Shown: positions 1 through 64,000 of the stretch, piece by piece
Layout: every line of letters starts with the position of its first letter
Numbering within the stretch: the first letter of the stretch is position 1
Source of the DNA: Pseudomonadota bacterium
GTDB lineage: Bacteria > Pseudomonadota > Gammaproteobacteria > Ga0077536
Direction: 5' to 3'
NCBI GenBank assembly: GCA_018668255.1
Contig: JABISZ010000099.1
Coordinates: 1,918 to 65,917, forward strand
DNA length: 64,000 nt
Notes under the pieces: model-generated
What the model saw: the letters and a program-made list of their open reading frames with translations, nothing else
Told to the model about the DNA's origin: nothing
Databases searched by the model: none
Made by a program: the position numbers and the translations under genes

Positions 1-545
1 CGTATAGTTTTTCGGGCGCACTCAAGCGCCGCGGACTTAGTGATTCCAATAACAGCATGTTTCGCGCCGCAATATGCACTACCTCCCCTTGTACCCACGA
101 GCCCAGCAACTGAGGCGGTGCTGACTATAGAACCAGGCGATTCTTGCTTAAGCAGTGCTTCAATTTGGTATTTCAAGCAAAGCCAGACACCTTTCATATC
201 GACATCAACGGTCCGGTCATACTCTTCTTCCGTCATTTTAGTAATACTAGTGAAGTTACCTTCTATACCTGCGTTATTAAAGGCTCCGTCGAGTTTGCCA
301 AATTTTTGAATAGCTTGGGCGACCATATTTTTTACGTCGGTAGCCTTAGTGACGTTGGTATTACAATATTGCGCCTCGATGCCCTTAGCTGTGATCATTT
401 CAATAACTTCATTTCCCGCGTCGTCATTTACATCAGCAATAGTAACTAGCGCACCTTCTTCTGCGCAGCGTAACGCAGTTGCTCGCCCAATTCCGGTGCT
501 GCCTCCGGTAATAATAATAGATCTATCCAGTAGTAAAGTAGACAT
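1..545 (-). CDS. SDR family oxidoreductase (N-terminal part; C-terminus lies beyond window start)
   Basis: Reverse-strand translation from ATG at 545..543 gives MSTLLLDRSIIITGGSTGIGRATALRCAEEGA..., with the classic TGGxxGIG Rossmann motif and a downstream NNAG motif. Its start overlaps the stop of the upstream symporter (TAATG). Confidence 0.8.
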   Translation of the reverse strand, partial: MSTLLLDRSIIITGGSTGIGRATALRCAEEGALVTIADVNDDAGNEVIEMITAKGIEAQYCNTNVTKATDVKNMVAQAIQKFGKLDGAFNNAGIEGNFTSITKMTEEEYDRTVDVDMKGVWLCLKYQIEALLKQESPGSIVSTASVAGLVGTRGGSAYCGAKHAVIGITKSAALECARKTI

Positions 546-2125
546 TATGACTCCCCAAATACACGTTTAATATGTTCTTCACTTGGCTTCTCGGTCACCT
601 GAGATACCAGATACATTGTAACTATTGAGCACAGACCTCCGATGGTGGCGCAGGCAAAAGGATTGATTTTTTGCTCTTCTAAAAAAGTTCCGACTATCTC
701 TAGATGACCATTTCCCAACCAAGATGCGTCAAATCCTACCCCGTGCATTACAGAAAAAACTACTCCACCTGTAACAAATCCACTCAGGGCTCCAACACGT
801 GTCGCGCCTTTCCATAAAACGCCCAGAAACATCGGCGCAGCAGTTGCTGCCATCATACCTCCTATACCTATCCAAACTAGAAGCGCCACGTTCATTTCCC
901 GTGTTGACCACGCGATCCATATGGCGACCATTAGCACTAAGACTGTGGCTATGCGGCTAATATATAGACCAATTTTATCGATGCGGGCATCTGACGTCTT
1001 CTGCATATATTTCGGCGCAATAGTTCTCCTGAAAATATCATTAGCAAATATTTGAGCGGTAGATACTACTAAGCCATCGGCGGTAGACATAACTGCTGCA
1101 AGAACTCCCGAGCAAATGAGCGCGGCAACCCAGGCAGGTAGCGTCGCAATAAAGAGTTCTGGAATCGCGTGGTTAGGGTTGGCCCCTTCCAACAAAAGAG
1201 CATCACCTAATATTGCACGAGCTAGAATTCCACCGCAGGTAATAGCAGGAAGGATCATGCCAAATATAAATGCTATTGTGATAAATTTTTTCTGATCTGC
1301 ATCGTTTTTGAGCGCCCATAGTTTATTTCCCACATGGGGCAAAAGCCCTAGAGGGAGATGAGCGAAGAAGATAGCAAAAATATCCCAAGTGGAATTAAAA
1401 ATCGGATTGGTAAGAGACAGAAATGATGTGAGCCCCCCGGTAGGGTCCAAGGTGTTGAGCTCCATCACCATTCCGGAAAACCCACCATCTACTTTATAGC
1501 CGATGAGAAACATTCCAAGCACTGCACAGGCTAATACCAACATCAGTGCCCCTTGAATTCCGTCCGTAAGGATATCCGCATGGGCGCCGCCCAATGCGAT
1601 ATAGAACATAAGGACAATAGCCGTAATGATTAGAGCTTGTAGGGTTTCTAAGCCTAGCATTTGTGTAAACATCACTGCACCGGCTAACAGTTGACCGGCT
1701 AGATAGACCATAAGTAACATTGAGAAGCAGGCCGCTAGGAGTCTTAAGGCATCTGAATTGAAGCGATCACCTAGGAATTCCGGAATTGACCTGCTGCCGA
1801 ATGAAGCGCCAGCTCTGCGCACTGCCACCACACAGATTGCTACGCCAATATAGAGGCCTAGCGGATAAGCTATGGCGTACCATAGGACTGAGAAACCACT
1901 TTTATACGCTAGTCCAGGCAAGCCTAAGAAAGTTGCCCCACTAGCGGCTGTCGCAGTCATAGCAAATGCGAGAAAAACCGGACCATAGCTACCACGAGCA
2001 GTTGCAAAATCGTCACTGCCTTTAACTCGTCTCATGCCCACTAGGCCGAAAACAATCATCATGCTTATATATAACGCTAGAAATAACCAGCCCCAAAAGA
2101 TCAGAGGCTCCACACCAAATATCAT
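545..2125 (-). CDS. sodium:solute symporter (SSS) family transporter
   Basis: 526-aa polytopic membrane protein with many hydrophobic segments and an SSF-like central region. Its stop overlaps the start of the downstream SDR gene by 1 nt. Confidence 0.75.
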   Translation of the reverse strand: MIFGVEPLIFWGWLFLALYISMMIVFGLVGMRRVKGSDDFATARGSYGPVFLAFAMTATAASGATFLGLPGLAYKSGFSVLWYAIAYPLGLYIGVAICVVAVRRAGASFGSRSIPEFLGDRFNSDALRLLAACFSMLLMVYLAGQLLAGAVMFTQMLGLETLQALIITAIVLMFYIALGGAHADILTDGIQGALMLVLACAVLGMFLIGYKVDGGFSGMVMELNTLDPTGGLTSFLSLTNPIFNSTWDIFAIFFAHLPLGLLPHVGNKLWALKNDADQKKFITIAFIFGMILPAITCGGILARAILGDALLLEGANPNHAIPELFIATLPAWVAALICSGVLAAVMSTADGLVVSTAQIFANDIFRRTIAPKYMQKTSDARIDKIGLYISRIATVLVLMVAIWIAWSTREMNVALLVWIGIGGMMAATAAPMFLGVLWKGATRVGALSGFVTGGVVFSVMHGVGFDASWLGNGHLEIVGTFLEEQKINPFACATIGGLCSIVTMYLVSQVTEKPSEEHIKRVFGES

Positions 2126-2287
2126 TTAAAATTCCCTAAGAGTTGTTTATGGTCTTTGTACTTAAGTATTATCAACAGGAGGCGGTTTTATAACATTCCT
2201 AGAGCTTTCTTTCTAGGAGCTTTTTTTGGTCAATCCGCGTTATGCTCAGCCCCTGACATTAGAAATATTAAGGTGTAGGTAAGTAAA

Positions 2288-3532
2288 ATGGTTAAAATCG
2301 TTGAACCTCAAGAAGCCGTAGATCAAATTAATGATGGTTCTCATCTGGTGTTCCCTGGGTCGTGTGCTAATCCAGTCAGGTTTTATGAAGCTTTTTCTCA
2401 GGATATTGAAAGGTTTTCTGACTTGACCGTCTGCTCAGGGCTCTCTTTAGGTGATTATCGATTTTTAGAAACTGGTCTGGGAACAAATTTCCATTATAAA
2501 ACCTGGCAGGCTGCGCCTAAATTGAGAAAGTTGTTTAAAGAAAATGACAGGCGTAAGATTTCTTTTATCCCCACTCGATTGAGTGATTTAGATCAAGTGG
2601 TGAGACAGGGTGGTGCTGTTAGTCCCGATGCCGTAGTTATTCAAACCTCTATGCCTCAATCTGATGGTACTGTCAGTTTAGGCATTTCGGTTGGTCCCAA
2701 CCTACATTTCTCATCCGAAGCAACATTAGTTATAGCGGAAATGAACTCTAATATGCCCGTAACATGCGGCAACACTCGTATCCGATTGGAGGAAATAGAT
2801 TATGGCATAGAATCGTCGGAGGCTCTGACTATTTACGATACAGGTGAAGCTGGACCGCGTGACCAAAAAATTGTGGAGTATGTTTTGAGCTTGGTGCCAG
2901 ATAATGCGTGGGTGCAATTCGGGGTAGGCGCTATACCGGACAGAGTATTAGCAGGCTTGTCAGATATAAAAGGCGTTAATCTCTTTTCAGGAATGCTCTC
3001 TCAGAGCTTGGTGCAGTTTCTCGAAGCCACACCAAGCTCGACAAAAGTAATCAATGGAGAATTGGCAGGTAATCAAGCGCTTTACGACTATTGCCATTTA
3101 AATGAGCGTGTGGAGATGGCTCCGTTATCTAAGACGCATAATTTTTTCGAACTTGCAAAACTGCAGCCGTTCGTCTCTATTAATTCAGCTATTGAAATCG
3201 ATCTCCATGGGCAGAGTAATGGCGAGACCATTGGTCCAATTCAAATGAGTGGAGTCGGTGGCAGCCTTGATTATATTCAAGCTGCGCTGTTATCAAAAGG
3301 TGGTGTGTCTATCTTAGCGATGCCATCATCTACTAATGGAGACAAGCACTCTAAGATCGTTCCGTCTCTTGCGTCAGGCAGTGTGGTTACTACTCCGCGC
3401 TACTGTGTTGATTATGTGATTACTGAATATGGAATCGCATCCTTGAGAGGGAAAACTCTCTGGGAGAGAGCAGATGAACTTATCGGTATTGCCCATCCAA
3501 AGTTCAGAGACGAGTTAGCTAACAGTCTTTAA
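2288..3532 (+). CDS. acetyl-CoA hydrolase/transferase family protein (acyl-CoA:carboxylate CoA-transferase)
   Basis: 414 aa. C-terminal ...IEIDLHGQSNGE...SGVGGSLDYI... is typical of the acetyl-CoA hydrolase/4-hydroxybutyrate CoA-transferase family. Divergent from the symporter gene. Confidence 0.7.
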   Translation: MVKIVEPQEAVDQINDGSHLVFPGSCANPVRFYEAFSQDIERFSDLTVCSGLSLGDYRFLETGLGTNFHYKTWQAAPKLRKLFKENDRRKISFIPTRLSDLDQVVRQGGAVSPDAVVIQTSMPQSDGTVSLGISVGPNLHFSSEATLVIAEMNSNMPVTCGNTRIRLEEIDYGIESSEALTIYDTGEAGPRDQKIVEYVLSLVPDNAWVQFGVGAIPDRVLAGLSDIKGVNLFSGMLSQSLVQFLEATPSSTKVINGELAGNQALYDYCHLNERVEMAPLSKTHNFFELAKLQPFVSINSAIEIDLHGQSNGETIGPIQMSGVGGSLDYIQAALLSKGGVSILAMPSSTNGDKHSKIVPSLASGSVVTTPRYCVDYVITEYGIASLRGKTLWERADELIGIAHPKFRDELANSL

Positions 3533-3537
3533 AACTA

Positions 3538-4209
3538 TTACCTACGGTTAAACACTCTTTCTATAGTAATAGGTTCTAGCAATAGGCGCAGGTTTAACGT
3601 AATCGTATAGAGAAGTTCTTCAGGCGCTTGCAGTTTGAGGACTTCTAGATAAGTACCTCCCATCATATTTGTTGTTTCGAGAATGAGAGAATTCTCTTTC
3701 CAGTAAGCTAATGTGTGCCCTATACTATCCTCAACTAATTCTTCGCCCTTTGCAGAGTATATTCGGCCTGACGGATTCGGTTTTATTTCTCTAGGCAAAA
3801 GTTGATCATATAGGAAAAGATAATTCTTTTCTTTTGCACTAATGCTAAGGGTTTTGGCGGATATCAGTGGATAAGCAGTACCGACGCGTTTTAGGTTTTT
3901 TGCTGCTTTTCGTTCTTTCCCTTCCTTTACAGTTCTCCAATAGGCACTCTGAGATTCGTCTCCTGCAGTCCCGCGGGTGCGACCTCCAGAGATGGGCCTA
4001 TTGAATTTTGACATAGGTAGTCTTCGTCGGAATTGTCCTTTTAACTTCTTTTTGAGGTTGTCACTTGAGGGTTTGTCGAGCACCCAATCGCCCAGTAATA
4101 AATCATCGCTGGCAATCGCAGAGTGATAGGGACTTAAGCATACTAAAGCGAGTAGTAGAGAAGGGGCAGTGCGGCCTCTAAGGAATATGATAGTAGTCGA
4201 TAGAATCAT
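3538..4209 (-). CDS. hypothetical exported protein
   Basis: ORF 3538..4269; probable start at MILSTTIIFL... (4209), an N-terminal signal-peptide-like segment ending ...AIASDD. No recognisable domain. Confidence 0.5.
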   Translation of the reverse strand: MILSTTIIFLRGRTAPSLLLALVCLSPYHSAIASDDLLLGDWVLDKPSSDNLKKKLKGQFRRRLPMSKFNRPISGGRTRGTAGDESQSAYWRTVKEGKERKAAKNLKRVGTAYPLISAKTLSISAKEKNYLFLYDQLLPREIKPNPSGRIYSAKGEELVEDSIGHTLAYWKENSLILETTNMMGGTYLEVLKLQAPEELLYTITLNLRLLLEPITIERVFNRR

Positions 4210-4362
4210 GATTAATCTATTTAGTTTTTGTTTATTTACGAATCTTTTTGGTTTTATACCACGAACCAAGGCAACATATTGTTATGATAATTTAACATGG
4301 TGCTTGAGCCAAGGACTGTATAAGCGCTATTGTAATAAAGAAACTATTGGGGAGGACTCGAT

Positions 4363-5031
4363 GTGATTAAAGTCATTTCAGTATTTAAGCGAAAAGTAGG
4401 AATGGGAGTAGATGAATTTCAGGATTACTGGCTGAATCATCACGGACCAATGGTTGCCCGTTTACCAAGCGTGGAACGTTATGTCCAGTCTCATACCAGG
4501 CGGTCAGGTTATGCCAGACATGAGCCTGCAGCCGATGGCCTTAGCGAGTTGTGGTTTGAAGATACAGATGCTCTTTACAATCTTCAATCATCGCGAGAAC
4601 TGCAGCAGGTTTCTGATGATGAGGAGCGCTTCATCGACTTGGCATCTTCTGTGCAAATTTTAGTCGATGAGCATGTAATAAAAGATGGGGCTGCTTTAGT
4701 TGAAGGTGTGAAAAATATCGAATTTGTTCGTCGAAAACATGAAATAGATGTTGATGCGTTCCAGCATCATTGGCGCGAGATACATGGGCCATTAGGAGCT
4801 TCAATCAAGCAAGTAAGCCGCTATGTTCAAAATCATGCAAAGAGTAGTTCCTACCTGAATGGCCGGTCTCCTAAGCTGGATGGCCTTGCCTTAACCTGGT
4901 TTAAAGATGTTGATGCTATGAGGGAATCTGCGCAGTCGGCAGAGTATGAGGCTACGCGTGACGACGAGGAAAATTTCCTTACTACCCCATTAGATTTCAT
5001 TATTGCTCAAGAGCATGTTTTAGTAGGTTAA
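4363..5031 (+). CDS. tandem EthD-domain protein
   Basis: GTG start with GGGGAGG RBS 7 nt upstream. Two internal repeats of about 100 aa (VGMGVDEFQDYWLNHHGPMVARLPSVERYVQSH... and HEIDVDAFQHHWREIHGPLGASIKQVSRYVQNH...) match EthD-like (dimeric alpha+beta barrel) domains. Confidence 0.65.
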   Translation: MIKVISVFKRKVGMGVDEFQDYWLNHHGPMVARLPSVERYVQSHTRRSGYARHEPAADGLSELWFEDTDALYNLQSSRELQQVSDDEERFIDLASSVQILVDEHVIKDGAALVEGVKNIEFVRRKHEIDVDAFQHHWREIHGPLGASIKQVSRYVQNHAKSSSYLNGRSPKLDGLALTWFKDVDAMRESAQSAEYEATRDDEENFLTTPLDFIIAQEHVLVG

Positions 5032-5098
5032 TAATTAAAAAAGCATGCTAAAAGTTGTAAATTAGTGTTGCTAGAAGCTGATGGTCGTGGCGGTGTTC

Positions 5099-6175
5099 TC
5101 AGCAAAGGGGAATCACTTCTTCTGCAAATTCTTTTGCGGCTTCCCGGATGTTATGTAAAGGAGGAAGTAGACTGACTTCCGACAGGCCATGTTTGCCAGC
5201 TTCACTTATTTTCTCGGCTATTTCAGCTGCGCTGCCGACTAAAGTAGTGCCTTCTATCATCTCTGGTGTAACGAATTTCTTTTCTCCGTCAGTATAAAAA
5301 CTGCAATGGCCTTCATGAATGAGTTGATGTGCCTTTTCTTTGGGAAGTGGGAAGTTATCAACGTGATCACAGTATTCTTCCCATATGGATCGCATATACT
5401 CTGGAACCACGCTGTCCTCTTTCGTGTAACGCCAAATTTCATAGACGAAATGCAGAGCGGTCACTGCCCAAGATCCGGCTTTTTCAACGATGGCGTCGTC
5501 AGTTAGCTTTTCTCCTGCACGAAGAATCACAGCATTCGTCAGTGTTGTTGTTTGGTAATTAATAAGTTCGCGGTTGGCCATTTGTGCTCCCTTACGAACT
5601 TGCTCAAGATTGTAGGTTAGGACAGGTATTTGCTCGTTAAAGACAGAGCAGAGGCCATCGCCATACATCCCCGCCGTTCTAAGTGCCCGGGGTCCATTGG
5701 CGGCGACGTAAATAGGAATAGGGTGCTCGATGTCGCGAAACCCTGAGCCATGCTCCTGCCAGACGATCGATGTAGTCCTTCCATTGTAGGTATAATCTAC
5801 TTCTTCTCCCCGGAGCATCGCTCTCACTACACGCAAATATTCCCTAAACTCTGTGATTGAGATCGGGTCTTGCCCCATCACGCGCATAGCGGTATGACCT
5901 GTCCCAATGCCCAGAAAGACTCTACCAGGCGCGAGTGCGTTGATTGAAGAGATCGCCGCCGCAGTCGTAGGAGCTATTCGGGTCCCTGCAATAGCTACGC
6001 CTGTTCCAAGCTTTATTCTTGAAGTATTTTGGGCGGCAAGTGCCATGGTCGCGTAGCAGTCTGACCACATCATCTGCGTATCGGGAACCCAGGCCGCATC
6101 GTATCCTAGATCTTCTAGATATTTTATAAAATGCCAGTCGGTAATTCTAGTTTGAACGGTCAAGCTAAATTTCAT
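5099..6175 (-). CDS. LLM-class (luciferase-like) flavin-dependent oxidoreductase
   Basis: 358 aa. TIM-barrel LLM signature: N-terminal ...LGYDAAWVPD..., central GIGTGH... Last gene of the VOC-LLM-DUF1329-LLM operon. Confidence 0.8.
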   Translation of the reverse strand: MKFSLTVQTRITDWHFIKYLEDLGYDAAWVPDTQMMWSDCYATMALAAQNTSRIKLGTGVAIAGTRIAPTTAAAISSINALAPGRVFLGIGTGHTAMRVMGQDPISITEFREYLRVVRAMLRGEEVDYTYNGRTTSIVWQEHGSGFRDIEHPIPIYVAANGPRALRTAGMYGDGLCSVFNEQIPVLTYNLEQVRKGAQMANRELINYQTTTLTNAVILRAGEKLTDDAIVEKAGSWAVTALHFVYEIWRYTKEDSVVPEYMRSIWEEYCDHVDNFPLPKEKAHQLIHEGHCSFYTDGEKKFVTPEMIEGTTLVGSAAEIAEKISEAGKHGLSEVSLLPPLHNIREAAKEFAEEVIPLC

Positions 6176-6226
6176 ATTGTTATTCCCCTTTATCTAAACA
6201 CTGATAATCAATGTGACCTACAGAGC

Positions 6227-7582
6227 CTATCTGCCACGACGTTTATAATCTCTGCCGGTCGCACTTTGCATGTCCCCCGCATCAAAGTCTTTGACACTTA
6301 TGTCGTCAACATTGATCAAAGTTAATGCCTGTATCGTTGTACATCGGTTGGTTTGGATATCGATTGTCGAGAAGGCAGTCAGGATAGGAGCCCCAGTATT
6401 GTTATTATGCGTAACATGTGAGGTCGGGTGCGCATATGCGTTAATGGCGAACTTCCAAAGTGAGTTATTTGAGTCATACATTTTCCACAAGATAGGCAAG
6501 TGGGTTTGCGTATCGATGTAAAGGACCCGTTTTGACACTGACTCAGAATTAGCAACTGTTGTGCCTTCTAGAATATAGGTTTCTCTTAATTGCCAACTGA
6601 CTTTTGGGAAACACCCTGCACGACCATGAAAATCGGTGTGCCAATAGTCAACTTTTCGTGCTTTCAGATCAGATGTAGTTGCGCGGTCATGCTGATACAT
6701 CGGGAGAAGGGCAAAAGTACTTCCTTTGAACTTCCAGTTCATCGCAGTCAAACTGGCGGTGTAGCCCATGAAGTCGCTAGGCAAAATATCGCTACCAAAC
6801 ATCGATTCCTCTCGCGAAAACGAAGCGAGAGTTTGAGTTCGCCCGAGTTGTGGAATATATACCCAGCCATTAAGGGGCTTGGATTCGTCTCTATTGACAA
6901 ACACAAGGGCTTGAGTCCCATCATAACTTCCGGCGTCAATAGCTTCGAGCCTAAATGCCCCATACGCATCCTGGGCATTATTCATGATAGATGGCGTTGG
7001 TTGTACGACATGTCGATACATGAAGCGCATAAGTTTGGCTTTAAATGTCATCTTGAACTCGACTTTCTCGCTGCGCCAGTCCCTCAAGGTCCAATGCATC
7101 TCTGGGATGTTGCCATTGTCCCCTTGATAGGCGTAACGCATATTCCAAGCTAATTTAAGTCCTGCATCCGGGTCGTTTGTCTTGAGTTCTCCACCAAAAG
7201 GAAGACCTTGCTGAAAGTCAGCTATGGTACCTGTTTTCTCTGGCAGATAAGGTTCAACACCTTGCTGATGGATAGAACTCAAGAAAGCTTCATGGGGATT
7301 GAAAGCTATAGGCTCACCAACTGTTAACGTCAGAAACTTACTCTTAATAAATTTCTTGAAATCAGGGTCTAAGAGATGTTGGTACTTATGGAGATTAGTG
7401 TCATTAATTATTAGCCCCGGTCGAGGGCTGATTTCATTCAATTCCTCTATATCATGCACGTAATCAGCAGCGTTGGTGTGCGACAACGGATAACCTATCA
7501 GTAAGGCACAGCATAATGCAGGCAAGACTCTTCCAGCTATAAGATTTAGCACAACTTTAAGACTAGGCGGCCCAAGAGACAT
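6227..7582 (-). CDS. DUF1329-family (LolA-like fold) periplasmic/outer-membrane-associated protein
   Basis: 451 aa with an N-terminal signal sequence. C-terminal ...KRVLYIDTQTHLPILWKMYDSNNSLWKFA... is typical of the LolA-like outer-membrane lipoprotein-sorting/DUF1329 clan. Overlaps the upstream LLM stop by 20 nt. Confidence 0.6.
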   Translation of the reverse strand: MSLGPPSLKVVLNLIAGRVLPALCCALLIGYPLSHTNAADYVHDIEELNEISPRPGLIINDTNLHKYQHLLDPDFKKFIKSKFLTLTVGEPIAFNPHEAFLSSIHQQGVEPYLPEKTGTIADFQQGLPFGGELKTNDPDAGLKLAWNMRYAYQGDNGNIPEMHWTLRDWRSEKVEFKMTFKAKLMRFMYRHVVQPTPSIMNNAQDAYGAFRLEAIDAGSYDGTQALVFVNRDESKPLNGWVYIPQLGRTQTLASFSREESMFGSDILPSDFMGYTASLTAMNWKFKGSTFALLPMYQHDRATTSDLKARKVDYWHTDFHGRAGCFPKVSWQLRETYILEGTTVANSESVSKRVLYIDTQTHLPILWKMYDSNNSLWKFAINAYAHPTSHVTHNNNTGAPILTAFSTIDIQTNRCTTIQALTLINVDDISVKDFDAGDMQSATGRDYKRRGR

Positions 7583-8651
7583 TTCCAGACATCTCTAGTT
7601 TTTGTAGTCTTGGCATGACTTCAGTCGCAAAACATTTTAGGTTTCGTTCAGCTTCGCTCCAGGGCATGCCCGCATAACTAAAGATTCCAATGTATGCTTC
7701 AGCCCCGATTCTTCGAGCATTTTTCACAATAGTCTCATAGCACTCGTCTGGAGTACCCCAAGTCTGTAAACCCATGAAAAATTCGATCGCTGCATCCACT
7801 CCAGATTTGTCCATGGCATCGGCGAATTTCCCATAATATTCGTACCCTTTTTGACCTTTTAAATGACCTGTGTCGAAGTTGTAGTGGTCGAGTACTGTCT
7901 GCCAATATCCCCCGATATATTGCTTAGCCATTTTGTAAGCGGCGTCTTTATCTGGGTTACACATAGTCCAACCCGCCATGATAGGGGCGGGAGGCTCTTC
8001 ACCATTTAGACGCACAAAGGCCTCGTTATAGTCAGCGATTTCTTTCTCTACCTGCTCCCATGGTTTTTGAGGGATGACTAGTAGGCCTATTCCGAGTTTC
8101 GCCATAATTTCTACTGATTCGGGTGACACCGCAGCGGCATAAGTGCGGCCCTTAAAGGATTTAAATGGCGCAGGTCGGATAAGTGCTTTAGGTTGATTTA
8201 CGAATTTGCCTTGGTATTCGCAAAAACCGTTTTCTAACCCAGACAGGACACACTCTGCACTTTCTACGAACCTCGGACGAGAATCGGCCATATCTTGACG
8301 AAAAGCATCAAATTCTACTCGCCCGGCCCCTCGTCCTAGGCCCAGGATAGCTCGTCCGTCGGAGATGTTGTCTAGCATAGAAATTTGCTCTGCAACACGC
8401 ATTGGATCATGCCAGGGCAAAACAACCACCATAGTTCCAAGTTTGACTTTTTTTGTGCGACCCGCCATGTAAGTTAAGAATTGAAGAGGATCTGGGCACA
8501 TGGTGTAATCTGTAAAGTGGTGTTCTACGCCCCACACAGACTCAAAGCCTAGAGGTTCTGCCATTTCGGCTAACCGCAACTCGTTGCGGTAAACGCTGCG
8601 ATCATCCAATGAATTAGGGTTCTGGAAAATTGTACTCATGCCAACGTGCAT
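7563..8651 (-). CDS. LLM-class (luciferase-like) flavin-dependent monooxygenase
   Basis: 362 aa. ...LGFESVWGVEHHFTDY..., ...ILGLGRGAGRVEF... LLM/bacterial-luciferase signature. Confidence 0.85.
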   Translation of the reverse strand: MHVGMSTIFQNPNSLDDRSVYRNELRLAEMAEPLGFESVWGVEHHFTDYTMCPDPLQFLTYMAGRTKKVKLGTMVVVLPWHDPMRVAEQISMLDNISDGRAILGLGRGAGRVEFDAFRQDMADSRPRFVESAECVLSGLENGFCEYQGKFVNQPKALIRPAPFKSFKGRTYAAAVSPESVEIMAKLGIGLLVIPQKPWEQVEKEIADYNEAFVRLNGEEPPAPIMAGWTMCNPDKDAAYKMAKQYIGGYWQTVLDHYNFDTGHLKGQKGYEYYGKFADAMDKSGVDAAIEFFMGLQTWGTPDECYETIVKNARRIGAEAYIGIFSYAGMPWSEAERNLKCFATEVMPRLQKLEMSGNVSWAA

Positions 8652-8692
8652 ATTATTGTCCTTATGGGCTTTGTTCTTGAAACTAGTATTTT

Positions 8693-9136
8693 CTATATTG
8701 TTTCTGTTTTCAAGCTGTCTGCAGTTTGTTCGTTATCGAAAAAATTCAACTCAATAGTTAAACCATCAGGGTCCTTCACAAACAATTGAGTTAAATTAAA
8801 ATTCTTCACCTCTTGTATGTGAAAGTCTATTTCAGCTTTTGTCAATCTATCTTCAAATTCTTGAATATTATCCGCTCTAAATGCGATGTGATCGAGTCTC
8901 CCAGTACCATTTTTCAGGTTTGATTTATTTTTGATCTCGTTATCGGGGTAACCTCCTGCAAAGTCCGCTGTCCCCGCATGTACAACTGGGACACCATCTA
9001 AGTAAAACCAGCTTCCAGCGAAGTCAAAATTAGGTCTAGGTCCCAACTCAAGGCCTAAAATATTAGAGTAAAAATCTGCAGTCCTATCTAGGCTTTGAGC
9101 ATAAATAAAATAATGATCGAGTCGTTTAATAGTCAT
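8693..9136 (-). CDS. VOC family protein (glyoxalase/bleomycin-resistance/extradiol dioxygenase fold)
   Basis: Start taken at MTIKRLDHYFIYAQSLDRTADFYSNILGLELG..., preceded by GAGGGGA RBS. Paired beta-alpha-beta-beta-beta modules with the conserved H...E pattern (LDHIAFRADN... E). Confidence 0.7.
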   Translation of the reverse strand: MTIKRLDHYFIYAQSLDRTADFYSNILGLELGPRPNFDFAGSWFYLDGVPVVHAGTADFAGGYPDNEIKNKSNLKNGTGRLDHIAFRADNIQEFEDRLTKAEIDFHIQEVKNFNLTQLFVKDPDGLTIELNFFDNEQTADSLKTETI

Positions 9137-9286
9137 AGTCTGCTCCCCTCGTGGTTCACACAATACTATAAATTAAAGCTCACGACAGTCCTTTCAACTT
9201 TATTGGCACTTGATAAGAGGGTCGCTCATCAGTTATGCTGCAGTGCAATATAATCTATTCAGCAAAATTTATTTTGGAGAGTTAAT

Positions 9287-10531
9287 TTGTTGTACCAATG
9301 GCATGAAGCTATTCGGGCGTCAGCGGCATCAATGAGGTCTTTTTCAGAAATGACAGTCTCCGTATTGAGCGATCCGGCAAACCCTTGGCGGAATGATTAT
9401 CTTGTAAAATCTGCAGCAGTGCTCGCGGATTTTGTCGGAGACTGTACTCTCAGTTACTCCAAACCCCACTGGCACGTGCGTGATGTGTCCGATACGCATG
9501 CGCAAAGCTTTTTCCAAGAAGCAATTATTGACAGTAAAGTATTCTGTAATCTAATCCACTTCTCTCGCTCTAACGAAGAATCTGAAAATAAATTGCCAAA
9601 AATGCTGGTTGTAGCACCGCTATCGGGTCATTTTTCCACTTTACTTCGAGGAACGGTTGAAACGCTTGTACAGAATTTCGATGTCTACATAACAGACTGG
9701 AAGAACGCGCGAGATGTCCCTGCAGATGAAGGAGCGTTTAATCTCGATAACCACCTGGATTACATACGCTATTTTATAGAGCTCTTGGGCGAAAATTTGC
9801 ATATTGTAAGCGTGTGCCAGCCAGGACCTTCCGTGGTGGCCGCAGTGAGTCTCTTGGCCGAGGATAATAGCCCATGTCAGCCTAAAACACTTACTCTTAT
9901 TGGATGTCCAATTGATACTCGCCAAAGCCCTACCGCGCCCAATCGCTTCGCTCAATCTCGCTCGTTATCCTGGTTTGAGAAAAATGCCGTGACGACCCTA
10001 CCTGCCTCTCAAAAAGGAGCATCAAGGATGGTTTATCCGGGCTTTCTCCAGTTAGGAGGTTTCATGGGTATGAACATTGACAAACATATAGCTGCCTATC
10101 GATCGCAATGGGTGAACTTACTTAATGAAGATCTTGAGCCTGTAGCCGCTCATCGAAAGTTTTACGATGAATATTTGTCTGTAATGGACCTTCCTGCAGA
10201 ATACTATCTTGATACAATAAAAAAAGTCTTTCAGGAGCATCATCTTGCCGAGGGGATAATGCTTCACAGGGGTAGGAAAGTCGATCCGTCCTGTATACGG
10301 AAAACTGCTCTTTTGACTATAGAAGGCTGGCATGATGACATCTCAGGTATTGGACAAACTCGGGCTGCGCACGATTTGTGCACTAATCTCCCCGAATGTT
10401 TACATGCCGAATATACCGATCCGGAAGCAGGACACTACGGGTTGTTTCACGGTGAGAGATGGAGACAAGCTATTGCACCTAAAATACTCGATTTTGCTCG
10501 TCAATATTCTGATGCAGGTTGTATGATCTAG
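9287..10531 (+). CDS. phaZ: PHA-depolymerase (PhaZ, intracellular type) family alpha/beta-hydrolase
   Basis: TTG start with GGAGAG RBS. The N-terminus MLYQWHEAIRAS... and internal blocks (APLSGHFSTLLRGTVETL..., YITDWKNARDVPADEGAFNLDNHLDYI, HIVSVCQPGPSVVAAVSLLA, DEYLSVMDLPAEYYLDTIKKVFQEH, DISGIGQTRAAHDLC) closely parallel Ralstonia-type intracellular poly(3-hydroxyalkanoate) depolymerase. Confidence 0.8.
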   Translation: MLYQWHEAIRASAASMRSFSEMTVSVLSDPANPWRNDYLVKSAAVLADFVGDCTLSYSKPHWHVRDVSDTHAQSFFQEAIIDSKVFCNLIHFSRSNEESENKLPKMLVVAPLSGHFSTLLRGTVETLVQNFDVYITDWKNARDVPADEGAFNLDNHLDYIRYFIELLGENLHIVSVCQPGPSVVAAVSLLAEDNSPCQPKTLTLIGCPIDTRQSPTAPNRFAQSRSLSWFEKNAVTTLPASQKGASRMVYPGFLQLGGFMGMNIDKHIAAYRSQWVNLLNEDLEPVAAHRKFYDEYLSVMDLPAEYYLDTIKKVFQEHHLAEGIMLHRGRKVDPSCIRKTALLTIEGWHDDISGIGQTRAAHDLCTNLPECLHAEYTDPEAGHYGLFHGERWRQAIAPKILDFARQYSDAGCMI

Positions 10532-10722
10532 TTTAGCTGCTTGCTGATGTGCCTGCAGGTGATTAATAGGTAGATTGAGCCTCACCGATTATAGTGAAGC
10601 TTCTCCCTTAAATTACTGCGCTATGCACACTAGCTCTCGACGGTGGGGTATTAACTCGCTAACATCTGATTATTCTAGTAAGTAGAATACGCAAAATTTA
10701 AATTAATTTGGGAGGCCTAATC

Positions 10723-11145
10723 ATGGCTTATGATGCATTAGTGGAAAGAAATATATCAACTTCTCGGAGTGAGGTGTTCGCGTCTCTTTACGATTTTGGC
10801 GGGATAAAGAAAATTCTGCCGGACGCAATCGGCTCTTGTGAAAGTATTGGCGAAGGAGTGGGGGCAGTTAGAACTATTGCGCTTGCCGACGGAAGCGGGA
10901 CGGTCGTTGAGCGAATGGACATTGCTCATGATGAGTCAGTTTTTGGGTACTCAATCATTGAAAACGATGCTTTGCCTGTTGAGAATTATGTGGCAATAGT
11001 AACGCTAGCGGACACGAAGGACGGCGGCACTCATATATCATGGGGCAGTAACTGGAGTGCAACAGGCGGCGCTCCTGAAGAGGAAGTGCAGGGAGCATTA
11101 GAAGGTCTGTACGCTGCTATTATTGATGGTATGGCCGCCGCCTAA
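10723..11145 (+). CDS. SRPBCC (Bet v1-like / polyketide cyclase-dehydrase) family protein
   Basis: ATG at 10723 with GGGAGG RBS; ORF-track TTG at 10708 is less likely. About 140-aa SRPBCC-type small ligand-binding protein. Confidence 0.55.
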   Translation: MAYDALVERNISTSRSEVFASLYDFGGIKKILPDAIGSCESIGEGVGAVRTIALADGSGTVVERMDIAHDESVFGYSIIENDALPVENYVAIVTLADTKDGGTHISWGSNWSATGGAPEEEVQGALEGLYAAIIDGMAAA

Positions 11146-11184
11146 TAAGAGTTAGGCGACGCTTATATGGCTCAATTTCGGGGC

Positions 11185-12204
11185 TTATTTGCCCTGGAAT
11201 TGAGGCATTACTTCCTTAGCAAAAAGCTCCAATGCACGAGTTCCCAGACTCGGATCGAGGCCAGGAAACTGGCTGTCCAAAATGAAATCTGTACAGTGGA
11301 AATCTTGAGAAAAACGCTCTATTTTGTCAGCAATTTGATCTGGTGTTCCAATCATGAAGTGCTCAGCCAGAACCGAATCGCGCATGTCTGATGGTTTCTG
11401 AACGGGTAGAGGTGCATCATCGCCCTCAGCATCAGCCGCTTCGGAAAGAATGTCTTGATAAAATTCCAACATGTGAAATAAGTGATCTTGGCATTCAGCC
11501 CACGCCTGGTCTTCAGTCTCTGCACAGTAAACCATTCTTAGTTGCGCAATTTTAAAATCTTCAATGTTCTTGCCTGATTTTTGCAAAGTTTCCAAGTAAA
11601 TCGGTGCCGGATCAGGCCCTAGAGTAGCCATCAGGTGATATCCCATTTCTGCTGCTTTTGTAATCGCTTTTGGTCCGCGTGCGCCTATCCATATTGGGAC
11701 AGGTTCTTGGACTGGCTTCGGAGAGAGGCGCATATCTTTTACTTGAGTGTACTTCCCATCAAACGTGACCTTCTCATCTTTAAATAAACGTTCTATTAGC
11801 TGAATCCCTTCGCGGGTTCTTTGGCCACGCTCACTGCGGTTCATACAAAATGCGTCGAATTCGTAATGGGAATAACCTTGGCCTACCCCTAAGTCAAACC
11901 TCCCATCGGATAAAATATCCACGTTGGCTACTTGTTCTGCCATTAGCACAGGGTGCTGATACGGAAGTATGACTATGAAAGTTCCAATTCTAATAGTGGT
12001 TGTCTTCATCGCAACAGCTGCTGCAGTAGTCATCAATGAAGGGTTATAAGCATCATCTGTGAAATGATGTTCTGTGAGCCAAATGTTGTCGTATCCGGCA
12101 TCTTCACATTTTTGAATTTGTGTCAAAATTTGCTTATAAAAATCAGGAAATGGACGTCTCCATCTAATAGGGTTCCGAAAATCTTGCATAACACCAAAAC
12201 GCAT
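11185..12204 (-). CDS. LLM-class (luciferase-like) flavin-dependent monooxygenase
   Basis: Start MRFGVMQDF... with GAGGAGA RBS. ...AGYDNIWLTEHHFTDDAYNPS..., ...LGVGQGYSHYEF... LLM signature. Confidence 0.85.
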   Translation of the reverse strand: MRFGVMQDFRNPIRWRRPFPDFYKQILTQIQKCEDAGYDNIWLTEHHFTDDAYNPSLMTTAAAVAMKTTTIRIGTFIVILPYQHPVLMAEQVANVDILSDGRFDLGVGQGYSHYEFDAFCMNRSERGQRTREGIQLIERLFKDEKVTFDGKYTQVKDMRLSPKPVQEPVPIWIGARGPKAITKAAEMGYHLMATLGPDPAPIYLETLQKSGKNIEDFKIAQLRMVYCAETEDQAWAECQDHLFHMLEFYQDILSEAADAEGDDAPLPVQKPSDMRDSVLAEHFMIGTPDQIADKIERFSQDFHCTDFILDSQFPGLDPSLGTRALELFAKEVMPQFQGK

Positions 12205-12232
12205 TTGCTTTCTCCTCAATAAGTTTTAAAGA

Positions 12233-13399
12233 CTAAAAGGAGCGAGGTAAGCCTAAGACTTTCTCGCCAATGAAATTAAATATCATCTCTCGGCTAACAG
12301 GAGCTATGCGAGGGATCATCATCTCTCGCAAATAGCGCTCCACATGATATTCTTTCGCATAACCCATACCACCATGCGTCAAAATTGCTTGCTCGCACGC
12401 ACTGTAGCCTGCTTCTGCAGCAAGATATTTAGCTGTATTAGCTTCAGCGCCACATTCTTCCTCCGCATCATATTTTGCAGCAGCAGTAAACGTCATTAGG
12501 TTTGCAGCTTCCAACTCCATCCAGTTCTTGGCGAGTGGATGCTGGATCCCTTGGTTGCTGCCAATCGGCCTACCGAAAACAACCCTTTCTTTAGCATAAT
12601 CTACAGCTCTTTTGAGCGCAGCTCTTCCAAGACCTACTGCTTCTGCAGCGAGTAGAATTCGTTCTGGGTTCAGCCCATGCAAGATGTAACGAAACCCTTT
12701 TCCTTCCTCTCCAATTAAGTCTTCTTGAGGAACAGGCATCCCATCGTAGAAGACAGCATTTGAATCCACGGCTTTTCTTCCCATTTTCTCGATTTCTTGA
12801 ATTTCGACGTAGTCTCGGTTTAGATCTGTGTAAAAAAGAGACAGCCCGTCAGTCTTTTTCTTGACTTCATCTCGTGGGGTAGTCCGCGCTAAAAGAAGAA
12901 CTTTGTTAGCTCTTTGTGCCATAGAAGACCAATGTTTCTGACCATGAATGACATAACCGTCGCCTTCTTTGATCGCACGTACCTGCAGATTAGTCGTGTC
13001 GAGTCCAGCGTTGGGCTCGGTAACGCCAAAGCAGGAAATATCTTTCCCCTGTATCGTCGGTGGAAGCATACGTTGCTTTTGCTCTTCTGTGCCAAAAAGC
13101 AGGACTGGGTTAAGCCCGAACAGACTAAGATGGATCGCAGAGGCCCCTGTAAACCCGGCTCCTGATTGCGCTACGGCTTGCATCATGATCGATGCTTCAG
13201 TAATGCCCATTCCAGCGCCTCCAAACTCTTCGGGCATCGCTATCCCTAGCCATCCTCCTTCACAAATCGCATCGGCGAATTCTTGAGGGTAATTGCCTGT
13301 CTTATCACATTCCAACCAATAGGTGGCGTCGAAATTGGAACAGACTTTAGTAATAGCGTCACGAATAGCTATCTGGTCATCCGAAAATTTATATGTCAT
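12233..13399 (-). CDS. acyl-CoA dehydrogenase
   Basis: Start taken at MTYKFSDDQIAIRDA... (RBS AGGGA). ACAD blocks ...CFGVTEPNAGLD..., YVIHGQKHWSS, C-terminal ...GGMGYAKEYHVERYLRE... Confidence 0.85.
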   Translation of the reverse strand: MTYKFSDDQIAIRDAITKVCSNFDATYWLECDKTGNYPQEFADAICEGGWLGIAMPEEFGGAGMGITEASIMMQAVAQSGAGFTGASAIHLSLFGLNPVLLFGTEEQKQRMLPPTIQGKDISCFGVTEPNAGLDTTNLQVRAIKEGDGYVIHGQKHWSSMAQRANKVLLLARTTPRDEVKKKTDGLSLFYTDLNRDYVEIQEIEKMGRKAVDSNAVFYDGMPVPQEDLIGEEGKGFRYILHGLNPERILLAAEAVGLGRAALKRAVDYAKERVVFGRPIGSNQGIQHPLAKNWMELEAANLMTFTAAAKYDAEEECGAEANTAKYLAAEAGYSACEQAILTHGGMGYAKEYHVERYLREMMIPRIAPVSREMIFNFIGEKVLGLPRSF

Positions 13400-13570
13400 C
13401 TGGTTTCCCTTTGCTCTAGAACCTTCTGAGCTGCAAAGTGAGCAGGTGTGAGGCTTATGAGCTTTTCCAATAGTGTTGGCCAAATACTAGCATTAAAAAT
13501 ATACTTAAGCCGAGTAATATATCCATGCACACAGCATTTCGCTAACGCAAGATTAAAGTGAGTTTAGCCC

Positions 13571-14572
13571 ATGAACCAATATAAACTTCTGGAACAAGAT
13601 GAGTTCCCGCACGAGCCGAGCTCTGAGCAAAATTACAATGAAAGTGTTTACGTAAATAGTTTCGACCTTGCAACAAAAGCAGGGGGCTGGATGAGAATAG
13701 GTAATCGAGCAAATGAACGACATGCGGAAATGCAAGTGTGCATGTATTTGCCTGACGGAAGAATTGCTTGTCAGTTTCAAAAGCCCGCGATTGATGATAA
13801 TAGTGAATTTCGCGCAGGAGGTTTGCATTACCAGGTAACGAAACCTCTTCATCATGTAACTATGGAGTATGGCGGGGAGATTATGTTGTTAGACGATCCT
13901 GATTTATTGCGGGATCCAAAAAAGCTTTTTACTACTGCGCCCCGCGGAATCGCCAAAATCTCCTACGACATGACGGGGATATCTCCAGTTCATGGAGGCG
14001 AGCCGCTCTCATCGAGCCAACAGACAATGTATGGCAGGGACTTTTCTTTGGGCCACTTCAATCAACATATGAAGGTGGTAACTTCTATTGATATAGATAA
14101 CGTGAAAATTAAATTTGCTGGCTTGGGCTGGCGCGATCATTCTTGGGGACCTAGGTATTGGACAAACATCTACTTTTATCGACTGTTCATTGCAAACTTT
14201 GGTGACGGACGCGCAATGATGCTTCTTAAGCTTACGGACAACGATGGAAATGTAAGGGTGGGAGGCGTTCTGCAGTACGATGGTGAGTACGAAGAAATCA
14301 CTGATATGGACGTTACCACTCAGTGGACGAAGGCTAAAGATCCGGCGGCTGTAACCATATCTGTGCAAACCAAGAGACGGTCGGCAATCTTGAATGGTGA
14401 AATTTTAACTTTAGCTCCTTTGAGGAATCGTAGGAAAGTTGACGACCAGTATCTAGAATCACGTGTTGCCGAGGGGCTGACTCATTGGCAATGGGGCGAT
14501 AAAGAAACGTTAGGCATTACTGAGTACATTGAGCTTGTAGAAGACGGCCAGCCAGTTGGATATCCGCTGTGA
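13571..14572 (+). CDS. hypothetical protein (conserved, no domain recognised)
   Basis: 333-aa ORF with good coding appearance, first gene of the + strand cluster with APH and ACAD genes. Confidence 0.55.
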   Translation: MNQYKLLEQDEFPHEPSSEQNYNESVYVNSFDLATKAGGWMRIGNRANERHAEMQVCMYLPDGRIACQFQKPAIDDNSEFRAGGLHYQVTKPLHHVTMEYGGEIMLLDDPDLLRDPKKLFTTAPRGIAKISYDMTGISPVHGGEPLSSSQQTMYGRDFSLGHFNQHMKVVTSIDIDNVKIKFAGLGWRDHSWGPRYWTNIYFYRLFIANFGDGRAMMLLKLTDNDGNVRVGGVLQYDGEYEEITDMDVTTQWTKAKDPAAVTISVQTKRRSAILNGEILTLAPLRNRRKVDDQYLESRVAEGLTHWQWGDKETLGITEYIELVEDGQPVGYPL

Positions 14573-14614
14573 TGCAGGTTGTTTTTTCATAGAAATTAGA
14601 GTGGGTTATTAGTA

Positions 14615-15628
14615 GTGACGATGCAAAACGATGACAACATAGAGTATCTCTCGGAAAAAATTCGAGTCTGTATTAAACGTCGGTTTGGAGATGATTGTGA
14701 GATAGCCGACATTGAATTGGCTACTTTAGGCGGCTCTAATAGAACCGTACTTTTTGATGTAGTTAGAGGAAGCTACCCTTTGCGCCTTGTTCTGAGACAG
14801 GAAACTGTGCCGAGTGAGTATAGCCCGTTCTTGCCATCTGACATGCAGTATCGGGTCTTAGAAGTCGTTTACGAACATGGCATTCCTGTCCCTCGGCCTG
14901 TATTTGAACTAGAACCGGCAGATAACCTTGGCCAAGGATATGTCGTCACTGCTGTGCCTGGAGAGACTTTGCCCAAAAGATTAATAAATTCGGCTGAATA
15001 CGTGACTATGCGTGCGAGATTTCTCCAACAAAGTGCGGAAATTCTGGCCAAGTTGCATACAATCGATCATGTTTTAGTTCCTGGGTTATCTGCATTACAA
15101 GAGAGCAGCGATCCACTGGGGGCTCAAATCGCTCTCTATGACCGCTACGGTGAGCCACACCCCGCAATAGAATTTGCATTCCGTTATCTGGCCAAATATG
15201 AACCAGAACATGGCGCCATAAATTTTCTTCATGGAGATTTCCGTAATGGAAATATGATTGTTGGCACAGAAGGGATCCGTGTTCTTCTCGATTGGGAGTG
15301 CGCTCATACGGGTAGTGTCATGGAAGAAATAGGCTGGTTCTGCGCCCGTTCTTGGAGATTTGGCCGGGTAGATCTTGCAGCGGGTGGTTTTGGTGATAGA
15401 GAGACATTCTATAGAGCTTACGAGAAGGCCAGCGGAAATTTGGTTGATAGAGAGTCATCGCGTTGGTGGGAGATTTTTGGTGTGATGAGATGGGCTATAT
15501 ATAACATTATGCAAAGTCATGGGCACCTATCAGGGGAGAGACGATCACCCGCATTTGCCGCTTGCGGCAGAAACACAGGTATCATCGAGTATGACTTACT
15601 TAAAATCATAGCGAAGGAGTTTGATTGA
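14615..15628 (+). CDS. phosphotransferase family protein (APH/ChoK-like kinase fold)
   Basis: 337 aa. Catalytic ...FLHGDFRNGNMIV... (HGDxxxxN) and ...LLDWECAHTG... (DWE) motifs of aminoglycoside-phosphotransferase-like kinases; these are commonly paired with ACAD genes. Confidence 0.8.
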   Translation: MTMQNDDNIEYLSEKIRVCIKRRFGDDCEIADIELATLGGSNRTVLFDVVRGSYPLRLVLRQETVPSEYSPFLPSDMQYRVLEVVYEHGIPVPRPVFELEPADNLGQGYVVTAVPGETLPKRLINSAEYVTMRARFLQQSAEILAKLHTIDHVLVPGLSALQESSDPLGAQIALYDRYGEPHPAIEFAFRYLAKYEPEHGAINFLHGDFRNGNMIVGTEGIRVLLDWECAHTGSVMEEIGWFCARSWRFGRVDLAAGGFGDRETFYRAYEKASGNLVDRESSRWWEIFGVMRWAIYNIMQSHGHLSGERRSPAFAACGRNTGIIEYDLLKIIAKEFD

Positions 15629-15642
15629 TATGGAGTGCTCGA

Positions 15643-16014
15643 ATGTTTAACGACCCGCCCAACGCATCAGAACTTCTTTTGACAGTTCGCGAATATATAG
15701 AACAGCTCCTTCCTGATCTAGAAAGACAAGATAAATATCACGGCTTGTGTTGCACATATTTGCTCGATGTAGTGATGAGGGAGTTAGAAGAGCCTCCTAA
15801 CATAGGCGATCATAGTAATAACGCTTTGAAAGCTTTATTTAACAATGAAGACGAGCTTTCCGAAACAGAGTTTATGAGTAGTTTGTGTGCGTCTATTCGC
15901 AGAGGCGACCAGGATGGAAACCTTGACCGACTTTTGATTCTCCTCACCAGCCATGTTTCGAAAAAAGTTAGGGTGTCTAACCCTGACTACCTTGATGCAA
16001 AAGATTATCTCTAG
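15643..16014 (+). CDS. small acidic hypothetical protein (DUF6285-like, follows APH-like kinase genes)
   Basis: ATG at 15643 with GGAG 7 nt upstream; ORF-track TTG at 15625 overlaps the kinase stop by 4 nt. No catalytic motif. Confidence 0.5.
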   Translation: MFNDPPNASELLLTVREYIEQLLPDLERQDKYHGLCCTYLLDVVMRELEEPPNIGDHSNNALKALFNNEDELSETEFMSSLCASIRRGDQDGNLDRLLILLTSHVSKKVRVSNPDYLDAKDYL

Positions 16015-16365
16015 TGATACAACGGACCACGTACTTATAGATTAATTACTTCTGTTCAGACTGTATCTTGGTGCAATGCGATTGAAAGGGCGTGTACGAT
16101 ACATTTAGTTTGACTACATCAGATTATGAGACAGAGATCGCTTTAAACTGCAGAAGACCTGCCCTATTACACACCTCTCGGTCGGGCATAATAGCTTTCT
16201 GAGAGGGTTACTTTCTGGTCGCTTATTCAGCTCTCATTCCTCTGTTTGCAAGACAGTGCGTGCTGTGGGTGTGGAGTTATCTTTGGTGGTTTCTTCCAGA
16301 GCAAAAACAAGTAGAATTGTGGACAGCAGAGAAACTTGATAACTAGAGACATTTGGAGAAAGTAA

Positions 16366-17559
16366 ATGGGTGAGGCTAAGAGCGAAGTAACAGGAAACAA
16401 TTTTTGTTTAAGCGTTGACCAGCAAGCGATGTTGGATGAGGCAGACCGGTTTGCTCGAAATGAACTGTATCCTTTAGCTGCTAGGATGGATGACGAGGAA
16501 TGGTGGCCCGAAGATGTCTTCCATGAGATAGGAGCAGCTGGATATTTTGGCCTCACCGTCCCTGAGGAGTACGGAGGACAAGGCCTTGATTTGTTCACCA
16601 GTGGTTTAGTCGCAGAGGCATTTTCTCGCTGGAACTACGCGTTGTCTTTGAGCTGGATTGCTCACGAGAATCTATGTTTAAACAATATATATGCCAACGC
16701 TAATGATTTTCTTCGCTCGAAATATCTACCTGGGTTGTGTTCTGGAGAAAAAATTGGAGCTCTTGGACTTACTGAGCCAGGGGCAGGTTCTGACGCATTG
16801 GGCTCCATGGCGACGACTGCAAAGCTTGAAGGTGACGTTTATATACTCAACGGGCGTAAAATGTATATCACTAATGGCCCAGTTGCGGACACGCTTTTGG
16901 TTTACGCTAAAACCGAGCCTGAAAAAGGTGCGCATGGAATTACTGCATTTATTGTGGAGAAGGACTTTCCCGGGTTTAGCGTTGCACAAAAACTTCACAA
17001 GATGGGATTTAGAGGAAGCCAAACTGGTGAGCTGTTGTTTGATAATTGTGAAGTGCCTGTTGAAAACATCGTAGGGGAAGTTAACAAAGGGGTGGCAGTC
17101 GTTATGAGTGGGTTGGATCTAGAGCGGGCGACTATTGCGCCGATATGTCTCGGTATGGCCCAACGTGCGCTGGAGCTAACCATCGAGTTCGCAAAGACAC
17201 GCGAACAGTTTGGCAAGCCAATCGCAAGTTTTCAGATGATTCAATCGAAGATTGCTGACATGTATGTTTGGGTCGAGACCATCAAAGCCTTGAACTATAA
17301 AGTTCTGGCCGAAGTTAATGATTTAGAGGCTGGACAAGGTGGACGAGGTATGGTCCACGCTAATACTGCAGCATCTATCATGTATGCTGCGAACATGCTC
17401 AATAAAGTACTTGATGAGGCGGTACAAGTACACGGTGGTGCCGGCTATATCTGGGAATCTGAGATCAACCGATTATATAGAGGTAACAAGTTGCTAGAGA
17501 TTGGTGCAGGAACTACAGAGGTCCGGAAAATGATTATTAGTGGCGAGCTTCTAAAATAA
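16366..17559 (+). CDS. acyl-CoA dehydrogenase (short/branched-chain type)
   Basis: 397 aa. ...ALGLTEPGAGSDA..., YILNGRKMYITNG, ...GGAGYIWESEINRLYR... ACAD motifs; RBS GGAGAAAG. Confidence 0.85.
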   Translation: MGEAKSEVTGNNFCLSVDQQAMLDEADRFARNELYPLAARMDDEEWWPEDVFHEIGAAGYFGLTVPEEYGGQGLDLFTSGLVAEAFSRWNYALSLSWIAHENLCLNNIYANANDFLRSKYLPGLCSGEKIGALGLTEPGAGSDALGSMATTAKLEGDVYILNGRKMYITNGPVADTLLVYAKTEPEKGAHGITAFIVEKDFPGFSVAQKLHKMGFRGSQTGELLFDNCEVPVENIVGEVNKGVAVVMSGLDLERATIAPICLGMAQRALELTIEFAKTREQFGKPIASFQMIQSKIADMYVWVETIKALNYKVLAEVNDLEAGQGGRGMVHANTAASIMYAANMLNKVLDEAVQVHGGAGYIWESEINRLYRGNKLLEIGAGTTEVRKMIISGELLK

Positions 17560-17561
17560 AC

Positions 17562-18455
17562 ATGACTAAGCCCGTGACATTTCCCTCGACAAATGAAGAG
17601 TTGATGGTTCATGAAACTGTCTTTGCACCAGGTTTGTTAGACGGGAAAGTAGTTTTCGTGTCTGGCGGCGGTAGTGGAATCGGACGAGCGACGGCATGGT
17701 TGTCAGCTAGATTGGGAGCTACAGTAATTGTTGGGGGCCGTACCGAGGAAAAATTGTTAAAAGTGACGGGTTCTATTAATTCACAAGATGGCTTGAGCGC
17801 TTATTACCAAACACTAGATGTCAGAGACAGGGGGCAGGTGGAAGCTGCGTTCGAAGAAATTTACGGAGTACATGGCGGAATAGACATTTTAGTGAACAGT
17901 GCAGGCGGGCAGTTCCCGCAACCTTCGATTGATTACACTGAAAAAGGTTGGCATTCCGTTATTAACACGAACTTATATGGGACGTGGAACATGATGGATG
18001 TCGCAGCGAAGCGATGGAAACAGGCTGAGGAATCCGGTTCAATCATTAATATCGTCGTTGTCGGTCAAGGCTTGCACGGAGTAGCGCACACAGCTGCTGC
18101 CAGAGCGGGTGTAGTGACTTTTTCAGAGAAAGCGTCTGTTGAATGGGCACCGCTCAATATAAGAGTGAATTGTATAGCGCCTGGCGCAATACGAACTGAA
18201 GGCTGGGAGGTATACCCTGAATCAGCCCGCGCGCTATATCCCAAAACTAATCCTCTGATGAGAGCGGGCTCTCCTTGGGAAATTGCTGAAGCTGTTATTT
18301 TTTTAGCTGGGCCTGGTGGTAAATTTATTAATGGTGAAACTCTTGTTATTGATGGAGGAGGTCAGCATTGGGGGGAAATCTGGACGACTAATAAACCCGA
18401 CTACTATATTGAAGCATCTCGTCTCTGGGATTCAACCGAAGAATCCGACGAATAG
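17562..18455 (+). CDS. SDR family oxidoreductase
   Basis: 297 aa. VVFVSGGGSGIGRATA (TGxxxGIG), NSAGG. Starts 2 nt after the ACAD stop. Confidence 0.8.
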   Translation: MTKPVTFPSTNEELMVHETVFAPGLLDGKVVFVSGGGSGIGRATAWLSARLGATVIVGGRTEEKLLKVTGSINSQDGLSAYYQTLDVRDRGQVEAAFEEIYGVHGGIDILVNSAGGQFPQPSIDYTEKGWHSVINTNLYGTWNMMDVAAKRWKQAEESGSIINIVVVGQGLHGVAHTAAARAGVVTFSEKASVEWAPLNIRVNCIAPGAIRTEGWEVYPESARALYPKTNPLMRAGSPWEIAEAVIFLAGPGGKFINGETLVIDGGGQHWGEIWTTNKPDYYIEASRLWDSTEESDE

Positions 18456-18507
18456 CGCAGAAGATTTAACTTTGTTGCAGCGGAGATAAAAAACCTCGTA
18501 GCTAGCA

Positions 18508-18798
18508 CTAAGGACTTAAATTTTCCTGACTATAGTGGATCATCTTTTGAATAAGGGCTTCGTGGTCTTTGGCGGATAGTTTCTTGAGTGCGCGGATTTT
18601 TTTCGCAAACTCTTTCACATTCGTGTCGTGTCGCTCGAGTAGACCAGTGAGCTCAAGTTGCTCCTTCGAGCCAGGTAGTTTACTTACTTCATCTAGGCCA
18701 GATATAACTATCAGCTTCTCCAAGTGAGAAGCTTTGCTACTAGTCATTTCTAGGAATGAAACCCAGGTGTCTTCGGCTTCTGGTGAGGGGCGATCCAT
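18508..18798 (-). CDS. hypothetical protein
   Basis: 96-aa charged, helix-rich ORF immediately downstream of the RRM-protein gene. No recognisable domain. Confidence 0.4.
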   Translation of the reverse strand: MDRPSPEAEDTWVSFLEMTSSKASHLEKLIVISGLDEVSKLPGSKEQLELTGLLERHDTNVKEFAKKIRALKKLSAKDHEALIQKMIHYSQENLSP

Positions 18799-18831
18799 AG
18801 GTTTCCCGTCGTGATGTGGTTCAAAAATAAC

Positions 18832-19176
18832 TTACGAGAACATCTTCTTTAAAAAGCTTAAAATTCCCGATTTTTCAGGTGCTTTGCTATTTCTTTTACT
18901 ATTGTTTTTCCTGCGAGCTTCGGCGTTTTCTTCAGCAGGCTGTGACTCATCTACTCTTATTTGTCTGCCCTCATAATCTGACCCATCTAGCTCTCCTATA
19001 GCTTCTCTGCCTTCTTCAGCATCAGCCATTTCAACGAAACCATAACCTCTTGATCTCTTTGTGCGTCGGTCGAAGATGATTTCGGCCGCGTTAACTGTTC
19101 CGTATTCCGCGAAAATCTCTTTTAAATCATCGTTTCGGGCTGAATATGGGAGGTTCCCAACGTAAATATTTATCAT
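18832..19176 (-). CDS. RNA-binding protein, single RRM domain
   Basis: MINIYVGNLPYS (RNP-2) and RGYGFVEM (RNP-1) motifs, followed by a basic/acidic tail. Confidence 0.85.
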   Translation of the reverse strand: MINIYVGNLPYSARNDDLKEIFAEYGTVNAAEIIFDRRTKRSRGYGFVEMADAEEGREAIGELDGSDYEGRQIRVDESQPAEENAEARRKNNSKRNSKAPEKSGILSFLKKMFS

Positions 19177-19318
19177 GACATTCCTTCGATAGGTGAAATT
19201 CCTAGAACAAGTGTTCTTAGTAAGTCTGTATTGTGCACGAAAAGCGCAAAAAAAACCAATGTGATAGCTTTGCGCTGGCGTTTTATACTTTTTGTAGGAT
19301 CTTTATGCTTTGCTAGAT

Positions 19319-20539
19319 CTAGAAAAAGGCTTGAATTCCCGTCTGGGCGCGTCCTAAGATAAGAGCGTGAATATCATGAGTGCCTTCATAGGTGTTTACG
19401 GCCTCAAGATTCAGGAGATGCCTAATAACATGATATTCATCTGAGACCCCGTTTCCCCCGTGCATATCCCGAGAGACTCTTGCAATATCTAGTGCCTTAC
19501 CGCAATTATTCCTCTTTATTAAAGATATTGCCTCAGGCGATCCCTGACCTTGATCAATCATCCTCCCCACGGATAGAGATGCCTGATAACCCAAAGCTAT
19601 TTCTGTTTGCATGTCTGCGAGTTTTTTCTGCACCAATTGGTTGGCCGCTAAAGGTCGGCCGAACTGCTCTCGGTTAAGTGTGTAGTCAAGCGAGGCATGC
19701 CAGCAGAATTCAGCGGCGCCCATTGCCCCCCAGGATATTCCATATCGCGCTCTATTGAGGCAGCCAAAAGGTCCTTTCAAGCCTTTCACGTTAGGCAGAA
19801 GCTGCTCATCGGAAACGAAAACTTCATCCATGACAATCTCGCCGGTTATTGAAGCACGAAGTGAAAATTTACCCTCAATTTTCGGGGCGGACAAACCTGA
19901 CATATCTTTCTCTAGAATAAAGCCTCGAATTATATCGTCTTCAGTTTTTCCCCAAACTACAAACACATCAGCTATTGGGGAATTGGAGATCCACATTTTA
20001 TTTCCGGTCAACACGTATCCGCCGTCAACTTTCTTCGCTCTTGTTCTCATCCCACCCGGGTCAGAGCCATGATCAGGTTCTGTTAGCCCGAAGCATCCTA
20101 CCCATTCTCCCTTAGCTAGCTTCGGCAAATACTTTGTTCTTTGTCTTTCTGATCCATAGGCATAGATGGGGTGCATCACTAAACTGGATTGCACACTCAT
20201 CGCTGAGCGGTAGCCTGAGTCAACTCGCTCTACTTCTCGAGCTATTAAGCCGTAATCTACATAGGATAAGCCGGCACCTCCATACTGTTCTGGAATAGTC
20301 GCTCCGAGGAATCCATGTTCTCCGAATTCGCGCATTATTTCTCTATCAAATGTTTCATGACGATGTGCTTGTAAAACTCTAGGTAGAAGCTTTGATTGGC
20401 AGAAAATGTTGGCGGCTTCGCTTAAGAGTCGTTCTTCTTCAGATAAACGACCTTGCAAACCAAGAGGATCGATCCAGTTGAATTTAGCCTCAGCAGTAGG
20501 AGCGATGTCGCTGTTAACACGTGCAGGGTGGGTTGCCAT
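19319..20539 (-). CDS. gcdH: glutaryl-CoA dehydrogenase
   Basis: 406 aa. Near-identical blocks to characterised GCDH: [77 protein letters not shown]. Confidence 0.9.
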
Positions 20540-20872
20540 TTGAATCCTTTTGAGAAGTGTTTTTATAAATGAATGAGTCCGTTGCTAATATGGTTGATTT
20601 TTATTGTAACATTTTTTTGATTTGAGCTTAGCTTTCAAGTTATGACTTTTTTGCTGTCCTCTTTATTGGTAACATAGCGCAGGCTGTTTTGAATCCAATT
20701 TATTTTGAATGTTTACACGTTTAAACCATATAAAGTTTTGATCGTCTCGGCCAATGACATATTCAAGATTCGTGAGCTAGAAAAACCTCTGTTAGAGATC
20801 TACGGAGATTAAAGTGTCGTATAATCTGTTAACTGGATTAAGACCGGTTTTTCTTTTAATTTGGAGAGTTAC

Positions 20873-21625
20873 ATGAAGATTTTAGTCGCAGTAAAGCGTG
20901 CTATTGATTACAACGTAAAAGCGCGTCCTAAATCAGATGGATCTGGAGTGGAGCTAGCAAACGTCAAAATGTCTATGAATCCTTTTGATGAGATAGCTGT
21001 AGAAGAGGCGATTAGAATTCAAGAGGCTGAGGCGACCACGGAAACAGTAGCAGTTTCTATTGGCGTCAAGCAGTGCCAAGAGACGTTACGAACAGCCATG
21101 GCTATGGGAGTAGACAGAGGGATATTAGTCGAGACTGAGGAAGATGTGCAGCCATTAGCAGTCGCACAAGCTCTGAAAGCTATTGTCGACAAAGAACAGC
21201 CAGACCTGGTCCTGCTGGGGAAACAAGCGATTGATGATGACTCTAATCAGGTAGGACAAATGCTGTCGGCATTATTAGGATGGTCTCAAGGAACATTTGC
21301 ATGTGGTGTTGAACTCAAAGGCAATAGCTTAGTTAGTGTCCGAAGAGAGGTTGATGGAGGAATACAGACTTTGGATCTGAAAATGCCTGCAGTAATAACG
21401 TCCGATCTGCGACTTAATGAGCCCAGGTATGTGAAGTTGCCGAACATAATGAAAGCCAAAAAGAAACAACTCGATACGTTCACTCCCGATGAGCTCGGGG
21501 TAGACCTAGCCTCACGAATCAAGGTGCTTACAGTTTCTGAGCCCCCTGTTAGAGAAGGCGGTGTGAAAGTCGAGGACGTTAATCAATTAATAGATAAACT
21601 TCGAAATCAAGCAAAGGTGATTTGA
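20873..21625 (+). CDS. etfB: electron transfer flavoprotein subunit beta
   Basis: [19 protein letters not shown]... canonical EtfB N-terminus. ATG at 20873 (ORF-track TTG at 20861 possible). Divergent from gcdH. Confidence 0.9.
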
Positions 21626-21626
21626 A

Positions 21627-22562
21627 ATGGCAGTATTGGTATTAGCTGAGCACAATAACGTGGCTCTCGGGGGCTCGACACTTAATGCAGTTAGCGCCGC
21701 TTTGGAAATAGGCGGCGATATTGACATTTTGGTAGCAGGCTTAGACTGTTCTGAGGTTGCTAAAAGCGCTTCTGGAATTAATGGCATACGCAAAGTCATA
21801 TGTGCTGACTCTTCTTGTTACGCACATTCTTTAGCAGAAGATCTAGCCAGTTTGATAGTAAAGATAGCGGGAGATTATGAACATTTTCTGGCCGCAGCAA
21901 CCACAACCGGTAAAAACGTAATGCCTCGAGTCGCAGCATTACTAGATGTGGGGCAAATATCAGACATAATAAGCGTATTATCGCCTGATACATTTACACG
22001 TCCTATTTATGCTGGGAATATAATTGCAACAGTTCAAGCTACAGACGATAAAAAAGTGATCACAGTTCGTACCACCGGTTTTGATGCTGCTAGCGAGACC
22101 GGAGGTACAGCAGTTATAGAGATGATCGAAGCAGCAGCGGAAAGCGGTTTGGCAACGTTTATCTCGGAAGAGTTGACTAAATCTGATCGACCGGAGCTTG
22201 CTGCTGCAAATATTATTGTGTCTGGTGGCCGGGGGATGGGTAGTGGTGAAAACTTCTCAATAATTGAAGCGTTAGCGGATAAATTAGGGGCTGCTGTAGG
22301 TGCATCTAGAGCGGCGGTAGACGCGGGTTATGTTCCTAACGATTACCAAGTGGGTCAGACTGGGAAAGTAGTTGCTCCAGACCTCTATATCGCGATTGGT
22401 ATTTCGGGAGCTATTCAGCACCTAGCGGGTATGAAGGACTCGAAAGTAATTGTTGCTATAAATAAAGATGAAGAGGCGCCAATTTTTGGAGTTGCCGATT
22501 ACGGTTTAGTAGGGGACTTGTTCAAAGAAGTTCCTGCGATGGTCGAGGCTCTCGACGACTAA
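21627..22562 (+). CDS. etfA: electron transfer flavoprotein subunit alpha
   Basis: 311 aa, MAVLVLAEH..., FAD-binding C-terminal domain ...IAIGISGAIQHLAGMKDSKVIVAINKDEEAPIF... Confidence 0.9.
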   Translation: MAVLVLAEHNNVALGGSTLNAVSAALEIGGDIDILVAGLDCSEVAKSASGINGIRKVICADSSCYAHSLAEDLASLIVKIAGDYEHFLAAATTTGKNVMPRVAALLDVGQISDIISVLSPDTFTRPIYAGNIIATVQATDDKKVITVRTTGFDAASETGGTAVIEMIEAAAESGLATFISEELTKSDRPELAAANIIVSGGRGMGSGENFSIIEALADKLGAAVGASRAAVDAGYVPNDYQVGQTGKVVAPDLYIAIGISGAIQHLAGMKDSKVIVAINKDEEAPIFGVADYGLVGDLFKEVPAMVEALDD

Positions 22563-22604
22563 AGCTAAGGATTTTTTTTAAAACTCTAATTTAGAGGCTT
22601 GAAC

Positions 22605-24236
22605 ATGGAAAGAGAATCTATGGAGTTCGATGTGGTGATTGTAGGAGGTGGCCCTTCTGGACTCGCCGCGGCGATTCGCCTAAAGCAACTTGCGGCCGCC
22701 AGCAACTCTGATGTCTCCGTGTGCGTTCTCGAGAAAGCTTCCGAAATAGGAGGGCATATTTTGTCTGGTGCCGTTATTGAGCCAAGAGCACTCGAGGAGC
22801 TCTTCCCTGATTGGAAAGATAGAGGGGCGCCATTAAAAACTCCTGCGGCAGATGACCGTTTTCTACTTTTGTCGGAAAAACGCTCTTTTCGGCTACCGAC
22901 TCCCCCGCAAATGCACAACAAAGGTAATTACATCGCTAGCCTTGGAAATGTTTGTCGATGGCTTGCGGAGCAAGCTGAAGAGCTCGAGGTTGAGGTTTAC
23001 CCAGGCTTTGCCGCAGCCGAAGTTTTATATGATGAGAGTGGAGCGGTGAAAGGGGTCGCAACTGGAGATATGGGACTCACAGCCGATGGAACACAAGGGC
23101 CTAGCTTTGAAAGGGGAATTGAGCTACATGCTCACCAAACAATTTTTGCAGAAGGCTGTAGAGGATCTTTAACTAAAGAAGTCTCTGAACGCTTCGAACT
23201 GCGCGTGGACGCTGAGCCACAAGTTTACGGCATCGGGATAAAAGAGCTCTGGGAAATTGACAGTGCTAATTTTGTGTCAGGGCAAATAACGCATACCGCC
23301 GGTTGGCCTATGAAGTCAGATACCTATGGCGGTTCTTGGATGTATCATTTTGAAGATAATTTAGTATCGATTGGTTTTGTGGTTGGTTTAAATTACTCGA
23401 ATCCTTTTTTAAGCCCTTTTGAAGAAATGCAGAGATTTAAAACCCACCCAGTGATTAGAGACGTGTTGAAAGGTGGGCGCAGAATTTCTTATGGGGCTAG
23501 AGCAATAAGTGCTGGTGGGTTTCAGTCTATTCCCAAGTTAGCATTTCCTGGTGGAATGTTGGTTGGAGATACTGCGGGTTTTCTTAATTTGCCGAAAATC
23601 AAGGGTTCTCATACGGCAATGAAATCGGGAATAACTGCGGCCGAATCGGTTTATTCTTCTCTAGAAGACTGCCGTACTAAAAAGAAAGAAGTTACAGATT
23701 ATGGAAACAATCTAAAAAAAACTTGGTTATGGGAGGAGTTGTATCGCGTCAGAAATATAAAACCTGCGTTCCATTGGGGGTTGTTTCCAGCAATGCTTTA
23801 CTCAGCGGTTGATACTTATCTATTCAGAGGGAAGGCTCCTTGGACTTTCAAGCATCGTCCGGACCACACTAGTTTGAAACTGGCGGCAGACTGCAAACCA
23901 ATCGATTACCCAAAACCTGACGGAGTTTTGACATTTGACAAGCTCTCGTCGGTTTTCCTTTCAAATACTAACCACCAAGAAGGACAGCCAGTTCATTTGA
24001 CCTTAAAGGATTCCACTGTGCCTGCTCGAGTTAATCACCAACTCTATGCAGGACTCGAAGAGAGGTATTGTCCGGCCGGTGTTTATGAGTATGTGCAAGA
24101 CGACGACGGTACTCGACTGCAAATCAACGCGCAAAATTGTGTGCATTGTAAGACTTGTGATATTAAAGACCCTACCCAGAATATTCACTGGGTCACTCCT
24201 GAAGGAGGAGGTGGGCCGAATTACCCCAATATGTAG
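22605..24236 (+). CDS. electron-transfer flavoprotein:ubiquinone oxidoreductase (ETF-QO)
   Basis: MEFDVVIVGGGPSGLAAAIRLKQ (FAD GxGxxG). C-terminal 4Fe-4S ferredoxin-like CPAGVYEY...CVHCKTCDIKDP. Start ATG 22605 with AGAGG RBS (ORF-track TTG at 22599). Confidence 0.9.
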   Translation: MERESMEFDVVIVGGGPSGLAAAIRLKQLAAASNSDVSVCVLEKASEIGGHILSGAVIEPRALEELFPDWKDRGAPLKTPAADDRFLLLSEKRSFRLPTPPQMHNKGNYIASLGNVCRWLAEQAEELEVEVYPGFAAAEVLYDESGAVKGVATGDMGLTADGTQGPSFERGIELHAHQTIFAEGCRGSLTKEVSERFELRVDAEPQVYGIGIKELWEIDSANFVSGQITHTAGWPMKSDTYGGSWMYHFEDNLVSIGFVVGLNYSNPFLSPFEEMQRFKTHPVIRDVLKGGRRISYGARAISAGGFQSIPKLAFPGGMLVGDTAGFLNLPKIKGSHTAMKSGITAAESVYSSLEDCRTKKKEVTDYGNNLKKTWLWEELYRVRNIKPAFHWGLFPAMLYSAVDTYLFRGKAPWTFKHRPDHTSLKLAADCKPIDYPKPDGVLTFDKLSSVFLSNTNHQEGQPVHLTLKDSTVPARVNHQLYAGLEERYCPAGVYEYVQDDDGTRLQINAQNCVHCKTCDIKDPTQNIHWVTPEGGGGPNYPNM

Positions 24237-24244
24237 GATGTATA

Positions 24245-24568
24245 ATGACCAAAGTAACATTTCGACAGCCTGACGGCGTGGAATCGACTATAGAAGTTCC
24301 TGATGGTTGGAGCCTGATGGAAGCTGCGATGCAGAATGATATAGACGGACTTCTAGCTGAGTGCGGGGGTGGGTGTGCTTGCGCCACATGTCACGTTTAT
24401 GTGGAAGAGTTAGAGCTATCCGGCCTTGAAGAGATCAGTGATATGGAAGCAGATATGTTGGAATGTGTGTCTTCAGAGCGTCGACCAGAGTCACGATTGA
24501 GCTGTCAACTTCGGATGTCTGAGGAATCTAAAGATCTTGTTGTTTTGATTCCTGAGAGTCAGATTTAG
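24245..24568 (+). CDS. 2Fe-2S ferredoxin, adrenodoxin/putidaredoxin type
   Basis: 107 aa. Cys ligands in ...ECGGGCACATCHVYV... and a later C...C; vertebrate-type [2Fe-2S] fold. Starts 9 nt after ETF-QO. Confidence 0.85.
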   Translation: MTKVTFRQPDGVESTIEVPDGWSLMEAAMQNDIDGLLAECGGGCACATCHVYVEELELSGLEEISDMEADMLECVSSERRPESRLSCQLRMSEESKDLVVLIPESQI

Positions 24569-24577
24569 TAAGCTTTC

Positions 24578-25822
24578 ATGTCAAAAGAAATTTTTATTGT
24601 GGTTGGCGCTGGTCAGGCAGGATTGCAGATCTGTACAGCTCTTCGCGCAAGTGGGTTTGAAGGTCGTCTTATCCTAATCGGTGAGGAGAGTAGTCTGCCT
24701 TATCAGAGGCCACCGCTTAGTAAAGAATTTCTGTTAGGTGAACTGGACCCAGAGAGGTTGCTGTACCGTAAACCAGAGTATTTTGAAAAGCTAAGTGTGG
24801 AGCTTACTTTGGATGATGCTGTCGAGAAGCTAGATGCGTCACGCTGCACTATATCGCTTAGATCCGGCCGTACTTTAAAGTATTCGAAACTTGCCTTAGC
24901 AACTGGTGCCCGAGTAAGAGCATTACGGTGCGTAGGGTCGGATTCGCCGGACGTTTACTATATCAGGACGCTTGCTGATAGCTTAAATTTAAGAGAACGG
25001 CTCCAGACGGCGAAGAGCATGGTGGTCGTGGGGGGAGGTTTCATAGGTCTTGAAACTGGTGCAATGGCTTGTAAAATGGGTAAAAAAGTGAGTGTTGTGG
25101 AAGCCTCAGAGCGTTTAATGAAGCGCGCGATTTCCCCCGAGCTTTCGGAGTATTATCTTTCTCTTCACAGTGAAAAAGGGGTTGATGTAAGAGTTGGATG
25201 CGAGGTATCCCATTTGGAGCAACATCAACATGGTTTGACTGTGGTGCCAAAAACTGGCGAGTCCATTAGCGCTGATATTGTATTAGTTGGCATCGGTGTG
25301 GTGCCAAATTCAGAGATAGCGGAGAGCGCTGGATTGGAATGTGCTAACGGAATTCTGGTGAACGAAAAATGCCTGACCAGCGATGCGAACATCGTAGCTG
25401 CTGGGGATTGCACTATGCACCAAAACCAGTTTCTGGAAAAAACTGTCCGGCTTGAATCTATTCAAAATGCCGTAGATCAGGCTAAGGTTGCCGCATCTAG
25501 TATGTTAGGAGGCAATCAAACGTACGATCAAGTACCGTGGTTTTGGTCTGATCAATACGATGTGACATTGCAGATAGCGGGTGTTTCTAGAAGCTATGAT
25601 AATCATGTCCGGTTATGTGGAAAAAACGAGAATAGTTTTTCATTCTTTTATTTCAGAGGGAATGAATTGTTAGGGGTCGATTCAATTAATCATCCAGTCA
25701 TGCATATGGCAGCTCGCAAAATATTGCAAAGAAAAATTGGTGATGGAGCCAGTATCCTTAAAAGTATGACAGTCGATGAAATTGCTGCTTTTTCTAAGGC
25801 TAAGCCGACTGTCTCTCCTTAG
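24578..25822 (+). CDS. NAD(P)H-dependent ferredoxin reductase (FAD pyridine-nucleotide-disulfide oxidoreductase, putidaredoxin-reductase-like)
   Basis: IVVGAGQAGLQ (FAD), VVVGGGFIGLE (NAD), about 410 aa with a C-terminal reductase dimerisation domain. Confidence 0.85.
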   Translation: MSKEIFIVVGAGQAGLQICTALRASGFEGRLILIGEESSLPYQRPPLSKEFLLGELDPERLLYRKPEYFEKLSVELTLDDAVEKLDASRCTISLRSGRTLKYSKLALATGARVRALRCVGSDSPDVYYIRTLADSLNLRERLQTAKSMVVVGGGFIGLETGAMACKMGKKVSVVEASERLMKRAISPELSEYYLSLHSEKGVDVRVGCEVSHLEQHQHGLTVVPKTGESISADIVLVGIGVVPNSEIAESAGLECANGILVNEKCLTSDANIVAAGDCTMHQNQFLEKTVRLESIQNAVDQAKVAASSMLGGNQTYDQVPWFWSDQYDVTLQIAGVSRSYDNHVRLCGKNENSFSFFYFRGNELLGVDSINHPVMHMAARKILQRKIGDGASILKSMTVDEIAAFSKAKPTVSP

Positions 25823-25936
25823 TAAGTGTCTAAATAATCGAGGGACTAAGACATCGAATCCAGTTCCGAAGACCAAACTATCCAACTGGTATAAGTTCTC
25901 GTGTGTCTGCATTCCATGGGGATTTATGACAACAAT

Positions 25937-26965
25937 TTAGGGTTTTTCCGATTTGAAGTGCGGCATGACTTCCTCAGCAAATAAGGACAGGTGTTCTGTC
26001 ATCTTGGTGACAGGGTATCCTGGCGGGACAGTCCAAGTATAGTATCTTTGTATTCCAGCGCTTTCCACGTAATCACCAACTAAATCACAGGCTTGTTGAG
26101 GAGAAACGCAGTTTAGTATTCCCAACTGCTTGAGGTCGTCTGGCGTTTTTACCACTGGGAATAGAGCTTGGCTAGCTTCACCAAGCCATTTGTTGTAGGT
26201 CTCAATCTGATATAGTACGTGCGGAGCGATTTCCGAAAAAGTTTTGTCTGGGGTTCTACTGGCTACTAGCCAAAAGTGCCCCCCCGCAAGTTGTGGCTCG
26301 CCGGTCCGTCCAAGTCTATGCCATTCATCTCGGAAAATTTTCGCCTGCTCAGTCATTTCTCCTGTACCTATATAGCCATCCCCCAGACGAGCGGCTCTTT
26401 TCGCAGCAGCAGGTGCGAAGCCACCGACCCACAAAGGTGGAGAGGGCTTTTGTAAAGGCTTAGGCTCGATAAAAGCATTTTTTAAAGAGTAATGTTTGCC
26501 TTCAAAATTGACGAGCTTTTCCGTCCAAAGCTGTTTTATGACTTGTAACCCCTCGTTTATCAAGGAGGCTCTGTCCGAAAGACTAACACCTAACGCTTCA
26601 AATTCTTGTGGTCTGTATCCAATACCAACACCAAGCTCGAATCTGCCGTTTGACAGAATATCAATAGTAGCTGTGTCCTCAGCTATCCGCACAGCGTTAT
26701 GCAGCGGTAGCAAGAGGACTCCAGTTCCGATACGTATTTTTTTTGTTAATACAGCAATAGCTGATGCCAAAGGGAGAATCGACGGGGAGTGACCATCTTC
26801 ACAAAGATGGTGCTCAGTAAGCCACACGTCGTCATACCCTAAATCTTCACACTGTATTATTTGGTTTAAATGGTCTTGGTATAGGTCATGATAATCTGTT
26901 CGCCACTGTTCCGGGTTTCGAAATGAGTACCAGAGACCAAAGTCTAGATTTTTCGCATTACTCAT
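25937..26965 (-). CDS. LLM-class (luciferase-like) flavin-dependent monooxygenase
   Basis: 342 aa. ...LGYDDVWLTEHHLCEDGHSPS..., ...LGVGIGYRPQEF... Fourth LLM paralogue in the window. Confidence 0.85.
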   Translation of the reverse strand: MSNAKNLDFGLWYSFRNPEQWRTDYHDLYQDHLNQIIQCEDLGYDDVWLTEHHLCEDGHSPSILPLASAIAVLTKKIRIGTGVLLLPLHNAVRIAEDTATIDILSNGRFELGVGIGYRPQEFEALGVSLSDRASLINEGLQVIKQLWTEKLVNFEGKHYSLKNAFIEPKPLQKPSPPLWVGGFAPAAAKRAARLGDGYIGTGEMTEQAKIFRDEWHRLGRTGEPQLAGGHFWLVASRTPDKTFSEIAPHVLYQIETYNKWLGEASQALFPVVKTPDDLKQLGILNCVSPQQACDLVGDYVESAGIQRYYTWTVPPGYPVTKMTEHLSLFAEEVMPHFKSEKP

Positions 26966-26988
26966 GAAAAGTTACCTGCTTATTTTTC

Positions 26989-28053
26989 TTATCTAGATTC
27001 TTTACGCTTGGTTACTACTGCATTGGCCAATTTTTCCAATAGAGGCTCAGTTTGGTTCCAAGATAGGCAAGCATCAGTAATACTTTGTCCGTACTTAAGG
27101 CTATCAAGATTAGAATGACTCTGCTTTCCTTCTTCTAAGTGACTTTCTATCATTACTCCGAAAATCCCGTGGGAGCCTTCCGCCACCTGAGTAGAGATAT
27201 CCTCAATGACATTTGGTTGGGCTAGGTGGTTTTTTCTGCTATTGCCATGGCTAGCATCTATCATTATACGGCTAGACAAGTCGGAGCTCTGGAGAAGATG
27301 GGCCGTTTGAGCAACAGATTTTTTGTCGTAGTTAGGACCTGAATTGGAACCTCTTAAAATAACGTGACAGTGTTTGTTCCCTTTGGTTTCCACTATTGCA
27401 GCCAGTCCATGCTTGGTAATAGATAAGAAGTGGTGACAGTGTTTCGCGGCTCCGATAGCATCAACAGCGACTTGAATATTACCATCTGTCCCATTTTTAA
27501 AGCCGATGGGCATAGATGAGCCTGATGCTAACTCGCGATGTATTTGAGATTCAGTTGTACGCGCTCCAATTGCCCCCCAGGATATTAAATCGGCTATAAA
27601 CTGCGGCGTTACGACATCTAAAAATTCACTACCAGCTGGGATTCCTTCGTCCGCAAGATCAAGCAAGAGGCGTCTCGCTAAGCGAAGACCTTTGTTCACA
27701 TCAAAAGTGTTATCTAATCCAGGATCGTTAATCAGACCTTTCCAGCCTATTGTTGTCCGGGGCTTCTCAAAGTAGACCCGCATTACGACCAAAAGCTCGT
27801 TTGTATAAGAACTGGCTAAAGCATTTAGACGCGATCCGTACTCTAAAGCAGCTGCTGTGTCATGTATAGAACACGGCCCTACTACTACCATAAGCCGATC
27901 GTCTGAGCCCTCTATTATGGCTTTGGCTTGAGTCCTAGCTCTTGCGACAGTATGAGAGGCGACCTCTGAAGTAGGCAACTCCTCCATCAGCACGGCTGCA
28001 GAGATCAAAGGACTGTAACCGGCGATACTTTGGTCGTCGGTGCTTTCTAACAT
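26989..28053 (-). CDS. 3-deoxy-7-phosphoheptulonate (DAHP) synthase, class I (AroG/F/H type)
   Basis: ...DDRLMVVVGPCSIHD..., ...IGARTTESQIHRELASG..., KNGTDG, matching E. coli-type DAHP synthases throughout. Confidence 0.9.
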   Translation of the reverse strand: MLESTDDQSIAGYSPLISAAVLMEELPTSEVASHTVARARTQAKAIIEGSDDRLMVVVGPCSIHDTAAALEYGSRLNALASSYTNELLVVMRVYFEKPRTTIGWKGLINDPGLDNTFDVNKGLRLARRLLLDLADEGIPAGSEFLDVVTPQFIADLISWGAIGARTTESQIHRELASGSSMPIGFKNGTDGNIQVAVDAIGAAKHCHHFLSITKHGLAAIVETKGNKHCHVILRGSNSGPNYDKKSVAQTAHLLQSSDLSSRIMIDASHGNSRKNHLAQPNVIEDISTQVAEGSHGIFGVMIESHLEEGKQSHSNLDSLKYGQSITDACLSWNQTEPLLEKLANAVVTKRKESR

Positions 28054-28140
28054 GTTTCATTCTCCGTATTTGGTTAGCTCGAGACGGATAGTATGGGAAC
28101 ACAGGTCTAATTTCTATCAAACCTTTAGATATATTATATA

Positions 28141-30252
28141 TTAAGTTGCCAAGGCCATAGCGGTTCCAACCTGATAGACCAGAAATGCTCCTCCATAACC
28201 CAGAGAAGTCATATATACCCACGAAATTATGGGCCATCTCCAGGTCTCAGTTTCTTTCCTTATCACTGCGACGGTAGCCATGCATTGGAGGCATAAAGCG
28301 TAAAAAACTAATAAGCCCAAAACCATAGGTATGGTATAGACTTTAGTCCCGTTTTCGTGTGCCGCATTTTTAATTTTCTCTGAAAGCGGTGCAGCTTTTC
28401 CATCCGAAGATAAGTCGATGGCATAAATTGTTGCCAAAGCGGCTATGACGATCTCGCGGGCGGGGAACGAAGCTATCACGGCAGCCGTAACTTTCCAATC
28501 CCAGCCTAGAGGAGCAAAGAGGGGATGAACAGCTTTGCTCATCTGCCCAAGATAGCTTTGAGATATAGATGGTGGCATCTCCGTTTTTGTTCCATTGCCC
28601 ATAGGAAAAGAAGCGAGTACCCAGACCAATACTGCGACAGAGAAAATTATAGTCCCAGCTCTTTTTAGGAAGACTACTGCACGCCCGTAAAGTTTAACAG
28701 CCACACTGGAGAGTTTAGGAAGCCGGTAGGGAGGCATTTCTAGGAGAAAAGTTGATTTTTTCCTTTTCCAAAAGAGGAGACTAACAATTAATGCGGTGAC
28801 ACCACCTCCTACTATCCCTAGTAGATAGAGGAATAGTAGTGTCAGACCTTGGAGGTAAATAAAACCCCCAAAAATATGGGTGTTAGGTATGAATGTTCCT
28901 ATCAACAAGGAATAAACTGGCAGTCGTGCCGAGCAAGTCATAAATGGCGCAGCTAATATTGTTGCAAGCCGGTCGTGACGGTCTGCCATAATTCTTGTAC
29001 CCATTATTCCCGGGACAGCACATGCAAAGCTGGATAGCATAGGGATAAAGGCTTGGCCTGATAATCCCATTCCTCTCATTACCCGATCCATTAGGAAAGC
29101 AGCTCGCGAAATATAGCCAGTGTCTTCCAATATAATTATAAATATAAATAAAATGAGTATTTGAGGTAGGAAAACGATGACGCTACCGACGCCGGAAATC
29201 AAGCCATTACTCACGAAGCTTGAAATCAGCCCATCGCCAAGGTAGTCACTACTAACTTGGGAAAGAGCTGCGACTCCCAGATTTATGAGCTCTATCAACG
29301 GAGAGGCCCACGCGAAAACCGCCTGAAATATAGTACCCATGGTTAGAACAAAAATAAGAGAACCGATCAAAGGATGATTTAAAACCCGATCTAAAATCTC
29401 TACAGCTTTATTTTTATTTGGATCCTGCACTGATTGCACTTTTTTAAGAGCTGCATTTATCCAGCTGTATCTGTCTCTTGCCTCTATCGCGCTGATACTA
29501 CGTCCTTTTCCGAGTCCACTGCGCAATTTATCGCGCAACTGGGAGTAGGGTTCGCCAAGTCTGCTAGAAAGACGCTTGTCGGCAAGTCCATTTTTGTCTA
29601 TAAATGCACGTCGCATCTCTATGGAGCTAACTTGGTGATTTGCGAATAGATCTAGTAATTGCTCGATTGCCTTATCAATGTCAGGGCAAATCGCTAAATC
29701 TCTGTTCGGTGTTGGCTTACGTAGGGTGTTCACGAGAGCCGCTTCTAGATTTGCAATTCCATCACCTGTGGAAGCGCTAACAGGAATCAAGGGAACGCTC
29801 AGGATTTCTTCTAAGATGGGATAATTAATTTCGATACCGAGTGAAGGTAAGCTGTCGGTCATATTTAAAGCAATTACAGCGGGTATTCCTGCCTCTAAAA
29901 CTTGAGTACATAAAAACAGGTTGCGGCGAAGGTTAGTGGAATCTAGCACTATAATTACGGCGTCAGGTAAAGGGATCTCTGGCACGGCACCTTGGAGGAC
30001 GTCCACCGCTACTATTTCATCAGGTGATTGTGCCGTTAGAGAGTAAGTTCCAGGCACGTCTACAAGCTGCACATCGAACTCTTCAAGGGCCAGGCGTCCT
30101 TTAGCATATTCGACAGTGACTCCAGGGAAGTTACTGACTTGCTGTCTAAGCCCAGTTAGTCTATTGAAAAGTGTGCTCTTACCAGTATTAGGATTTCCAA
30201 TTGTAGTGACTATTTTTGCATCTAGAGCAGTTTTTTCGGTTCCAAAATCCAT
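28141..30252 (-). CDS. feoB: ferrous iron transporter B
   Basis: 703 aa. N-terminal G-domain GNPNTGKSTLFN, DVPGTYSL; large C-terminal polytopic permease. Confidence 0.9.
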   Translation of the reverse strand: MDFGTEKTALDAKIVTTIGNPNTGKSTLFNRLTGLRQQVSNFPGVTVEYAKGRLALEEFDVQLVDVPGTYSLTAQSPDEIVAVDVLQGAVPEIPLPDAVIIVLDSTNLRRNLFLCTQVLEAGIPAVIALNMTDSLPSLGIEINYPILEEILSVPLIPVSASTGDGIANLEAALVNTLRKPTPNRDLAICPDIDKAIEQLLDLFANHQVSSIEMRRAFIDKNGLADKRLSSRLGEPYSQLRDKLRSGLGKGRSISAIEARDRYSWINAALKKVQSVQDPNKNKAVEILDRVLNHPLIGSLIFVLTMGTIFQAVFAWASPLIELINLGVAALSQVSSDYLGDGLISSFVSNGLISGVGSVIVFLPQILILFIFIIILEDTGYISRAAFLMDRVMRGMGLSGQAFIPMLSSFACAVPGIMGTRIMADRHDRLATILAAPFMTCSARLPVYSLLIGTFIPNTHIFGGFIYLQGLTLLFLYLLGIVGGGVTALIVSLLFWKRKKSTFLLEMPPYRLPKLSSVAVKLYGRAVVFLKRAGTIIFSVAVLVWVLASFPMGNGTKTEMPPSISQSYLGQMSKAVHPLFAPLGWDWKVTAAVIASFPAREIVIAALATIYAIDLSSDGKAAPLSEKIKNAAHENGTKVYTIPMVLGLLVFYALCLQCMATVAVIRKETETWRWPIISWVYMTSLGYGGAFLVYQVGTAMALAT

Positions 30253-30261
30253 GTGGTTATC

Positions 30262-30489
30262 TTAAATAGTGACGATTACCAGCTCCGCATCGGCTTTCCT
30301 CATGGATAGAGAATAACCTGAGACCCTTAGTTCTATAGGGTCCCCAGAAGGGGCTAGCCGTAAAATTTCGATTGCCGAACCTTCAGTGAGACCCATTTGA
30401 AGTAAATTTTCCACGGTTTGATCTGATTCCTGAAAGCCGCTGATTTCACCAGTCTGTCCTACGGACATTTTCGCTAGGGTCGTGTTCAC
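30262..30489 (-). CDS. feoA: ferrous iron transport protein A (FeoA domain)
   Basis: 75-aa SH3-like FeoA domain immediately upstream of feoB. Confidence 0.8.
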   Translation of the reverse strand: MNTTLAKMSVGQTGEISGFQESDQTVENLLQMGLTEGSAIEILRLAPSGDPIELRVSGYSLSMRKADAELVIVTI

Positions 30490-30746
30490 CCCCAGTGCAA
30501 TAGCTTGTAAAAAAGGCTTCTCTGCATTGATTTTGCTGGTGCAACATGTATCAACGATGCTTCTACTTGGCTAAGCGCCCATTTATCATTGTCGACTCCA
30601 ATAACACACGGATCTCCAACTGTTACTAGTTCGAGATTAATTCCAGGCACTATTCCTCTCGCTGCTAGATTGGCCGACACTTGATGAGAATTATCCAATT
30701 TAGTTATGACTGCGGATTCTCCTCTGCGTAGCTTGGATAGAGTCAT
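30486..30746 (-). CDS. feoA: ferrous iron transport protein A, second copy
   Basis: 86-aa FeoA-domain protein (...GDPCVIGVDNDKWALSQVEASLIHV...). ATGA overlap with the next feoA start. Confidence 0.75.
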   Translation of the reverse strand: MTLSKLRRGESAVITKLDNSHQVSANLAARGIVPGINLELVTVGDPCVIGVDNDKWALSQVEASLIHVAPAKSMQRSLFYKLLHWG

Positions 30747-30797
30747 TTTTCGCCCTCAATGTATCTGATTCTTAACGTACAAGTTGATTGTAAGCTA

Positions 30798-30817
30798 AAT
30801 AATAATAATTCGTAACT
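30798..30817 (-). promoter_or_regulatory. candidate Fur box upstream of the feoAAB operon
   Basis: AAATAATAATAATTCGTAAC, tandem nATwAT hexamers resembling the GATAATGATAATCATTATC Fur consensus, about 55-70 nt upstream of the first feoA start. Judged by eye only. Confidence 0.3.
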
Positions 30818-30870
30818 ACATTTGGAGAAAAGATAAGGGTGGACTAGAAGCACCTAAGTCCAGTGGCTAG

Positions 30871-32616
30871 TTAGCGGCGAGAAGTCAGTCGGTAGTAAGG
30901 AGCGATTTCAGGTGCTAGGTTGTCTAAATGAAGCTGTTTCATTGAATTCCAGTAGGACGGAGTAAAAATCTCACCATGCGAGTCGACTAGAATTTTTCGT
31001 AAATTTGCATTTAATCCTATGAACTTGACGAACTCTTGTGGAAAAATATCTGCCTTATCTACATGGAACCATGGTTTTGATCTTAGGTCGTCTTCAGGAA
31101 ATTTAGATTCTGGAATTTCTTTGAAAACACAGGAAGTTAAAAGAGAGAGCTCATCATAGTCATAAAAAATAACACGTCCTCTGCGAGAGACGCCAAAGTT
31201 TTTGATGAGAAGATCGCCTGGGAAAATGTTAGTCAAAGCCAAATCTTTAATTGCTTGGCCGTAATCAATAATAGTTTCAGCTATTTTCTCAGACTCCGTA
31301 TTTTTGATAAACAAATTAAGTGGAATCAATCGGCGTTCTGAGTAAAGGTGTCCTATCACCAGCTTTTCTCCAGATATGTGTGCAGTATCACCGCATTCAG
31401 ATAGTAGTTCTTCTAGAAGTTGTTTTGAAAACTGCTTGAGAGGAAACTCTATGTTTCTAAATTCTTGTGTGTCTATAAGTCTCCCTGCTCGATCGTGCTT
31501 GTATACAAATTGGTATTTCTTTTTAACTTCGTTGTGGGTCACCGTTTTAGGATGACCAAAATTATCTCGTAGCACTTTAAACACCAAGTCATAGGAAGGC
31601 ATAGTAAATACCAACATAACTAAACCACGTTCTCCTCGGGCATGTTCGAATTTATCTTCTTTTCCCGATGAGGCTAAATGTGTATAAAGTAATCGGGCCC
31701 GTTCCGTTTTCCCTTGGCGTGCACGACCTAGCATAGTGTGCAGCTCGTCCCTTGGCTTTTGTGGAATTAAAGAAGTTATAAAATGTACTGCACTCTCCAC
31801 CGGCTCTACATCTACCATAAAATAGGATCTGGTAAATCCAAATAAGACGCTGGTTTCATCTACAGTGTTTAATACGGCTTCTGTCTTAATGCCTAATTCA
31901 GTGTGCTCGAGTGCAATAATGAATGGCTGAAACTTTTCGGAGCCATATATTTTCCCCACTATAAATGCTCGGCTTGACTGATAAAAGATTTCTTTCATCA
32001 CCTCTATTCTCAGTACAGCGTTTTGATTTTCTTTGGCCGTTGGAATTGCGTTGACGATCTTTTGGCAGACAAAATCAACATCGTCGTCTAAGTCAACAAA
32101 GGGAGCACCAAATTCAAAATCTGAGAACAGGTGGTAGACCATTTCCCTAATTTCTCCCCAGTTCAAGTAATATTTAAGCTTTGGTTGGTACTTGACAGGT
32201 GCCAGAGACGACACTATTCCGGCCGTATCCGATATATGTTTCGGGTCTTTTCCTTCGCTATGTAGAACTGTTCGATAGACTGAGTTAAAGAATGTTTTAG
32301 CAAACTGCCCATGAGGAACGCCTGCTACTCTATCCCAATAGACTGATTGAATGGAATCCCAATCAGCCATTCCAAGGGGCATATTCTGATGCCTATCTTT
32401 GATCCCATTGACAGTGTTTAGAACTGATTTTTCGTAGAGCTCTATGCGTTCGCTTAAATCCGATCTTGCTCTGGCCCAGTCGCGAGTTTCAAAACGAACT
32501 TTTGCTTTTCGCGTTATAGCACGAAAATTATTGTCATAATCAACGAAGTTGCCGTATATCCACTTTGCCGAAGAACGGTAAGTGTGTTTATTTTGCCAGT
32601 TCTCCGCTTTTTTCAA
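30871..32616 (-). CDS. aceK: isocitrate dehydrogenase kinase/phosphatase
   Basis: 581 aa with blocks matching E. coli AceK (SVLFGFTRSYFMV, MLVFTMPSYDLVFKV, DTQEF.N..F, GHLY.ERR.IPLN, NIFPGDLL.KNFGV.R.GRV.FYDYDE). Apparent TTG start 15 nt after the icd stop. Confidence 0.9.
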   Translation of the reverse strand: MKKAENWQNKHTYRSSAKWIYGNFVDYDNNFRAITRKAKVRFETRDWARARSDLSERIELYEKSVLNTVNGIKDRHQNMPLGMADWDSIQSVYWDRVAGVPHGQFAKTFFNSVYRTVLHSEGKDPKHISDTAGIVSSLAPVKYQPKLKYYLNWGEIREMVYHLFSDFEFGAPFVDLDDDVDFVCQKIVNAIPTAKENQNAVLRIEVMKEIFYQSSRAFIVGKIYGSEKFQPFIIALEHTELGIKTEAVLNTVDETSVLFGFTRSYFMVDVEPVESAVHFITSLIPQKPRDELHTMLGRARQGKTERARLLYTHLASSGKEDKFEHARGERGLVMLVFTMPSYDLVFKVLRDNFGHPKTVTHNEVKKKYQFVYKHDRAGRLIDTQEFRNIEFPLKQFSKQLLEELLSECGDTAHISGEKLVIGHLYSERRLIPLNLFIKNTESEKIAETIIDYGQAIKDLALTNIFPGDLLIKNFGVSRRGRVIFYDYDELSLLTSCVFKEIPESKFPEDDLRSKPWFHVDKADIFPQEFVKFIGLNANLRKILVDSHGEIFTPSYWNSMKQLHLDNLAPEIAPYYRLTSRR

Positions 32617-32631
32617 GTTGTTGTGGCGCGA

Positions 32632-33927
32632 CTACAAATTCTTAATCAATGCACTAGCGAACTCGCTACATTTCACTTCGGTAGCCCCGTCCATCATTCG
32701 TGCGAAATCATAGGTTACTATTTTCTGTTTAATTGTTTTATCCATTGCCGTGATAACAAGATCCGCGGCCTGGCTCCATCCCATATAGCGAAGCATCATT
32801 TCGCCTGACAAAAGTAGAGAACCGGGGTTGACTTTGTCTTGTCCTGCATACTTTGGAGCTGTCCCGTGGGTAGCTTCAAAAATCGCATGACCGGTGTCAT
32901 AGTTAATGTTTCCACCTGGCGCGATGCCTATTCCTCCCACTTGTGCTGCTAATGCGTCAGACAAATAGTCCCCGTTAAGGTTCATAGTAGCTATTACATC
33001 AAACTCTGCTGGCCGTGTAAGTACTTGTTGCAGGGTAATATCAGCAATTGCATCTTTGACTAGAATTTTCCCAGAATCTAGTGCTTTCTCTTGTTCATTA
33101 TCGGCAGCCTCTTTCCCGTGTGACGCGGCAGTTCGATCGTACTGATCCCACGTATAGGTATCTTCTGCAAATTCAGTTTCTGCTAAATGGTAGCCCCAGT
33201 TTCGGAAAGCACCTTCTGTATATTTCATGATATTGCCTTTGTGGACAAAGGTTAGGCTTTCTCGTTTGTTGGCTATAGCATACTTAATCGCAGCCTTAAC
33301 AAGTCTTTCAGTTCCTTCTTGCGAGACAGGTTTAATGCCTATTCCGGAGGTGTTGGGGAAGCGAACTTTTTTATACAAATCTGGAAAATTACTTTTCATC
33401 AGCTCCATGAACTTTATATTCTCGGGACTCCCGCTTTCGAATTCGATGCCCGCATATATGTCTTCGGTGTTCTCACGAAAAATAACCATGTTTACGGCTT
33501 CAGGAAGTTTCACCGGTGAAGGTACGCCATCGAACCATCTAACCGGGCGCACGCAAACATAGAGATCTAGTATCTGGCGAAGAGCAACGTTGAGAGAGCT
33601 GATCCCACCTCCTATTGGTGTGGTAAGTGGGCCTTTTATTGCGATTAAAAACTCTCTGCAGGCATCTAAGGTTTCATCTGGCAACCAAGAGCCAGTTTCA
33701 TTGTTCGCCTTTTCTCCAGCTAAGACTTCCATCCAATGAATTTTACGGCTTCCGCCATAGGCTTTCTGAACCGCTGCATCAAGCACACGGCTCGCTGCAG
33801 GCCAGACATCAACACCTATGCCATCTCCTTCGATAAAAGGGACAATTGGGTTGTCAGGGACATTAAGGACATTATTTTCTATGGATATTTTCGAACCTTC
33901 TGCGGGCACTTTAAAGAAGTCAGACAC
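32632..33927 (-). CDS. icd: NADP-dependent isocitrate dehydrogenase (dimeric, E. coli type)
   Basis: 431 aa. ...[23 protein letters not shown]... (including the AceK-targeted Ser), ...[16 protein letters not shown]... Confidence 0.9.
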
Positions 33928-34090
33928 TATATTTGCTCCATTTTCGAGACGTTACGGGCTGATTTAAAGGTAAGATTTTATTAGAAACGATGTAGTTGTA
34001 CAATCTATCATGTAACTAAAAGGATAAATGTTCTGTATAAGCCTTCAATAACCTTTATTGTGAGTCGTTTCATTCCTAAATTGAGAGTTA

Positions 34091-34978
34091 ATGCTTGTAT
34101 GTCTTATGTCTAATCTAATTAATCAAAAATCATTGTCTTTAGTTATAGGCAATGGTTATTTAGGTCGTCATCTTGTCCCCTTGTTGAAGACCGAACTGTC
34201 GTGTGGCATTAGCCGTAGCTCAAAAAATCAAAGTTTCGTTCCAGCCACAGGAAGATTCACAAGTCTAGAGTGCGATATTTTTAATGAAAAAAAACTGAGT
34301 AAACTCTCTGCCAGCTTAGACAATACCTTGATGGACGTTTATTTCATGCTGCCACCCTCAACATTTCCCTCCGATGAGCCTGTGCGCGCCTTAGAACCAT
34401 TGTTCAGCTTGCTACGCTCTCTTACTGTAAGACGTATTGTGGTCGTGTCTAGTTCATCTGTTTATGGGACACAACGGGAAGGACTGGTTAACTCTGAAAG
34501 CGCAGTAGATATTTCTACAGAAAGGGCAGCTCGCATAGTACAGATTGAACAAGCTTGGGTTAGTTCTTTTTCAACAGTCGCTATCGTGCGTTTAGCAGGG
34601 CTCTACGGTCCAAATAGAGTTGTCGGGAAAGCGAGCGTTCTTGCTGGACAGGCTCTTGATGGAAGTGGTGACAGTTATATTAATCTTCTGAGGATTGAGG
34701 ATGCCGCGAATGCCATCCATTCGGTAATGAGTCTAAAGTATCTGAGGTTATTAAGTTTGTTTAGCGATGGATGCCCAGTTGAAAGGAGACAGTATTATCA
34801 ATTTATTGCGAAACAACTTGGAGGCTGCAAGCCGCCTAGTTTTAAAAAATCGGTAACAGGACCGAAAGGTTCTAAACGTTGTGATCCTTCAAGCTCATGG
34901 GACGCTATTTCTTGCAAGCCAGTATATGGTAACTACGAAGAAGGATTGCTGGATTTATTTTCTGGTGCACAAGCTTGA
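34091..34978 (+). CDS. NAD(P)-binding Rossmann protein (NAD-dependent epimerase/dehydratase-like, atypical SDR)
   Basis: N-terminal ...LVIGNGYLGRHLV..., ...VRLAGLYGP... Immediately upstream of the photolyase gene (36-nt gap). Confidence 0.6.
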   Translation: MLVCLMSNLINQKSLSLVIGNGYLGRHLVPLLKTELSCGISRSSKNQSFVPATGRFTSLECDIFNEKKLSKLSASLDNTLMDVYFMLPPSTFPSDEPVRALEPLFSLLRSLTVRRIVVVSSSSVYGTQREGLVNSESAVDISTERAARIVQIEQAWVSSFSTVAIVRLAGLYGPNRVVGKASVLAGQALDGSGDSYINLLRIEDAANAIHSVMSLKYLRLLSLFSDGCPVERRQYYQFIAKQLGGCKPPSFKKSVTGPKGSKRCDPSSSWDAISCKPVYGNYEEGLLDLFSGAQA

Positions 34979-35014
34979 TGTTGGAGGTCTTATACATCAT
35001 TCAAAGGGACTTAG

Positions 35015-36418
35015 GTGAGTCATAATATAGAACGCGAACAACCGATTATTGTCTGGTTCAGAGATGATTTTCGGCTGCAAGATAATCCGGCTTTTGATGC
35101 TGCAGTGAAAACTGGTCAATTAATTATTCCTGTTTTTACTTTAGAACCGAAAAATCGCTGGTCGTACGGCGAAGCGTCTAAGCTTTGGCTGGGTGCAACG
35201 CTCCGACAGCTCAACAGTGACCTAAAAGTACGAGGTAGCTATCTTGTGTGTTTGAAGGGTGAACCTAATACCCTTCTGCAGTTTTTAATTGAGAAGACAA
35301 ATGCGCGCTCGATATATTGGAACCGCCGCTACGATCCAAGTGGCGTATCGGTAGATAAAGCAATCTTTTCGAATTTGAAAAGTAGATGTGATATTAAAAG
35401 CTTTGAAGGTCGTCTCCTATCGGAGCCCACAACATTGAAAAGTGGGGGGGGGACTCCTTACAAAGTTTTCACGCCTTTCTACAAGATGTGCCTCAAGGTA
35501 GGCTTCGATATTGCCGTGTCTTCACCGCCTGATCGGATTATGTCCCCCTCTCTTTTGAATTTGGGCGATTCCCTTGAAAGTATTCTCCCGCAACCGCAGT
35601 TACAGTGGCAGAAGGTTTTGATAAAACAATGGTCAATAGGAGAGCGTGCTGCTCTGAAAAAATTAGATACATTCATTTCGGGCACTCTTCAGCAATATTC
35701 TGAAGGCCGAGATTTCCCGGGACGTGGACACATCTCGTTTTTGTCTCCTCATTTAAGATTTGGAGAAATCAGTATCCGCCGGGTTTGGTATGAGATTCAG
35801 TGCGCAGTAGAATTGGCGCCCCAACTAACAGCTTGTGCTGAGGCGTGGGGTCGGCAGCTTTTCTGGAGAGACTTTGCCTACAGCGTTTTATTTCATTTTC
35901 CGTATACTTCTGAAAAGCCTCTTCGTGGCGAGAGTAACGATTACCTTTGGTTAGACGATGAGGGCGGTTTCATTTCCTGGACTCAAGGAAAGACAGGTTT
36001 TCCTATAATTGATGCTGGAATGAGAGAGTTGTGGGCTACAGGGTTTATGCACAATCGAGTAAGAATGCTTGTTGCATCCTTCCTTTGCAAACATTTGGGT
36101 GTGCATTGGCTGAAAGGAGCTGAGTGGTTTTGGAATACTTTAGTTGATGCAGATCTTGCAAGTAACACATTCGGATGGCAGTGGTCAGCGGGTTGTGGAG
36201 CGGATGCCGCACCTTATTTCCGGATTTTTAATCCTGTGACACAAAGTAAAAAGTTTGATCCTGAGGGAGTATATATAAAAAGATGGATTCCAGAATTGAG
36301 ACATTTGACTAGCAAAACAATTCATGAGCCGGGCAATGAAGGTTATATGCAGCCAATAGTGGAACTTTCGGTTGGCCGTTCAGCCGCACTGGCTCGCTAT
36401 GCTAGATCAAAGTGCTGA
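35015..36418 (+). CDS. phrB: deoxyribodipyrimidine photolyase (CPD photolyase, class I / cryptochrome-photolyase family)
   Basis: 467 aa. N-terminal alpha/beta domain IVWFRDDFRLQDNPA; C-terminal FAD domain ...WREFA..., GFMHNRVRM..AS.L.K.L...W..G..WF...L.DADLASN..GWQW.AG.G.DA.PYFRIFNP... Confidence 0.9.
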   Translation: MSHNIEREQPIIVWFRDDFRLQDNPAFDAAVKTGQLIIPVFTLEPKNRWSYGEASKLWLGATLRQLNSDLKVRGSYLVCLKGEPNTLLQFLIEKTNARSIYWNRRYDPSGVSVDKAIFSNLKSRCDIKSFEGRLLSEPTTLKSGGGTPYKVFTPFYKMCLKVGFDIAVSSPPDRIMSPSLLNLGDSLESILPQPQLQWQKVLIKQWSIGERAALKKLDTFISGTLQQYSEGRDFPGRGHISFLSPHLRFGEISIRRVWYEIQCAVELAPQLTACAEAWGRQLFWRDFAYSVLFHFPYTSEKPLRGESNDYLWLDDEGGFISWTQGKTGFPIIDAGMRELWATGFMHNRVRMLVASFLCKHLGVHWLKGAEWFWNTLVDADLASNTFGWQWSAGCGADAAPYFRIFNPVTQSKKFDPEGVYIKRWIPELRHLTSKTIHEPGNEGYMQPIVELSVGRSAALARYARSKC

Positions 36419-36909
36419 AAATACTTTTTTTAGTGCCGTTATTGATTTTTGGTATACCGAAAGAATCATCTTGCAGAGAGATGCGCACTTTGATTGTGGA
36501 AAATAAAGCGCTGTTCAATGTTGAGTTGGCAAATGAACGATCGACTAGAGAACAAGGTTTGATGTTTCGTGAATCGCTGGCTGAGTGTCATGGGATGTGG
36601 TTTGACTTCGTAGACACGAAGCTCGTCTCGATGTGGATGAAAAATACAGCGATGTCGCTAGATATCGTTTTTGTCAATGAAGCTTTAGTTGTGGAGCACG
36701 TCATTGAAAGTACTGTGCCGTACTCATTGGCGTTACTGAGATCGGAAGTCCCGGTCAGGTACGCACTCGAGTTAATATCAGGAAGTATAAATTTATACAA
36801 TATCAATATCGGGGATCGGGTTATTCTCGGAAAAGAGCGTGGGAACGATAGAGACAATGACTATAAATATTCAGAAGGTGCCATATGCGCCCAGCTGAAA
36901 ACTAATTGA
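36412..36909 (+). CDS. DUF192 (COG1430) family protein
   Basis: Signal-peptide-like N-terminus; ...EQGLMFRESL..HGMWFDF...MWMKNTAMSLDIVFVNEALVV..., the hallmark DUF192 motifs. Overlaps the photolyase stop by 7 nt. Confidence 0.75.
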   Translation: MLKILFLVPLLIFGIPKESSCREMRTLIVENKALFNVELANERSTREQGLMFRESLAECHGMWFDFVDTKLVSMWMKNTAMSLDIVFVNEALVVEHVIESTVPYSLALLRSEVPVRYALELISGSINLYNINIGDRVILGKERGNDRDNDYKYSEGAICAQLKTN

Positions 36910-36915
36910 GTGTTC

Positions 36916-37365
36916 CTAAGGTACTGCTTTCCGAGCGCGCTTCGCAAACCAGTCGGGAACTTTTGGAACGCTAACAACGTCGTAATCATCATAAGGTTTT
37001 ATGTCCAAAATAGGGGACTTGTCGTAGGCGTCGAGTTTCCGCACGACAAGACCGGCGTTAGAGAGTTCTATGAGTTCAACTACCGCGAGCCCTATCGGGT
37101 TAGGGTGGTTGCGGCCTCGCGATGCTAGGGCGCCAGTTAATGGAAGACTGTTGTCGCCTCTAGGATAGCTGGAAAGCTGTGTAGGTAAAGTGACCTCATG
37201 CATCCAAAATAAAACTATGAGGTGGGAATATTGGTCGATGCCGGGCAAGCCCGCTTTGAATTGGTTAAAGATTTCCAGAGTAGAGAGCATAGTTTTTCTC
37301 TGTGCAGGTACTTCTTTGTTAGGGACAGAAGTGTGACAGAGCCCTATAGGTTGTAATTGAATCAT
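36916..37365 (-). CDS. TsaA/YaeB-like domain protein (tRNA m6t6A methyltransferase TrmO N-domain family)
   Basis: 149 aa. ...HLIVLFWMHEV..., ...RGRNHPNPIGLAVVELIEL..., ...PILDIKPY... matching the UPF0066/TsaA N-domain. No C-terminal domain. Confidence 0.7.
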   Translation of the reverse strand: MIQLQPIGLCHTSVPNKEVPAQRKTMLSTLEIFNQFKAGLPGIDQYSHLIVLFWMHEVTLPTQLSSYPRGDNSLPLTGALASRGRNHPNPIGLAVVELIELSNAGLVVRKLDAYDKSPILDIKPYDDYDVVSVPKVPDWFAKRARKAVP

Positions 37366-37428
37366 TTTTCTCTGCCTTCTAAATTAGGTGTTAATTCTTG
37401 TTATCGTTCTTACTTTCTAGCGAGTATT

Positions 37429-37767
37429 TTAAGACAGTATTTTTAAGAAAAATGGAGCCCAGCAAGCTAAGAGCAAAAAGTACACAATTGACTCGGTTTT
37501 GATTATTTTATTAAACCTTGGTTTCTCCGATTCGTCACTATCTGATCTGAAGACAAATGCCATAGTGATGTCTAAAGGAACGGCGAACACTAGCATCATG
37601 ACTATTGATGGTGCGAGTACGGATGGGATTAGCCGCCAATCGTGCATGTAGGTGATCCCATCAGCAAGAAAGGAGAGCCCGATTAACACTAGGCAGAGAC
37701 TGATGAGGACTAATCTTAAAACGCCAAAATCAGCATAATTTTGATTTATTTTTCTTAGGGTATTCAT
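37429..37767 (-). CDS. hypothetical small membrane protein (3 predicted TM segments)
   Basis: 112-aa hydrophobic ORF; no family recognised. Confidence 0.4.
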   Translation of the reverse strand: MNTLRKINQNYADFGVLRLVLISLCLVLIGLSFLADGITYMHDWRLIPSVLAPSIVMMLVFAVPLDITMAFVFRSDSDESEKPRFNKIIKTESIVYFLLLACWAPFFLKILS

Positions 37768-37993
37768 TTTTTTCCTTCAGGAAACAATAATATCATTATT
37801 AATCAATAGGTTAGAGGTAGAAATAATGTTCTATATCTATTTGATGTACGTCGCTTAGTAGCGTATCATTTTAAACGTTTGAAAGGGAGTTAAGTAAAAA
37901 GATAGCCTGAGACGCACACTAGATATTGTGCCGTACCAGACTATAACCTACAACATCTACTATAACCCTTTAAAAAAGGGGGGAGAATATTCA

Positions 37994-38218
37994 ATGTTAG
38001 ATACTGCAAAAAGATTCCTACGTGAAGTCGTCGAGATTGGCCTGTTGTTGATTGCTGTTGCGGTCATACTTCAAGTTATTTTTGGGGCGGCCCTGCCTTT
38101 TCTAGGCGGAGACGTGGTAGGCAACCTATTAGGTATAATAACAACACTTGGAGAAGGTGGACTTGTTGGTCTGATTGCTGTGGGGATAATCCTCTATCTG
38201 ATCAATAAAAACTCTTAA
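37994..38218 (+). CDS. hypothetical small membrane protein (about 74 aa, 2 TM, Gly-rich)
   Basis: ATG at 37994 with GGGGGAG RBS; followed directly by a strong intrinsic terminator. Confidence 0.45.
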   Translation: MLDTAKRFLREVVEIGLLLIAVAVILQVIFGAALPFLGGDVVGNLLGIITTLGEGGLVGLIAVGIILYLINKNS

Positions 38219-38237
38219 TATCCGACTTGTTCGGTTT

Positions 38238-38268
38238 AAAGCCTCTGGTTTCCAGAGGCTTTTTTTTT
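38238..38268 (+). terminator. rho-independent terminator
   Basis: AAAGCCTCTGG-ttt-CCAGAGGCT hairpin followed by T8. Confidence 0.7.
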
Positions 38269-38317
38269 ACCTGGAAGTATTCATGTAAAAAATGCTTTTC
38301 GTAACTATAGGGGCATC

Positions 38318-39580
38318 ATGAAAAAAAAATTTTCTCAGTTCGGTTCTAGATTCTTGGGAGAGAGCGGAACTAAACTGTTGATGGATGACCTCGCCCAGGT
38401 CGCTGGAAGTAATGCTTTCATTAATCTTGGCGGGGGTAATCCAGCTCGTGTTCCAAAAATGGAGTCGGTTTTCGGTAATGCAATGCATGAGATTTTAGCT
38501 GGCCGTCAGTTTGAGGACATCGTCGGGGGTTATGACAGCCCTCAAGGTAATGAAAGTTTCTTGGAAATTGTCTGTGAATTTTTCTCTCGAAACTTCAGTT
38601 GGGATTTGACGACCGAGAACGTAGCAATTACGACCGGCAGTCAGTCTAGCTTCTTTATGCTCTTTAATTTGTTCGGTGGGATGTGTGTCGATGGCTTAGA
38701 GCGAGTAATACAATTGCCTTTGACTCCCGAATACATCGGGTATGGAGATTTGCTAATCAACCCAGATTGCTTGGTGTCAGACCGAGCCAAAATACGTGAA
38801 ATAGGTTCAAATTTTTTCAAGTACGAAGTAGATTTCGACCTGTTTCATATCCGTTCTAATGCTGGGGCTGTTTGCTTCAGTAGACCGACAAACCCTACTG
38901 GGAATGTGCTGTCGGACGAAGAAGTAAATCAATTGGTTACGCTAACGGGCGAAGCGGAGACCCCACTTATTATTGATAATGCTTACGGGAGCCCTTTCCC
39001 AAACATTGTTTCAGACGAAATTAAAATGCCCAAAGCCAGTCATGTGATTCATTGTTTTAGTCTATCGAAACTAGGCTTGGCTGGATTACGAACTGGTATT
39101 GTAGTGGCTCAACCGGAGACTATTACTGCGATTAAAAGTATTAATGCTGCAACATGTTTATCTATCAATGGCATCGGGGCGGCACTAATTGCTAAGTTAA
39201 TGGTTTCAAATGAAATTATTGGATTGTGCAATGAAGTTATTCGTCCGTTTTATGCCGAGAAATCGAGGCTTGCGATAGAAATTTTCCATAAATATTTGTC
39301 AGGCATCGATTATCGGATACATGTCTCTGAGGGGGCTTTTTTTCTCTGGCTCTGGTTTCCTGGATTAGCTATCTCGGATCAGGTGCTTTACAAAAGAATA
39401 AAAGAGAGAGGAGTTTTAATTATCCCAGGGAGTTTTTTCTTTCATGAGGATAACTGTTCATGGGAACATTCAAAGGAATGCATTAGGGTATCTTTTGCTC
39501 AAAGCGATGAAGCATTGGAGACCGGAATTAAGATTGTCAGTGAAGAAGTTAAACGTTGTATCAAATCGATTAGAACTTGA
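38318..39580 (+). CDS. avtA: valine--pyruvate aminotransferase (class I/II aminotransferase)
   Basis: The N-terminus MKKKFSQFGSRFLGESGTKLLMDDL...LGGGNPARVP... parallels E. coli AvtA (MTFSLFGDKFTRHSGITLLMEDL...MGGGNPAQIP); ...SLSKLGLAGLRTG... PLP-lysine region. Confidence 0.85.
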   Translation: MKKKFSQFGSRFLGESGTKLLMDDLAQVAGSNAFINLGGGNPARVPKMESVFGNAMHEILAGRQFEDIVGGYDSPQGNESFLEIVCEFFSRNFSWDLTTENVAITTGSQSSFFMLFNLFGGMCVDGLERVIQLPLTPEYIGYGDLLINPDCLVSDRAKIREIGSNFFKYEVDFDLFHIRSNAGAVCFSRPTNPTGNVLSDEEVNQLVTLTGEAETPLIIDNAYGSPFPNIVSDEIKMPKASHVIHCFSLSKLGLAGLRTGIVVAQPETITAIKSINAATCLSINGIGAALIAKLMVSNEIIGLCNEVIRPFYAEKSRLAIEIFHKYLSGIDYRIHVSEGAFFLWLWFPGLAISDQVLYKRIKERGVLIIPGSFFFHEDNCSWEHSKECIRVSFAQSDEALETGIKIVSEEVKRCIKSIRT

Positions 39581-39654
39581 AGCACTTGTAACCAGTTACC
39601 TATCAGAACTGGAGGTTGATTGAATTTTTAAACGATGAATTTTTTCCGACAGTT

Positions 39655-40632
39655 TCAACTGTAGAGCAGTGCAGTTACTTTATTGGTTACTTTTTCAAAC
39701 AGTGATGCCTTTCTCTCGACTTCTATTTTGTACACATCCCGACTTTTTACAGCATCTAAAATGAGATCGTCACTTGTAGACACTTTGTCTATAAGACCAA
39801 GCTCTAAGGCAGTAGATCCAAACCAATGCTCACCAGTTGCTACTTTCTCCATGTCAAGAAGAGGTCTAGACGCCCCCACGAATTGTTTAAATAACTCATG
39901 CGCTTCATTTATTTCAGATTGAAATTTTTCACGGGCGATATCAGTGTTGTTGCCAAACATAGTGAGTGTCCGTTTGAAATCTCCCGCTGTGATTTGTTCG
40001 AAATCTATATTTTTATCCTTTAACAGGCGATGAAAATTTGGGAGCTGAGCGACAACGCCAATTGAGCCAATTATTGCGAAAGGGGCTGCGATTAGTTCAT
40101 CAGCTACGCAGGCCATCATGTACCCTCCGCTTGCAGCAATACTGTCGACAGAAATTTTTAACTGTATGTTTTTCTCTTTTATTCGATTTAGCTGCGAAGC
40201 AGCAAGTCCGTACCCATGAATCGTACCGCCTCCGCTTTCCAATACAAGTAGAACCTCATCATCGGGTTTGGCCACAGAAAGTATCATAGTGATTTCTTCT
40301 CTTAACTGACTGACACCACTAGCTTTAATGTCTCCTGTGAACGAACAAAGAAACGTCTTGGGTTTGGTCTCTTTTTTAGCATTAGTCTTTTCTTGTTTTT
40401 GCGCGGCTTTTATTTTCTTTTTATAGTCTTTCTCACTCAAGAAAACCGTATCAAAATGACGTATTGTTTGCTCTATTTTCTCATTAACATGTCGGATAAC
40501 GACGGTAGGTTCCTGACTTTTTTTATTATTTTTACGTCCAGCTAAGAGTATTAGAAAAGGAATAGTAATGACGATGACTACGGTGATGGTTTTTGCGGCA
40601 AATAAAGCGTAATTTATCAATAGTTCTAGCAT
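39655..40632 (-). CDS. sohB: S49 family peptidase SohB (SppA 36K type)
   Basis: N-terminal TM helix, then the ...LLVLESGGGTIHGYGLAASQL... and ...ASGGYMMACVAD... ClpP/crotonase-fold SppA motifs. Confidence 0.85.
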   Translation of the reverse strand: MLELLINYALFAAKTITVVIVITIPFLILLAGRKNNKKSQEPTVVIRHVNEKIEQTIRHFDTVFLSEKDYKKKIKAAQKQEKTNAKKETKPKTFLCSFTGDIKASGVSQLREEITMILSVAKPDDEVLLVLESGGGTIHGYGLAASQLNRIKEKNIQLKISVDSIAASGGYMMACVADELIAAPFAIIGSIGVVAQLPNFHRLLKDKNIDFEQITAGDFKRTLTMFGNNTDIAREKFQSEINEAHELFKQFVGASRPLLDMEKVATGEHWFGSTALELGLIDKVSTSDDLILDAVKSRDVYKIEVERKASLFEKVTNKVTALLYS

Positions 40633-40687
40633 TTTATTCCTCTCGATACCTGATATTCATAAGACAAAGTAAGATAGCGCAAAAAAA

Positions 40688-41452
40688 TTAAATCGTGCTG
40701 AAAAACAGCAAGTTGATGATCATCGCTGCAATACAGGCCTGAAAGATCATACGAATTCTCTTTTCACTTTTCTCTACTGCGATCTTCGCCCCAAGCCAAC
40801 CACCCACAGAGGCACCAACTGCCAGTATCAAGCCTGCTACCCAAGCGATTTCGTGGTAGCAGGAAAAAATGATAATAGCAAAGAGAGTATAGGGGATGAC
40901 CATTATCATCTTGTGCATGTTTGTGTATTTTAAGTTAAGTCCACCTACGCGAGTTAAGACTGCCATAATAAGTAGACCTATGCCGATATGGATTACTCCA
41001 CCATAAAAGCCAATTAAACCAGTCAAGGAATAAACGACGGCCGGATTTTTGAGTCGAGTCTTGTCAGCCGAGTTTTGTGGCGATTGATTGGGGTGACTTT
41101 CCATATCCATTGTTACTAAAACAAAAAGCATTACGGATGCCAGTAGACGATTAAACCAGACTCCTTCAATTAAGGTGCCCCAGTAGGCTCCGATTAATCC
41201 TCCAGGTAGGAGAGCTAGAGCGAGCAAACCACTTTCTTTAAAGCTGTGTACTTCAGTTTTGGCAAATCTCGCGGTAGAGGCTACAGACTGAATCAAAACC
41301 CCTAATCGATTAGTCCCATTTGCCGAGGCGCCATCTAGCCCGACCCACATTAAAGCCGGTATGGACAAGAGAGAACCACCACCAGCTATGACGTTAATGA
41401 ATCCCGCAGCTACTCCGGCCACTACTAAGATGAAAGCCTCAGCTACTAACAT
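40688..41452 (-). CDS. sulfite exporter TauE/SafE family membrane protein
   Basis: 254 aa. Duplicated 4-TM halves with ...GGGSLLSIPALMWVGL... and ...GIGLLIMAVL... typical of TauE/SafE (DUF81). Confidence 0.75.
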   Translation of the reverse strand: MLVAEAFILVVAGVAAGFINVIAGGGSLLSIPALMWVGLDGASANGTNRLGVLIQSVASTARFAKTEVHSFKESGLLALALLPGGLIGAYWGTLIEGVWFNRLLASVMLFVLVTMDMESHPNQSPQNSADKTRLKNPAVVYSLTGLIGFYGGVIHIGIGLLIMAVLTRVGGLNLKYTNMHKMIMVIPYTLFAIIIFSCYHEIAWVAGLILAVGASVGGWLGAKIAVEKSEKRIRMIFQACIAAMIINLLFFSTI

Positions 41453-41574
41453 ACCTTTAATGCAGCCATCAGGGACGCATGCTCCTCACAAAATCTACTT
41501 TCTGTTACTAACGCCAAACATTTTTATTGTATCTCTCTTCATAAGAAGCCTGCAATAAATGCTATACTGTTGGA

Positions 41575-41931
41575 ATGGAAATGTTCGTAAAGTTTGACTT
41601 CGCCGCCAGCCGGTCTCTGCCGCTTTTACCCGAGATCCATCCTTGCAGTCGGGTACATGGGCACACTTTTAATGTGAGCTTGACCCTGTTGGGTGAGATA
41701 GAGGCGGCTACGGGCTTTATGATTGATTTCGGGGACGTTGAGATCGCTATAGAAGCAGTGAAGAAGAAAGTTGATCATTACTACCTTAATGATATCGAAG
41801 GCTTGGAGAATCCCACCACTGAAATTATAGCGGAGTGGTTATGGACCAAGTTCATTAGCAGTCTTCCTCAGCTAACCAGAATTACGGTGCAAGAGCATCG
41901 AGACAGAGGGGTCACTTATTCGGGGAAATAG
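41575..41931 (+). CDS. queD: 6-carboxy-5,6,7,8-tetrahydropterin synthase (6-pyruvoyl-tetrahydropterin synthase family)
   Basis: 118 aa. CSRVHGHTF (Cx3HGH zinc/catalytic motif), ...HYYLND... Stand-alone gene; queC and queE are not adjacent. Confidence 0.8.
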   Translation: MEMFVKFDFAASRSLPLLPEIHPCSRVHGHTFNVSLTLLGEIEAATGFMIDFGDVEIAIEAVKKKVDHYYLNDIEGLENPTTEIIAEWLWTKFISSLPQLTRITVQEHRDRGVTYSGK

Positions 41932-41978
41932 GGGACTCTGAGACCACAGAGATTATTCCTTACTATAAGTCGATTTGG

Positions 41979-42797
41979 TTAGTTAGGCATTGGGTGCCAG
42001 CCGGCATCAGCCCAAAGCTGTCCGCTGACTGCAGAGTTACGAATTAAAAATGAGATTGCGTCTGCGATTTCTTCTGGTCGAATAAGACGTTTTATTTGTG
42101 TCGCCGGCAATATTTCATTGTTAATGTAGTCCTCGCCCAGTGCCCGAACCATAGGGGTGTCGGTAAACCCGGGATGTAGCACCGCGCAGCGAATGCCATA
42201 GAATATCGCTTCTTTAGTCAGTGTAGAGGCCGCGCCTTCAAGGCCAACTTTTGTAGAGGCGTAAGCAATTTGCCCTTTATTACCTTGTGAGGAGACTGAA
42301 CCGATAAAGATAACAACTCCCTGAGTCCCTTCCATGGGATCCCATTTTTTCAAACCTTTGCTAAACCTGCTCTCTGCTAGCTGAGCTACCATTTCCATAG
42401 CCCAATAGGTTGGCGCGATCAAATTAACTTCAACTACTTGACGGAAATTTTCAATGGGATAAATATTGGCGGTCCCTTTCTCTTTGTTTAGTCGAACGGC
42501 TAAGGCATCTCGAGTTATCCCCGCTGCGGGCACGCAAATATTTACAGGTCCGTGTTGCGTCCGCATAGTCTCAAAAACACGTTTTCTGAACTCTGGGTCG
42601 GTGGTATCTCCTTGAAAGCCTATTGCGACAGTTTTGCCTCTTAATTTATTGATTTCGTACGCAAGCTCGAGCACGGCGTCAGATAGGTCGACTAATGCGA
42701 GCACCTTGATTTTTTGCTTTTGCAGCTCTATAGCTGCAGCGCGCCCGATTCCACTAGCTGCACCAGTAATCACGCCTACCTTACCTTCAATGTCCAT
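41979..42797 (-). CDS. SDR family oxidoreductase
   Basis: VGVITGAASGIGRAAA, ...YASTK... catalytic Tyr-x3-Lys. Confidence 0.8.
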   Translation of the reverse strand: MDIEGKVGVITGAASGIGRAAAIELQKQKIKVLALVDLSDAVLELAYEINKLRGKTVAIGFQGDTTDPEFRKRVFETMRTQHGPVNICVPAAGITRDALAVRLNKEKGTANIYPIENFRQVVEVNLIAPTYWAMEMVAQLAESRFSKGLKKWDPMEGTQGVVIFIGSVSSQGNKGQIAYASTKVGLEGAASTLTKEAIFYGIRCAVLHPGFTDTPMVRALGEDYINNEILPATQIKRLIRPEEIADAISFLIRNSAVSGQLWADAGWHPMPN

Positions 42798-42881
42798 AGA
42801 AAACCCTAATTAGAAATATGAGTTGGGGCATTATAAGCACTAGTTTGTGCGGTGCAATATTTCAATTCGATTCGGGGCCGA

Positions 42882-44129
42882 TTAAGCATCCGATTTATCA
42901 GAAAAATTCGTTCCACCAGCTTTATATGCGGGGTAGGCGGCAGCTAAGACAGTGATACAGATCGTCGATAGCCCAATTATGCTGAGATCGGTAATTTTTA
43001 TTAAGTGCGGTAAGTGATCTATGAGATAGACTTCTGGATCAATAAGAGGGAAACCTGTTGCTTGTTCTATAAGTGAGACAAGCGCCTGTGTATTTTTGAC
43101 AATCAAAACACCAAGTGGAATGCCAATGAAGCACCCTAAGAAGCCGATTACCAAACCCTGTATCAGAAATATTTTTACTATAACTGACTTGGTTGCTCCG
43201 ATGGTTTTTAGCAAGACAATAGATGTCGAGTTTCGTTTAACTAGGATCAACATGTTTATAGTCGCACTAGAGCCAGCTATGGCGATTACCATAAGAAGAA
43301 TTATAAACATTAATTTTTTTTGAGAACTTAAAGCGAGAAAGAAATTCTTATTGTATTGCCTCCAATCAACGGCATGAATATTTTCCAATACTAGCGCATT
43401 GATAGCGGCGCTAACTTTGGGAGCTGCTAAAGGGTCATCGAGCTGCACTTTAGCGCCTGTTATTGAATGGCCAACATTAAATAGATTTTGTGCCGTCGTT
43501 AGAGTGGTGATCACTAATCTGTGGTCGTACTGTGACATGCCTGTTCTGAATATACCTACTACTTTGAGCAATTGATATTCGGGACCGGAGAAGTTGCCTT
43601 CCTGATTCCAGCGGGGTGTAATTAAAGTGACAAGTTGTGTTGTGGACACTCCAAGTTTTTCTGCAAGTTTTTCGCCTATTACTACAGCTGGAATTGGACT
43701 TTCCGTGAGTAAGGTATCAGTAAGAGCAATATAATTTCCGATATTAGTTACCCTCTGTTCGATCTCAGGAACGACGCCTTCTACAGAGACTGAGATGACA
43801 ACATCGCGACTACTAATCATGGCTCCAGAGCGCACGTAGGGGCTAAATCCGGCTATTTCATACTTAGATAGTACATTACCGAGTTCATTCTCCCAGTCGT
43901 TTGAGCTATTACGGTCAAAAACTAGATTAATATGCCCACTCATCCCTAGCACTTGATCTCGTACGTCTCTTTCAAAGCCATTCATTGTGGAGAGAGTGAC
44001 GACTAACGCAATCACGCCTATGGCTACGCCAACTAATGAGACTAATAGTCCAATAGAGCGAGCCACTGCTTGAGACGGCCGAAGCAATCTTATAGCAATA
44101 AATAAAGATACTTTGTTGTTAGCAAACAC
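42882..44129 (-). CDS. LolC/LolE-family lipoprotein-releasing ABC transporter permease (FtsX-like)
   Basis: 415 aa. N-terminal TM ...LSTMNGFERDVRDQVLGMSGHINL..., large periplasmic loop, C-terminal 3-TM FtsX domain. Parallels E. coli LolE. No adjacent ATPase gene. Confidence 0.75.
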   Translation of the reverse strand: MFANNKVSLFIAIRLLRPSQAVARSIGLLVSLVGVAIGVIALVVTLSTMNGFERDVRDQVLGMSGHINLVFDRNSSNDWENELGNVLSKYEIAGFSPYVRSGAMISSRDVVISVSVEGVVPEIEQRVTNIGNYIALTDTLLTESPIPAVVIGEKLAEKLGVSTTQLVTLITPRWNQEGNFSGPEYQLLKVVGIFRTGMSQYDHRLVITTLTTAQNLFNVGHSITGAKVQLDDPLAAPKVSAAINALVLENIHAVDWRQYNKNFFLALSSQKKLMFIILLMVIAIAGSSATINMLILVKRNSTSIVLLKTIGATKSVIVKIFLIQGLVIGFLGCFIGIPLGVLIVKNTQALVSLIEQATGFPLIDPEVYLIDHLPHLIKITDLSIIGLSTICITVLAAAYPAYKAGGTNFSDKSDA

Positions 44130-44167
44130 TTTATTTTGGGCACGTGCGGAGAAGCGCTTTCATATAA

Positions 44168-44530
44168 CTATCCGTCGTACACCGCATATTGCTCTAATTC
44201 ACTCAGTGACACCTCCTCCAAGACTGATTCGTGAGTTGCTCGCACATGTACTTTAGCAATGATACCGGCATCTTTTGCTTCTATCCATCGTGAAAGACAA
44301 ACGCACCACCGGTCATCTGGAAGTAATCCTGGGAAACCTATAGCTAGCTGAGGAGTTATCAGATCGTTTCCTCTTTCTCGGGAAAAGAGGAGGAACTCTT
44401 TTGTCATTTCAACACATATTGTGTGCTGTCCCACATCGTCTGAACAGGTATTGCAGGTGCCGTCTCTATCAAACCCGGTTAGTGGGTCCAATGAGCAAGA
44501 TTCTAAAGGCTTTTTATAAATGTTGAGCAT
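44168..44530 (-). CDS. DUF2237 family protein
   Basis: 120 aa. ...PLESCSLDPLTGFDRDGTCNTCSDDVGQHTICVEMTKEFLLFSRERGNDL... matches the conserved Cys-rich DUF2237 core. Confidence 0.65.
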   Translation of the reverse strand: MLNIYKKPLESCSLDPLTGFDRDGTCNTCSDDVGQHTICVEMTKEFLLFSRERGNDLITPQLAIGFPGLLPDDRWCVCLSRWIEAKDAGIIAKVHVRATHESVLEEVSLSELEQYAVYDG

Positions 44531-44694
44531 GAAAATCCTCGATTTCGTGGCGTTAAGCGTTAGACTTACATCGGCGAATAGATTATGTGATAACCGTCAA
44601 CGTAATGTTAGACTTTATTATAAATTCAATGAAGTTTTTTTGTATTAAATTCTCGCGCTAGTTAGAGATCATATATTTGTTAGGAGTAAAATAG

Positions 44695-45324
44695 ATGTTA
44701 AATGAGTATGTTACGCCCCAAGGATTTCCCGCTGGTAAAAAGAAAGGACTAAGTCTAAGTGGTGTTCATCAAGTTCTCGGTACCACGATCTTGGCGCCGT
44801 ACCCTGATAATTTAGAAATATTAGTAGTGGGCATGGGGTGTTTCTGGGGAATAGAGAGAAAATTCTGGTCCCAAAGTGGCGTTTTCACAACCGCTGTAGG
44901 TTACGCAGGTGGGATGACTGAAAACCCCTCCTACGAAGAGGTGTGCAGTGGAGCGACCGGTCACTCTGAGGTCGTCCTAGTTGTATTCTCGCCTAAGCAA
45001 TGTCCATTTGAGAAGCTGTTGAGTATTTTTTGGGAAGAGCACGATCCCACGCAAGGTATGCGACAGGGAAATGATAACGGCTCGCAATATCGCTCCGCAA
45101 TTTATTGCAATTCGGATAAGCAATTGGATATAGCTATGAAATCAGCTAGCTCTTACCAAAATGCTCTTCGTTCAGGCGGACTATCTGAAATCACTACTGA
45201 GATAAGAATCGAGAAAACTTTCTACTTTGCAGAAGAATATCATCAACAGTATTTACACAAAAACCCAAATGGCTACTGTGCTATGCGAGGAACAGGAATC
45301 CCTTACTCAAATGATATGCAGTAG
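44695..45324 (+). CDS. msrA: peptide-methionine (S)-S-oxide reductase
   Basis: ...[10 protein letters not shown]... active-site GCFWG, ...HDPTQ...[14 protein letters not shown]... Confidence 0.9.
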
Positions 45325-45351
45325 AGTTAACTACCAAGAAATGAGAGAAGC

Positions 45352-46104
45352 ATGATTCAAAAATGGGACCCAAAATCCTACGCGAAAGATGCAGCTTTCG
45401 TCTCGATCTACGGGGAGGAATTGATAACGTTATTAGCTCCTATACCTGGCGATAAAGTGATGGATTTGGGATGTGGTGATGGGTTCCTGACGGAGAAAAT
45501 GGCTGAAATAGGCTGTGTCGTCACCGGTGTAGATGCAAGTGCCGCGCAGGTTGGTGCAACAAAAGAAAGAGGTATTAAGGCTGTTGTGGGGAATGGGGAG
45601 TCTTTAGGTTTGTTGGATGAATTTGATGGTATAATAAGTAATGCGGCTTTGCACTGGATGCGGCGGCCAGAAAAAGTTATCGCTAACGTCTGGCTGAACC
45701 TAAAACCAGGTGGCGTTTTTGTTGGGGAAATGGGAGCTAAAGGAAACGTTTCTAGTGTTGTAGAGACTCTATCTTCTCTTTTGGAGAGAAGGGGGCATGA
45801 TTCTAAACTCCACAACCCTTGGTACTTTCCAACAGAGGAAGAGTACAGCGAATTACTCATGGCTCAAGGGTTCAATATTAATACTACCTCTACGTTCTCA
45901 AGACCCACCAAGATTAAAGGTGACTTAGTGTCCTGGCTTCGCATTTTCGCGCAGAGTTTTGTAGCTCCTATCGAAGAAAAAGAACGAGATTTTTTTTATA
46001 AAGAAGCAGAGACGGCACTGCGACCTTACTTATATTCTGAAAAGAACGGCTGGATAGTGGATTATGTCAGGCTACGCTTCAAAGTATATCGTCCGACTAG
46101 TTAA
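45352..46104 (+). CDS. class I SAM-dependent methyltransferase (trans-aconitate methyltransferase-like)
   Basis: ...VMDLGCGDGFLTEKMAE... SAM motif I; overall resemblance to the Tam family. Confidence 0.7.
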   Translation: MIQKWDPKSYAKDAAFVSIYGEELITLLAPIPGDKVMDLGCGDGFLTEKMAEIGCVVTGVDASAAQVGATKERGIKAVVGNGESLGLLDEFDGIISNAALHWMRRPEKVIANVWLNLKPGGVFVGEMGAKGNVSSVVETLSSLLERRGHDSKLHNPWYFPTEEEYSELLMAQGFNINTTSTFSRPTKIKGDLVSWLRIFAQSFVAPIEEKERDFFYKEAETALRPYLYSEKNGWIVDYVRLRFKVYRPTS

Positions 46105-46115
46105 GGAGAATTTTC

Positions 46116-46877
46116 GTGGCATACCTAAATTATGAAAAGAAGACTGTAAATGGCGGTTTAGTGGTCTTTGCTCGGTTTGAAGGAGCTACAGAGCTTAATT
46201 TAATAGATCAAAAAATCTCAGAGGAATGCAAGAAAACGTTTGAAGAAATTTTAGCTCTTGAAGGTCTCAGGTGTGTTTTTCTTTCTGGCGCTTCAGGGAA
46301 GTCGTTCATTGGCGGAGCAGATTTAAAGTCTCTCCGGTCCTTAACTACGGGGTCTGCTAGCGGTTTTATAAAGTCGATCCATGAGCTTTGCCATGTGATT
46401 CGAACGGCGAAAGTACCAGTGATAGCTGTAATGTCAGGGTTGTGCCTGGGAGCTGGTTTGGAGATTGCGGTTTCTTGCGACTTTAGAATAGCTGACGATA
46501 GTATTCGTTGCGGCATGCCTGAAGTTAGAGTGGGAGTGCCATCAGTGGTGGAGGCAGCTCTATTGCCCGGTATTGTAGGATGGGGGAAAGCGCGTGAATT
46601 GATGCTGCGTGGAAATATCATACTTGCTAAGGAGGCCTTGGCGATAGGTTTGGTCGAACACGTTGTAAACGGAAGAGAACGGGCTGTTTTGATTGACTTG
46701 GTGGCCTCAGAGATATTGCAATGTGGTCCGGAAGCGATAGCAAGCCAGAAAACATTATTCCTGAAATGGGAGAACGAAGCGATTGATGATGCGATTGAGA
46801 TGGGAGTTGATTCTTTTATAGCAGCATATAAGACAACTGAGCCAAAAGAAATGATTAAAAAATTTTTTGATAGGTAA
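46116..46877 (+). CDS. enoyl-CoA hydratase/isomerase (crotonase) family protein
   Basis: GTG start with AAGGAGAA RBS. ...FLSGASGKSFIGGADLKSL... oxyanion-hole region; ...GLCLGAGLEIAVSCDFRIA... Confidence 0.8.
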   Translation: MAYLNYEKKTVNGGLVVFARFEGATELNLIDQKISEECKKTFEEILALEGLRCVFLSGASGKSFIGGADLKSLRSLTTGSASGFIKSIHELCHVIRTAKVPVIAVMSGLCLGAGLEIAVSCDFRIADDSIRCGMPEVRVGVPSVVEAALLPGIVGWGKARELMLRGNIILAKEALAIGLVEHVVNGRERAVLIDLVASEILQCGPEAIASQKTLFLKWENEAIDDAIEMGVDSFIAAYKTTEPKEMIKKFFDR

Positions 46878-46907
46878 AATAGGCTCCGCTATTTTACTAG
46901 AGAAGCG

Positions 46908-49001
46908 TTACTTGTGAGCCTGAGCCCAATCATTAACGACGGCAGCAGCTTCGTTTAACAATACATCAAACTCTTCCGAATACTTTTCGATTTCGTCATT
47001 GGGTTCCTTTGATGTATTCTCCGCTATTGATTCAAAATCAGTGGTTAAGGGCTCTCTACCTTGAAAGACTCGAATTTTGTTTTCGAGTAAACGTCGGTTA
47101 AGGCGGCCCTCAGAATAACGTGTGTCTCGAACCGACTCCATGAGGGATACTATTTTGTCGTTTCGAGTCTCCTCAATAAGTTTTTCGATAGCTATTAAAC
47201 TTTGAAATGCTTTGTTAGTTTTTACCCTTTCACTATGAAGGTCAGACATTTTCTTTAACCGTAGGTCATTTTGTTGCATTGGTAAGTATGTGGCAGGTTT
47301 GATAGCTTCCCATGCTAAGGCATTATCCAGTGATCGCTCGCCGTATTTTTTCGATGAAAAAGGAATAGGAAATATCACGTCTGGGATTACTCCTCGGTGC
47401 TGAGTACTCTCTCCGTTAACTCTAAAAAACTTTGCGATAGTTGTTTTCAATTCTCCAAGCTTTCCTTTCATCGATTTATCGAAGCCATTTAAATCTACCA
47501 GGTTTTGAACGGTTCCTTTTCCAAAAGTAGCTTCACCTATTAGGACTGCTCGATTGTAGTCTTGCATTGCTCCGGCAAATATTTCAGATGCTGAAGCACT
47601 ATGTCTGTCGACCAAAACTCCCAAAGGCCCTTTGAAAATAAAGCCTTGCTTGTCATCTTTTTCGGCACTAATACGACCGCGAGAATCTTTGACTTGGACC
47701 ACTGGCCCGTAATCTATGAACAATCCAGTCAATGCAGTAGCTTCCGAAAGTGAACCTCCGCCATTAGACCTGAGATCTATCAGAATCCCCTCCACTTCGG
47801 CCTTAACGAGCTCCGTTATTAATTCCTGCACATCTCTAGTAGTGCTTCTATAGTTCTTCACACCTCTGCTACGCGCATCAAAATCCAAATAGAAAGTAGG
47901 AATTGTAATGACACCTATTTTGGACGTTACGCCTTTATTATTTATGTTTAATACCGATTGCTTTGCAGCCTGGTCTTCTAATTTAATGGTGTCTCGAGTT
48001 ATCGAAACGACATCAGTTGGTGCGCCGACAGAGCTACCTTTCCGCAATACCTCAAGCCGCACCAAAGATTGCTTAGGGCCTCTTATGAGATCAACGACAT
48101 CATCAAGACGCCACCCCACAACATCTACAATCGGTCCACTTTCGCCTTGACCTATTCCAACAATGCGATCGGAAGGAAATAATGCTTCGGTTAAGTCTGC
48201 TGGACCTCCAGTAACAATTTCTTTGATTAAAGTAAGCTCGTTTTCACTCTGGAGGATGGCACCAATCCCTTCAAGAGACAGACTCATTCGTATTCTAAAA
48301 TTTTCAGATTGTCTAGGTGAAAAATACGTGCTGTGAGGGTCAACACTTCTAGTGAAGGAATTGATGACAGTTTGAAAAACATCGTCACTAGTGAGCTGTT
48401 TTGCTCTACGAAGTGCGCCTTTGTAACGGGTTTGCAACTTAGACTTGATCTCATCCGGACCTTTCCCCGCAAGTCGTAAAGAAAGAACGTCATTTTTGAC
48501 TTTCTTTCTCCATATATTATTTAATTGCACGACGTTTGTAGCCCAATTTTCTTCTGACCTGTCGATAATTAAGGATTCATCACTTTTGAATTCAAAAGTA
48601 TTGTCAAGTTGACTTAAACTAAACGAGATCCTGTTTTCTAATCGTTTTCTGAATGTTTTGAAAATATTGAACATAGGGTCTAAATCTGGCTTCTTCAAGT
48701 AGTCGTCTACTAAATGCTTGTGAAGGCTAAAACTGTCAATATCTGTTTTGAGAAAATGAGTCCTTTGTGGGTCTAACATTTTGATGTACTGGTCTAAAAT
48801 TTTTTCAGATAGCTTGTCATTTAATAGGGTCTTTTCATAATGATAATTACCGAGAACATACGTTACTATTTTTGATGCTCGCCCGTGCTCGAGAGAAGAC
48901 CGTAAGGACTCCTCTGCTACTATTGGAGCTTCGGCTAAGGTAGCATTAGAAAAGCTCAATAATGCTAATGAGAGGAATCCTATGGCTGATTTTTTTTTCA
49001 T
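46908..49001 (-). CDS. prc: carboxy-terminal processing protease (S41 family, tail-specific protease)
   Basis: 697 aa with a signal peptide, PDZ region, and S41 catalytic domain (...DLRSNGGGSLSEA... Ser, ...GPLGVLVDRHSASASEIFAG... Lys region). Confidence 0.85.
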   Translation of the reverse strand: MKKKSAIGFLSLALLSFSNATLAEAPIVAEESLRSSLEHGRASKIVTYVLGNYHYEKTLLNDKLSEKILDQYIKMLDPQRTHFLKTDIDSFSLHKHLVDDYLKKPDLDPMFNIFKTFRKRLENRISFSLSQLDNTFEFKSDESLIIDRSEENWATNVVQLNNIWRKKVKNDVLSLRLAGKGPDEIKSKLQTRYKGALRRAKQLTSDDVFQTVINSFTRSVDPHSTYFSPRQSENFRIRMSLSLEGIGAILQSENELTLIKEIVTGGPADLTEALFPSDRIVGIGQGESGPIVDVVGWRLDDVVDLIRGPKQSLVRLEVLRKGSSVGAPTDVVSITRDTIKLEDQAAKQSVLNINNKGVTSKIGVITIPTFYLDFDARSRGVKNYRSTTRDVQELITELVKAEVEGILIDLRSNGGGSLSEATALTGLFIDYGPVVQVKDSRGRISAEKDDKQGFIFKGPLGVLVDRHSASASEIFAGAMQDYNRAVLIGEATFGKGTVQNLVDLNGFDKSMKGKLGELKTTIAKFFRVNGESTQHRGVIPDVIFPIPFSSKKYGERSLDNALAWEAIKPATYLPMQQNDLRLKKMSDLHSERVKTNKAFQSLIAIEKLIEETRNDKIVSLMESVRDTRYSEGRLNRRLLENKIRVFQGREPLTTDFESIAENTSKEPNDEIEKYSEEFDVLLNEAAAVVNDWAQAHK

Positions 49002-49144
49002 TGGTATAAAATGTTCTCTGTAACAGACTGTTCTGGCTTACTGTGTATCAGTTTATCTTATTAACTGGGGCTTAGGTGAGAATCAGCTGAATTAAGTTTA
49101 TTACATTGACCCTAAAAATAATTCTAAAAGAGCTTCAATAAAAA

Positions 49145-50218
49145 ATGCCTTACAAATTCATTGATCGACAGCAAGACTTAGATACTTGGATTGATAGAGT
49201 GTCCGCTATTAAGGTCATAGGTCTTGATACAGAGTTTCTTTGGGAACGGACTTATTTTCCAAAACTCTGCCTGATTCAAATAGCTGCTGATGATTCTATA
49301 GCATGTATCGATACTTTAGCTTTGGAGGATCTCTCTTGTCTAAATGAAATGATGCACGTTTCTACCGTGCAAAAAGTGTTCCATGCGGCCAAACAGGACA
49401 TTGAAGTGCTTCATGTTGCTGGCCTGGAGGCTCGCGAGCAGATATTTGACACACAGGTAGCTGCCGGATTGCTAGGTATGGCAGAGCAAATTGGTTATGG
49501 GGACTTAGTCGAGACTCTTGTAGGAGTCCGCTTAGAAAAATCTCAAACCAGGACTGATTGGACGTCCCGACCGCTTAACATTCGTCAATTGGATTACGCT
49601 GCAAATGACGTGAAGTATCTTGCAGACATGGCACAAATTATGTCAGAGAAATTACTGTCACTAGGAAGATTAGATTGGTGTTTGGAGGATTGTCGCAGAT
49701 TACAACAGTCCTATCGATCGGTCTTAGCCCCCTGGGAGAGAATCTCAGGTATCGGAAAGCTAGAATCAAGAAGTTTCGCGATAGCGGTGGGTATAGCTGT
49801 TTGGAGAGACGATAAAGCGAAAGAAATGGATTTACCGAGGGGGTGGGTTTTTTCTGATAAGCAGATTTTATCCATCGCTGTAGAAAAACCTAAGACGTTA
49901 AAAGAGTTATCGTCTATCTTGAATGACAAACCAAATATACTCCGCAAGTTCAGCGAAAATCTGTTGGAACTTGTAGATAGTGACAGCTTAGTAAGCAGCC
50001 TTAGTGCGTATAGAAAAGTTCCACTTTCAATTTCGCAACGAAAGCACGCCAAAGAAATAAAGAAAAAAATAGCTACAATAGCTGCTGATCTTGATGTCGG
50101 CTCGAGCTTGCTGTGCACCTCTAAAGAGATAGAAGCATGTTTACGTGGAGATATTCCTGAAAGAATTTCCACTGGATGGCGCCAAGATCTTGTGTGTGGT
50201 CTGTTCGAGCCGATCTAA
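49145..50218 (+). CDS. rnd: ribonuclease D
   Basis: ...IGLDTEFLWERTYFPKLCLIQIA... DEDDy exonuclease motif I, ...YAANDVKYL... motif III, HRDC-like C-terminal region. Confidence 0.85.
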   Translation: MPYKFIDRQQDLDTWIDRVSAIKVIGLDTEFLWERTYFPKLCLIQIAADDSIACIDTLALEDLSCLNEMMHVSTVQKVFHAAKQDIEVLHVAGLEAREQIFDTQVAAGLLGMAEQIGYGDLVETLVGVRLEKSQTRTDWTSRPLNIRQLDYAANDVKYLADMAQIMSEKLLSLGRLDWCLEDCRRLQQSYRSVLAPWERISGIGKLESRSFAIAVGIAVWRDDKAKEMDLPRGWVFSDKQILSIAVEKPKTLKELSSILNDKPNILRKFSENLLELVDSDSLVSSLSAYRKVPLSISQRKHAKEIKKKIATIAADLDVGSSLLCTSKEIEACLRGDIPERISTGWRQDLVCGLFEPI

Positions 50219-50249
50219 AACCTACACTCACGAGCGCTATTTTATCTAT

Positions 50250-51242
50250 CTAGTTCAGAGTTTGGCGATATATTGATGGACAATTGTTGTGGTTCTTCAG
50301 GCTTTCTTCACACCAGTCGAGTATTTTTTTCTCAGTAGATTTCACATAACTGACTTGCCCGTTATCACTGCTAAACTGACTGGAAAATAAAGGTTCTTCT
50401 GGATAAAGGTTTTTGACAGTCTTAAAGAAGCCCTTAGGTAACCTAAATGCTCCTATTGTTATTGAATGGAGCGTTTTGAAATCAAGTTGTTCAGTTATTT
50501 GTTCGATTAAAAATGTATATTCTGCTCTAAAATTCTCAATAAACACTATCGGGTCAAGTCTTAGCGCAACAGGCCATCCAGCTAATTGTAATTTTTTGGC
50601 CGCGGAAAGCCGTGCAGCAAGGGAGGGCGTTTGGTGCTCTAGAGTCTTAATAACTGCAGCAGGACTTAAGCTAAAAGCGCAAATCACATTGTTACGGGGC
50701 TTCATTTCCAATAGCTTGCGCACCTGAGTGCTTTTAGTTCTTAATTCTAAAAATGCATTATCTATCGATGAGATTTCTTCTATGAAGGATTTCGAAAACT
50801 CAGTGATTGGATCTAGCGCTAAGCTATCGCAGTCATAACCGGAATAAAACCACATAGGTTCTTTGGTTTTGACGGCCAAAGCTCTAATATCTTCTATAAA
50901 ATCCTCGTAATTGACAAAAATAACGTTATGGGCTGACTGAAACATTCCTTGCAAGAAGCAGTATCGACAATCGTAGATGCAATTAAGCATGTGTGAGAAA
51001 TAGTAATTATGGGTCGTGTTTAAGCCGTATTCTGCCGGCGCAGGCATAATTCTTTTATTGTGCTTTTCCGCTAGTATCAAACAAGGATCTTTTTTCTGAA
51101 TACGAAAGTCCTGTTGGTGACGGTTGAATATCTCGCCGTAGTGTTCACATGTTATGACCGTTGATTTAGGGAATTGGGACAATATTTTCAATGTCCTCGG
51201 ATGTTTCTCTATTCTCTTTTCAACATAGATAAAGCTAAACAT
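50250..51242 (-). CDS. spore-photoproduct-lyase (SPL) family radical SAM protein
   Basis: 330 aa. CIYDCRYC (C88x3C92x2C95) at the same position as SplB C91/C95/C98, with flanking similarity to B. subtilis SplB (FIYVEKR..., AEYG...NYYFSHMLNCIYDCRYCFLQGMF). Confidence 0.75.
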   Translation of the reverse strand: MFSFIYVEKRIEKHPRTLKILSQFPKSTVITCEHYGEIFNRHQQDFRIQKKDPCLILAEKHNKRIMPAPAEYGLNTTHNYYFSHMLNCIYDCRYCFLQGMFQSAHNVIFVNYEDFIEDIRALAVKTKEPMWFYSGYDCDSLALDPITEFSKSFIEEISSIDNAFLELRTKSTQVRKLLEMKPRNNVICAFSLSPAAVIKTLEHQTPSLAARLSAAKKLQLAGWPVALRLDPIVFIENFRAEYTFLIEQITEQLDFKTLHSITIGAFRLPKGFFKTVKNLYPEEPLFSSQFSSDNGQVSYVKSTEKKILDWCEESLKNHNNCPSIYRQTLN

Positions 51243-51244
51243 GT

Positions 51245-52066
51245 TCAGAATTTGGGCAGCAGTTTCTGCAGTCGACGATTTAAATTCTCTATCACGTCCT
51301 TTGCAGTCGCGCAGTTATTTAATTCCATGTCCTGCCATAAAGTTTGTTTGTCGAGGGCCTTAAAACGGCGAATACCCTCTCTAAGCTGACTTTTTTGTGT
51401 CTGGCTGAAATGCCATTTTTCGAATAATTCAGAACCAAGCTCTAGTTCGAAATTTCTAGCATCTTGCACTCTCATTTCTGCTTTTTTAATTAGGGCTTCT
51501 AAAGTCGGGATATGAGTTTTTACAATTTCGACGACGAGACTTTTAGTGATGTTCTTTGCATGGGATAATTTGTTATCAGAAATGAGCTTGAAAACGAATA
51601 GACATTCATTTTTTATATGCAAACTTGATCCCGCTGACATAAAACCTGCCGCTTCCATGTCACAAAGAGTATCATCGACATAATCATCAACAACGGCATC
51701 ATGAGTTGTTAAAGGCTTGACCAAAGTATTAGGGAGCTTGATTAAATTTGGATACCAAGTCTGTCGGCTGCTTTTACTTATGACTTTAGATACTGCTACG
51801 GCAGTGCCGATTGCATGATCTTTATGTCCAGCGATACCGAAATTTATCCAAATATGGTTGGGCAGAATTGAGAAAAAAGCAGCGGTATGAGCCAGTGCCG
51901 CGGCGCTAGGGCATTTGCCAATACCGGTGATAACTATTTTTAACTGCTCATTTGCATAGATAGGAAATGGATGTTGCTGCACGCTTTTTAGTCTGTAATG
52001 ATCGATTAGCGGTTGAGCCTCCGCTTTCAGTGCCACTAAAAGAGTTGTAGTGCCAGTAAGTTGCAT
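51245..52066 (-). CDS. MTA/SAH-nucleosidase / purine-nucleoside-phosphorylase-fold protein with about 110-aa C-terminal extension
   Basis: 273 aa. N-terminal about 160 aa parallels MTAN (LLVALKAEAQPL vs GIIGAMEEEV; ITGIGKCPSAAALAHTAAFF vs KSGIGKVAAALGATLLLE; INFGIAGH vs INTGSAGG; CDMEAAGF vs VEMEATAI). Helical C-terminal tail of unknown function. Overlaps the GT2 gene by 31 nt. Confidence 0.6.
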   Translation of the reverse strand: MQLTGTTTLLVALKAEAQPLIDHYRLKSVQQHPFPIYANEQLKIVITGIGKCPSAAALAHTAAFFSILPNHIWINFGIAGHKDHAIGTAVAVSKVISKSSRQTWYPNLIKLPNTLVKPLTTHDAVVDDYVDDTLCDMEAAGFMSAGSSLHIKNECLFVFKLISDNKLSHAKNITKSLVVEIVKTHIPTLEALIKKAEMRVQDARNFELELGSELFEKWHFSQTQKSQLREGIRRFKALDKQTLWQDMELNNCATAKDVIENLNRRLQKLLPKF

Positions 52067-52866
52067 TCTATTTTTTCGATCCTTTTTATAAGGTCTTTGT
52101 GCCCGCGCTTTTTTGCTCCATTTAGAACAACGTCAAGTTTTTTACGCAAGGCTTCTTTCACTTGTTGACGTTGACCGGATGTAAGAGGTTCTTCCACGAT
52201 TATTTTGTAGAGCGATTGTATCCTATATTGGTCCAGTATTGGGATAGACTCGGATAATTGGTCGGCGTGGCCTGCGTGTTTATATACCAAAGACTTATCG
52301 ATAAAACCAACTCTTTCCTGAGCAGTTATTCTCAACCATAAATCATAGTCCTCACAAGCTGGCAGCAATTCGTCAAAGCCGCCATGGCGATCTAGCAGAG
52401 CTTTTTTTATGAAAGCTGATGATGGGGATATCATACATCTTAGTAAGCTGACGCCGAAGAGTTGGCCTCCTGATTTTCTATGATATTTCTTTTGGTTGAC
52501 GTGTTTTCCATTTCGGAACCAGGTTTCATCGCAATGAATCAGAGAGATTGTAGGCTCTTGTTTGGCCATATCTGCTTGCTCTTCTAGCTTTTTCGGCAAC
52601 CATTCGTCATCTGAATCTAATAAAGCGATCCAGTTACCCTGAGCAATTTTCACACCTGAGTTTCGAGCGATGCTCACACCTTGCCTGTCCTGTTTTATAT
52701 AGTTCACTTGCGGATACTTCCGTGAAATCATTTCCTGCGTAGAGTCTTGCGAGCCATCATCTACGACTATGATTTCGGCAGGGGCTAGTGTTTGCTTATA
52801 GACGGAAGAAATTGCACGCTCTAGCATTTGCACTCTGTTGTAAGTAGGTATCACAACACTAATCAT
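52036..52866 (-). CDS. family 2 glycosyltransferase
   Basis: ISVVIPTYNR...VVDDGSQD...DSDDEW (DxD) GT-A fold signature. Confidence 0.8.
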   Translation of the reverse strand: MISVVIPTYNRVQMLERAISSVYKQTLAPAEIIVVDDGSQDSTQEMISRKYPQVNYIKQDRQGVSIARNSGVKIAQGNWIALLDSDDEWLPKKLEEQADMAKQEPTISLIHCDETWFRNGKHVNQKKYHRKSGGQLFGVSLLRCMISPSSAFIKKALLDRHGGFDELLPACEDYDLWLRITAQERVGFIDKSLVYKHAGHADQLSESIPILDQYRIQSLYKIIVEEPLTSGQRQQVKEALRKKLDVVLNGAKKRGHKDLIKRIEKIECNLLALQLF

Positions 52867-52884
52867 CTACCCAGATTTGCCTTA

Positions 52885-53430
52885 TTAAATTTGTTTTGGA
52901 TTTAGAACAAAACCAAAGTGTTGTGGCACCACTGCTTTAGCGATTGATTTTATTTTATAATTTTTGTCTCTGTAGCGTAATTTTGTGGGGATGTCATTTA
53001 CAGTTTCGATCAGATCAGATGCCGCACTTAGATCTCTGTCGTCAACGACTCCCACTCCTAGGGCGGTAGACAGTAATAAATTCCCATACTCGTCTAAAAA
53101 AAACTCAAGTAAATCCGGCATCTTAGCTTCGTGATGTATGTAAAAACCAGAATGGTTTGAGAACCCGTAAAGTCTGGGCGTATATTCTAAAGAAACAAAT
53201 GCTCGTTGAGGACCATTCTGCACGAACCACCGACCAAGATTGTCGAAGTTGTAGTTCCGCTGGAGAAATCGCTGCGTATTAGTATGGTGTACTTTCTCTC
53301 CCTTTATACTCCATTCAGCTCGTCTGTTGAGACTTAGCCAGCCAAAACATTCTGGAACGTCAGGCCATTTCGCCATTGCTTTTTGGACGCTTTTATCGAT
53401 AATTATTTTTTCCGGAGGAGTGTTTATCAT
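52885..53430 (-). CDS. hypothetical protein (possibly DUF1285-like)
   Basis: 181-aa ORF, 6 nt downstream of the bioA stop and 18 nt upstream of the GT2 start. Weak resemblance to DUF1285 (W..LD..G.W...G..I.H...F...). No catalytic motif. Confidence 0.45.
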   Translation of the reverse strand: MINTPPEKIIIDKSVQKAMAKWPDVPECFGWLSLNRRAEWSIKGEKVHHTNTQRFLQRNYNFDNLGRWFVQNGPQRAFVSLEYTPRLYGFSNHSGFYIHHEAKMPDLLEFFLDEYGNLLLSTALGVGVVDDRDLSAASDLIETVNDIPTKLRYRDKNYKIKSIAKAVVPQHFGFVLNPKQI

Positions 53431-53436
53431 AAAATA

Positions 53437-54726
53437 TCAAGATAGTGTTCGGATTATTTTTAGCACAGCTCTCGTGAGGATTTCTAATTCATCATCTCTA
53501 ATGATATAGGGTGGCATAAGGTAGATCAGTTTTCCAAATGGTCTAACCCATACACCATGGGATACAAATTCCCGAGATATTTTGGGTAAATCGACTGGTG
53601 AGAACAGCTCGATAACACCGATTGCTCCGAGGACACGGACGTTTTTTACTGTCGTAAGCTCGGATGCTGGCTGTAAAGCGGTTTTGAGAAATTTTTCAAT
53701 TCTTAAAACATTATTTTGCCAATCAGAACTGAGTAAAACTTCAAGGCTTGCATCTGCGCATGCACACGCCAGAGGATTAGCCATAAAGGTAGGGCCGTGC
53801 ATGAAAACACCCGGATGTCCGTCCGCTATTGTGTCTGCAACCTCTTGATTGCAAAGTGTGGCGGCCAAGCTCATATAACCTCCAGTGAGGCTTTTGCCGA
53901 CACACATGATATCCGGACTGACACCAGCATGTTCAGAAGCGAACATTCTACCTGTTCTACCAAACCCAGTTGCTATTTCATCAACGATAAGCAGCACATT
54001 GTTTTCGGTGCAGAAATGTCTGACTGCCTTTAAATAATCGGAATGGTAGAAATTCATCCCACCTGCTCCTTGTACAATTGGCTCAAGAATCACTGCACAG
54101 ATTTCGTGTAAATGCTGTTCTGCAATTTTGGTGAAACCGTCGAACTCAGAAGGATCCCAGTCTCCGTTCGGGTCGTTTACGGGTTTAGGTGCAAAAAATT
54201 GTTTGGCCAGTGCGTTGCTATACAATCCATGCATACCGGTTACTGGATCGCATACGCTCATAGCACCGAAAGTATCTCCGTGATATCCACCTTCTAGAGT
54301 GAGAAATTTATTTTTACTCGGCTGGCCCTTTGATGCAGCCCATTGAATAGCCATTTTCATGGCCACTTCGACTGAAACAGACCCTGAATCACTAAAAAAG
54401 ACATGTTTTAGCGCGGGGCTGGATAAGTCAATCAGTTTTTTTGCGAGCGTTACTGCGGGTTTGTGAGTGAGGCCTCCAAACATGATATGAGCCATATCCT
54501 CTAGTTGCGCACGGATTGCTGCGTTGAGTACAGGATGATTATATCCATGAATCGCGGACCACCAAGAAGACATCCCATCTATTAGATTCTGCCCATTTTC
54601 TAGAGTAATAGTACAACCGGATGCGCTTTTTACGGGAAATACTGGGTGCGGATTTACAGGTGAAGTATATGGGTGCCAGATATGGTCGTGATCATACTGA
54701 ACCCAATCAAAAGGCTCGTTGTTCAT
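53437..54726 (-). CDS. bioA: adenosylmethionine--8-amino-7-oxononanoate transaminase
   Basis: ...HIWHPYTS..., ...LLIVDEIATGFGRTGRMFA... (PLP Lys region). Start taken at MNNEPF, whose ATG overlaps the pyrC TGA (ATGA). Confidence 0.85.
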   Translation of the reverse strand: MNNEPFDWVQYDHDHIWHPYTSPVNPHPVFPVKSASGCTITLENGQNLIDGMSSWWSAIHGYNHPVLNAAIRAQLEDMAHIMFGGLTHKPAVTLAKKLIDLSSPALKHVFFSDSGSVSVEVAMKMAIQWAASKGQPSKNKFLTLEGGYHGDTFGAMSVCDPVTGMHGLYSNALAKQFFAPKPVNDPNGDWDPSEFDGFTKIAEQHLHEICAVILEPIVQGAGGMNFYHSDYLKAVRHFCTENNVLLIVDEIATGFGRTGRMFASEHAGVSPDIMCVGKSLTGGYMSLAATLCNQEVADTIADGHPGVFMHGPTFMANPLACACADASLEVLLSSDWQNNVLRIEKFLKTALQPASELTTVKNVRVLGAIGVIELFSPVDLPKISREFVSHGVWVRPFGKLIYLMPPYIIRDDELEILTRAVLKIIRTLS

Positions 54727-55775
54727 GACGTTGCTTTTTTCCAATAGAGATTGAAAGGGGGCGAAAAGACCTCAACACTATCGGCATCAATTACCACATT
54801 TGGGAAAACTAAAGGCTTATTTTCCTTTTTATAAGTTACGAGCTCTGTGTTGATAGGTAAGTTGTAAAATAAGGGGCCATTTTTTGAAGCAAAATCATTG
54901 AATTGGCCTAATGCATCTGCTTGTTCGAATATTTGAAGATATGTGGATATGGCGCAAGGACTATTGTATATCCCAGCGCAACCACATGAGGACTCTTTTG
55001 TTTCTTTTGTGTGTGGAGCGGAGTCGGTGCCCAGGAAAAAGTGCTCGTCTCCTGAGCAGGCTGCTCGAAGAAGTGTTCGTCTATGTTCTTCTCTTTTAGC
55101 TATCGGCAGGCAGTACATGTGAGGTCTAATTCCGCCTTGGAACATAGCGTTTCTGTTGATAGAAAGGTGGTGGGGTGTGATGGTTGCGGCTAAGCAGCTA
55201 GGGTTTTCATTTTCTATGTACTCGACAGCCTGTTTGGTAGTGATATGTTCAAACACAATTTTTAACTTCTTATGTCGAGCTCTCAGAGGTATTAATATTT
55301 TTTGAATAAAAACATTCTCTCTATCAAAAACATCAACATTGTCGTCTACTACTTCGCCATGTACTAATAGGGGACAACCGAGTTCGCTTAGAACATCGAA
55401 AACATCATCAAGATAACTAATATTTGTGACGCCATTATTAGAGTTAGTAGTTGCACCGGCAGGATATAGTTTTGCCGCGGTATAGGCGCCAGATTTCAAG
55501 CCTTCTCTGAGATCATCTGGATCCGTCGTATCAGTAAGATAACAGGTCATTAGAGGCGAAAATTTTGACTTATCAGGAAGTTGATTTAAGATTTCATCGC
55601 GATAGGCCGTAGCCATTGACCTTGTCGTTATCGGGGTAGGAAGATTGGGCATAATGATTGCCCTTCCAAAATCGCGAGACGTGTCGCCGATTACCGCCGC
55701 CAACACATCATCATTCCTAACATGAAGATGCCAATCATCTGGTCGGTTGAAAGTAATAACGTTTTCATTTTTCAT
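54723..55775 (-). CDS. pyrC: dihydroorotase, class II (E. coli type)
   Basis: ...RPDDWHLHVRND... (HxH), ...KLYPAGATTNS... (carboxylated Lys region), ...FLGTDSAPH... Confidence 0.85.
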   Translation of the reverse strand: MKNENVITFNRPDDWHLHVRNDDVLAAVIGDTSRDFGRAIIMPNLPTPITTRSMATAYRDEILNQLPDKSKFSPLMTCYLTDTTDPDDLREGLKSGAYTAAKLYPAGATTNSNNGVTNISYLDDVFDVLSELGCPLLVHGEVVDDNVDVFDRENVFIQKILIPLRARHKKLKIVFEHITTKQAVEYIENENPSCLAATITPHHLSINRNAMFQGGIRPHMYCLPIAKREEHRRTLLRAACSGDEHFFLGTDSAPHTKETKESSCGCAGIYNSPCAISTYLQIFEQADALGQFNDFASKNGPLFYNLPINTELVTYKKENKPLVFPNVVIDADSVEVFSPPFNLYWKKATS

Positions 55776-55927
55776 ACGTGGAATTTAGCACGACTGCTGC
55801 CTTTTTGATGAATTATTTATTTTTTTGGCCTCGTTTCTAATGATTGTTACTATAGGCTCGGTAACCTTAACTTTTAGACTATGTAAGTTAAGAAATAATT
55901 AGACCAACAGAGACAGGAGTTGAAAGA

Positions 55928-57565
55928 ATGCTGGGTCAAATGATGGATACGCCTTTGTTGATAAAAAATCTCGCGTCCCATGCCGAGAGAAATCATGGAT
56001 TCCAGGAAATAGTATCCGTTGCAGTGGATAATGATCGACACCGATATACTTTCAATGAAGCGTTATCCCGCTCCCGGAAAGTCAGCAACCTACTTGACAG
56101 GTTGAATTGTGCTTCTGATGCTCGAATAGCGACACTTGCTTGGAATGACTACCGGCATGTGGAATTATACTATGGAGTGTCCTGCAGCGGCCGAGTGTTG
56201 CATACCGTAAATCCGAGGTTGTTTCCTGAACAACTGATTTATATTCTTAACCATGCTGAGGATGAATTCGTTTTCTTCGATGTCGCCTTTACTAAGTTGC
56301 TGGAATCAATAGCTAGCGATTGTCCTTCTGTCAAAGGTTATGTAGCTCTAGCTCCGCGCAGCTGCATGCCTGACAGCAATCTTCCTAATCTGATGTGTTA
56401 TGAAGACTTGCTAGCAAAAGAATCCTCAGACTACGATTGGCCAGATTTAGATGAGAACACCGCAAGTGGTCTTTGCTACACGTCAGGGACTACTGGGAAC
56501 CCCAAGGGAGTCCTCTATAGCCATCGCAGTACAGTCTTACATACTTATGGCATGTGTATGCCTGATGCGGCTAGCCTTTCTGCTCAAGATGTAATTTTAC
56601 CTGTGGTTCCTATGTTCCATGTTAATGCTTGGGGCTATCCCTATGCTGGAATGATGGTAGGGGCAAAAATTGTACTTCCTGGACCCAAGTTAGGTGATGC
56701 GGAGACACTAGTTAGTTTGATAAACGAAGAGGGCGCTACCATAGCTGGGGGTGTTCCTACTGTTTGGCTGCCATTGCTGGAATATCTTAAAAACACAAAA
56801 AAAGAAATAAAGACGCTCACCCGCACGGTTATTGGAGGTTCTGCCTGTCCGTTATCCATGATGGAAGAATTTCGAGACAATTACGGAGTCAGGGTTTTGC
56901 ATGGTTGGGGAATGACAGAAATGAGCCCTGTGGGCGTTGTTAATACCCCGAATGCGAGAACTAGTGGGCTAATCGGCGATGAATTGAAAACGCACCTTGT
57001 CAAACAGGGGAGAGCCCTGCCGGGAGTTGAGATTAAAATTACTGATGAAGATAATCGGTCACTGCCGTGGGATGGAATCAAGTTTGGCGCTTTAAAAGTT
57101 CGTGGCCCGTGGGTGTGCTCCGGCTACTACAGAGTGAAAAATTCCGATGCCCATCAGTCAGACGGTTGGTTTGATACTGGCGATGTCGCAACCATAGATA
57201 TAAACGGTTGCGTGAAGATTACAGATCGGACTAAAGACGTCATTAAATCAGGTGGAGAATGGATTAGCTCTATAGAACTTGAAAATGTCGGAATGTCTTA
57301 CCCAGGCGTTAGGGAATGCGCAGTTGTTGGTATGGCCCACGCTAAATGGCAAGAGCGTCCATTACTTGTTGTTGTTGCTAAAAATTCTTCCGAAGACTTT
57401 TCGGTAGCACAATTTTTGTCTTTCTTTGAAGGCAAAGTCGCAAAGTGGTGGATACCTAACGATGCAATTTTCGTTTCTGAGCTGCCGCACACAGCAACTG
57501 GAAAAGTTAGCAAGCTTCTCTTACGCGAGTCTTTAGAGGGTTATAAATTTCCCGACGACAATTAA
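55928..57565 (+). CDS. AMP-dependent synthetase/ligase (fatty-acid--CoA ligase family)
   Basis: ...[20 protein letters not shown]... (AMP-binding motif I), ...GWGMTEMSP..., ...DGWFDTGD..., ...SGGEWISS... Confidence 0.85.
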
Positions 57566-57701
57566 AATAATCGGTCGGCCAACAAGAAAGCGAAGTTAAA
57601 TTTTTCTGGCATTTTATGTTTTAATGTAAGGCTATTGAGAAATAAACATGTAAAAAGACGATGCATCAAATGTTTGAATGCCATTACTTGGAGAGAATTA
57701 T

Positions 57702-58883
57702 ATGAGTGAATCTATTGTTATAGCAGGGCTTGCACGAACGCCCATGGGTGGGATGCAAGGCGATCTCTCAAACGTTTCTGCACCTGTCCTAGGTGAGACA
57801 GCTATCCGTGGTGCGCTAAAGCGCGCTGGAATCGCGCCAGAGGCCGTCGAAGAAACTATCATGGGGTGCGTGTTGCCTGGCGGCTTAGGGCAAGCACCAG
57901 CCAGACAAGCGTCTATGGGTGCAGGTATTCCTGACTCAACGCCTTGCACAACGGTTAATAAGATGTGCGGCTCAGGTATGAAGACTATTATGATGGCACA
58001 CGATGCTATTAAGGCAGGGTCGGCAGACGTCATCGTTGCTGGGGGCATGGAGAGCATGACCAACGCGCCCCACATGCTACCTAAGTTGCGGAGCGGAATG
58101 AGGCTAGGACATGGAGAAGTTTTGGACCATATGTTGGTCGACGGCTTAGAGTGCGCTTTTGAGAAAGGGCGTTTGATGGGTAATTTTGCGGAAGATTGCG
58201 CAACGAAATACGAGTTTACGAGAGAAGCTCAAGATGCTTATGCGATTGAATCATTGAAAAGAGCTCAGAGTGCTATAACAAAAGGATTATTCAAGCCTGA
58301 AATTGAGGCGGTTAAATACCAGACTCGCAAAGGTGAGGTCAACGTCGATACCGATGAGCAACCTGCAAAAGCGCAATTAGATAAAATACCTAGCTTGCGT
58401 CCTGCTTTTGCAAAAGATGGCACGGTGACTGCTGCAAACTCTAGCTCGATCTCAGATGGAGCTGCGGCAGTAGTTTTATGCTCAGAAACTAAAGCTAAAG
58501 AACTTGGAGTAAATGCAGTCGCGCGCATCTTAGCCCACACCTCTCATGCTCAGGCACCAGGTTGGTTTACCACTGCGCCCGTATATGCCATTGATAAATT
58601 ACTGACCAAAGTGGGTTGGTCTGTTGAGGACGTTGATTTATTCGAGGTGAACGAAGCCTTCGCGGTTGTGGCCATGGCCGCTATGAAAGAAATAGGGATC
58701 TCTCACAATAAATTGAATGTTAGAGGAGGCGCATGCGCCCTTGGCCACCCTGTCGGCGCATCAGGTGCCCGCATTTTGGTGACACTAGCGCAAGCACTTA
58801 TTGATTCAGGGGGCACCAAAGGGGTCGCCAGTTTATGCATAGGTGGGGGCGAGGCAACAGCTATGGCAATCGAACTGGTGTAA
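57702..58883 (+). CDS. acetyl-CoA C-acyltransferase / thiolase
   Basis: ATG 57702 with GGAGAG RBS (ORF-track TTG at 57678). ...VNKMCGSGMK... (active Cys), ...NEAFAVVAMA..., C-terminal ...GGACALGHPVGASGAR... and ...CIGGGEA... Confidence 0.9.
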   Translation: MSESIVIAGLARTPMGGMQGDLSNVSAPVLGETAIRGALKRAGIAPEAVEETIMGCVLPGGLGQAPARQASMGAGIPDSTPCTTVNKMCGSGMKTIMMAHDAIKAGSADVIVAGGMESMTNAPHMLPKLRSGMRLGHGEVLDHMLVDGLECAFEKGRLMGNFAEDCATKYEFTREAQDAYAIESLKRAQSAITKGLFKPEIEAVKYQTRKGEVNVDTDEQPAKAQLDKIPSLRPAFAKDGTVTAANSSSISDGAAAVVLCSETKAKELGVNAVARILAHTSHAQAPGWFTTAPVYAIDKLLTKVGWSVEDVDLFEVNEAFAVVAMAAMKEIGISHNKLNVRGGACALGHPVGASGARILVTLAQALIDSGGTKGVASLCIGGGEATAMAIELV

Positions 58884-58953
58884 CTTTTTTAATGTAGAGT
58901 TTAGTTTGGGGTTGTCTTTCGACTTAGATTCTTAGAAAAAGTTAATATTTTCA

Positions 58954-59490
58954 ATGTCTGTAAAACGTTGTTCATGGGTGGATTGCTCGAAGCTTCTTGA
59001 TATGGGCTACCACGATAAAGAATGGGGGGTGCCTGTTACCCGTGACAATAGCTTGTTTGAGCAACTGACATTGGAAGGGGCTCAAGCGGGACTTAGCTGG
59101 TCTACTGTGCTCAAAAAACGCGAATGCTACCGGGTTGTATTTCATCAATTTTCGATTGTTAAGGTAAGCCTATTATTACCAAGTGATATTGATGTGTTTA
59201 TGCAAAACGCTGGGCTTATAAGACACCGAGGGAAACTCGAATCTGTGGTTTCTAACGCGCATGTTTTCGCTGAGATTCAAAGAGAACACGGCAGCTTTTA
59301 TAATTATGTGTTGGATGTTATCGGTGGCCTATCTTTAGAGAATAGCGCTGGTGTATTAAGTCAACGTCTGAAGTCTCTGGGGTTTTCTTTTGTGGGACCC
59401 ACAGTTGTTGAATCTTTCTTGCTTGCGGCTGGCTTTTGGAACGGACACGACCAGGACTGTTTTAGGAGAAGCCAAATAGAAGCTTTTTGA
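58954..59490 (+). CDS. tag: DNA-3-methyladenine glycosylase I
   Basis: CSWVDCSKLLDMGYHDKEWGVPV...FEQLTLEGAQAGLSWSTVLKKRE... Tag zinc-snap/HhH signature. Confidence 0.85.
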   Translation: MSVKRCSWVDCSKLLDMGYHDKEWGVPVTRDNSLFEQLTLEGAQAGLSWSTVLKKRECYRVVFHQFSIVKVSLLLPSDIDVFMQNAGLIRHRGKLESVVSNAHVFAEIQREHGSFYNYVLDVIGGLSLENSAGVLSQRLKSLGFSFVGPTVVESFLLAAGFWNGHDQDCFRRSQIEAF

Positions 59491-59500
59491 ACGCAAAGAA

Positions 59501-59520
59501 AACCCCAGAATTCTGGGGTT
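59501..59520. terminator. bidirectional intrinsic terminator (perfect palindrome CCCCAGAATTCTGGGG)
   Basis: Sits between convergent tag (+) and the Ycf48-like gene (-). A-tract upstream on the + strand gives a U-tract for the - strand transcript; T-rich tail downstream for the + strand transcript. Confidence 0.55.
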
Positions 59521-59546
59521 CTTAAGATCTTTTAGAGGCTTTGCGT

Positions 59547-60755
59547 TTACTGAAGCATAGGAAGTCGACTGATTTTTCCATCAGAGACGGTTATCGCAGT
59601 GCCTCGCCCACCTAATACGAGAAGAGAGCCATCTGGCATCGATACGGGTGTTTTAATCCAGGACAATAATTTTAACTCTGTCCTGTCCGCCATTTGCCAT
59701 TCGCCATCGTCTGACATCGCGCCCATCAACCCCACAGCTCCGGATATGACCGGTAGATTACCTTCACCTAAGGCTACTCCAAAGAGCCCTTCTCTGCCTG
59801 GTTTCATGTTTTCTTCCCAAGTCATCCCACTGTCAGCACTAGATTTGTTGACCCCTGCGGCGCCAACGAGCACAGCTACTTCCCCTTTTTGCACTCCAGC
59901 CATCCAATACGCAGGCTCAGGCTCTCTGGGAGTAACTTGGGTGTCTCGCCTTACCCACGTTTCTCCGCCGTCATAGCTTTGTAGCACCATCCCAAATTCT
60001 CCAGCAAGTGTTACAACTGTTCCGTTTAACATTACAACGTTCCATGAAACATCACCGCGTCGAAAAGGAGGGCCCGGTGCAAATTTTGTCTTTATGGTCG
60101 GCGCAGGATCCATATCTAATTGATTTTGAAATTGGATGAAACCTTCATCCGGATAAAGTATGTAGTCCTCTCCATCTATGGCCGGCTTACCGTTTACGGT
60201 AGCCTTGAATTCTAGACTATCACTGTCCAAATTGGACACGCCGATATACCAGTCTGCTGCGAAAGCAGCAGGAAATTCGATTAAAGGAAGGCTGACTTCT
60301 TCGATAATAACTTCCTCAAAAGTAACTCCGTCGGTACTTTTTGAGATCATCCCGCGTCCTCCTACCGCCCAGATACCAGACTCGTTCGATGAAATATCTA
60401 AAATAGGTTCGTTATATTCAGACAGTTGTTGCACTTCGGAAATCACTTTTCCATCATAGCGATAAAGCATACCGTTGGAACTTCCTAAAAGCACATCAGT
60501 ATCCGAAACCACTCTTAACGACGTGAAGTCGACAGATGGTGTTTCCGGAATCATAGATAGAGTAGCGGCTTCCTGAGTTACTTCAAGCAAGCCGACTAAT
60601 CCATGGAGGCCAGCAACTATCACTCGTTCTTGACTAGGAAGATAGCCAGCGTCCATGACATCCACGTAGGATGTCTGAGTCGCGGAAGCGTTGCTCGAAC
60701 CGAAGGCGAGTGAGGCTAGTAAAATAGTAGATGCAATTTTTGACTTACAAATCAT
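59547..60755 (-). CDS. exported Ycf48/BNR-like beta-propeller protein
   Basis: 402 aa with a signal peptide (...LLASLAFGSSNASA). Repeated ...S.DGG.TW... / ...SDDGE.W... sialidase/Ycf48-type blades. Confidence 0.6.
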   Translation of the reverse strand: MICKSKIASTILLASLAFGSSNASATQTSYVDVMDAGYLPSQERVIVAGLHGLVGLLEVTQEAATLSMIPETPSVDFTSLRVVSDTDVLLGSSNGMLYRYDGKVISEVQQLSEYNEPILDISSNESGIWAVGGRGMISKSTDGVTFEEVIIEEVSLPLIEFPAAFAADWYIGVSNLDSDSLEFKATVNGKPAIDGEDYILYPDEGFIQFQNQLDMDPAPTIKTKFAPGPPFRRGDVSWNVVMLNGTVVTLAGEFGMVLQSYDGGETWVRRDTQVTPREPEPAYWMAGVQKGEVAVLVGAAGVNKSSADSGMTWEENMKPGREGLFGVALGEGNLPVISGAVGLMGAMSDDGEWQMADRTELKLLSWIKTPVSMPDGSLLVLGGRGTAITVSDGKISRLPMLQ

Positions 60756-60899
60756 TGGGATTCCCTGTTTCTCTTCAATGAACCGAAAAATAAATTCCGT
60801 GATTTTTGTTCTTTAGTTGATATATTTTTAACCGTATAGTCTTTCCACTAGAAAAGTTGTTACGCTAAAATACCAGTTATGTATGTCAGCGCGCAACGT

Positions 60900-61391
60900 T
60901 TAAGATGTAAATTCTTTGTATCCGCCGCCGAAATAGATCAGCGGTGCAGTGTCGGCAGATGAGTTGTCGTCTATCTGCTCTACTTTGCCACAAACTATTT
61001 TGTGATCTCCTCCTTTGTACACATTTGCCACGGAGCAAGTGAAAGATATTAACGAGCCGTCAAGCACTGGAGGACGATTAGGCTTCGCAGACCAACTTAC
61101 ACCGTCAAATTTGTTATCTCCTTTTTTTGCAAAGCGTCCAGATAGGCTTTGCTGTGAGGTAGACAGGACGTTTATGCAGAAGGAGTTAGTTTCTAACATG
61201 GGAGCTAAAGTATCCGAGTTATTGTCTACGCACACGAGTAACATTGCCGGTTCCAATGAGAGAGAACTTACTGCATTCATCGTGAGACCAAATGGAACCC
61301 CTTTGCTATCAACTGTCGTAACTATCGATACGCCAGACGCCCATAGGCTACACGCTTTTCGAAAAATGGCAGAATCGTTTTGGTCATTCAT
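60900..61391 (-). CDS. flavin reductase (NAD(P)H:FMN oxidoreductase, flavin-reductase-like domain)
   Basis: Start taken at MNDQNDSAIFRKACSLWASGVSIVTT...; split-barrel flavin reductase pattern (...VSIVTT.D..G.P.G.T.NA..S.S..P..L.V.....S.T...). Confidence 0.75.
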   Translation of the reverse strand: MNDQNDSAIFRKACSLWASGVSIVTTVDSKGVPFGLTMNAVSSLSLEPAMLLVCVDNNSDTLAPMLETNSFCINVLSTSQQSLSGRFAKKGDNKFDGVSWSAKPNRPPVLDGSLISFTCSVANVYKGGDHKIVCGKVEQIDDNSSADTAPLIYFGGGYKEFTS

Positions 61392-61860
61392 AAAAAATTG
61401 TTTCCTCTTCAGTGGATTGATACATGCTCTACAATTAGCACCAACGACTACGAGTTGAGCCGGGGAACCGTTTGACCAGCACGCAAGCGACATAAGGTTA
61501 TTTTAATCCCACAATCACCAAGTCTTTTGGCAAATAGCTCACGGATTTTAGCGATAATGAGCGTCGCAGAGCAAGAACGCATTTAATACAGCACCCTTTA
61601 ACTCTATGCGTAGGTGTTTTTGAGGAAGTGTTTTTGTCTTAAAAACGTAACGCTAATTGTCGCTCAATGCTTGCAGTGCCTACATAAGGCTAGTCTAAAA
61701 CTGCTTTTATGTCGCGTTGCAATAATAAAAATTGTGGGCTGTTGTTTAAAAGCAACGTAATTAGTGTTTACCTTTTACCACAAACGTGACAAAATCACGC
61801 GATGAACTCCTCAAACCGAATGTTGGGGAGGAAAATTATGGTCGACGTAGGGGAATCTTA

Positions 61861-64000
61861 GTGACGAAAACTAGTTTTACGAAAGGGCAAAGAATAGCAA
61901 ATTGGTTATTAGACCACAGGATGACGACCGTTTTAGGGATAGTTATTCCGACGCTCATTTTGGCATGGTCATTACCTTCGATAGAAGTTTATTCTCGATT
62001 TGCTGACTTGTTGCCGGCGAAGCACGAATACATAAAAAACTACAATCGAATGAAGCAGACCTTTGGTGGCGCTAATGTAGTAACTATGTCTATTGAAGTC
62101 ACCGGCGAAAACGAGGATATTTTTACCTACGAAACTTTAAATAAAATTAAATACCTGACTGATGAAGTCGACATGATTCAAGGTGTAAATCATTATCAAG
62201 TTGCTAGTATTGCCCATCCGAAAATACGACGTATCAGGACAACTGCAGGGGGGTTGATTAAGTCTGAGCCCGTCTTGCCCAGAGACATTCCAACCCAGCC
62301 CGAGTTGCTAAAGCAGTTGAGAGAAGAATCATTCAACAATGATATAGTATATGGGACGTATATTTCGACAGATGGGAAAGCGGCTTTAATACTTGCTGGC
62401 TTCGATGAAGAGCGGCTTGATTACAACAAGATTTTTACTCGGCTTAAAGATCTCAAAACCGAAATAGAAGCAGACGGTGTTACTAATCTTTATGTGGCGG
62501 GTGAACCGATGTTGAAAGGATGGATCTATTTCCATTCTGCTGAACTTACACTTATTTTCGGTATCACGTTGGCTGTAATGATACTCTTGCTTGCGCTTCA
62601 TTTCAGGTCCTTCGCCGGCGTTTTTGTTCCTCTTTTTGGGACAGGAATGGCCTGTATCTGGGGACTTGGCTTCGTTGGCTGGATGAACTTCAATCTCGAC
62701 CCTTTGATTTTGGTTGTACCAATTTTAATATCTGCCCGGACCGCTAGTCATTGTGTGCAGATGATGGAACGGTTTCATGATGAGATTCGGAAAGGACAGT
62801 CACGCGACGCGGCGGTTCGAACAAGTATGGGTGAGCTTTTGGTTCCTGCCTCCATAGCTATTTTTACCGATGCCGCCGGGCTTTTTGTTCTTACCGTGTC
62901 GTCAATCCCTATCATTGCTAAGCTAGGCTACTTCTGCAGCTTCTGGTCAGGAAGTAACCTCATAACAGTGTCGGTCTTAGTCCCTGTGCTTTTATCATAC
63001 TTGCCCACTCCCAAAATTAGCCAAGAAGAAAACGACGTCTACTCAAATATCATGGGTCGATGGTCGACTTTCTTAGTCAGTGATAAAGCCCAGAAACCAA
63101 TTTTTGGTTTTGCGATAGTGCTGATGGGTTTCTCTTTATTTTACGCAAAAGATATGGTGGTTGGGGAAAACATGCCTGGGTCGCCAATACTATTTCCTGA
63201 TTCAGAATATAACGTTGCCGCTAAAGCAATCGCTGAGAAGTTTGCGGGAGCGAACCAATTCAGTATTTATTTTGAGTCCGAAGAAGCTCACACGATGAAA
63301 CAGCCAGCGATAGTGGCTACCATGGAAAAATTCGCACTTTACATGAGAGACACCGATGGTTTTGGTGGAACGCGTACTATTCCGCATTTAGTGAGATCTA
63401 TAAATAGGCTTTACCACTATGATGATCCAAGGTGGGGTCTAGTGCCGTCGTCTCAAAGAGACATTGGTAACACTCTGTTTATGTATGAAGCGGGGGCCGC
63501 AATTCCTGGCGTTATTTTAGAATATATGGATCTAGAGGCGCGCACAGCGAACTTTGTGGTTTTTTATAAAGATGCCACTGGTCCAACAGTAACGAACGCA
63601 ATGATCGCCGCCAAAAAATTCCTAGATGAGAATCCGATGGAAGGGGTCACTCCTCGCTTTGCCGGAGGTATTATTGGAACTACCGCTGCGGGGAACGAAG
63701 AAGTTGAAGAATCGGAGTTAAATCAAACTATATTGATTATGATAGTCGTGATGGTGTCAGTGATGGCTACTTACCGATCTATTACCGCAGCCTTGTTGGT
63801 TTTTGTAGTATTAGCGATGGCGGTTATTATCAATCGAGCGTATATGGGATTTAGAGGTATTGGTCTTAACATCAATACGCTTCCGGTGACAGCTGTAGGT
63901 ATTGGTATTGGCGTGGATTACGCTATTTACATGCTGGACAGAATCCGTGAAGAAGTAAGACATAGATCGTTAGATGAAGCAGTTAAAACTGCTTTATCAA
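61861..64000 (+). CDS. RND-superfamily (MMPL/HpnN-like) exporter, N-terminal about 710 aa (continues past window end)
   Basis: Open frame from GTG 61861 (GGGGA 6 nt upstream) to the window end with no stop. 12-TM RND architecture: two large periplasmic loops separating TM bundles (...LTLIFGITLAVMILLLALHFRS..., ...TILIMIVVMVSVMATYRSITAALLVFVVLAMAVIINRAYMG...). The ORF track shows only spurious antisense ORFs here. Confidence 0.75.
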   Translation, partial: MTKTSFTKGQRIANWLLDHRMTTVLGIVIPTLILAWSLPSIEVYSRFADLLPAKHEYIKNYNRMKQTFGGANVVTMSIEVTGENEDIFTYETLNKIKYLTDEVDMIQGVNHYQVASIAHPKIRRIRTTAGGLIKSEPVLPRDIPTQPELLKQLREESFNNDIVYGTYISTDGKAALILAGFDEERLDYNKIFTRLKDLKTEIEADGVTNLYVAGEPMLKGWIYFHSAELTLIFGITLAVMILLLALHFRSFAGVFVPLFGTGMACIWGLGFVGWMNFNLDPLILVVPILISARTASHCVQMMERFHDEIRKGQSRDAAVRTSMGELLVPASIAIFTDAAGLFVLTVSSIPIIAKLGYFCSFWSGSNLITVSVLVPVLLSYLPTPKISQEENDVYSNIMGRWSTFLVSDKAQKPIFGFAIVLMGFSLFYAKDMVVGENMPGSPILFPDSEYNVAAKAIAEKFAGANQFSIYFESEEAHTMKQPAIVATMEKFALYMRDTDGFGGTRTIPHLVRSINRLYHYDDPRWGLVPSSQRDIGNTLFMYEAGAAIPGVILEYMDLEARTANFVVFYKDATGPTVTNAMIAAKKFLDENPMEGVTPRFAGGIIGTTAAGNEEVEESELNQTILIMIVVMVSVMATYRSITAALLVFVVLAMAVIINRAYMGFRGIGLNINTLPVTAVGIGIGVDYAIYMLDRIREEVRHRSLDEAVKTALS

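Follow-up and report, generated by a model that had tools for sequence, protein, structure and literature searches.

A DUF1329 paralogue inserted into a VOC/luciferase-like oxidoreductase operon of a gammaproteobacterium, a possible adaptor for an envelope transport system encoded elsewhere

The VOC/LLM operon and the envelope clusters around it

The 64-kb stretch of DNA analyzed here (the window) carries four co-directional minus-strand genes in the order VOC, LLM_A, DUF1329 and LLM_B, with genes for envelope transport components located at its right end. The features relevant to this study are:

5099..6175, minus strand: LLM_B, Mer/FGD-like oxidoreductase of the luciferase-like monooxygenase (LLM) class, 358 aa, last in the operon (Bac_luciferase, E 2.3e-41)
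6227..7582, minus strand: clade-1 DUF1329, putatively exported LolA-like carrier paralogue, 451 aa (PF07044, E 5.9e-35)
7563..8651, minus strand: LLM_A, LuxA-like luciferase-like monooxygenase, 362 aa (Pfam Bac_luciferase, E 1.4e-63)
8693..9136, minus strand: VOC/glyoxalase-fold protein, 147 aa, first in the operon (Pfam Glyoxalase, E 1.8e-10)
9137..9286, no strand: divergent intergenic region between VOC and PhaZ, 150 nt, presumed from the position of the gap to hold the operon promoter
9287..10531, plus strand: PhaZ-type intracellular PHA depolymerase (alpha/beta hydrolase), divergent neighbour (TIGR01849; PHB_depo_C, E 1.1e-83)
59547..60755, minus strand: beta-propeller protein (BNR/Ycf48-like, weak match) of the canonical envelope cluster (PSII_BNR, 22.5 bits)
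60900..61493, minus strand: flavin reductase, candidate FMNH2 supplier for the LLMs (Flavin_Reduct, E 5e-40)
61786..64000, plus strand: MMPL/RND-type inner-membrane transporter, 823 aa in full, running past the window end (MMPL, E 2.9e-30)

The ORF calls matched the four-gene operon with gaps of 51 nt or less that had been proposed in a first-pass annotation, with 41 nt between VOC and LLM_A, a 20-nt overlap of LLM_A and DUF1329, and 51 nt between DUF1329 and LLM_B. The VOC ORF extends over 8693..9163 if begun at a TTG; a GAGGGGAG Shine-Dalgarno sequence lies 7 nt ahead of the ATG at 9136, which is also the start used in public gene calls (147 aa). AAGGGGA precedes the LLM_B ATG, and we consider this gene the end of the operon because EthD (4363..5031) is convergent with it. 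Upstream of the operon, non-coding DNA of appreciable length occurs only at 9137..9286; promoter motifs in this gap did not exceed chance, and no terminator or promoter signal was seen inside the unit. The divergent PhaZ scored 514 bits against TIGR01849 (cut-off 300.75). Four LLM genes are present in the window as a whole.

Both enzymes flanking DUF1329 had previously been described as flavin monooxygenases. This description suits LLM_A, whose best match among solved structures is Enhygromyxa salina LuxA (8cbb, E 3e-41) and in which no signal peptide was found. LLM_B, on the other hand, is closer to Mer/FGD-type oxidoreductases than to monooxygenases, its nearest solved relatives being F420-dependent Mer enzymes (E 1.7e-25, residues 15-206 only).

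Closer examination of the Ycf48-like and RND genes reported at 59.5-64 kb confirmed the latter as an MMPL-type gene beginning at about 61786 (start and full length deduced from loci L088 and L089), while the score of the former lies under the Pfam cut-off of 27. Its orthologue adjoins the flavin reductase and MMPL genes in about 30 of the loci carrying a second type of DUF1329 (clade 2, see below) among the matches listed, and the flavin reductase between BNR and MMPL is kept in most clade-2 loci. DUF1302 follows MMPL beyond the window in the source species, and in the relative L078 the order is MMPL, DUF1302, a 171-aa ORF, HEAT, clade-2 DUF1329, esterase and SDR. These genes, some 52 kb from the DUF1329 gene, are not the nearest of their kind: a second MMPL gene, paired with a LolA_like gene, is only about 9 kb away from it, just past the left edge of the window.

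Fold and paralogy of the DUF1329 protein

The 6227..7582 product exceeded the Pfam cut-off for PF07044 (121.7 bits versus 23.1) and also matched LolA_like (PF17131, E 1e-10). Its N-terminus resembles a Sec-type signal peptide ending in ...SHTNA/ADY, a feature kept in 22 homologues, and the protein is therefore predicted to be exported. The best Foldseek matches of an AF2 model (pLDDT 82, pTM 0.83) were LolA3 (9tp6), DUF1329 (4z48) and 3bk5, with a TM of 0.80-0.84 on target. Pfam scan, signal-peptide prediction and structural model were thus all in agreement with the original assignment as an exported DUF1329/LolA-like protein. The unclosed beta-barrel is common to the model and to LolA, LolB, LolA3 and LolA_like structures (PF17131; 4z48, 3bk5, 3buu), at E 6e-16 to 1e-11 and TM 0.7-0.84 on target. 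The window protein shares only 10-17% sequence identity with LolA-type proteins and has about double their length. Unlike them, it contains an additional N-terminal region (residues ~45-150), is encoded outside a lipoprotein-sorting context and belongs to a group in which the core RRVRR/KRVKR motif of LolA-like relatives is replaced.

In the tree the window protein belongs to a monophyletic clade 1 (n=27), which is about 42% identical to the likewise monophyletic clade 2, whose genes are found in MMPL-DUF1302-...-DUF1329 clusters. Both clades co-occur in at least 15 assemblies, among them OZ257136.1, CAXXLL01 and CBDCJB01, which are complete or nearly so. The complete genome OZ244981.1 gave a clade-2 match only and has an LLM_B locus without DUF1329, and 13 clade-1 assemblies were without a clade-2 locus among the best 80 loci, for which MAG incompleteness or the limit of 80 loci could be responsible. 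Judged by sequence, the window gene is a distinct paralogue of the canonical DUF1329. The earlier interpretation that it had been separated from its usual partners found no support in that form, as the canonical cluster keeps its own clade-2 copy in relatives.

The RRVRR motif, which clades 2 and 3 keep together with the solved relative 3bk5, has become GRTQ(S/T) in clade 1, so that clade-1 proteins may have stopped working like the canonical copy. They could have left transport altogether; each would then work alone in the periplasm as a sensor, binding protein or enzyme-like factor whose target is a compound connected with the LLM pathway. Ester handling, which has been proposed for PP_0765/PP_0766, would be one example. 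RseB and MucB are sensors with a LolA-like fold, Thompson et al. raised an esterase-type role, and each of the three LolA-like loci in this part of the genome has an alpha/beta-hydrolase gene as a neighbour, namely PhaZ at the clade-1 locus, an Abhydrolase_3 gene following clade 2 and an Abhydrolase_1 gene following LolA_like on the left flank. We nonetheless consider a role outside transport very unlikely, since 74 positions are at least 90% conserved in both clades, which fits a shared scaffold and shared partners, and cysteines C324 and C414 are conserved in both as well. In addition, a later Foldy analysis preferred transport to hydrolysis, and neither a catalytic motif nor a hydrolase fold match was found.

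Conservation and origin of the linkage to LLM genes

The synteny survey found the clade-1 arrangement in about 28 species-level assemblies of oxygenase-rich Gammaproteobacteria among the matches listed, a recurrence that is other than chance. LLM_B lies directly downstream of DUF1329 in all 25 informative clade-1 loci, VOC is located upstream in 21 of 26, and LLM_A is present in 11 and missing from 15 of 26. The invariant partner of DUF1329 is LLM_B rather than LLM_A. The distance from the upstream stop to the DUF1329 start was -20, -17, -13, -4 (five loci), +2, +6 or +11 nt, and the upstream gene, be it LLM_A or VOC, usually abuts or overlaps this start; in five loci without LLM_A, it is the VOC stop that overlaps by 4 nt. 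The proposed tight coupling to the LLM/VOC genes is borne out by this pattern. The product is indeed a DUF1329 protein, and its adjacency to LLM genes was not found to be peculiar to one genome with separate promoters.

In outgroup L095, LLM_A directly adjoins LLM_B without DUF1329, and outgroup L090 has only LLM_B at this position, likewise without DUF1329; PhaZ is divergent from the LLM unit in both. The carrier gene was thus inserted into an older LLM unit, and with a dN/dS of 0.10-0.19 clade-1 DUF1329 is under purifying selection. The whole 20-kb island is syntenic throughout the lineage, and the conserved adjacency consequently in part reflects vertical inheritance.

This synteny would also be expected if a duplicated DUF1329 had landed between LLM_A and LLM_B by chance and had then simply been inherited, serving general outer-membrane lipid homeostasis unconnected to the adjoining enzymes. 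Random LLM adjacency is less improbable than usual given the density of LLM and monooxygenase genes in the window and in the related order Ga0077536 (exceptionally rich, with 36-40 monooxygenases per Mbp). Moreover, homologues of LLM_A and LLM_B (57-75% identity) are common without an adjoining DUF1329, indicating that these enzymes can do without the carrier, and the phenotypes of the canonical system are pleiotropic. However, DUF1329 and LLM_B stay adjacent while VOC and LLM_A vary, stop/start overlaps were re-created with either upstream gene, internal terminator or promoter signals were not found, and a mid-operon insertion harmful to expression would be expected to be lost rather than maintained under purifying selection. 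The absence of any functional link therefore appears quite unlikely to us.

Relation to known systems and possible role of the carrier

AmeB of Castellaniella defragrans is a 451-aa periplasmic DUF1329 protein of the LolA superfamily, the disruption of which leads to poorer growth on monoterpenes. AmeABCD (DUF1302, DUF1329, COG4447 and RND, respectively) comprises the same four component types as the right-end cluster and its relatives, and is linked to catabolism of a hydrophobic substrate. The ame genes are contiguous, whereas the clade-1 copy stands without the other three between genes for cytoplasmic LLMs. Cofitness has been described for the four-component DUF1302/DUF1329/BNR/RND system, DUF1329 paralogues are already known, and several sets (PP_0765/PP_0766 with PP_2018/PP_2019, Sama_1588-1591, and Psest_1122/1123 with Psest_1923/1924) indicate that the BNR/RND genes whose products act together with DUF1329 can be located at another site in the genome. 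PP_0766 is predicted to bind the DUF1302 barrel PP_0765 and the BNR/RND pair PP_2018/PP_2019, and the Pseudomonas putida system is needed on fatty esters. DUF1329 is paired with DUF1302 in these sets, unlike the clade-1 copy, and an LLM operon context has not been reported for them.

DUF1329 genes also occur in catabolic islands, namely phnK (Delftia Cs1-4, phenanthrene), pipB (Thauera, p-cresol), ORF61 (Comamonas testosteroni, steroid) and the ORM2a "nanopod" cluster, as well as on the Pseudomonas veronii plasmid NZ_CP142043.1 (dmp phenol operon, regulator, YCF48-related gene, ..., DUF1329), where the product is only 34% identical to the window protein. As in the window, these genes adjoin clusters that encode oxygenases or catabolic enzymes acting on hydrophobic substrates, but RND, DUF1302 or YCF48 genes are generally near and insertion within an enzyme operon has not been reported. 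The claim that the linkage is undescribed must accordingly be narrowed: DUF1329 in such clusters is already published, while no account of an orphan paralogue within an operon of LLM genes was found in the literature, so that this layout appears to be undescribed.

Taken together, we favour an accessory clade-1 carrier for a shared envelope machine, tied to the VOC/LLM pathway, and put its chances at about even. The protein would be an extra periplasmic LolA-like component of a DUF1302/DUF1329/beta-propeller/MMPL system for hydrophobic molecules, the core of which, including its own DUF1329, would have its genes at the window's right end and past it. The extra copy entered an older cytoplasmic operon (PhaZ | LLM_A-LLM_B) and would now share a transcript with VOC, LLM_A and LLM_B, in many cases with translational coupling, so that the carrier would be made only alongside these oxidoreductases. 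Most likely it would add a second cargo specificity to the shared outer-membrane barrel and MMPL pump, the cargo being a substrate or toxic intermediate of the VOC/LLM pathway. The flavin reductase that the core cluster retains could supply the LLMs with reduced flavin, and the LLM products may be passed on to the CoA-activation and beta-oxidation enzymes encoded nearby. An analogy is found in the orphan substrate-binding proteins of shared ABC or TRAP transporters, as they are likewise encoded with catabolic genes apart from the membrane components, although their fold and transporter class are different. Counting against a shared machine are the left-flank MMPL/LolA-like pair, which could be the true partner, the clade-1 assemblies without a listed clade-2 locus, the LLM homologues without a carrier and the replaced RRVRR motif.

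The direction of transport may also differ from the uptake or delivery of a hydrophobic substrate to the LLM/VOC system that was originally suggested. RND/MMPL pumps are proton-driven exporters, which fits efflux and tolerance better than uptake. The carrier could use the MMPL pump and DUF1302 barrel to rid the periplasm or inner membrane of a membrane-toxic substrate or an oxygenated VOC/LLM product, an explanation that differs from the favoured one in direction alone. AmeABCD, the best-studied set of this kind, is described as efflux tied to monoterpene metabolism, Price et al. proposed export of a cell-envelope component, and co-expression with oxygenases would presumably coincide with the appearance of toxic intermediates. 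On the other hand, mutants of the P. putida system did not grow on Tween 20 or butyl stearate, which is more like substrate acquisition, and the core cluster holds catabolic-type genes (flavin reductase, esterase and SDR), making efflux unlikely. On the shared-machine reading, the conserved insertion suggests that this paralogue serves one pathway as the adaptor to a membrane transport machine whose genes lie at another locus.

Composition of the four-gene unit

The genes analyzed here are co-directional and were delimited in a six-frame list of open reading frames (ORFs) as follows:

5099..6175, minus strand: LLM_B, a luciferase-like oxidoreductase (LLM), 358 aa
6227..7582, minus strand: DUF1329 protein, 451 aa
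7563..8651, minus strand: LLM_A, a second LLM, 362 aa
8693..9163, minus strand: VOC ORF, 147 aa when read from the ATG at 9136

The ATG at 9136 is preceded by the ribosome-binding site GAGGGGAG and is also the VOC start in public gene calls (147 aa). This start leaves a gap of 41 nt between VOC and LLM_A, followed by an overlap of 20 nt between LLM_A and DUF1329 and a gap of 51 nt between DUF1329 and LLM_B, which carries AAGGGGA upstream of its start. Since the EthD gene (4363..5031) is convergent with LLM_B, the unit stops there. Sigma-70-like promoters and intrinsic terminators inside the unit did not exceed shuffled expectation in a motif scan, which was therefore uninformative. With one strand, tight spacing or overlap, a conserved order and no terminator detected inside, VOC, LLM_A, DUF1329 and LLM_B have the layout of an operon and would be co-transcribed.

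The first-pass annotation had proposed this VOC/LLM/DUF1329/LLM arrangement and a DUF1329 identity for the product of 6227..7582, and both held up in the ORF list and in Pfam searches, in which all four genes exceeded the family cut-offs. VOC matched PF00903 (Glyoxalase, 41.7 bits, cut-off 20.6), LLM_A and LLM_B matched PF00296 (Bac_luciferase, 215.5 and 142.6 bits, cut-off 27.9), and the DUF1329 protein matched both PF07044 (121.7 bits, cut-off 23.1, E 5.9e-35, residues 59-419) and the LolA_like family PF17131 (42 bits, cut-off 30). Neither VOC nor the LLMs reached an NCBIfam cut-off at the equivalog (VOC) or subfamily (LLM_A and LLM_B) level. Among solved structures, the nearest relative of LLM_A is LuxA of Enhygromyxa salina, a homodimer (8cbb, 3e-41), and those of LLM_B are the F420-dependent Mer, FGD and Adf enzymes, which match its N-terminal half only; LLM_B may be a dehydrogenase or reductase. 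Judged by sequence, the two fall in very different LLM subfamilies; tandem duplicates or a LuxAB-like close pair were ruled out by an identity of 29% across just 77 residues.

An AlphaFold2 model of the DUF1329 protein built from a homologue alignment (pLDDT 82, pTM 0.83) was compared with the PDB by Foldseek. The best matches were Porphyromonas gingivalis LolA3 (9tp6), the Desulfovibrio piger DUF1329 protein 4z48, 3bk5 and 3buu (E 6e-16 to 1e-11), with LolA and RseB next in rank, so that the modelled fold is a LolA-like open beta-barrel. By inspection, the N-terminus combines a basic residue and a hydrophobic core with an A-x-A-type site (...SHTNA/ADY) and lacks a lipobox; all 22 aligned homologues, down to 37% identity, have an equivalent Sec-type leader. 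The exported character suggested by the first-pass annotation is thus supported by eye in the window protein and its homologues, while no signal peptide was found in VOC, LLM_A or LLM_B. From the leader and the structural matches together we infer an exported LolA-like protein.

A separate DUF1329 paralogue with a conserved neighbourhood

The family alignment was scanned against one genome per species (GTDB), yielding at least 79 loci, and the window proteins were mapped by tblastn. An unbootstrapped neighbour-joining tree of 95 DUF1329 ORFs contained three monophyletic groups. Clade 1 comprises the window gene, 26 further full ORFs and two truncated loci (45-97% identity); clade 2, with 49 ORFs, was 37-46% identical, and the divergent clade 3 (about 19%) represents a second DUF1329 within some canonical envelope clusters. 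Clade-3 copies precede the clade-2 gene by about 3-4 kb in L040, L044, L046, L047 (two copies), L054, L058, L071 and L085, and the clusters bearing them apparently come for the most part from MAGs of groundwater, freshwater and similar non-marine origin.

Clade-1 genes all reside in one and the same island, ACAD-LLM_C-SRPBCC-PhaZ(-)|VOC-[LLM_A]-DUF1329-LLM_B|EthD(-)-exported 223-aa protein-CoA transferase(-)-SSF-SDR. LLM_B directly follows DUF1329 in 25 of the 25 clade-1 loci with sequence at this position, VOC occurs in 21 of 26 informative loci and LLM_A lies upstream of DUF1329 in 11 of 26, while in three early-branching loci PhaZ is immediately upstream. The locus family takes in the type MAG of the GTDB order Ga0077536 (L042) and TMED69. 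The LLM-DUF1329 adjacency noted in the first-pass annotation recurs in at least 28 assemblies, which rules out chance adjacency. An identical DUF1329 protein was present on many marine metagenome contigs and in three NCBI MAGs.

The 223-aa protein (window 3538-4269, minus strand, with a probable internal Met start) lacks a Pfam match and has a clear signal peptide (MILSTTIIFLRGRTAPSLLLALVCLSPYHSAIA/SDD); it is a second exported protein of the island. Of the 24 clade-1 loci reaching that far, all except L034 (23 loci) have kept it at 32-48% identity, with a second, weaker match in L032 (27%), and it adjoins the CoA-transferase gene in most clade-1 loci, L032 and L033 excepted. Many clade-1 loci also keep a block at window 13571-17559 (plus strand) encoding DUF7064/DUF7065, an APH-family kinase, DUF6285 and an acyl-CoA dehydrogenase; the pairing of this kinase with the dehydrogenase may be akin to the way in which LvaA/LvaC and ACAD10/11-type proteins handle 4-hydroxyacyl-CoA.

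Clade-2 genes share the context BNR(-)-FlavRed(-)|MMPL-DUF1302-171aa-HEAT-DUF1329-esterase-SDR, and it is this cluster whose beginning the window reaches at its right end. The clade-1 gene is not clustered with DUF1302 or BNR/RND genes; in the window and all 28 clade-1 loci its neighbours are LLM_A or VOC and LLM_B. In the window the canonical components are 52 kb away, and relatives have a separate clade-2 DUF1329 there. Because the two clades are distinct and co-occur in at least 15 assemblies, including OZ257136.1, CAXXLL01 and CBDCJB01, which are complete or nearly so, the gene studied here is, on phylogenetic grounds, an additional paralogue and not a displaced canonical copy. The linkage to LLM genes in the earlier interpretation therefore stands, whereas a DUF1329 gene moved away from its partners is ruled out by the separate clade and by the clade-2 copy retained in relatives. 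All public contigs with the flavin reductase of the source species are below 10 kb and end inside DUF1302, so its own clade-2 DUF1329 is presumed from relatives.

The junctions of the unit were tight across loci with assignable starts. The distance from the upstream stop to the DUF1329 start was -20, -20, -17, -17, -13, -13, +11 and +22 nt after LLM_A, and -4 (five loci), -14, +2, +6 and +11 nt, with a few outliers, after VOC. A tight junction is re-formed after either upstream gene. The gap from DUF1329 to LLM_B ranged from 35 to 233 nt. Compared with the two closest relatives, dN/dS was 0.19 and 0.10 for DUF1329 and 0.02-0.10 for VOC, LLM_A and LLM_B. These values indicate purifying selection on DUF1329, with the slight relaxation that exported proteins commonly show. 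With these junctions and dN/dS values in view, neutral inheritance of the arrangement, with no functional link between DUF1329 and the LLMs, appears decidedly unlikely.

At seventy-four positions, C324 and C414 among them, conservation was 90% or higher in clade 1 as well as in clade 2, and eight positions were fixed differently between the clades. The most conspicuous change affects the core motif of the family, which reads L-[RK]-R-V-[RK]-R in clades 2 and 3, as in 3bk5, a relative of known structure, and L-G-R-T-Q-[ST] in clade 1. This change maps to residues 246-252 of the window protein (DNA about 6827-6847), and early-branching clade-1 members show the intermediate motifs LRRSQS and LERTQT.

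Origin of the arrangement and its genomic surroundings

Homologues of LLM_A and LLM_B are widespread and show strong conservation, with 57-75% identity for those from Binatia, Myxococcota, Rokubacteria and other Gammaproteobacteria, and they also occur in unrelated gene contexts. A general linkage of DUF1329 with LLM_B across phyla was unsupported, as the sole DUF1329 genes of the Binatia loci L091 and L092 are distant ones, 4-6 kb off and not adjacent; no DUF1329 was found near the LLM_B homologues L090, L093 and L094 or the LLM_A homologue L096. A contig in JGI and NCBI (L095) that encodes the same LLM_A protein as the Ga0077536 type MAG lacks DUF1329 and has the order PhaZ(-)|LLM_A-68 nt-LLM_B, and the complete genome OZ244981.1 has PhaZ(-)|LLM_B and, among the loci listed, only a clade-2 DUF1329.

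The simplest history would start from an ancestral PhaZ|LLM_A-LLM_B unit, into which a duplicated DUF1329 was inserted between both LLMs, a state still seen in L031 and L045; VOC would then have been gained upstream, giving the window layout, and LLM_A lost repeatedly, the order of these four steps depending on the unbootstrapped neighbour-joining tree.

Behind the LLM_A-LLM_B pair of L095 (10237-12630) lie genes that represent another envelope link for this pair; they encode a small exported protein, a protein of 436 aa and a membrane protein of 222 aa. The 436-aa protein has an N-terminal hydrophobic anchor or signal, is possibly beta-propeller-like and has no Pfam match; a hidden DUF1329 was ruled out, as it does not match the family profile. 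LLM genes also recur beside DAHP synthase genes, in the window (LLM_D, 25937-28053, minus strand, only 26% identical to LLM_B) and in two distant genomes, in which an LLM_B homologue lies beside DAHP_synth_1 and a Fer4/CCG protein (L091:8001-12301 and L094:8001-13670).

The remaining window is mainly devoted to lipid-type catabolism, with four LLMs in total, three acyl-CoA dehydrogenases, ETF, ETF-QO, CoA transferase, acyl-CoA synthetase, thiolase, enoyl-CoA hydratase, SDRs, EthD, SRPBCC and a PhaZ-type depolymerase. The other components of the canonical system are encoded in the same genome, together with a flavin reductase:

59547..60755: beta-propeller, with a weak, sub-threshold PSII_BNR match
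60900..61493, minus strand: flavin reductase (Flavin_Reduct)
61786 to beyond the window end: MMPL transporter, directly followed by DUF1302 in the source species

The flavin reductase gene between the beta-propeller and MMPL genes was also observed in about 30 clade-2 loci (e.g. L078, L062 and L065) and constitutes a second, independent link of the transport cluster to flavin-dependent oxygenation.

To the left of the window, contigs with the exact DUF1329 protein carry SSF-SDR, an acyl-CoA synthetase and a further cluster:

L006:14304-19081, about 4-9 kb beyond window position 1: TetR-MMPL-LolA_like-alpha/beta hydrolase, with an MMPL of 763 aa (sterol-sensing-domain match) and a LolA_like protein of 258 aa (PF17131, E 4.7e-65)

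This gene order places the MMPL/LolA-like pair about 9 kb from the DUF1329 gene, and the cluster is a possible alternative partner of the orphan protein. It is a third LolA-superfamily system within about 80 kb.

Proposed role and significance

Published work already covers the four-component DUF1302/DUF1329/BNR/RND system as well as paralogues of DUF1329 and the presence of its genes in catabolic islands (Price et al. preprint 10.1101/072470; Thompson et al. 10.1101/2020.07.04.188060; AmeABCD PMC6394551; Foldy PMC10866462; ORM2a cluster PMC13101534). Among plasmids searched for annotated relatives, the sole match was a DUF1329 gene on the Pseudomonas veronii IncP plasmid NZ_CP142043.1, which is conjugative and originates from an aniline-contaminated site; its product shares 34% identity with the window protein. 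On this plasmid a dmpKLMNOP phenol monooxygenase operon and its sigma-54 regulator lie ahead of a YCF48-related gene, with DUF1329 beyond the record start (L097 and L098, 263343-275089 and 1768-3096). A literature search combining DUF1302 with luciferase-like enzymes found no paper, and an orphan DUF1329 paralogue inserted in, and translationally coupled to, an LLM operon appears to be undescribed.

We give about an even chance to a role of the clade-1 protein as a pathway-specific periplasmic adaptor. It would be co-expressed with VOC, LLM_A and LLM_B and would use the DUF1302 barrel and the MMPL/beta-propeller machine encoded at another locus, while the flavin reductase conserved in that canonical cluster would supply the LLMs with reduced flavin. 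The same RND-type machinery could run outward, giving the clade-1 carrier a role in efflux or tolerance, a direction that we regard as rather unlikely. A stand-alone sensor or enzyme-like role, in which the clade-1 protein would act on its own, seems very unlikely.

For the adaptor, hydrophobic esters are one candidate cargo class, as alpha/beta-hydrolase genes adjoin all three LolA-like loci and the P. putida system is required on fatty esters (Thompson et al. 10.1101/2020.07.04.188060). More broadly, paralogous periplasmic LolA-like adaptors, each in a different catabolic operon, might re-program one shared DUF1302 barrel/MMPL machine, so that this RND-class system would import hydrophobic compounds with substrate selectivity and feed them to an oxygenase pathway, with the clade-1 protein and its RRVRR to GRTQS change as the specificity determinant; this wider proposal is speculative and we hold it to be doubtful.

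On the sequence evidence the locus is a well-supported synteny observation rather than a mechanism. DUF1302/DUF1329/BNR/RND systems are widespread, with pronounced phenotypes for fatty esters, terpenes and aromatics alike, and the locus offers what looks like a naturally uncoupled DUF1329 paralogue with its expression tied to a defined oxidoreductase pair. A comparison of the two clades could address both cargo and partner binding, and knowing the LLM substrates would give a clue to the molecule carried. Within an already recognised theme, this is a clean, conserved and experimentally tractable case for asking what DUF1329 proteins carry. The host lineage lies in or close to uncultured marine and freshwater Gammaproteobacteria of very high monooxygenase content that are implicated in hydrocarbon turnover, and the finding therefore bears on how hydrophobic carbon moves across the envelope.

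Follow-up and report, generated by a model that had tools for sequence, protein, structure and literature searches.

The window, by which we mean the entire stretch of 64,000 nt that was analysed, carries on its plus strand a gene for a 333-aa protein (13571..14572), followed by genes for an APH-fold kinase of 337 aa (14615..15628) and a DUF6285 protein of 123 aa (15643..16014) and, behind a non-coding gap of 351 nt (16015..16365), by genes for an acyl-CoA dehydrogenase (ACAD) of 397 aa (16366..17559) and an atypical SDR of 297 aa (17562..18455), which starts 2 nt past the ACAD stop and accompanies this ACAD in related loci. Divergent from these, on the minus strand, lie a CaiA/AcrC-like ACAD of 388 aa with the C-terminal motif RIAPVS (12233..13399), a conserved upstream neighbour in loci of the acyl-CoA-type context, and a luciferase-like monooxygenase of 344 aa (11185..12219), likewise a conserved upstream neighbour (63–79% identity in relatives); speculatively, the latter could be a source of the hydroxyl group discussed below. 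Luciferase-like monooxygenases are abundant in the window as a whole. Pfam identified both ACADs as complete three-domain enzymes and the SDR as a member of its family, and all ORFs listed in a preliminary description of this DNA were recovered with unchanged boundaries. The overlap of stop and start codons described for the kinase and DUF6285 genes holds only for a TTG start at 15625 (129 aa); it is lost with the ATG at 15643 (123 aa, 14-nt spacing from the kinase gene), which is favoured by the homologues, as these align from this codon, and which is preceded, at a distance of 8 nt, by a GGAG. Neither does the ACAD gene directly follow the DUF6285 gene, as had been supposed: the intervening gap is the site of a PaaG-like enoyl-CoA hydratase/isomerase (ECH) gene in most relatives, no remnant of which was detected here by tblastn or blastn, and a search of the gap for promoter or terminator signals gave none above chance. 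The same layout lacking the ECH gene is found in two MAG loci (L006 and L007, 97–99% identical). For the crotonase (46116), the CoA ligase (55928) and the thiolase (57678), which had been brought forward as fitting a common catabolic route, family membership was upheld; the three genes lie 28–40 kb away, however, and beside the module in no related locus.

The kinase (Pfam APH, E 8.5e-26) exhibits both hallmarks of the APH fold that had been noted, a catalytic loop of the HxDxxxxN type (HGDFRNGN, aa 206–213, 15230–15253) and a DWE-type metal-binding motif (LDWECAH, aa 225–231, 15287–15307), each invariant in the family alignment, together with a clade-specific C-terminal extension (15542–15601). 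Its identity to LvaA, the 4-hydroxyvaleryl-CoA kinase of the Pseudomonas levulinate (lva) operon, is 33% (E 4e-47), and in an NJ tree of kinases, which resolved three groups each with 100% bootstrap support, it falls with LvaA and other DUF6285-partnered kinases (100% bootstrap). Foldseek comparison of the AF2 model (pLDDT 89.2) returned 25-hydroxysteroid kinase (25-HSK; PDB 9fsg/9ft5, E 5e-15, TM 0.77), 3dxp and Rv3168 as top matches; together with the ACAD11 kinase domain (profile E 1.7e-15) these are the nearest solved structures. For antibiotic kinases, the fold search gave E values no better than 4e-10 and the profile search none better than 5e-8, and an identity as aminoglycoside or homoserine kinase was rejected, since LvaA is nearest and the scores of macrolide and aminoglycoside kinases are much lower. 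Given that the kinase is closest to LvaA, 25-HSK and ACAD11 rather than to antibiotic or homoserine kinases, the phosphorylate-then-eliminate logic of the preliminary description is reasonable. At the alphaC position the window family has Gln (Q78), as do 25-HSK and Rv3168, while LvaA, 3dxp and ACAD11 have Glu. ACAD10/11 depend on the CoA moiety for activity; in the region of the ACAD11 CoA-contact residues R86 and R176 the kinase alignment is gapped.

In case of the DUF6285 protein, the family assignment was upheld by Pfam (47 bits, cutoff 28), and the same model recognises a plasmid-borne protein annotated by PGAP as ‘4-hydroxypentanoyl-CoA kinase subunit LvaB’ (p12939-PER, 85 bits); among the NCBIfam models, none matches even annotated LvaB. 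Identity to LvaB, a 12-kDa protein, is 28% over 115 aa, and the DUF6285 gene adjoins the kinase gene, directly downstream, in 76 of 77 species-level loci. LvaB physically binds its kinase and is needed for activity, according to the account of Rand et al. (2017) cited in PMC6692424. By homology, the protein from the window is a predicted kinase subunit of the LvaB family.

The 333-aa protein had been described as unannotated and, like the DUF6285 protein, as functionally unassigned; neither description stands, as it consists of Pfam DUF7065 and DUF7064 and is distantly homologous to 25-phosphosteroid lyase (25-PSL), the enzyme of Sterolibacterium denitrificans that takes off the phosphate introduced by 25-HSK. 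Its AF2 model (pLDDT 93.9) shows an AttH-like double beta-barrel fold, and a Foldseek search of the PDB places 25-PSL chains at each of ranks 1–5 (E 7e-12 to 2e-10, TM 0.59–0.66). At the sequence level 25-PSL is the sole PDB match of the family profile, although a weak one (E about 0.2, 13% identity), and a 41-aa fragment of 25-PSL in turn matches Pfam DUF7065 at E 0.005. The invariant motifs of the family are NYNESVYVN (13631–13657), GRDFSLGHFNQH (14033–14068), GWRDHSWGPRYW (14126–14161, containing D189) and GITEYIE (14513–14533), and two patterns, H..(T/S)..N(F/Y)..(D/E)..Y.N and G.RD.SWG.R, align with 25-PSL. D189, the Asp of RDxSWGxR, is invariant in 30 family members and in bacterial, plasmid and eukaryotic fusion homologues, and the residue aligned with it is changed from Asp to Asn in the 25-PSL product-complex variant 9g4c when compared to the wild type 9fzn, from which difference we infer a probable catalytic role for the 25-PSL Asp. 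The 333-aa protein is listed as a phosphoester (C–O) lyase by prediction only, since the fold also houses hydratases and pericyclases (Foldseek ranks 6–27).

The preliminary description had likened the module to a split form of ACAD10/ACAD11. For the kinase half, with its relatives LvaA and the ACAD11 kinase domain, this likeness stands; the ACAD half groups outside the ACAD10/11 clade, an outcome that the description had itself named as speaking against its proposal. The best PDB matches of the downstream ACAD are isovaleryl-CoA dehydrogenases (IVDs; human 1ivh, bacterial 4o5m and 4kto), matched over the full length with E 1.6e-100 to 2e-89, and ACAD11 is absent from the top 60 PDB matches. 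E253 in LDLER (17113–17127), the helix G Glu, aligns with human IVD E254, the catalytic base of that enzyme, and EIGAGT (17497–17514) aligns with the EIGAGT of IVD, placing Gly/Ala at the MCAD E376 position as is typical of IVDs. The catalytic Asp that the LvaC clade has at its C-terminal base position (mouse ACAD11 D753; ‘RIYDGP’ in LvaC) is replaced by Ala in this EIGAGT; of the other two ACADs of the window, one has Pro there (RIAPVS) and one Glu (NTYEGT). In mouse ACAD11 the 4-phosphate is bound by R626, H634 and R637, corresponding to HCMR and an upstream Arg (PMC12440821); this region reads VRLAPARLTHCMRWLG in LvaC versus SGLDLERATIAPICLG in the downstream ACAD, and HCMR is absent from every real ORF of the window. 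LvaC is 56–62% identical to ACAD10/11 ACAD domains (PMC11342911) and 50% identical to an LvaC-type ACAD from Thermus, while the downstream ACAD reaches 28% and the other two 30% and 24%; in 85 related loci no ACAD attained 38% identity to LvaC. The downstream ACAD was thus rejected as an LvaC- or ACAD10/11-type eliminase, being IVD-type with Ala for Asp and lacking R626, H634 and R637, and the other two failed on identity, Asp and HCMR alike. From its sequence, we assign the downstream ACAD as a conventional isovaleryl-CoA-dehydrogenase-like enzyme; it is not located in a liu (leucine catabolism) cluster and is co-transcribed with the SDR. The latter has HTAAARAG in place of YxxxK and was rejected as an LvaD-like enzyme by motif comparison with LvaD; its best NCBIfam match is PRK07677, 2,4-dienoyl-CoA reductase (177 bits, below the cutoff of 318), and the missing YxxxK is consistent with this class without being diagnostic of it.

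Across 80 related genomes, the kinase, DUF6285 and lyase genes co-occur in about 94–99%. In 67 of 71 loci the lyase gene is found no more than 8 kb from the kinase gene, directly upstream in at least 53, with four related loci exhibiting kinase and DUF6285 genes and no lyase gene in view; the kinase–lyase linkage is still kept at 30–37% identity in Variovorax, Cupriavidus and Embleya. At least 14 proteins are natural fusions of an APH kinase with DUF7065/7064, their kinase part belonging to the ACAD10/11 clade, and some eukaryotes possess a kinase of the ACAD10/11 type joined to the lyase domain in place of the ACAD domain; a fusion of AMP-binding_C and lyase (P0333) was also found. In S. alexandrii the operon order is TRAP transporter–kinase–CoA ligase–ACAD–lyase, and as this ACAD has the LvaC-type Asp and HCMR, the lyase does not just stand in for LvaC. 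The Variovorax cluster contains CoA ligases, ECHs, MaoC and a thiolase, and a Thermus cluster pairs an LvaA-type kinase with a histidine phosphatase, as does a P. citronellolis cluster (PMC6692424). Only 27 of 56 loci have an IVD-like ACAD at 4.5 kb or less from the kinase gene, in two different arrangements, and in 18 of the 56 the three genes are found amid SDRs, Zn-alcohol dehydrogenases and a lactonase, CoA-related genes being absent up to a distance of 8 kb.

Taken together, we lean towards a reading in which 13571–16014 encodes an ATP-dependent dehydratase that works via a phosphoester intermediate, likely on a hydroxyacyl-CoA, with phosphate eliminated by a non-flavin lyase. The kinase and its LvaB-like subunit would phosphorylate a hydroxyl group resistant to ordinary beta-oxidation chemistry, most likely, by analogy with LvaAB, on a hydroxyacyl-CoA. 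The DUF7065/7064 double beta-barrel protein, a likelier phosphate eliminase than the ACAD, would then eliminate phosphate to leave a C=C bond with no need for FAD, and the unsaturated acyl-CoA would pass to the co-transcribed IVD-type ACAD and dienoyl-CoA-reductase-like SDR, joined in most relatives by the PaaG-like isomerase; the placing of the hydroxyl and the sequence of these later steps are our proposal. In combination, ACAD, SDR and isomerase are reminiscent of the classic auxiliary enzymes that deal with a double bond not at C2. The coupling of kinase and lyase is argued for by the linkage, by the fusions and by the top structural match of the kinase being 25-HSK, the partner of 25-PSL. 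An acyl-CoA substrate is favoured by the precedent of LvaAB (PMC6692424, PMC12440821), by the ECH, ACAD and SDR neighbours, by the CoA genes in S. alexandrii and Variovorax and by the P0333 fusion. Against the reading as a whole speak the remoteness of the relation to 25-PSL (TM about 0.65), the 18 loci devoid of CoA-related genes, the LvaC-type ACAD accompanying the lyase in S. alexandrii, the four loci with no lyase gene in view and the Gln of the window family at the alphaC position.

The closest known systems each match part of this module. The lvaABCDE operon, a closer bacterial precedent overlooked by the preliminary description, shares the order of APH-fold kinase and DUF6285 protein, the C-terminal extension of the kinase, an ACAD and SDR downstream and the logic of phosphorylating a non-activated hydroxyl on an acyl chain; it differs in possessing an LvaC-type ACAD, a keto-reductase (LvaD), the ligase LvaE, the regulator LvaR and a transporter, none of the last three adjoining the module in the window, and in lacking the DUF7065/7064 gene that is nearly obligatory here. 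25-HSK and 25-PSL (9fzn/9g2i/9g4c) perform a two-enzyme ATP-dependent dehydration via a phosphoester and rank first in the structural comparisons of both proteins, but with only 13–21% identity, a kinase in another clade and a steroid tertiary alcohol rather than a CoA thioester as substrate; moreover, 25-HSK needs no DUF6285 partner, and the genes of the two steroid enzymes are not adjacent (PMC8449060). Animal ACAD10/ACAD11 and plant IBR3 are kinase–ACAD fusions for 4-hydroxyacyl-CoA catabolism that belong to the same broad APH subgroup and follow the same phosphorylate-then-eliminate strategy, yet the window kinase lies in a sister clade (about 23% core identity) and its predicted eliminase is not a flavoenzyme. 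The eukaryotic fusions of ACAD10/11-type kinase and DUF7065/7064 are the closer parallel.

That a split ACAD10/ACAD11 or LvaABC system operates here, with the kinase phosphorylating a 4-hydroxyacyl-CoA and the adjacent ACAD eliminating phosphate, appears highly improbable: kinase and DUF6285 protein are indeed LvaA and LvaB homologues, the gene order mimics lvaA-B-C-D and IVD-like ACADs recur beside the kinase, but the ACAD has the E253 base and none of the LvaC-type residues, the SDR is not LvaD-like, and the ACAD is missing from about half of the loci, where the lyase is nearly always present. We also think it distinctly unlikely that the 333-aa protein, as a hydratase, isomerase or cyclase with the AttH/CrtC/kievitone hydratase fold, acts on an alkene without any involvement of phosphate, leaving the kinase pair a separate role such as forming a different phosphorylated intermediate for a phosphatase or another enzyme. 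The hydratases and pericyclases among its structural matches, the histidine phosphatases paired with LvaA-type kinases in Thermus and P. citronellolis, and the LvaC-type ACAD beside the lyase homologue of S. alexandrii would fit such a role; however, 25-PSL outscores any hydratase (E 7e-12 versus 3e-7 or weaker for kievitone hydratase) and is alone found by sequence, and near-obligatory kinase adjacency and repeated fusions would be difficult to account for if kinase and 333-aa protein had no intermediate in common.

The identity of the substrate allows for a further reading, in which the same kinase–lyase dehydration acts, as with 25-HSK and 25-PSL, on a free alcohol that is tertiary or unreactive for other reasons, for instance a terpenoid, the side chain of a sterol or a hydroxy compound derived from a lactone, and ACAD and SDR are neighbours through conserved synteny alone. 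This we regard as rather unlikely. The steroid enzymes at the top of both structural searches, the Gln shared at alphaC with 25-HSK and Rv3168, the wealth of luciferase-like monooxygenases in the window and the Porticoccaceae-type context, made up only of SDRs, Zn-alcohol dehydrogenases, a lactonase and luciferase-like monooxygenases, all speak for it. On the other hand, sequence and tree place the kinase with LvaA-type kinases and not with 25-HSK, DUF6285 is known so far only as an acyl-CoA kinase subunit, distant homologues are surrounded by CoA ligases, ECHs, ACADs and a thiolase, and the fusion kinases belong to the 4-hydroxyacyl-CoA kinase clade.

The gene observation of the preliminary description is confirmed, and its interpretation partly supported. 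It is the three genes at 13571–16014 that are conserved as a functional unit, and the DUF6285 and 333-aa proteins are the most informative parts of the module.

The reading frames of the module stand as the preliminary description gave them, with Pfam assigning DUF7065 and DUF7064 to a 333-aa protein (13571–14572, + strand), the APH phosphotransferase family to the kinase (14615–15628, +) and DUF6285 to the small protein that follows (+). The kinase motifs HGDFRNGN and LDWECAH were also confirmed and show no variation among 29 homologues. Two details of the layout have to be corrected. The overlap proposed between the kinase stop and the DUF6285 start needs a TTG codon at 15625 (frame 15625–16014), but the alignment of homologues begins only at the ATG at 15643, which has GGAG upstream and yields a protein of 123 aa, its relatives being 122 aa long. 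Nor does the ACAD follow straight on: 351 non-coding nucleotides (16015–16365) lie between the DUF6285 gene and the downstream acyl-CoA dehydrogenase, a full three-domain protein by Pfam (16366–17559, +). In 26 of 56 related loci this is the place of a PaaG-like enoyl-CoA hydratase/isomerase (ECH) gene, a remnant of which was sought in the gap by tblastn and blastn and not found; L016, L066 and the near-identical MAG loci L006 and L007 share the ECH-less arrangement, which is thus a genuine trait of the lineage and not an assembly error. The window crotonase at 46116 was considered as a relocated copy and rejected, as it is only 24% identical to the ECH of relatives. Promoter and terminator scans of 13300–18900 gave no signal exceeding the shuffled expectation.

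In the surroundings, luciferase-like monooxygenase genes are unusually dense (5099–6175, 7563–8651, 11185–12219 and 25937–26965), alongside genes for an EthD protein (4363–5031), a DUF1329/LolA-like protein (6227–7582), a VOC/glyoxalase (8693–9163), a PhaZ-type PHA depolymerase (9287–10531) and an SRPBCC protein (10708–11145); much of the gene order in 4363–12219 and 25937–26965 is kept in relatives. Downstream neighbours conserved in many relatives are a bacterial RRM_1 RNA-binding protein (18832–19176, –) and a Glu-base ACAD (19319–20539, –), with ETF beta/alpha, ETF-QO, a 2Fe-2S ferredoxin and a ferredoxin reductase at 20861–25822.

The preliminary description had read kinase and downstream ACAD as a split counterpart of animal ACAD10/11. 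LvaC, the bacterial eliminase ACAD of the levulinate operon, shares 56–62% identity with the ACAD domains of ACAD10/11, and members of this phosphate-eliminating clade carry a catalytic Asp in place of Glu and grip the 4-phosphate with an HCMR motif and an upstream Arg (PMC12440821, PMC11342911). We aligned LvaC from a PGAP-annotated operon (P. aeruginosa plasmid p12939-PER) with the three window ACADs. VRLAPARLTHCMRWLG and RIYDGP are common to LvaC and its Thermus homologue (50% identical to LvaC); the downstream ACAD, 28% identical to LvaC, has SGLDLERATIAPICLG opposite the HCMR region and EIGAGT at the Asp position. The HCMR motif is also missing from the upstream three-domain ACAD (12233–13399, –; RIAPVS at the Asp position, 30% identity to LvaC) and from the third (19319–20539, –; NTYEGT, 24%). 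The closest solved relatives of the downstream ACAD are isovaleryl-CoA dehydrogenases (IVD; E 1.6e-100), with E254 of human IVD aligning with its E253, and a search of 85 related loci revealed no ACAD with more than 38% identity to LvaC. With the hallmarks missing and the affinity to IVD clear, the ACAD falls outside the ACAD10/11 clade, the outcome that the preliminary description had itself named as speaking against its proposal, and this half of the comparison is refuted.

What is conserved instead became apparent from gene neighbourhoods, counted in public genomes over 80 species-level loci with kinase identities of 48% or more. DUF6285 follows the kinase in 76 of 77 loci, and the gene for the 333-aa protein, which we predict to be a phosphoester lyase, lies within 8 kb of the kinase in 67 of 71 and immediately upstream of it in at least 53. 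The lyase gene is present as a tandem duplicate in 22 of 71 loci (e.g. L003:4960-6987, L014, L017 and L020), the copies being about 60–65% and about 51–56% identical to the single copy of the window. An IVD-like ACAD occurs within 4.5 kb of the kinase in 27 of 56 loci, and about a third (18/56) show a context of SDR, Zn-alcohol dehydrogenase and SGL-lactonase genes with no CoA-related gene in view. Linkage of kinase and lyase is kept at 30–37% identity in Variovorax, Cupriavidus and Embleya. The conserved unit is thus formed by the lyase, kinase and DUF6285 genes, and the ACAD is optional.

Within this unit, the kinase is no antibiotic or homoserine kinase, both of these sorts being far more distant, so that this side of the preliminary description held. 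It is 33% identical to LvaA (E 4e-47), and the DUF6285 protein is 28% identical over its full length to the PGAP-annotated 4-hydroxypentanoyl-CoA kinase subunit LvaB, which Pfam likewise places in DUF6285 (85 bits); an NCBIfam search with the annotated LvaB matched no model and is hence uninformative on the window DUF6285 protein. As PMC6692424 summarises Rand et al. 2017, LvaB (12 kDa) co-purifies with LvaA, and conversion of 4-hydroxyvaleryl-CoA to 4-phosphovaleryl-CoA requires both. In a rough neighbour-joining tree built from 161 shared columns, the kinases fall into three groups, each split having 100% bootstrap support: 25-hydroxysteroid kinase (25-HSK) with Rv3168; 3dxp and 9o56 with ACAD11; and the DUF6285-partnered kinases, comprising LvaA, Thermus, Variovorax and Sulfitobacter sequences and the window family. 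The last have in common a C-terminal extension, which reads RSPAFAACGRNTxxIEYDLL in the window version and was not seen in the aligned regions of stand-alone kinases. The top structural match of the window kinase is 25-HSK (9fsg/9ft5; E 5e-15, TM 0.77). Judged by sequence, kinase and DUF6285 protein are an LvaA/LvaB-like pair. Q78 (about 14846–14848) is an invariant Gln in the window kinase family, as it is Gln in 25-HSK and Rv3168, at the position of the alphaC-helix Glu in LvaA, 3dxp and ACAD11; the region of the ACAD11 CoA-contact residues R86 and R176 is gapped in the alignment with the window kinase, and the numbering is offset.

The partner of this kinase pair resembles a lyase of another system. 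In anaerobic cholesterol degradation, phosphate is put on a tertiary alcohol by 25-HSK and taken off by 25-phosphosteroid lyase (25-PSL) (PMC7411048, PMC8449060, PMC11061730), whose gene was still unknown in 2021 (PMC8449060); 25-PSL structures were released by the PDB in January 2026, and our search for a paper describing them found none. The family profile of the 333-aa protein matched 25-PSL as the sole sequence type in the PDB, weakly (E about 0.2) and with the invariant motifs aligned, and a 41-residue 25-PSL fragment with the SRDRSWG motif in turn hits Pfam DUF7065 (E 0.005). The AlphaFold model of the 333-aa protein (pLDDT 93.9, pTM 0.91) returned 25-PSL chains at Foldseek ranks 1–5 (E 7e-12 to 2e-10, TM 0.59–0.66), followed by further AttH-like double beta-barrel proteins, namely decalin-forming pericyclases, AttH itself and kievitone hydratase. 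In the 25-PSL product complex with phosphate and desmost-1,4-diene-3-one (9g4c), the Asp of SRDRSWG is changed to Asn relative to wild type, and this residue aligns with the invariant D189 (GWRDHSWGPR) of the window protein. Profile and model comparisons point to the 333-aa protein as a remote homologue of 25-PSL; a role as lyase is predicted from this remote homology, within a fold whose members include hydratases.

Kinase and predicted lyase domains also occur joined in single proteins. Among the 1,709 representatives of the DUF7065/7064 family (exhaustive profile search, 50% clustering) and the related loci, at least 14 distinct proteins of 611–824 aa have an APH kinase at the N-terminus and DUF7065/7064 at the C-terminus (P0288, P0298, P0307, P0363, P0341 and P0391–P0399; L093:7001-9217 and L094:5999-8239), their sources including the chytrid Zopfochytrium polystomum (n = 1), eukaryotic (EukProt) transcriptomes (n = 2) and eukaryote- or protist-like contigs (n = 2). 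Their kinase domains are 38–45% identical to 3dxp and the ACAD11 kinase domain, ranking in similarity just ahead of animal ACAD10/11 and plant IBR3, and RDHSWGPR is retained in their lyase domains. Whereas ACAD10/11 join this kinase type to an ACAD domain, the fusions join it to DUF7065/7064, and this is the strongest argument available that both domains act on intermediates of one kind. In other fusions, the kinase clade and the lyase are joined to CoA-ligase, crotonase and thioesterase domains. The P0298 gene is adjoined by a 4HBT thioesterase-family and a PhyH-family gene. M. tuberculosis Rv3168 (3ATS/3ATT) has long been filed as a putative aminoglycoside kinase or resistance gene. The NCBIfam Rv3169 family weakly matches the window lyase (E 4.5e-6), and Rv3168-Rv3169 lie in one operon, which the TetR regulator Rv3167c represses (PMC5340868); they are probably another kinase–lyase pair.

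We also considered whether lyase and LvaC-type ACAD are strict alternatives, the one displacing the other non-orthologously, and rejected this as stated: a plasmid operon of Sulfitobacter alexandrii (L091:3631-8999) has both, its products being, in order, TRAP transporter, APH kinase, a protein of 157 aa without Pfam match, CoA ligase, an ACAD that shows the LvaC-type Asp and HCMR features (HHCMR, RIGDGP), and a homologue of the lyase (53% identity), and a plasmid of S. pontiacus with kinase and DUF6285 genes carries neither. On Thermus thermophilus HB8 pTT27 (L088:3844-6971), an LvaC-type ACAD (50% to LvaC), kinase, DUF6285 and histidine phosphatase genes stand in a row, a layout similar to the lva variant of P. 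citronellolis, where a phosphatase stands in place of LvaB (PMC6692424).

Taking homology, gene linkage, fusions and the residue patterns of ACAD and SDR together, we infer a route in which kinase and DUF6285 protein would phosphorylate a hydroxyl not activated for ordinary dehydration, the 333-aa protein would eliminate the phosphate to give an alkene without FAD, probably by the carbocation-type chemistry expected for its fold, and downstream enzymes would take up the product. In the window these would be the IVD-type ACAD and an atypical SDR (17562–18455, +), joined in ECH-bearing relatives by the PaaG-like isomerase/hydratase. The SDR gene starts 2 nt past the ACAD stop; its product has HTAAARAG instead of YxxxK, conserved in orthologues, and matches best a 2,4-dienoyl-CoA reductase model, with a score below the cutoff. 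Double bonds at even positions are handled by the textbook auxiliary route of ACAD, dienoyl-CoA reductase and isomerase, and the ACAD/SDR/isomerase set would suit a non-conjugated enoyl-CoA as the product of the predicted lyase. That the putative substrate is an acyl-CoA is suggested by the LvaAB precedent, the S. alexandrii operon with its CoA ligase and ACAD, a Variovorax cluster in which two CoA ligases occur beside ECHs, a MaoC hydratase, and a thiolase accompanied by an OB-fold protein, and the fusions with CoA-ligase, crotonase and thioesterase domains.

Removal of a hydroxyl without an adjacent activating carbonyl is chemically difficult, and to our knowledge two enzymatic solutions by a phosphoester route have been described, both recent: LvaABC and ACAD10/11 act on 4-hydroxyacyl-CoAs, 25-HSK/25-PSL on sterol side chains. 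The window module takes its kinase pair from the former type and its lyase from the latter. ATP-dependent dehydration via a phosphoester is therefore known already; we found no published description of a conserved module that pairs an LvaAB-type kinase with a lyase of the 25-PSL type, or of a eukaryotic kinase–lyase fusion, and a literature search for DUF6285, DUF7064 and DUF7065 found no mention of them. Tentatively, and at slightly less than an even chance, we propose that DUF7065/DUF7064 proteins are widespread, unrecognised flavin-independent phosphoester lyases, which with APH-type kinases (bacterial LvaAB-like, eukaryotic ACAD10/11-type fusions and M. tuberculosis Rv3168-Rv3169) constitute a general ATP-dependent alcohol-dehydration system. 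On this view the window module would let abundant marine Gammaproteobacteria pass hydroxylated acyl-CoAs, possibly branched or derived from lactones, into beta-oxidation. If true, such a system would be a second, non-ACAD answer to the problem solved by ACAD10/11 and LvaC. Should the prediction hold, it would provide working hypotheses for DUF6285, as the LvaB kinase subunit family, and for DUF7064 and DUF7065, together the predicted lyase, reveal an unnoticed eukaryotic bifunctional enzyme in which an ACAD10/11-type kinase is fused to the lyase, and give the M. tuberculosis Rv3168-Rv3169 operon a function that can be tested; Porticoccaceae and other uncultured marine Gammaproteobacteria could then catabolise hydroxy acids, lactones or branched/isoprenoid acids.

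Follow-up and report, generated by a model that had tools for sequence, protein, structure and literature searches.

A conserved gene module of an SPL-fold radical SAM enzyme, a tailed MTAN-like protein, a GT2 glycosyltransferase and an SDR: a tentative role in adenosylation and adenine removal

Introduction

In several described systems (MqnE/MqnB, ArsS, and SalL/SalT/SalN/SalM), a 5'-substituted 5'-deoxyadenosine is passed to a PNP/MTAN-fold enzyme, and in some of the precedents (Hpn, Mqn, ArsS, Sal) an SDR or GT2 step follows. In the SalL-SalT-SalN-SalM and FlA-FlB routes, a PNP-fold enzyme, a phosphatase, and an SDR process the 5'-substituted 5'-deoxyadenosine or the pentose freed from it. 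Spore photoproduct lyase (SPL) is a radical SAM enzyme that abstracts hydrogen, and its chemistry is a radical beta-scission, i.e., a lyase reaction. To our knowledge, no other enzyme of the SPL fold has been characterised so far, and we know of no SPL-family enzyme that carries out adenosylation. The H-atom donor of SPL is numbered Cys140 in the Gt enzyme and Cys141 in the Bs enzyme, with Tyr98/Tyr99 as the relay residue. A nucleosidase is also found in queuosine salvage, where QueK belongs to the IUNH family and does not have the MTAN fold. QueK is described as a nucleoside hydrolase and QueL as a radical SAM queuine lyase. In the HpnH/HpnG/HpnI system, a 5'-substituted 5'-deoxyadenosine is routed through a PNP/MTAN-fold enzyme (review PMC13459092). 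The locus compared here with these systems lies in a marine gammaproteobacterial contig, of which a stretch of 64,000 nucleotides, the window, was analysed.

Organization of the Locus

The genes form a co-oriented run on the minus strand, in which pyrC is the first, and the run is bounded by the convergent rnd gene:

49145..50218, plus strand, rnd, ribonuclease D (TIGR01388, 285 bits), convergent
50250..51242, minus strand, SPL-fold radical SAM enzyme, 330 aa (PF20903, 83 bits)
51245..52066, minus strand, nucleosidase-like protein of the MTAN fold, 273 aa, bearing a C-terminal helical tail
52036..52866, minus strand, GT2 (GT-A fold) glycosyltransferase, 276 aa (PF00535, 119 bits)
52885..53430, minus strand, DUF2944 protein, 181 aa (PF11161, 159 bits)
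53437..54744, minus strand, bioA, adenosylmethionine-8-amino-7-oxononanoate transaminase (NF005940, 651 bits, above the cutoff of 625)
54723..55775, minus strand, pyrC, dihydroorotase (TIGR00856, 395 bits, above the cutoff of 293)

The ORF list bears out the first-pass annotation in its placing of the four genes from DUF2944 to the SPL-like gene and in their spacing, with an 18-nt gap between the DUF2944 and GT2 genes, a 31-nt overlap of the GT2 and MTAN-like genes, and 2 nt separating the MTAN-like from the SPL-like gene. The 6-nt gap between bioA and the DUF2944 gene follows from the same coordinates, and the overlap of bioA with the pyrC stop as ATGA holds for an internal ATG at 54726; the longest ORF of bioA starts at a TTG at 54744. 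The rnd gene lies 31 nt past the SPL-like stop and sits where the canonical module has its SDR gene, a boundary also found in loci L009, L010, L095, and L100.

The earlier view of the run as attached to pyrC-bioA holds for the window as plain adjacency; it does not hold as a general feature, since linkage of the module to bioA occurs only in the sublineage of the window (loci L001, L003, L010, L011, L013, L095, L100, and L107). A functional link to bioA through a SAM-derived by-product was considered as the main explanation and rejected because the adjacency is confined to this one sublineage and because locus L096 has the bioA-DUF2944 pair without the module. Between positions 49900 and 56100, the promoter scan gave 15 sites vs 14.6 expected and the terminator scan 6 vs 5.4, both at chance level; promoter-like sites lie 5' of pyrC at 55839-55812, in a number not above chance. 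These counts are no evidence for or against transcription as a single operon. A search of the window and of seven module loci gave no Rfam family and no riboswitch. The SPL-like, MTAN-like, GT2, and DUF2944 proteins are all predicted to be soluble, a prediction that leaves a lipid substrate possible without favouring it.

The DUF2944 gene had been listed as a member of the packed set. Its adjacency and co-orientation are confirmed, whereas core membership is not, because most of its relatives lie elsewhere: among 80 metagenomic relatives, the module adjoins only the closest, bioA-linked ones, and for most of them bioA and the module are both absent within 6 kb. The protein therefore probably lies outside the core of the module. 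It has no PDB relative, and it contains one Cys, no CxxC, and no RAPP. The NCBI label of the window protein, “DUF2946 family protein,” is a naming collision; CruR (“DUF2946”) is PF11162. The possibility that the protein is CruR-like (a copper-responsive uORF protein) was rejected, given its match to PF11161 and its failure to meet the combined criterion of export signal, CxxC, and C-terminal RAPP.

A Divergent SPL-Fold Radical SAM Enzyme

The radical SAM protein carries the CxxxCxxC motif and has the SPL fold, and the only NCBIfam models that it matches are those of SPL. It nevertheless scores 93.5 bits vs a cutoff of 400 with the SplB equivalog TIGR04070 and 70.2 bits vs 437.6 with the SPL model TIGR03886, so neither is met. 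It belongs to a distinct subfamily, with the cluster motif Cys88-x3-Cys92-x2-Cys95, invariant Tyr94, Phe96, Tyr136, Asp137, and Asp139, and nearly invariant Cys138, which is represented at no fewer than 592 species loci (at least) and in thousands of protein clusters. When the family is aligned with G. thermodenitrificans SPL (GtSPL) by hhalign, Cys140 is matched by Tyr136 and Tyr98 by Phe96, two residues that are invariant in 33 sequences, and Ser142 is matched by Cys138. In the profile alignment, Tyr96 of GtSPL, kept as Tyr94, is the sole one retained among Cys140, Tyr98, and Tyr96. Judged by these alignments, the enzyme lacks the Cys140/Tyr98 hydrogen-return relay of SPL.

The first-pass annotation had considered it unlikely that this homologue repairs spore photoproduct, and had named the retention of all DNA-binding and repair residues, together with complementation of a UV-sensitive mutant, as a finding that would refute its reading. 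The replacement of Cys140 by Tyr and of Tyr98 by Phe agrees with the former and does not fulfil the latter; we do not read the module as a system for the repair of spore photoproduct. The comparison of charge rests on sequence composition alone: the family has a median pI of 6.8 and a net charge of -1, compared with pI 9.3 and +11 for GtSPL, and the C-terminal (hairpin) region carries -5 in the family and +3 in GtSPL.

The MTAN-Like Protein and the Glycosyltransferase

The proposed MTAN/PNP fold with a C-terminal helical extension was borne out, and the extension turned out to be family-wide. The tail covers about residues 175-272 (~100 aa) and has the conserved motifs W-HF(S/T)xT(Q/E) and RRW; proteins of this tailed architecture, 264-294 aa long, occur throughout the MTAN-like family. 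A NifQ-like identity of the tail was rejected, as the match is weak (19.4 bits, below the cutoff) and found in only 2 of 26 family members. The family is large and divergent: its profile matches, at E<=1e-30, about 2100 representatives that each stand for one cluster at 50% identity, and the alignment is without any conserved stretch of 7-10 columns. Invariant E16, E138, and D164 correspond by hhalign to Glu12, Glu174, and Asp197 of E. coli MTAN. The protein thus keeps the MTAN residues for hydrolysis of adenine from a 5'-substituted adenosine, and the activity itself is an inference from sequence. Among the curated MTAN families, only fut_nucase and PRK05634 were matched, at 25.7 bits vs cutoffs of 125-129. 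The best structural matches include bacterial MTANs, among them the C. jejuni enzyme, which also acts on aminofutalosine.

The PF00535 GT-A domain of the glycosyltransferase exceeds its cutoff by far (119 bits vs 23.3), and the translation contains an acidic DxD-type motif (LDSDDEW). No NCBIfam equivalog cutoff was met and no TM segment is predicted for this protein. The closest entry in the PDB is the chondroitin polymerase of E. coli K4, matched in its C-terminal transferase domain (2z86/2z87, E 1e-28).

Conservation of the Module

Module loci were found by a profile scan of genome contigs with the SPL-like alignment. In 44 of 71 loci, the MTAN-like gene directly precedes the SPL-like gene, and in 37/71 a GT2 gene stands upstream of the MTAN-like gene. 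The trio of SPL-like, MTAN-like, and GT2 genes proved recurrent in many Gammaproteobacteria, a Myxococcota MAG, and a MAG labelled Rhodobacteraceae, where in independent gene calls the order is unchanged and the genes are linked by 4-22-nt overlaps or short gaps. Lack of such conservation, i.e., chance adjacency, had been the other finding named as refuting the first reading, and this recurrence across phyla shows that it does not apply. The flanks of the module vary by lineage (pyrC-bioA, mdh/dapB, ribosomal genes, acyl-CoA genes), which argues that selection holds the module together. The trio of the window is one copy of an undescribed module present in hundreds of non-sporulating species; a literature search, including DUF2944 and non-sporulating SPL homologues, yielded nothing on it.

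The true fourth core member is an SDR, which is absent from the window. An SDR gene lies immediately downstream of the SPL-like gene in 52 of 77 loci, all four genes are present in 27/66, and the module SDRs constitute one orthologous group with 38-49% identity across phyla. The only SDRs found in the window (41979-42797, and 15-524 at the window edge) are just 20-28% identical and hence unrelated paralogues. Other variations concern the remaining genes. In five loci, a DSP-PTPase-like phosphatase is inserted between the GT2 and MTAN-like genes, which fits the processing of a ribosyl or ribosyl-phosphate intermediate. In Methylococcales, only the SPL-like and SDR genes are adjacent, with a 13-nt overlap; in L089, the single Methylomonas genome examined, the MTAN-like gene occupies another site, and no GT2 gene is nearby. 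GT2 is also missing from loci L013, L017, and L110, and in one Verrucomicrobiota locus no SPL-like gene adjoins the MTAN-like gene.

Proposed Function and Alternative Explanations

The conservation of the module and of its gene order is directly observed. Rather than repairing DNA, the module probably acts on a metabolite with an adenosyl group; that its enzymes share an adenosyl-containing substrate is inferred. The reading proposed here, in which our confidence stays somewhat short of even, is that the trio is a copy of a widespread, translationally coupled module with an adenosylation/adenine-removal mechanism, composed canonically of GT2, the tailed MTAN-like protein, the SPL-fold radical SAM enzyme, and SDR. 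No substrate is identified and there is no experiment. It assumes that, with the relay missing, SAM would be consumed stoichiometrically. The 5'-deoxyadenosyl radical would most likely add to an unsaturated carbon of the substrate, a small molecule or a lipid, in the way known from HpnH, MqnE, and ArsS, after which the MTAN-like enzyme would remove adenine from the adenosylated product. Next, C1 of the freed ribosyl could be reduced or oxidised by the SDR, encoded elsewhere or lost in the window lineage, and a sugar would be added by GT2. A more specific version, which we regard as possible but doubtful, is that an SPL-fold enzyme was recruited for C-adenosylation in a further, separately evolved pathway of the kind known from MqnE, HpnH, and ArsS, with radical adenosylation followed by adenine removal, and that together with the tailed hydrolase, SDR, and GT2 it makes a glycosylated metabolite or lipid extended by a pentose or polyol. 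Such a pathway would range over hundreds of marine and freshwater Gammaproteobacteria, including methanotrophs, and some Myxococcota and Verrucomicrobiota.

Several points speak against this proposal: besides the incomplete loci described above, the lack of the SDR in the window, and the absence of any known adenosylating enzyme in the SPL family, the invariant Tyr at the Cys140 position and the nearly invariant Cys two residues on could still return the H atom, and the nucleosidase could simply be removing inhibitory 5'-deoxyadenosine. The latter leads to another explanation, rather unlikely in our estimate, in which the SPL-like enzyme performs H-abstraction (as a lyase, isomerase or similar) on a metabolite shared with GT2 and SDR, with stoichiometric use of SAM, and the MTAN-like protein, perhaps docked by its tail, only hydrolyses the inhibitory by-product. 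Product inhibition of radical SAM enzymes is known to be relieved by MTAN, the catalytic residues are intact, and loss of the Cys140/Tyr98 relay implies stoichiometric 5'-dAdo; in Methylococcales, the MTAN-like gene can be unlinked while the SPL-like and SDR genes overlap by the mentioned 13 nt. However, general MTAN, MTAP or PNP normally serve all radical SAM enzymes of a cell, and a dedicated, fast-evolving nucleosidase with its own 100-aa tail, kept beside one enzyme across phyla, would be unusual for scavenging. The roles of GT2 and SDR are also left unexplained.

It is less probable still, indeed improbable, that the module serves salvage or catabolism of a modified nucleoside, with the nucleosidase freeing a modified adenine-type base and a radical SAM lyase stripping its substituent. 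SPL chemistry is of the lyase type, and the pairing of a nucleoside hydrolase with a radical SAM lyase is documented for QueK/QueL. Yet QueK is an IUNH-family enzyme rather than an MTAN-fold one, GT2 is biosynthetic, the radical SAM protein matched SPL models only, and neither a recurrent transporter next to the module nor an upstream riboswitch was found. That the SPL homologue repairs a DNA or RNA lesion in non-sporulating bacteria, be it thymine-dimer-like or cleavable by radicals in another way, is in our view very improbable, considering the replaced Cys140 and Tyr98, the scores far under the SPL equivalog cutoffs, the near-neutral family with an acidic, not basic, hairpin region (by composition), the non-sporeforming hosts, and constant partners (nucleosidase, SDR, GT2) none of which is a DNA-repair gene. 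The lineage-specific pyrC-bioA-DUF2944 linkage could suggest that unrelated genes came together by chance behind pyrC-bioA, but the MTAN-like/SPL-like pair, mostly with GT2 and SDR, recurs in order across contexts and phyla, and for the trio this explanation, to which we give almost no weight, is already refuted by the neighbourhood counts.

A redesigned active-site relay together with constant non-DNA partners in a large sister subfamily of SPL implies new radical SAM chemistry, and the MTAN-like partner represents a branch of the MTAN family that is large, lacks annotation, and has an extra domain of its own. If adenosylation is true, the module would be a new entry in the short list of pathways using the SAM adenosyl group as a carbon building block, and an unknown class of metabolites would be predicted in abundant marine bacteria and methanotrophs. 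Even under more modest readings, the module provides a testable handle on two families whose current labels, “spore photoproduct lyase/DNA photolyase” and “adenosylhomocysteine nucleosidase,” are mis-annotations.

Comparison with Known Systems

SplB (EC 4.1.99.14; PDB 4fhc) is 19% identical to the SPL-like enzyme. Its basic C-terminal hairpin is not conserved in the SPL-like family, as far as composition can tell, and, unlike SplB, the SPL-like enzymes are always accompanied by a nucleosidase, SDR or GT2 and occur in non-sporeformers. Similarly, MtnN/Pfs (EC 3.2.2.9) shares 14-21% identity with the MTAN-like protein, which meets no MTAN equivalog model and has Ile in place of Ser76. MtnN/Pfs is a single-domain protein of ~230 aa, whereas the MTAN-like protein adds a helical C-terminal domain of ~100 aa with its own motifs and, in contrast to MtnN/Pfs, is encoded in linkage with a radical SAM gene. 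QueK/QueL resembles the module in pairing a nucleoside hydrolase with a radical SAM lyase; the nucleosidase fold is different, and no transporter or Q genes were seen near the module.

The judgement that the arrangement maps to no named pathway is upheld, with Mqn, Hpn, arsenosugar, and mycofactocin model scores all far below cutoff. The futalosine pathway (MqnE with MqnB/MTAN) is like the module in its proposed order of radical SAM adenosylation and MTAN-fold hydrolysis, and the combined criterion of an MqnE-family radical SAM enzyme and an MqnB equivalog was not met. For arsenosugars, GT2 scored 69 bits vs a cutoff of 182 with TIGR04283, and no ArsS-type model was matched. The Hpn pathway (PMC13459092) shares with the module a radical SAM enzyme, an adenine-removing PNP/MTAN-fold enzyme, and a GT2, and it needs a reduction between adenine removal and GT2 glycosylation. 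As noted in the first-pass annotation, its radical SAM enzyme is HpnH-type and that of the module SPL-type; HpnB reached 22 bits vs a cutoff of 379, HpnG was not matched at E<=0.01, and the module neighbourhoods inspected contained no squalene-hopene cyclase or other hpn genes. The Sal and Fl routes resemble the module in their SDR and, for five module loci, in the phosphatase, a likeness that does not rest on sequence comparison with SalM or SalT. In these routes, the 5'-substituted adenosine comes from a halogenase, whereas in the module it would come from the radical SAM enzyme.

The locus and its surroundings

The four minus-strand open reading frames lie exactly where the first-pass annotation had placed them, in a run that stops 31 nt short of the convergent rnd.

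50250..51242, minus strand: SPL-like radical SAM enzyme, 330 aa (PF20903, 83 bits)
51245..52066, minus strand: MTAN-like protein, 273 aa
52036..52866, minus strand: GT2 glycosyltransferase, 276 aa (PF00535, 119 bits)
52885..53430, minus strand: DUF2944 protein, 181 aa (PF11161, 159 bits)

The tight packing claimed for them follows from the ORF coordinates, with a 2-nt gap between the MTAN-like and SPL-like genes, a 31-nt overlap of GT2 with the MTAN-like gene, and gaps of 18 nt between DUF2944 and GT2 and 6 nt between bioA and DUF2944. The identities of bioA and pyrC were confirmed by family scans, and the ATGA overlap described between them exists: an internal bioA ATG at 54726 forms it with the pyrC stop, the longest bioA ORF having a TTG start at 54744. 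Since GC is even over the region (0.39-0.45) and promoter-like and terminator-like sites there are not commoner than in shuffled sequence, co-transcription of the run is plausible and not shown. The window is collinear with DGOV01000106.1 (uncultured ‘Proteobacteria bacterium UBA4457’; 88.4% nucleotide identity, 11.8 kb), and an identical DUF2944 protein is present in marine MAGs and Tara Oceans data. Genes for acyl-CoA synthetase-like (545 aa) and thiolase-like (401 aa) proteins, divergent from pyrC (55928-58883, plus strand), and for a Tsp-type tail-specific protease (46908-49001, minus strand) are ordinary housekeeping context, also kept in the homologous locus L095.

Conservation of the module

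Gene calls round homologues gave the order pyrC-bioA-DUF2944-rhomboid-GT2-MTAN-like-SPL-like in two large gammaproteobacterial contigs, MTAN-like-SPL-like-SDR in a third, and GT2-MTAN-like-SPL-like-SDR in a Myxococcota MAG, a ‘Rhodobacteraceae’ MAG and another gammaproteobacterium. In some loci mdh and dapB flank GT2-MTAN-like-SPL-like, and an unassigned flagellated bacterium has methyltransferase-MTAN-like-SPL-like. When one genome per species was scanned, the SPL-like subfamily appeared in at least 592 species, the best 80 of which include Methylococcales, Arenicellales, Thiotrichales, Granulosicoccaceae, Chromatiales and a Verrucomicrobiota MAG, among others. Neighbours were labelled in six-frame ORFs of 84 loci by phmmer/hmmsearch and, independently, by all-against-all clustering, and counted only in loci with sufficient flank. 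The MTAN-like gene is directly upstream of the SPL-like gene in 44/71 loci and GT2 is upstream in 37/71, so with the arrangement found in several phyla the trio is recurrent and not a chance adjacency. An SDR gene directly follows the SPL-like gene in 52 of 77 loci (within 6 kb in 62 of 77); the complete four-gene set occurs in 27 of 66, and only 2 of 66 have no partner gene. At the 84 labelled loci no other gene family recurred beyond local synteny, which probably also accounts for the CysB-like LysR regulator, DUF1820 protein and glutaredoxin seen near the module in one gammaproteobacterial MAG group (L020, L022, L025, L036, L057, L075 and others).

In Methylococcales the SPL-like locus holds only an overlapping SPL-like-SDR pair, with a 13-nt overlap and beside proC/yggT/yggU in Methylobacter, Methylomonas and Methyloprofundus (L076 10001-11697; L035, L040, L047, L058-L067 and others). 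Nucleosidase and GT2 are both absent within 10 kb of these pairs; a Methylomonas genome carries a stand-alone MTAN-like gene elsewhere (L089 8001-8813). An exception to the pairing is a Verrucomicrobiota MAG (L006 8001-8837), whose MTAN-like gene adjoins no SPL-like gene and is surrounded by genes for hypothetical proteins, a HAD/Acid_PPase phosphatase and an SDR.

The earlier grouping of four genes on pyrC-bioA is correct as adjacency and cannot be generalized. The trio stands; the fourth core member is the SDR, missing from the window, and not the DUF gene. The DUF2944 protein has at least 557 metagenomic relatives, and among 80 of them the module adjoins only the closest, bioA-linked ones; L096 has bioA-DUF2944 without the module, and the bulk of the 80 lack both bioA and the module within 6 kb and have no constant partner in common. 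The DUF2944 gene and the pyrC-bioA linkage are thus lineage-specific, and DUF2944 is probably not a core member. It is also worth noting that PF11161 is named DUF2944 and described as ‘DUF2946’ (NCBI name ‘DUF2946 family protein’), and that the published DUF2946/CruR (PF11162) is unrelated. Identification with copper-responsive CruR, which has CxxC and RAPP, was rejected; the window protein lacks both motifs, and no membrane-spanning segment is predicted in it. No solved relative of the PF11161 family was found. One sublineage (L001 5642-6325 and 9166-11558; L003, L011, L096) has a rhomboid-family protease gene between DUF2944 and GT2 and a DCC1-like/LMF1 membrane protein gene after the SPL-like gene, with a GDSL lipase gene too in L001 and L003; the window lacks all three.

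Predicted activities of the module proteins

The SPL-like protein scores 93.5 bits against the SPL equivalog (cutoff 400). The family profile was aligned, at 98.6% probability, to the G. thermodenitrificans enzyme (GtSPL) recovered from PDB alignments. Cluster cysteines C88/C92/C95 correspond to GtSPL C90/C94/C97 and Tyr94 to Tyr96, while Phe96 sits at Tyr98, Tyr136 at Cys140 and Cys138 at Ser142; Phe96 and Tyr136 are invariant across 33 SPL-like sequences. In SPL, the product radical receives its hydrogen atom from Cys140, and Tyr98 is the relay back toward 5'-dAdo. With both residues replaced, the canonical relay is, on this alignment, absent, which agrees with the earlier doubt about spore-photoproduct repair. 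The family has a median pI of 6.8, net charge of -1 and -5 in the C-terminal hairpin region, against 9.3, +11 and +3 in GtSPL; this near-neutral charge, a matter of composition only, argues against a DNA substrate.

The MTAN-like protein was compared by hhalign with an E. coli MTAN reference 100% identical to 3o4v/1jys. E16 aligns with Glu12, M137-E138 with Met173-Glu174, K160 with Arg193 and S163-D164 with Ser196-Asp197, all invariant in the family alignment; from these residues it is inferred that the protein very probably hydrolyses adenine from 5'-substituted adenosine. An exhaustive profile search gave 5056 cluster representatives (2140 at E<=1e-30), the best 150 of which are all 264-294 aa and match at full length, tail included, so that, judged by these matches, the C-terminal tail is one of the features that define a large family. 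A weak NifQ-like resemblance of the tail was not reproduced across the family and was rejected.

The GT2 protein belongs to the soluble GT-A enzymes. Among solved structures it is closest to chondroitin polymerase, in the C-terminal transferase domain of the latter, and it reached no cutoff of the curated equivalog models. The module SDRs form one orthologous group (38-49% identity across phyla) resembling YMR226C/YdfG-type and sepiapterin reductases, enzymes whose substrates are small carbonyl compounds. The window SDR at 41979-42797 was rejected as a member, being an unrelated paralogue (20-23% identity); the window lineage therefore has no SDR at the module locus, where rnd takes its place. 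In five gammaproteobacterial loci (L015 8701-9183; also L039, L042, L052, L084) a DSP-PTPase-like phosphatase gene (PF22741, HCxxxxxR loop, 150-160 aa) lies between GT2 and the MTAN-like gene, which hints at a phosphorylated intermediate. In locus L094 a SAM_HAT gene (DUF62, SAM hydroxide adenosyltransferase / chlorinase-fluorinase family; 3684-4427) lies upstream of the module, about 1.8 kb from its first gene, GT2, and about 2.6 kb from the MTAN-like gene; this single case may be coincidence.

Possible pathway and its alternatives

The module is conserved and tightly coupled, with an SPL fold lacking the SPL relay and an intact MTAN catalytic apparatus. That the SPL-like enzyme consumes SAM, and that the nucleosidase acts on its adenosyl-containing product, is inferred. 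In the pathway that we prefer, tentatively and at somewhat less than an even chance, an unsaturated substrate would be C-adenosylated by a radical reaction, adenine would be removed from the product, the freed ribosyl C1 would be redox-adjusted by the SDR, and glycosylation would follow. It is preferred since it uses all conserved components in a chemically sensible order. Direct precedents are MqnE/MqnB, ArsS and the SalL-SalT-SalN-SalM route. Another is HpnH/HpnG/HpnI (PMC13459092).

It is possible, if unlikely, that the MTAN-like protein, with the same intact active site, merely clears 5'-dAdo made by an ordinary H-abstracting enzyme. Nucleoside salvage of the QueK/QueL type is considerably more doubtful. 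Nucleic-acid repair, for an enzyme that keeps the SPL fold and has neither the relay nor the charge of GtSPL, is the least credible of these readings. What probability remains belongs to an explanation not yet imagined. For the adenosylation pathway as for the others, function is unproven; the module is a well-defined, widespread target for experiment.

Comparison with known systems

Apart from the three corrections (SDR, DUF gene, bioA linkage), the first-pass interpretation is supported, including its statement that no named pathway fits: neither the literature search nor NCBIfam models or Rfam elements describe the module. It fails the membership tests of SplB and MtnN, and likewise those of the Hpn, Mqn, arsenosugar and mycofactocin systems. 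Nearest in working are the ‘radical adenosylation plus MTAN-fold hydrolase’ systems, from which the module differs by its SPL-type enzyme.
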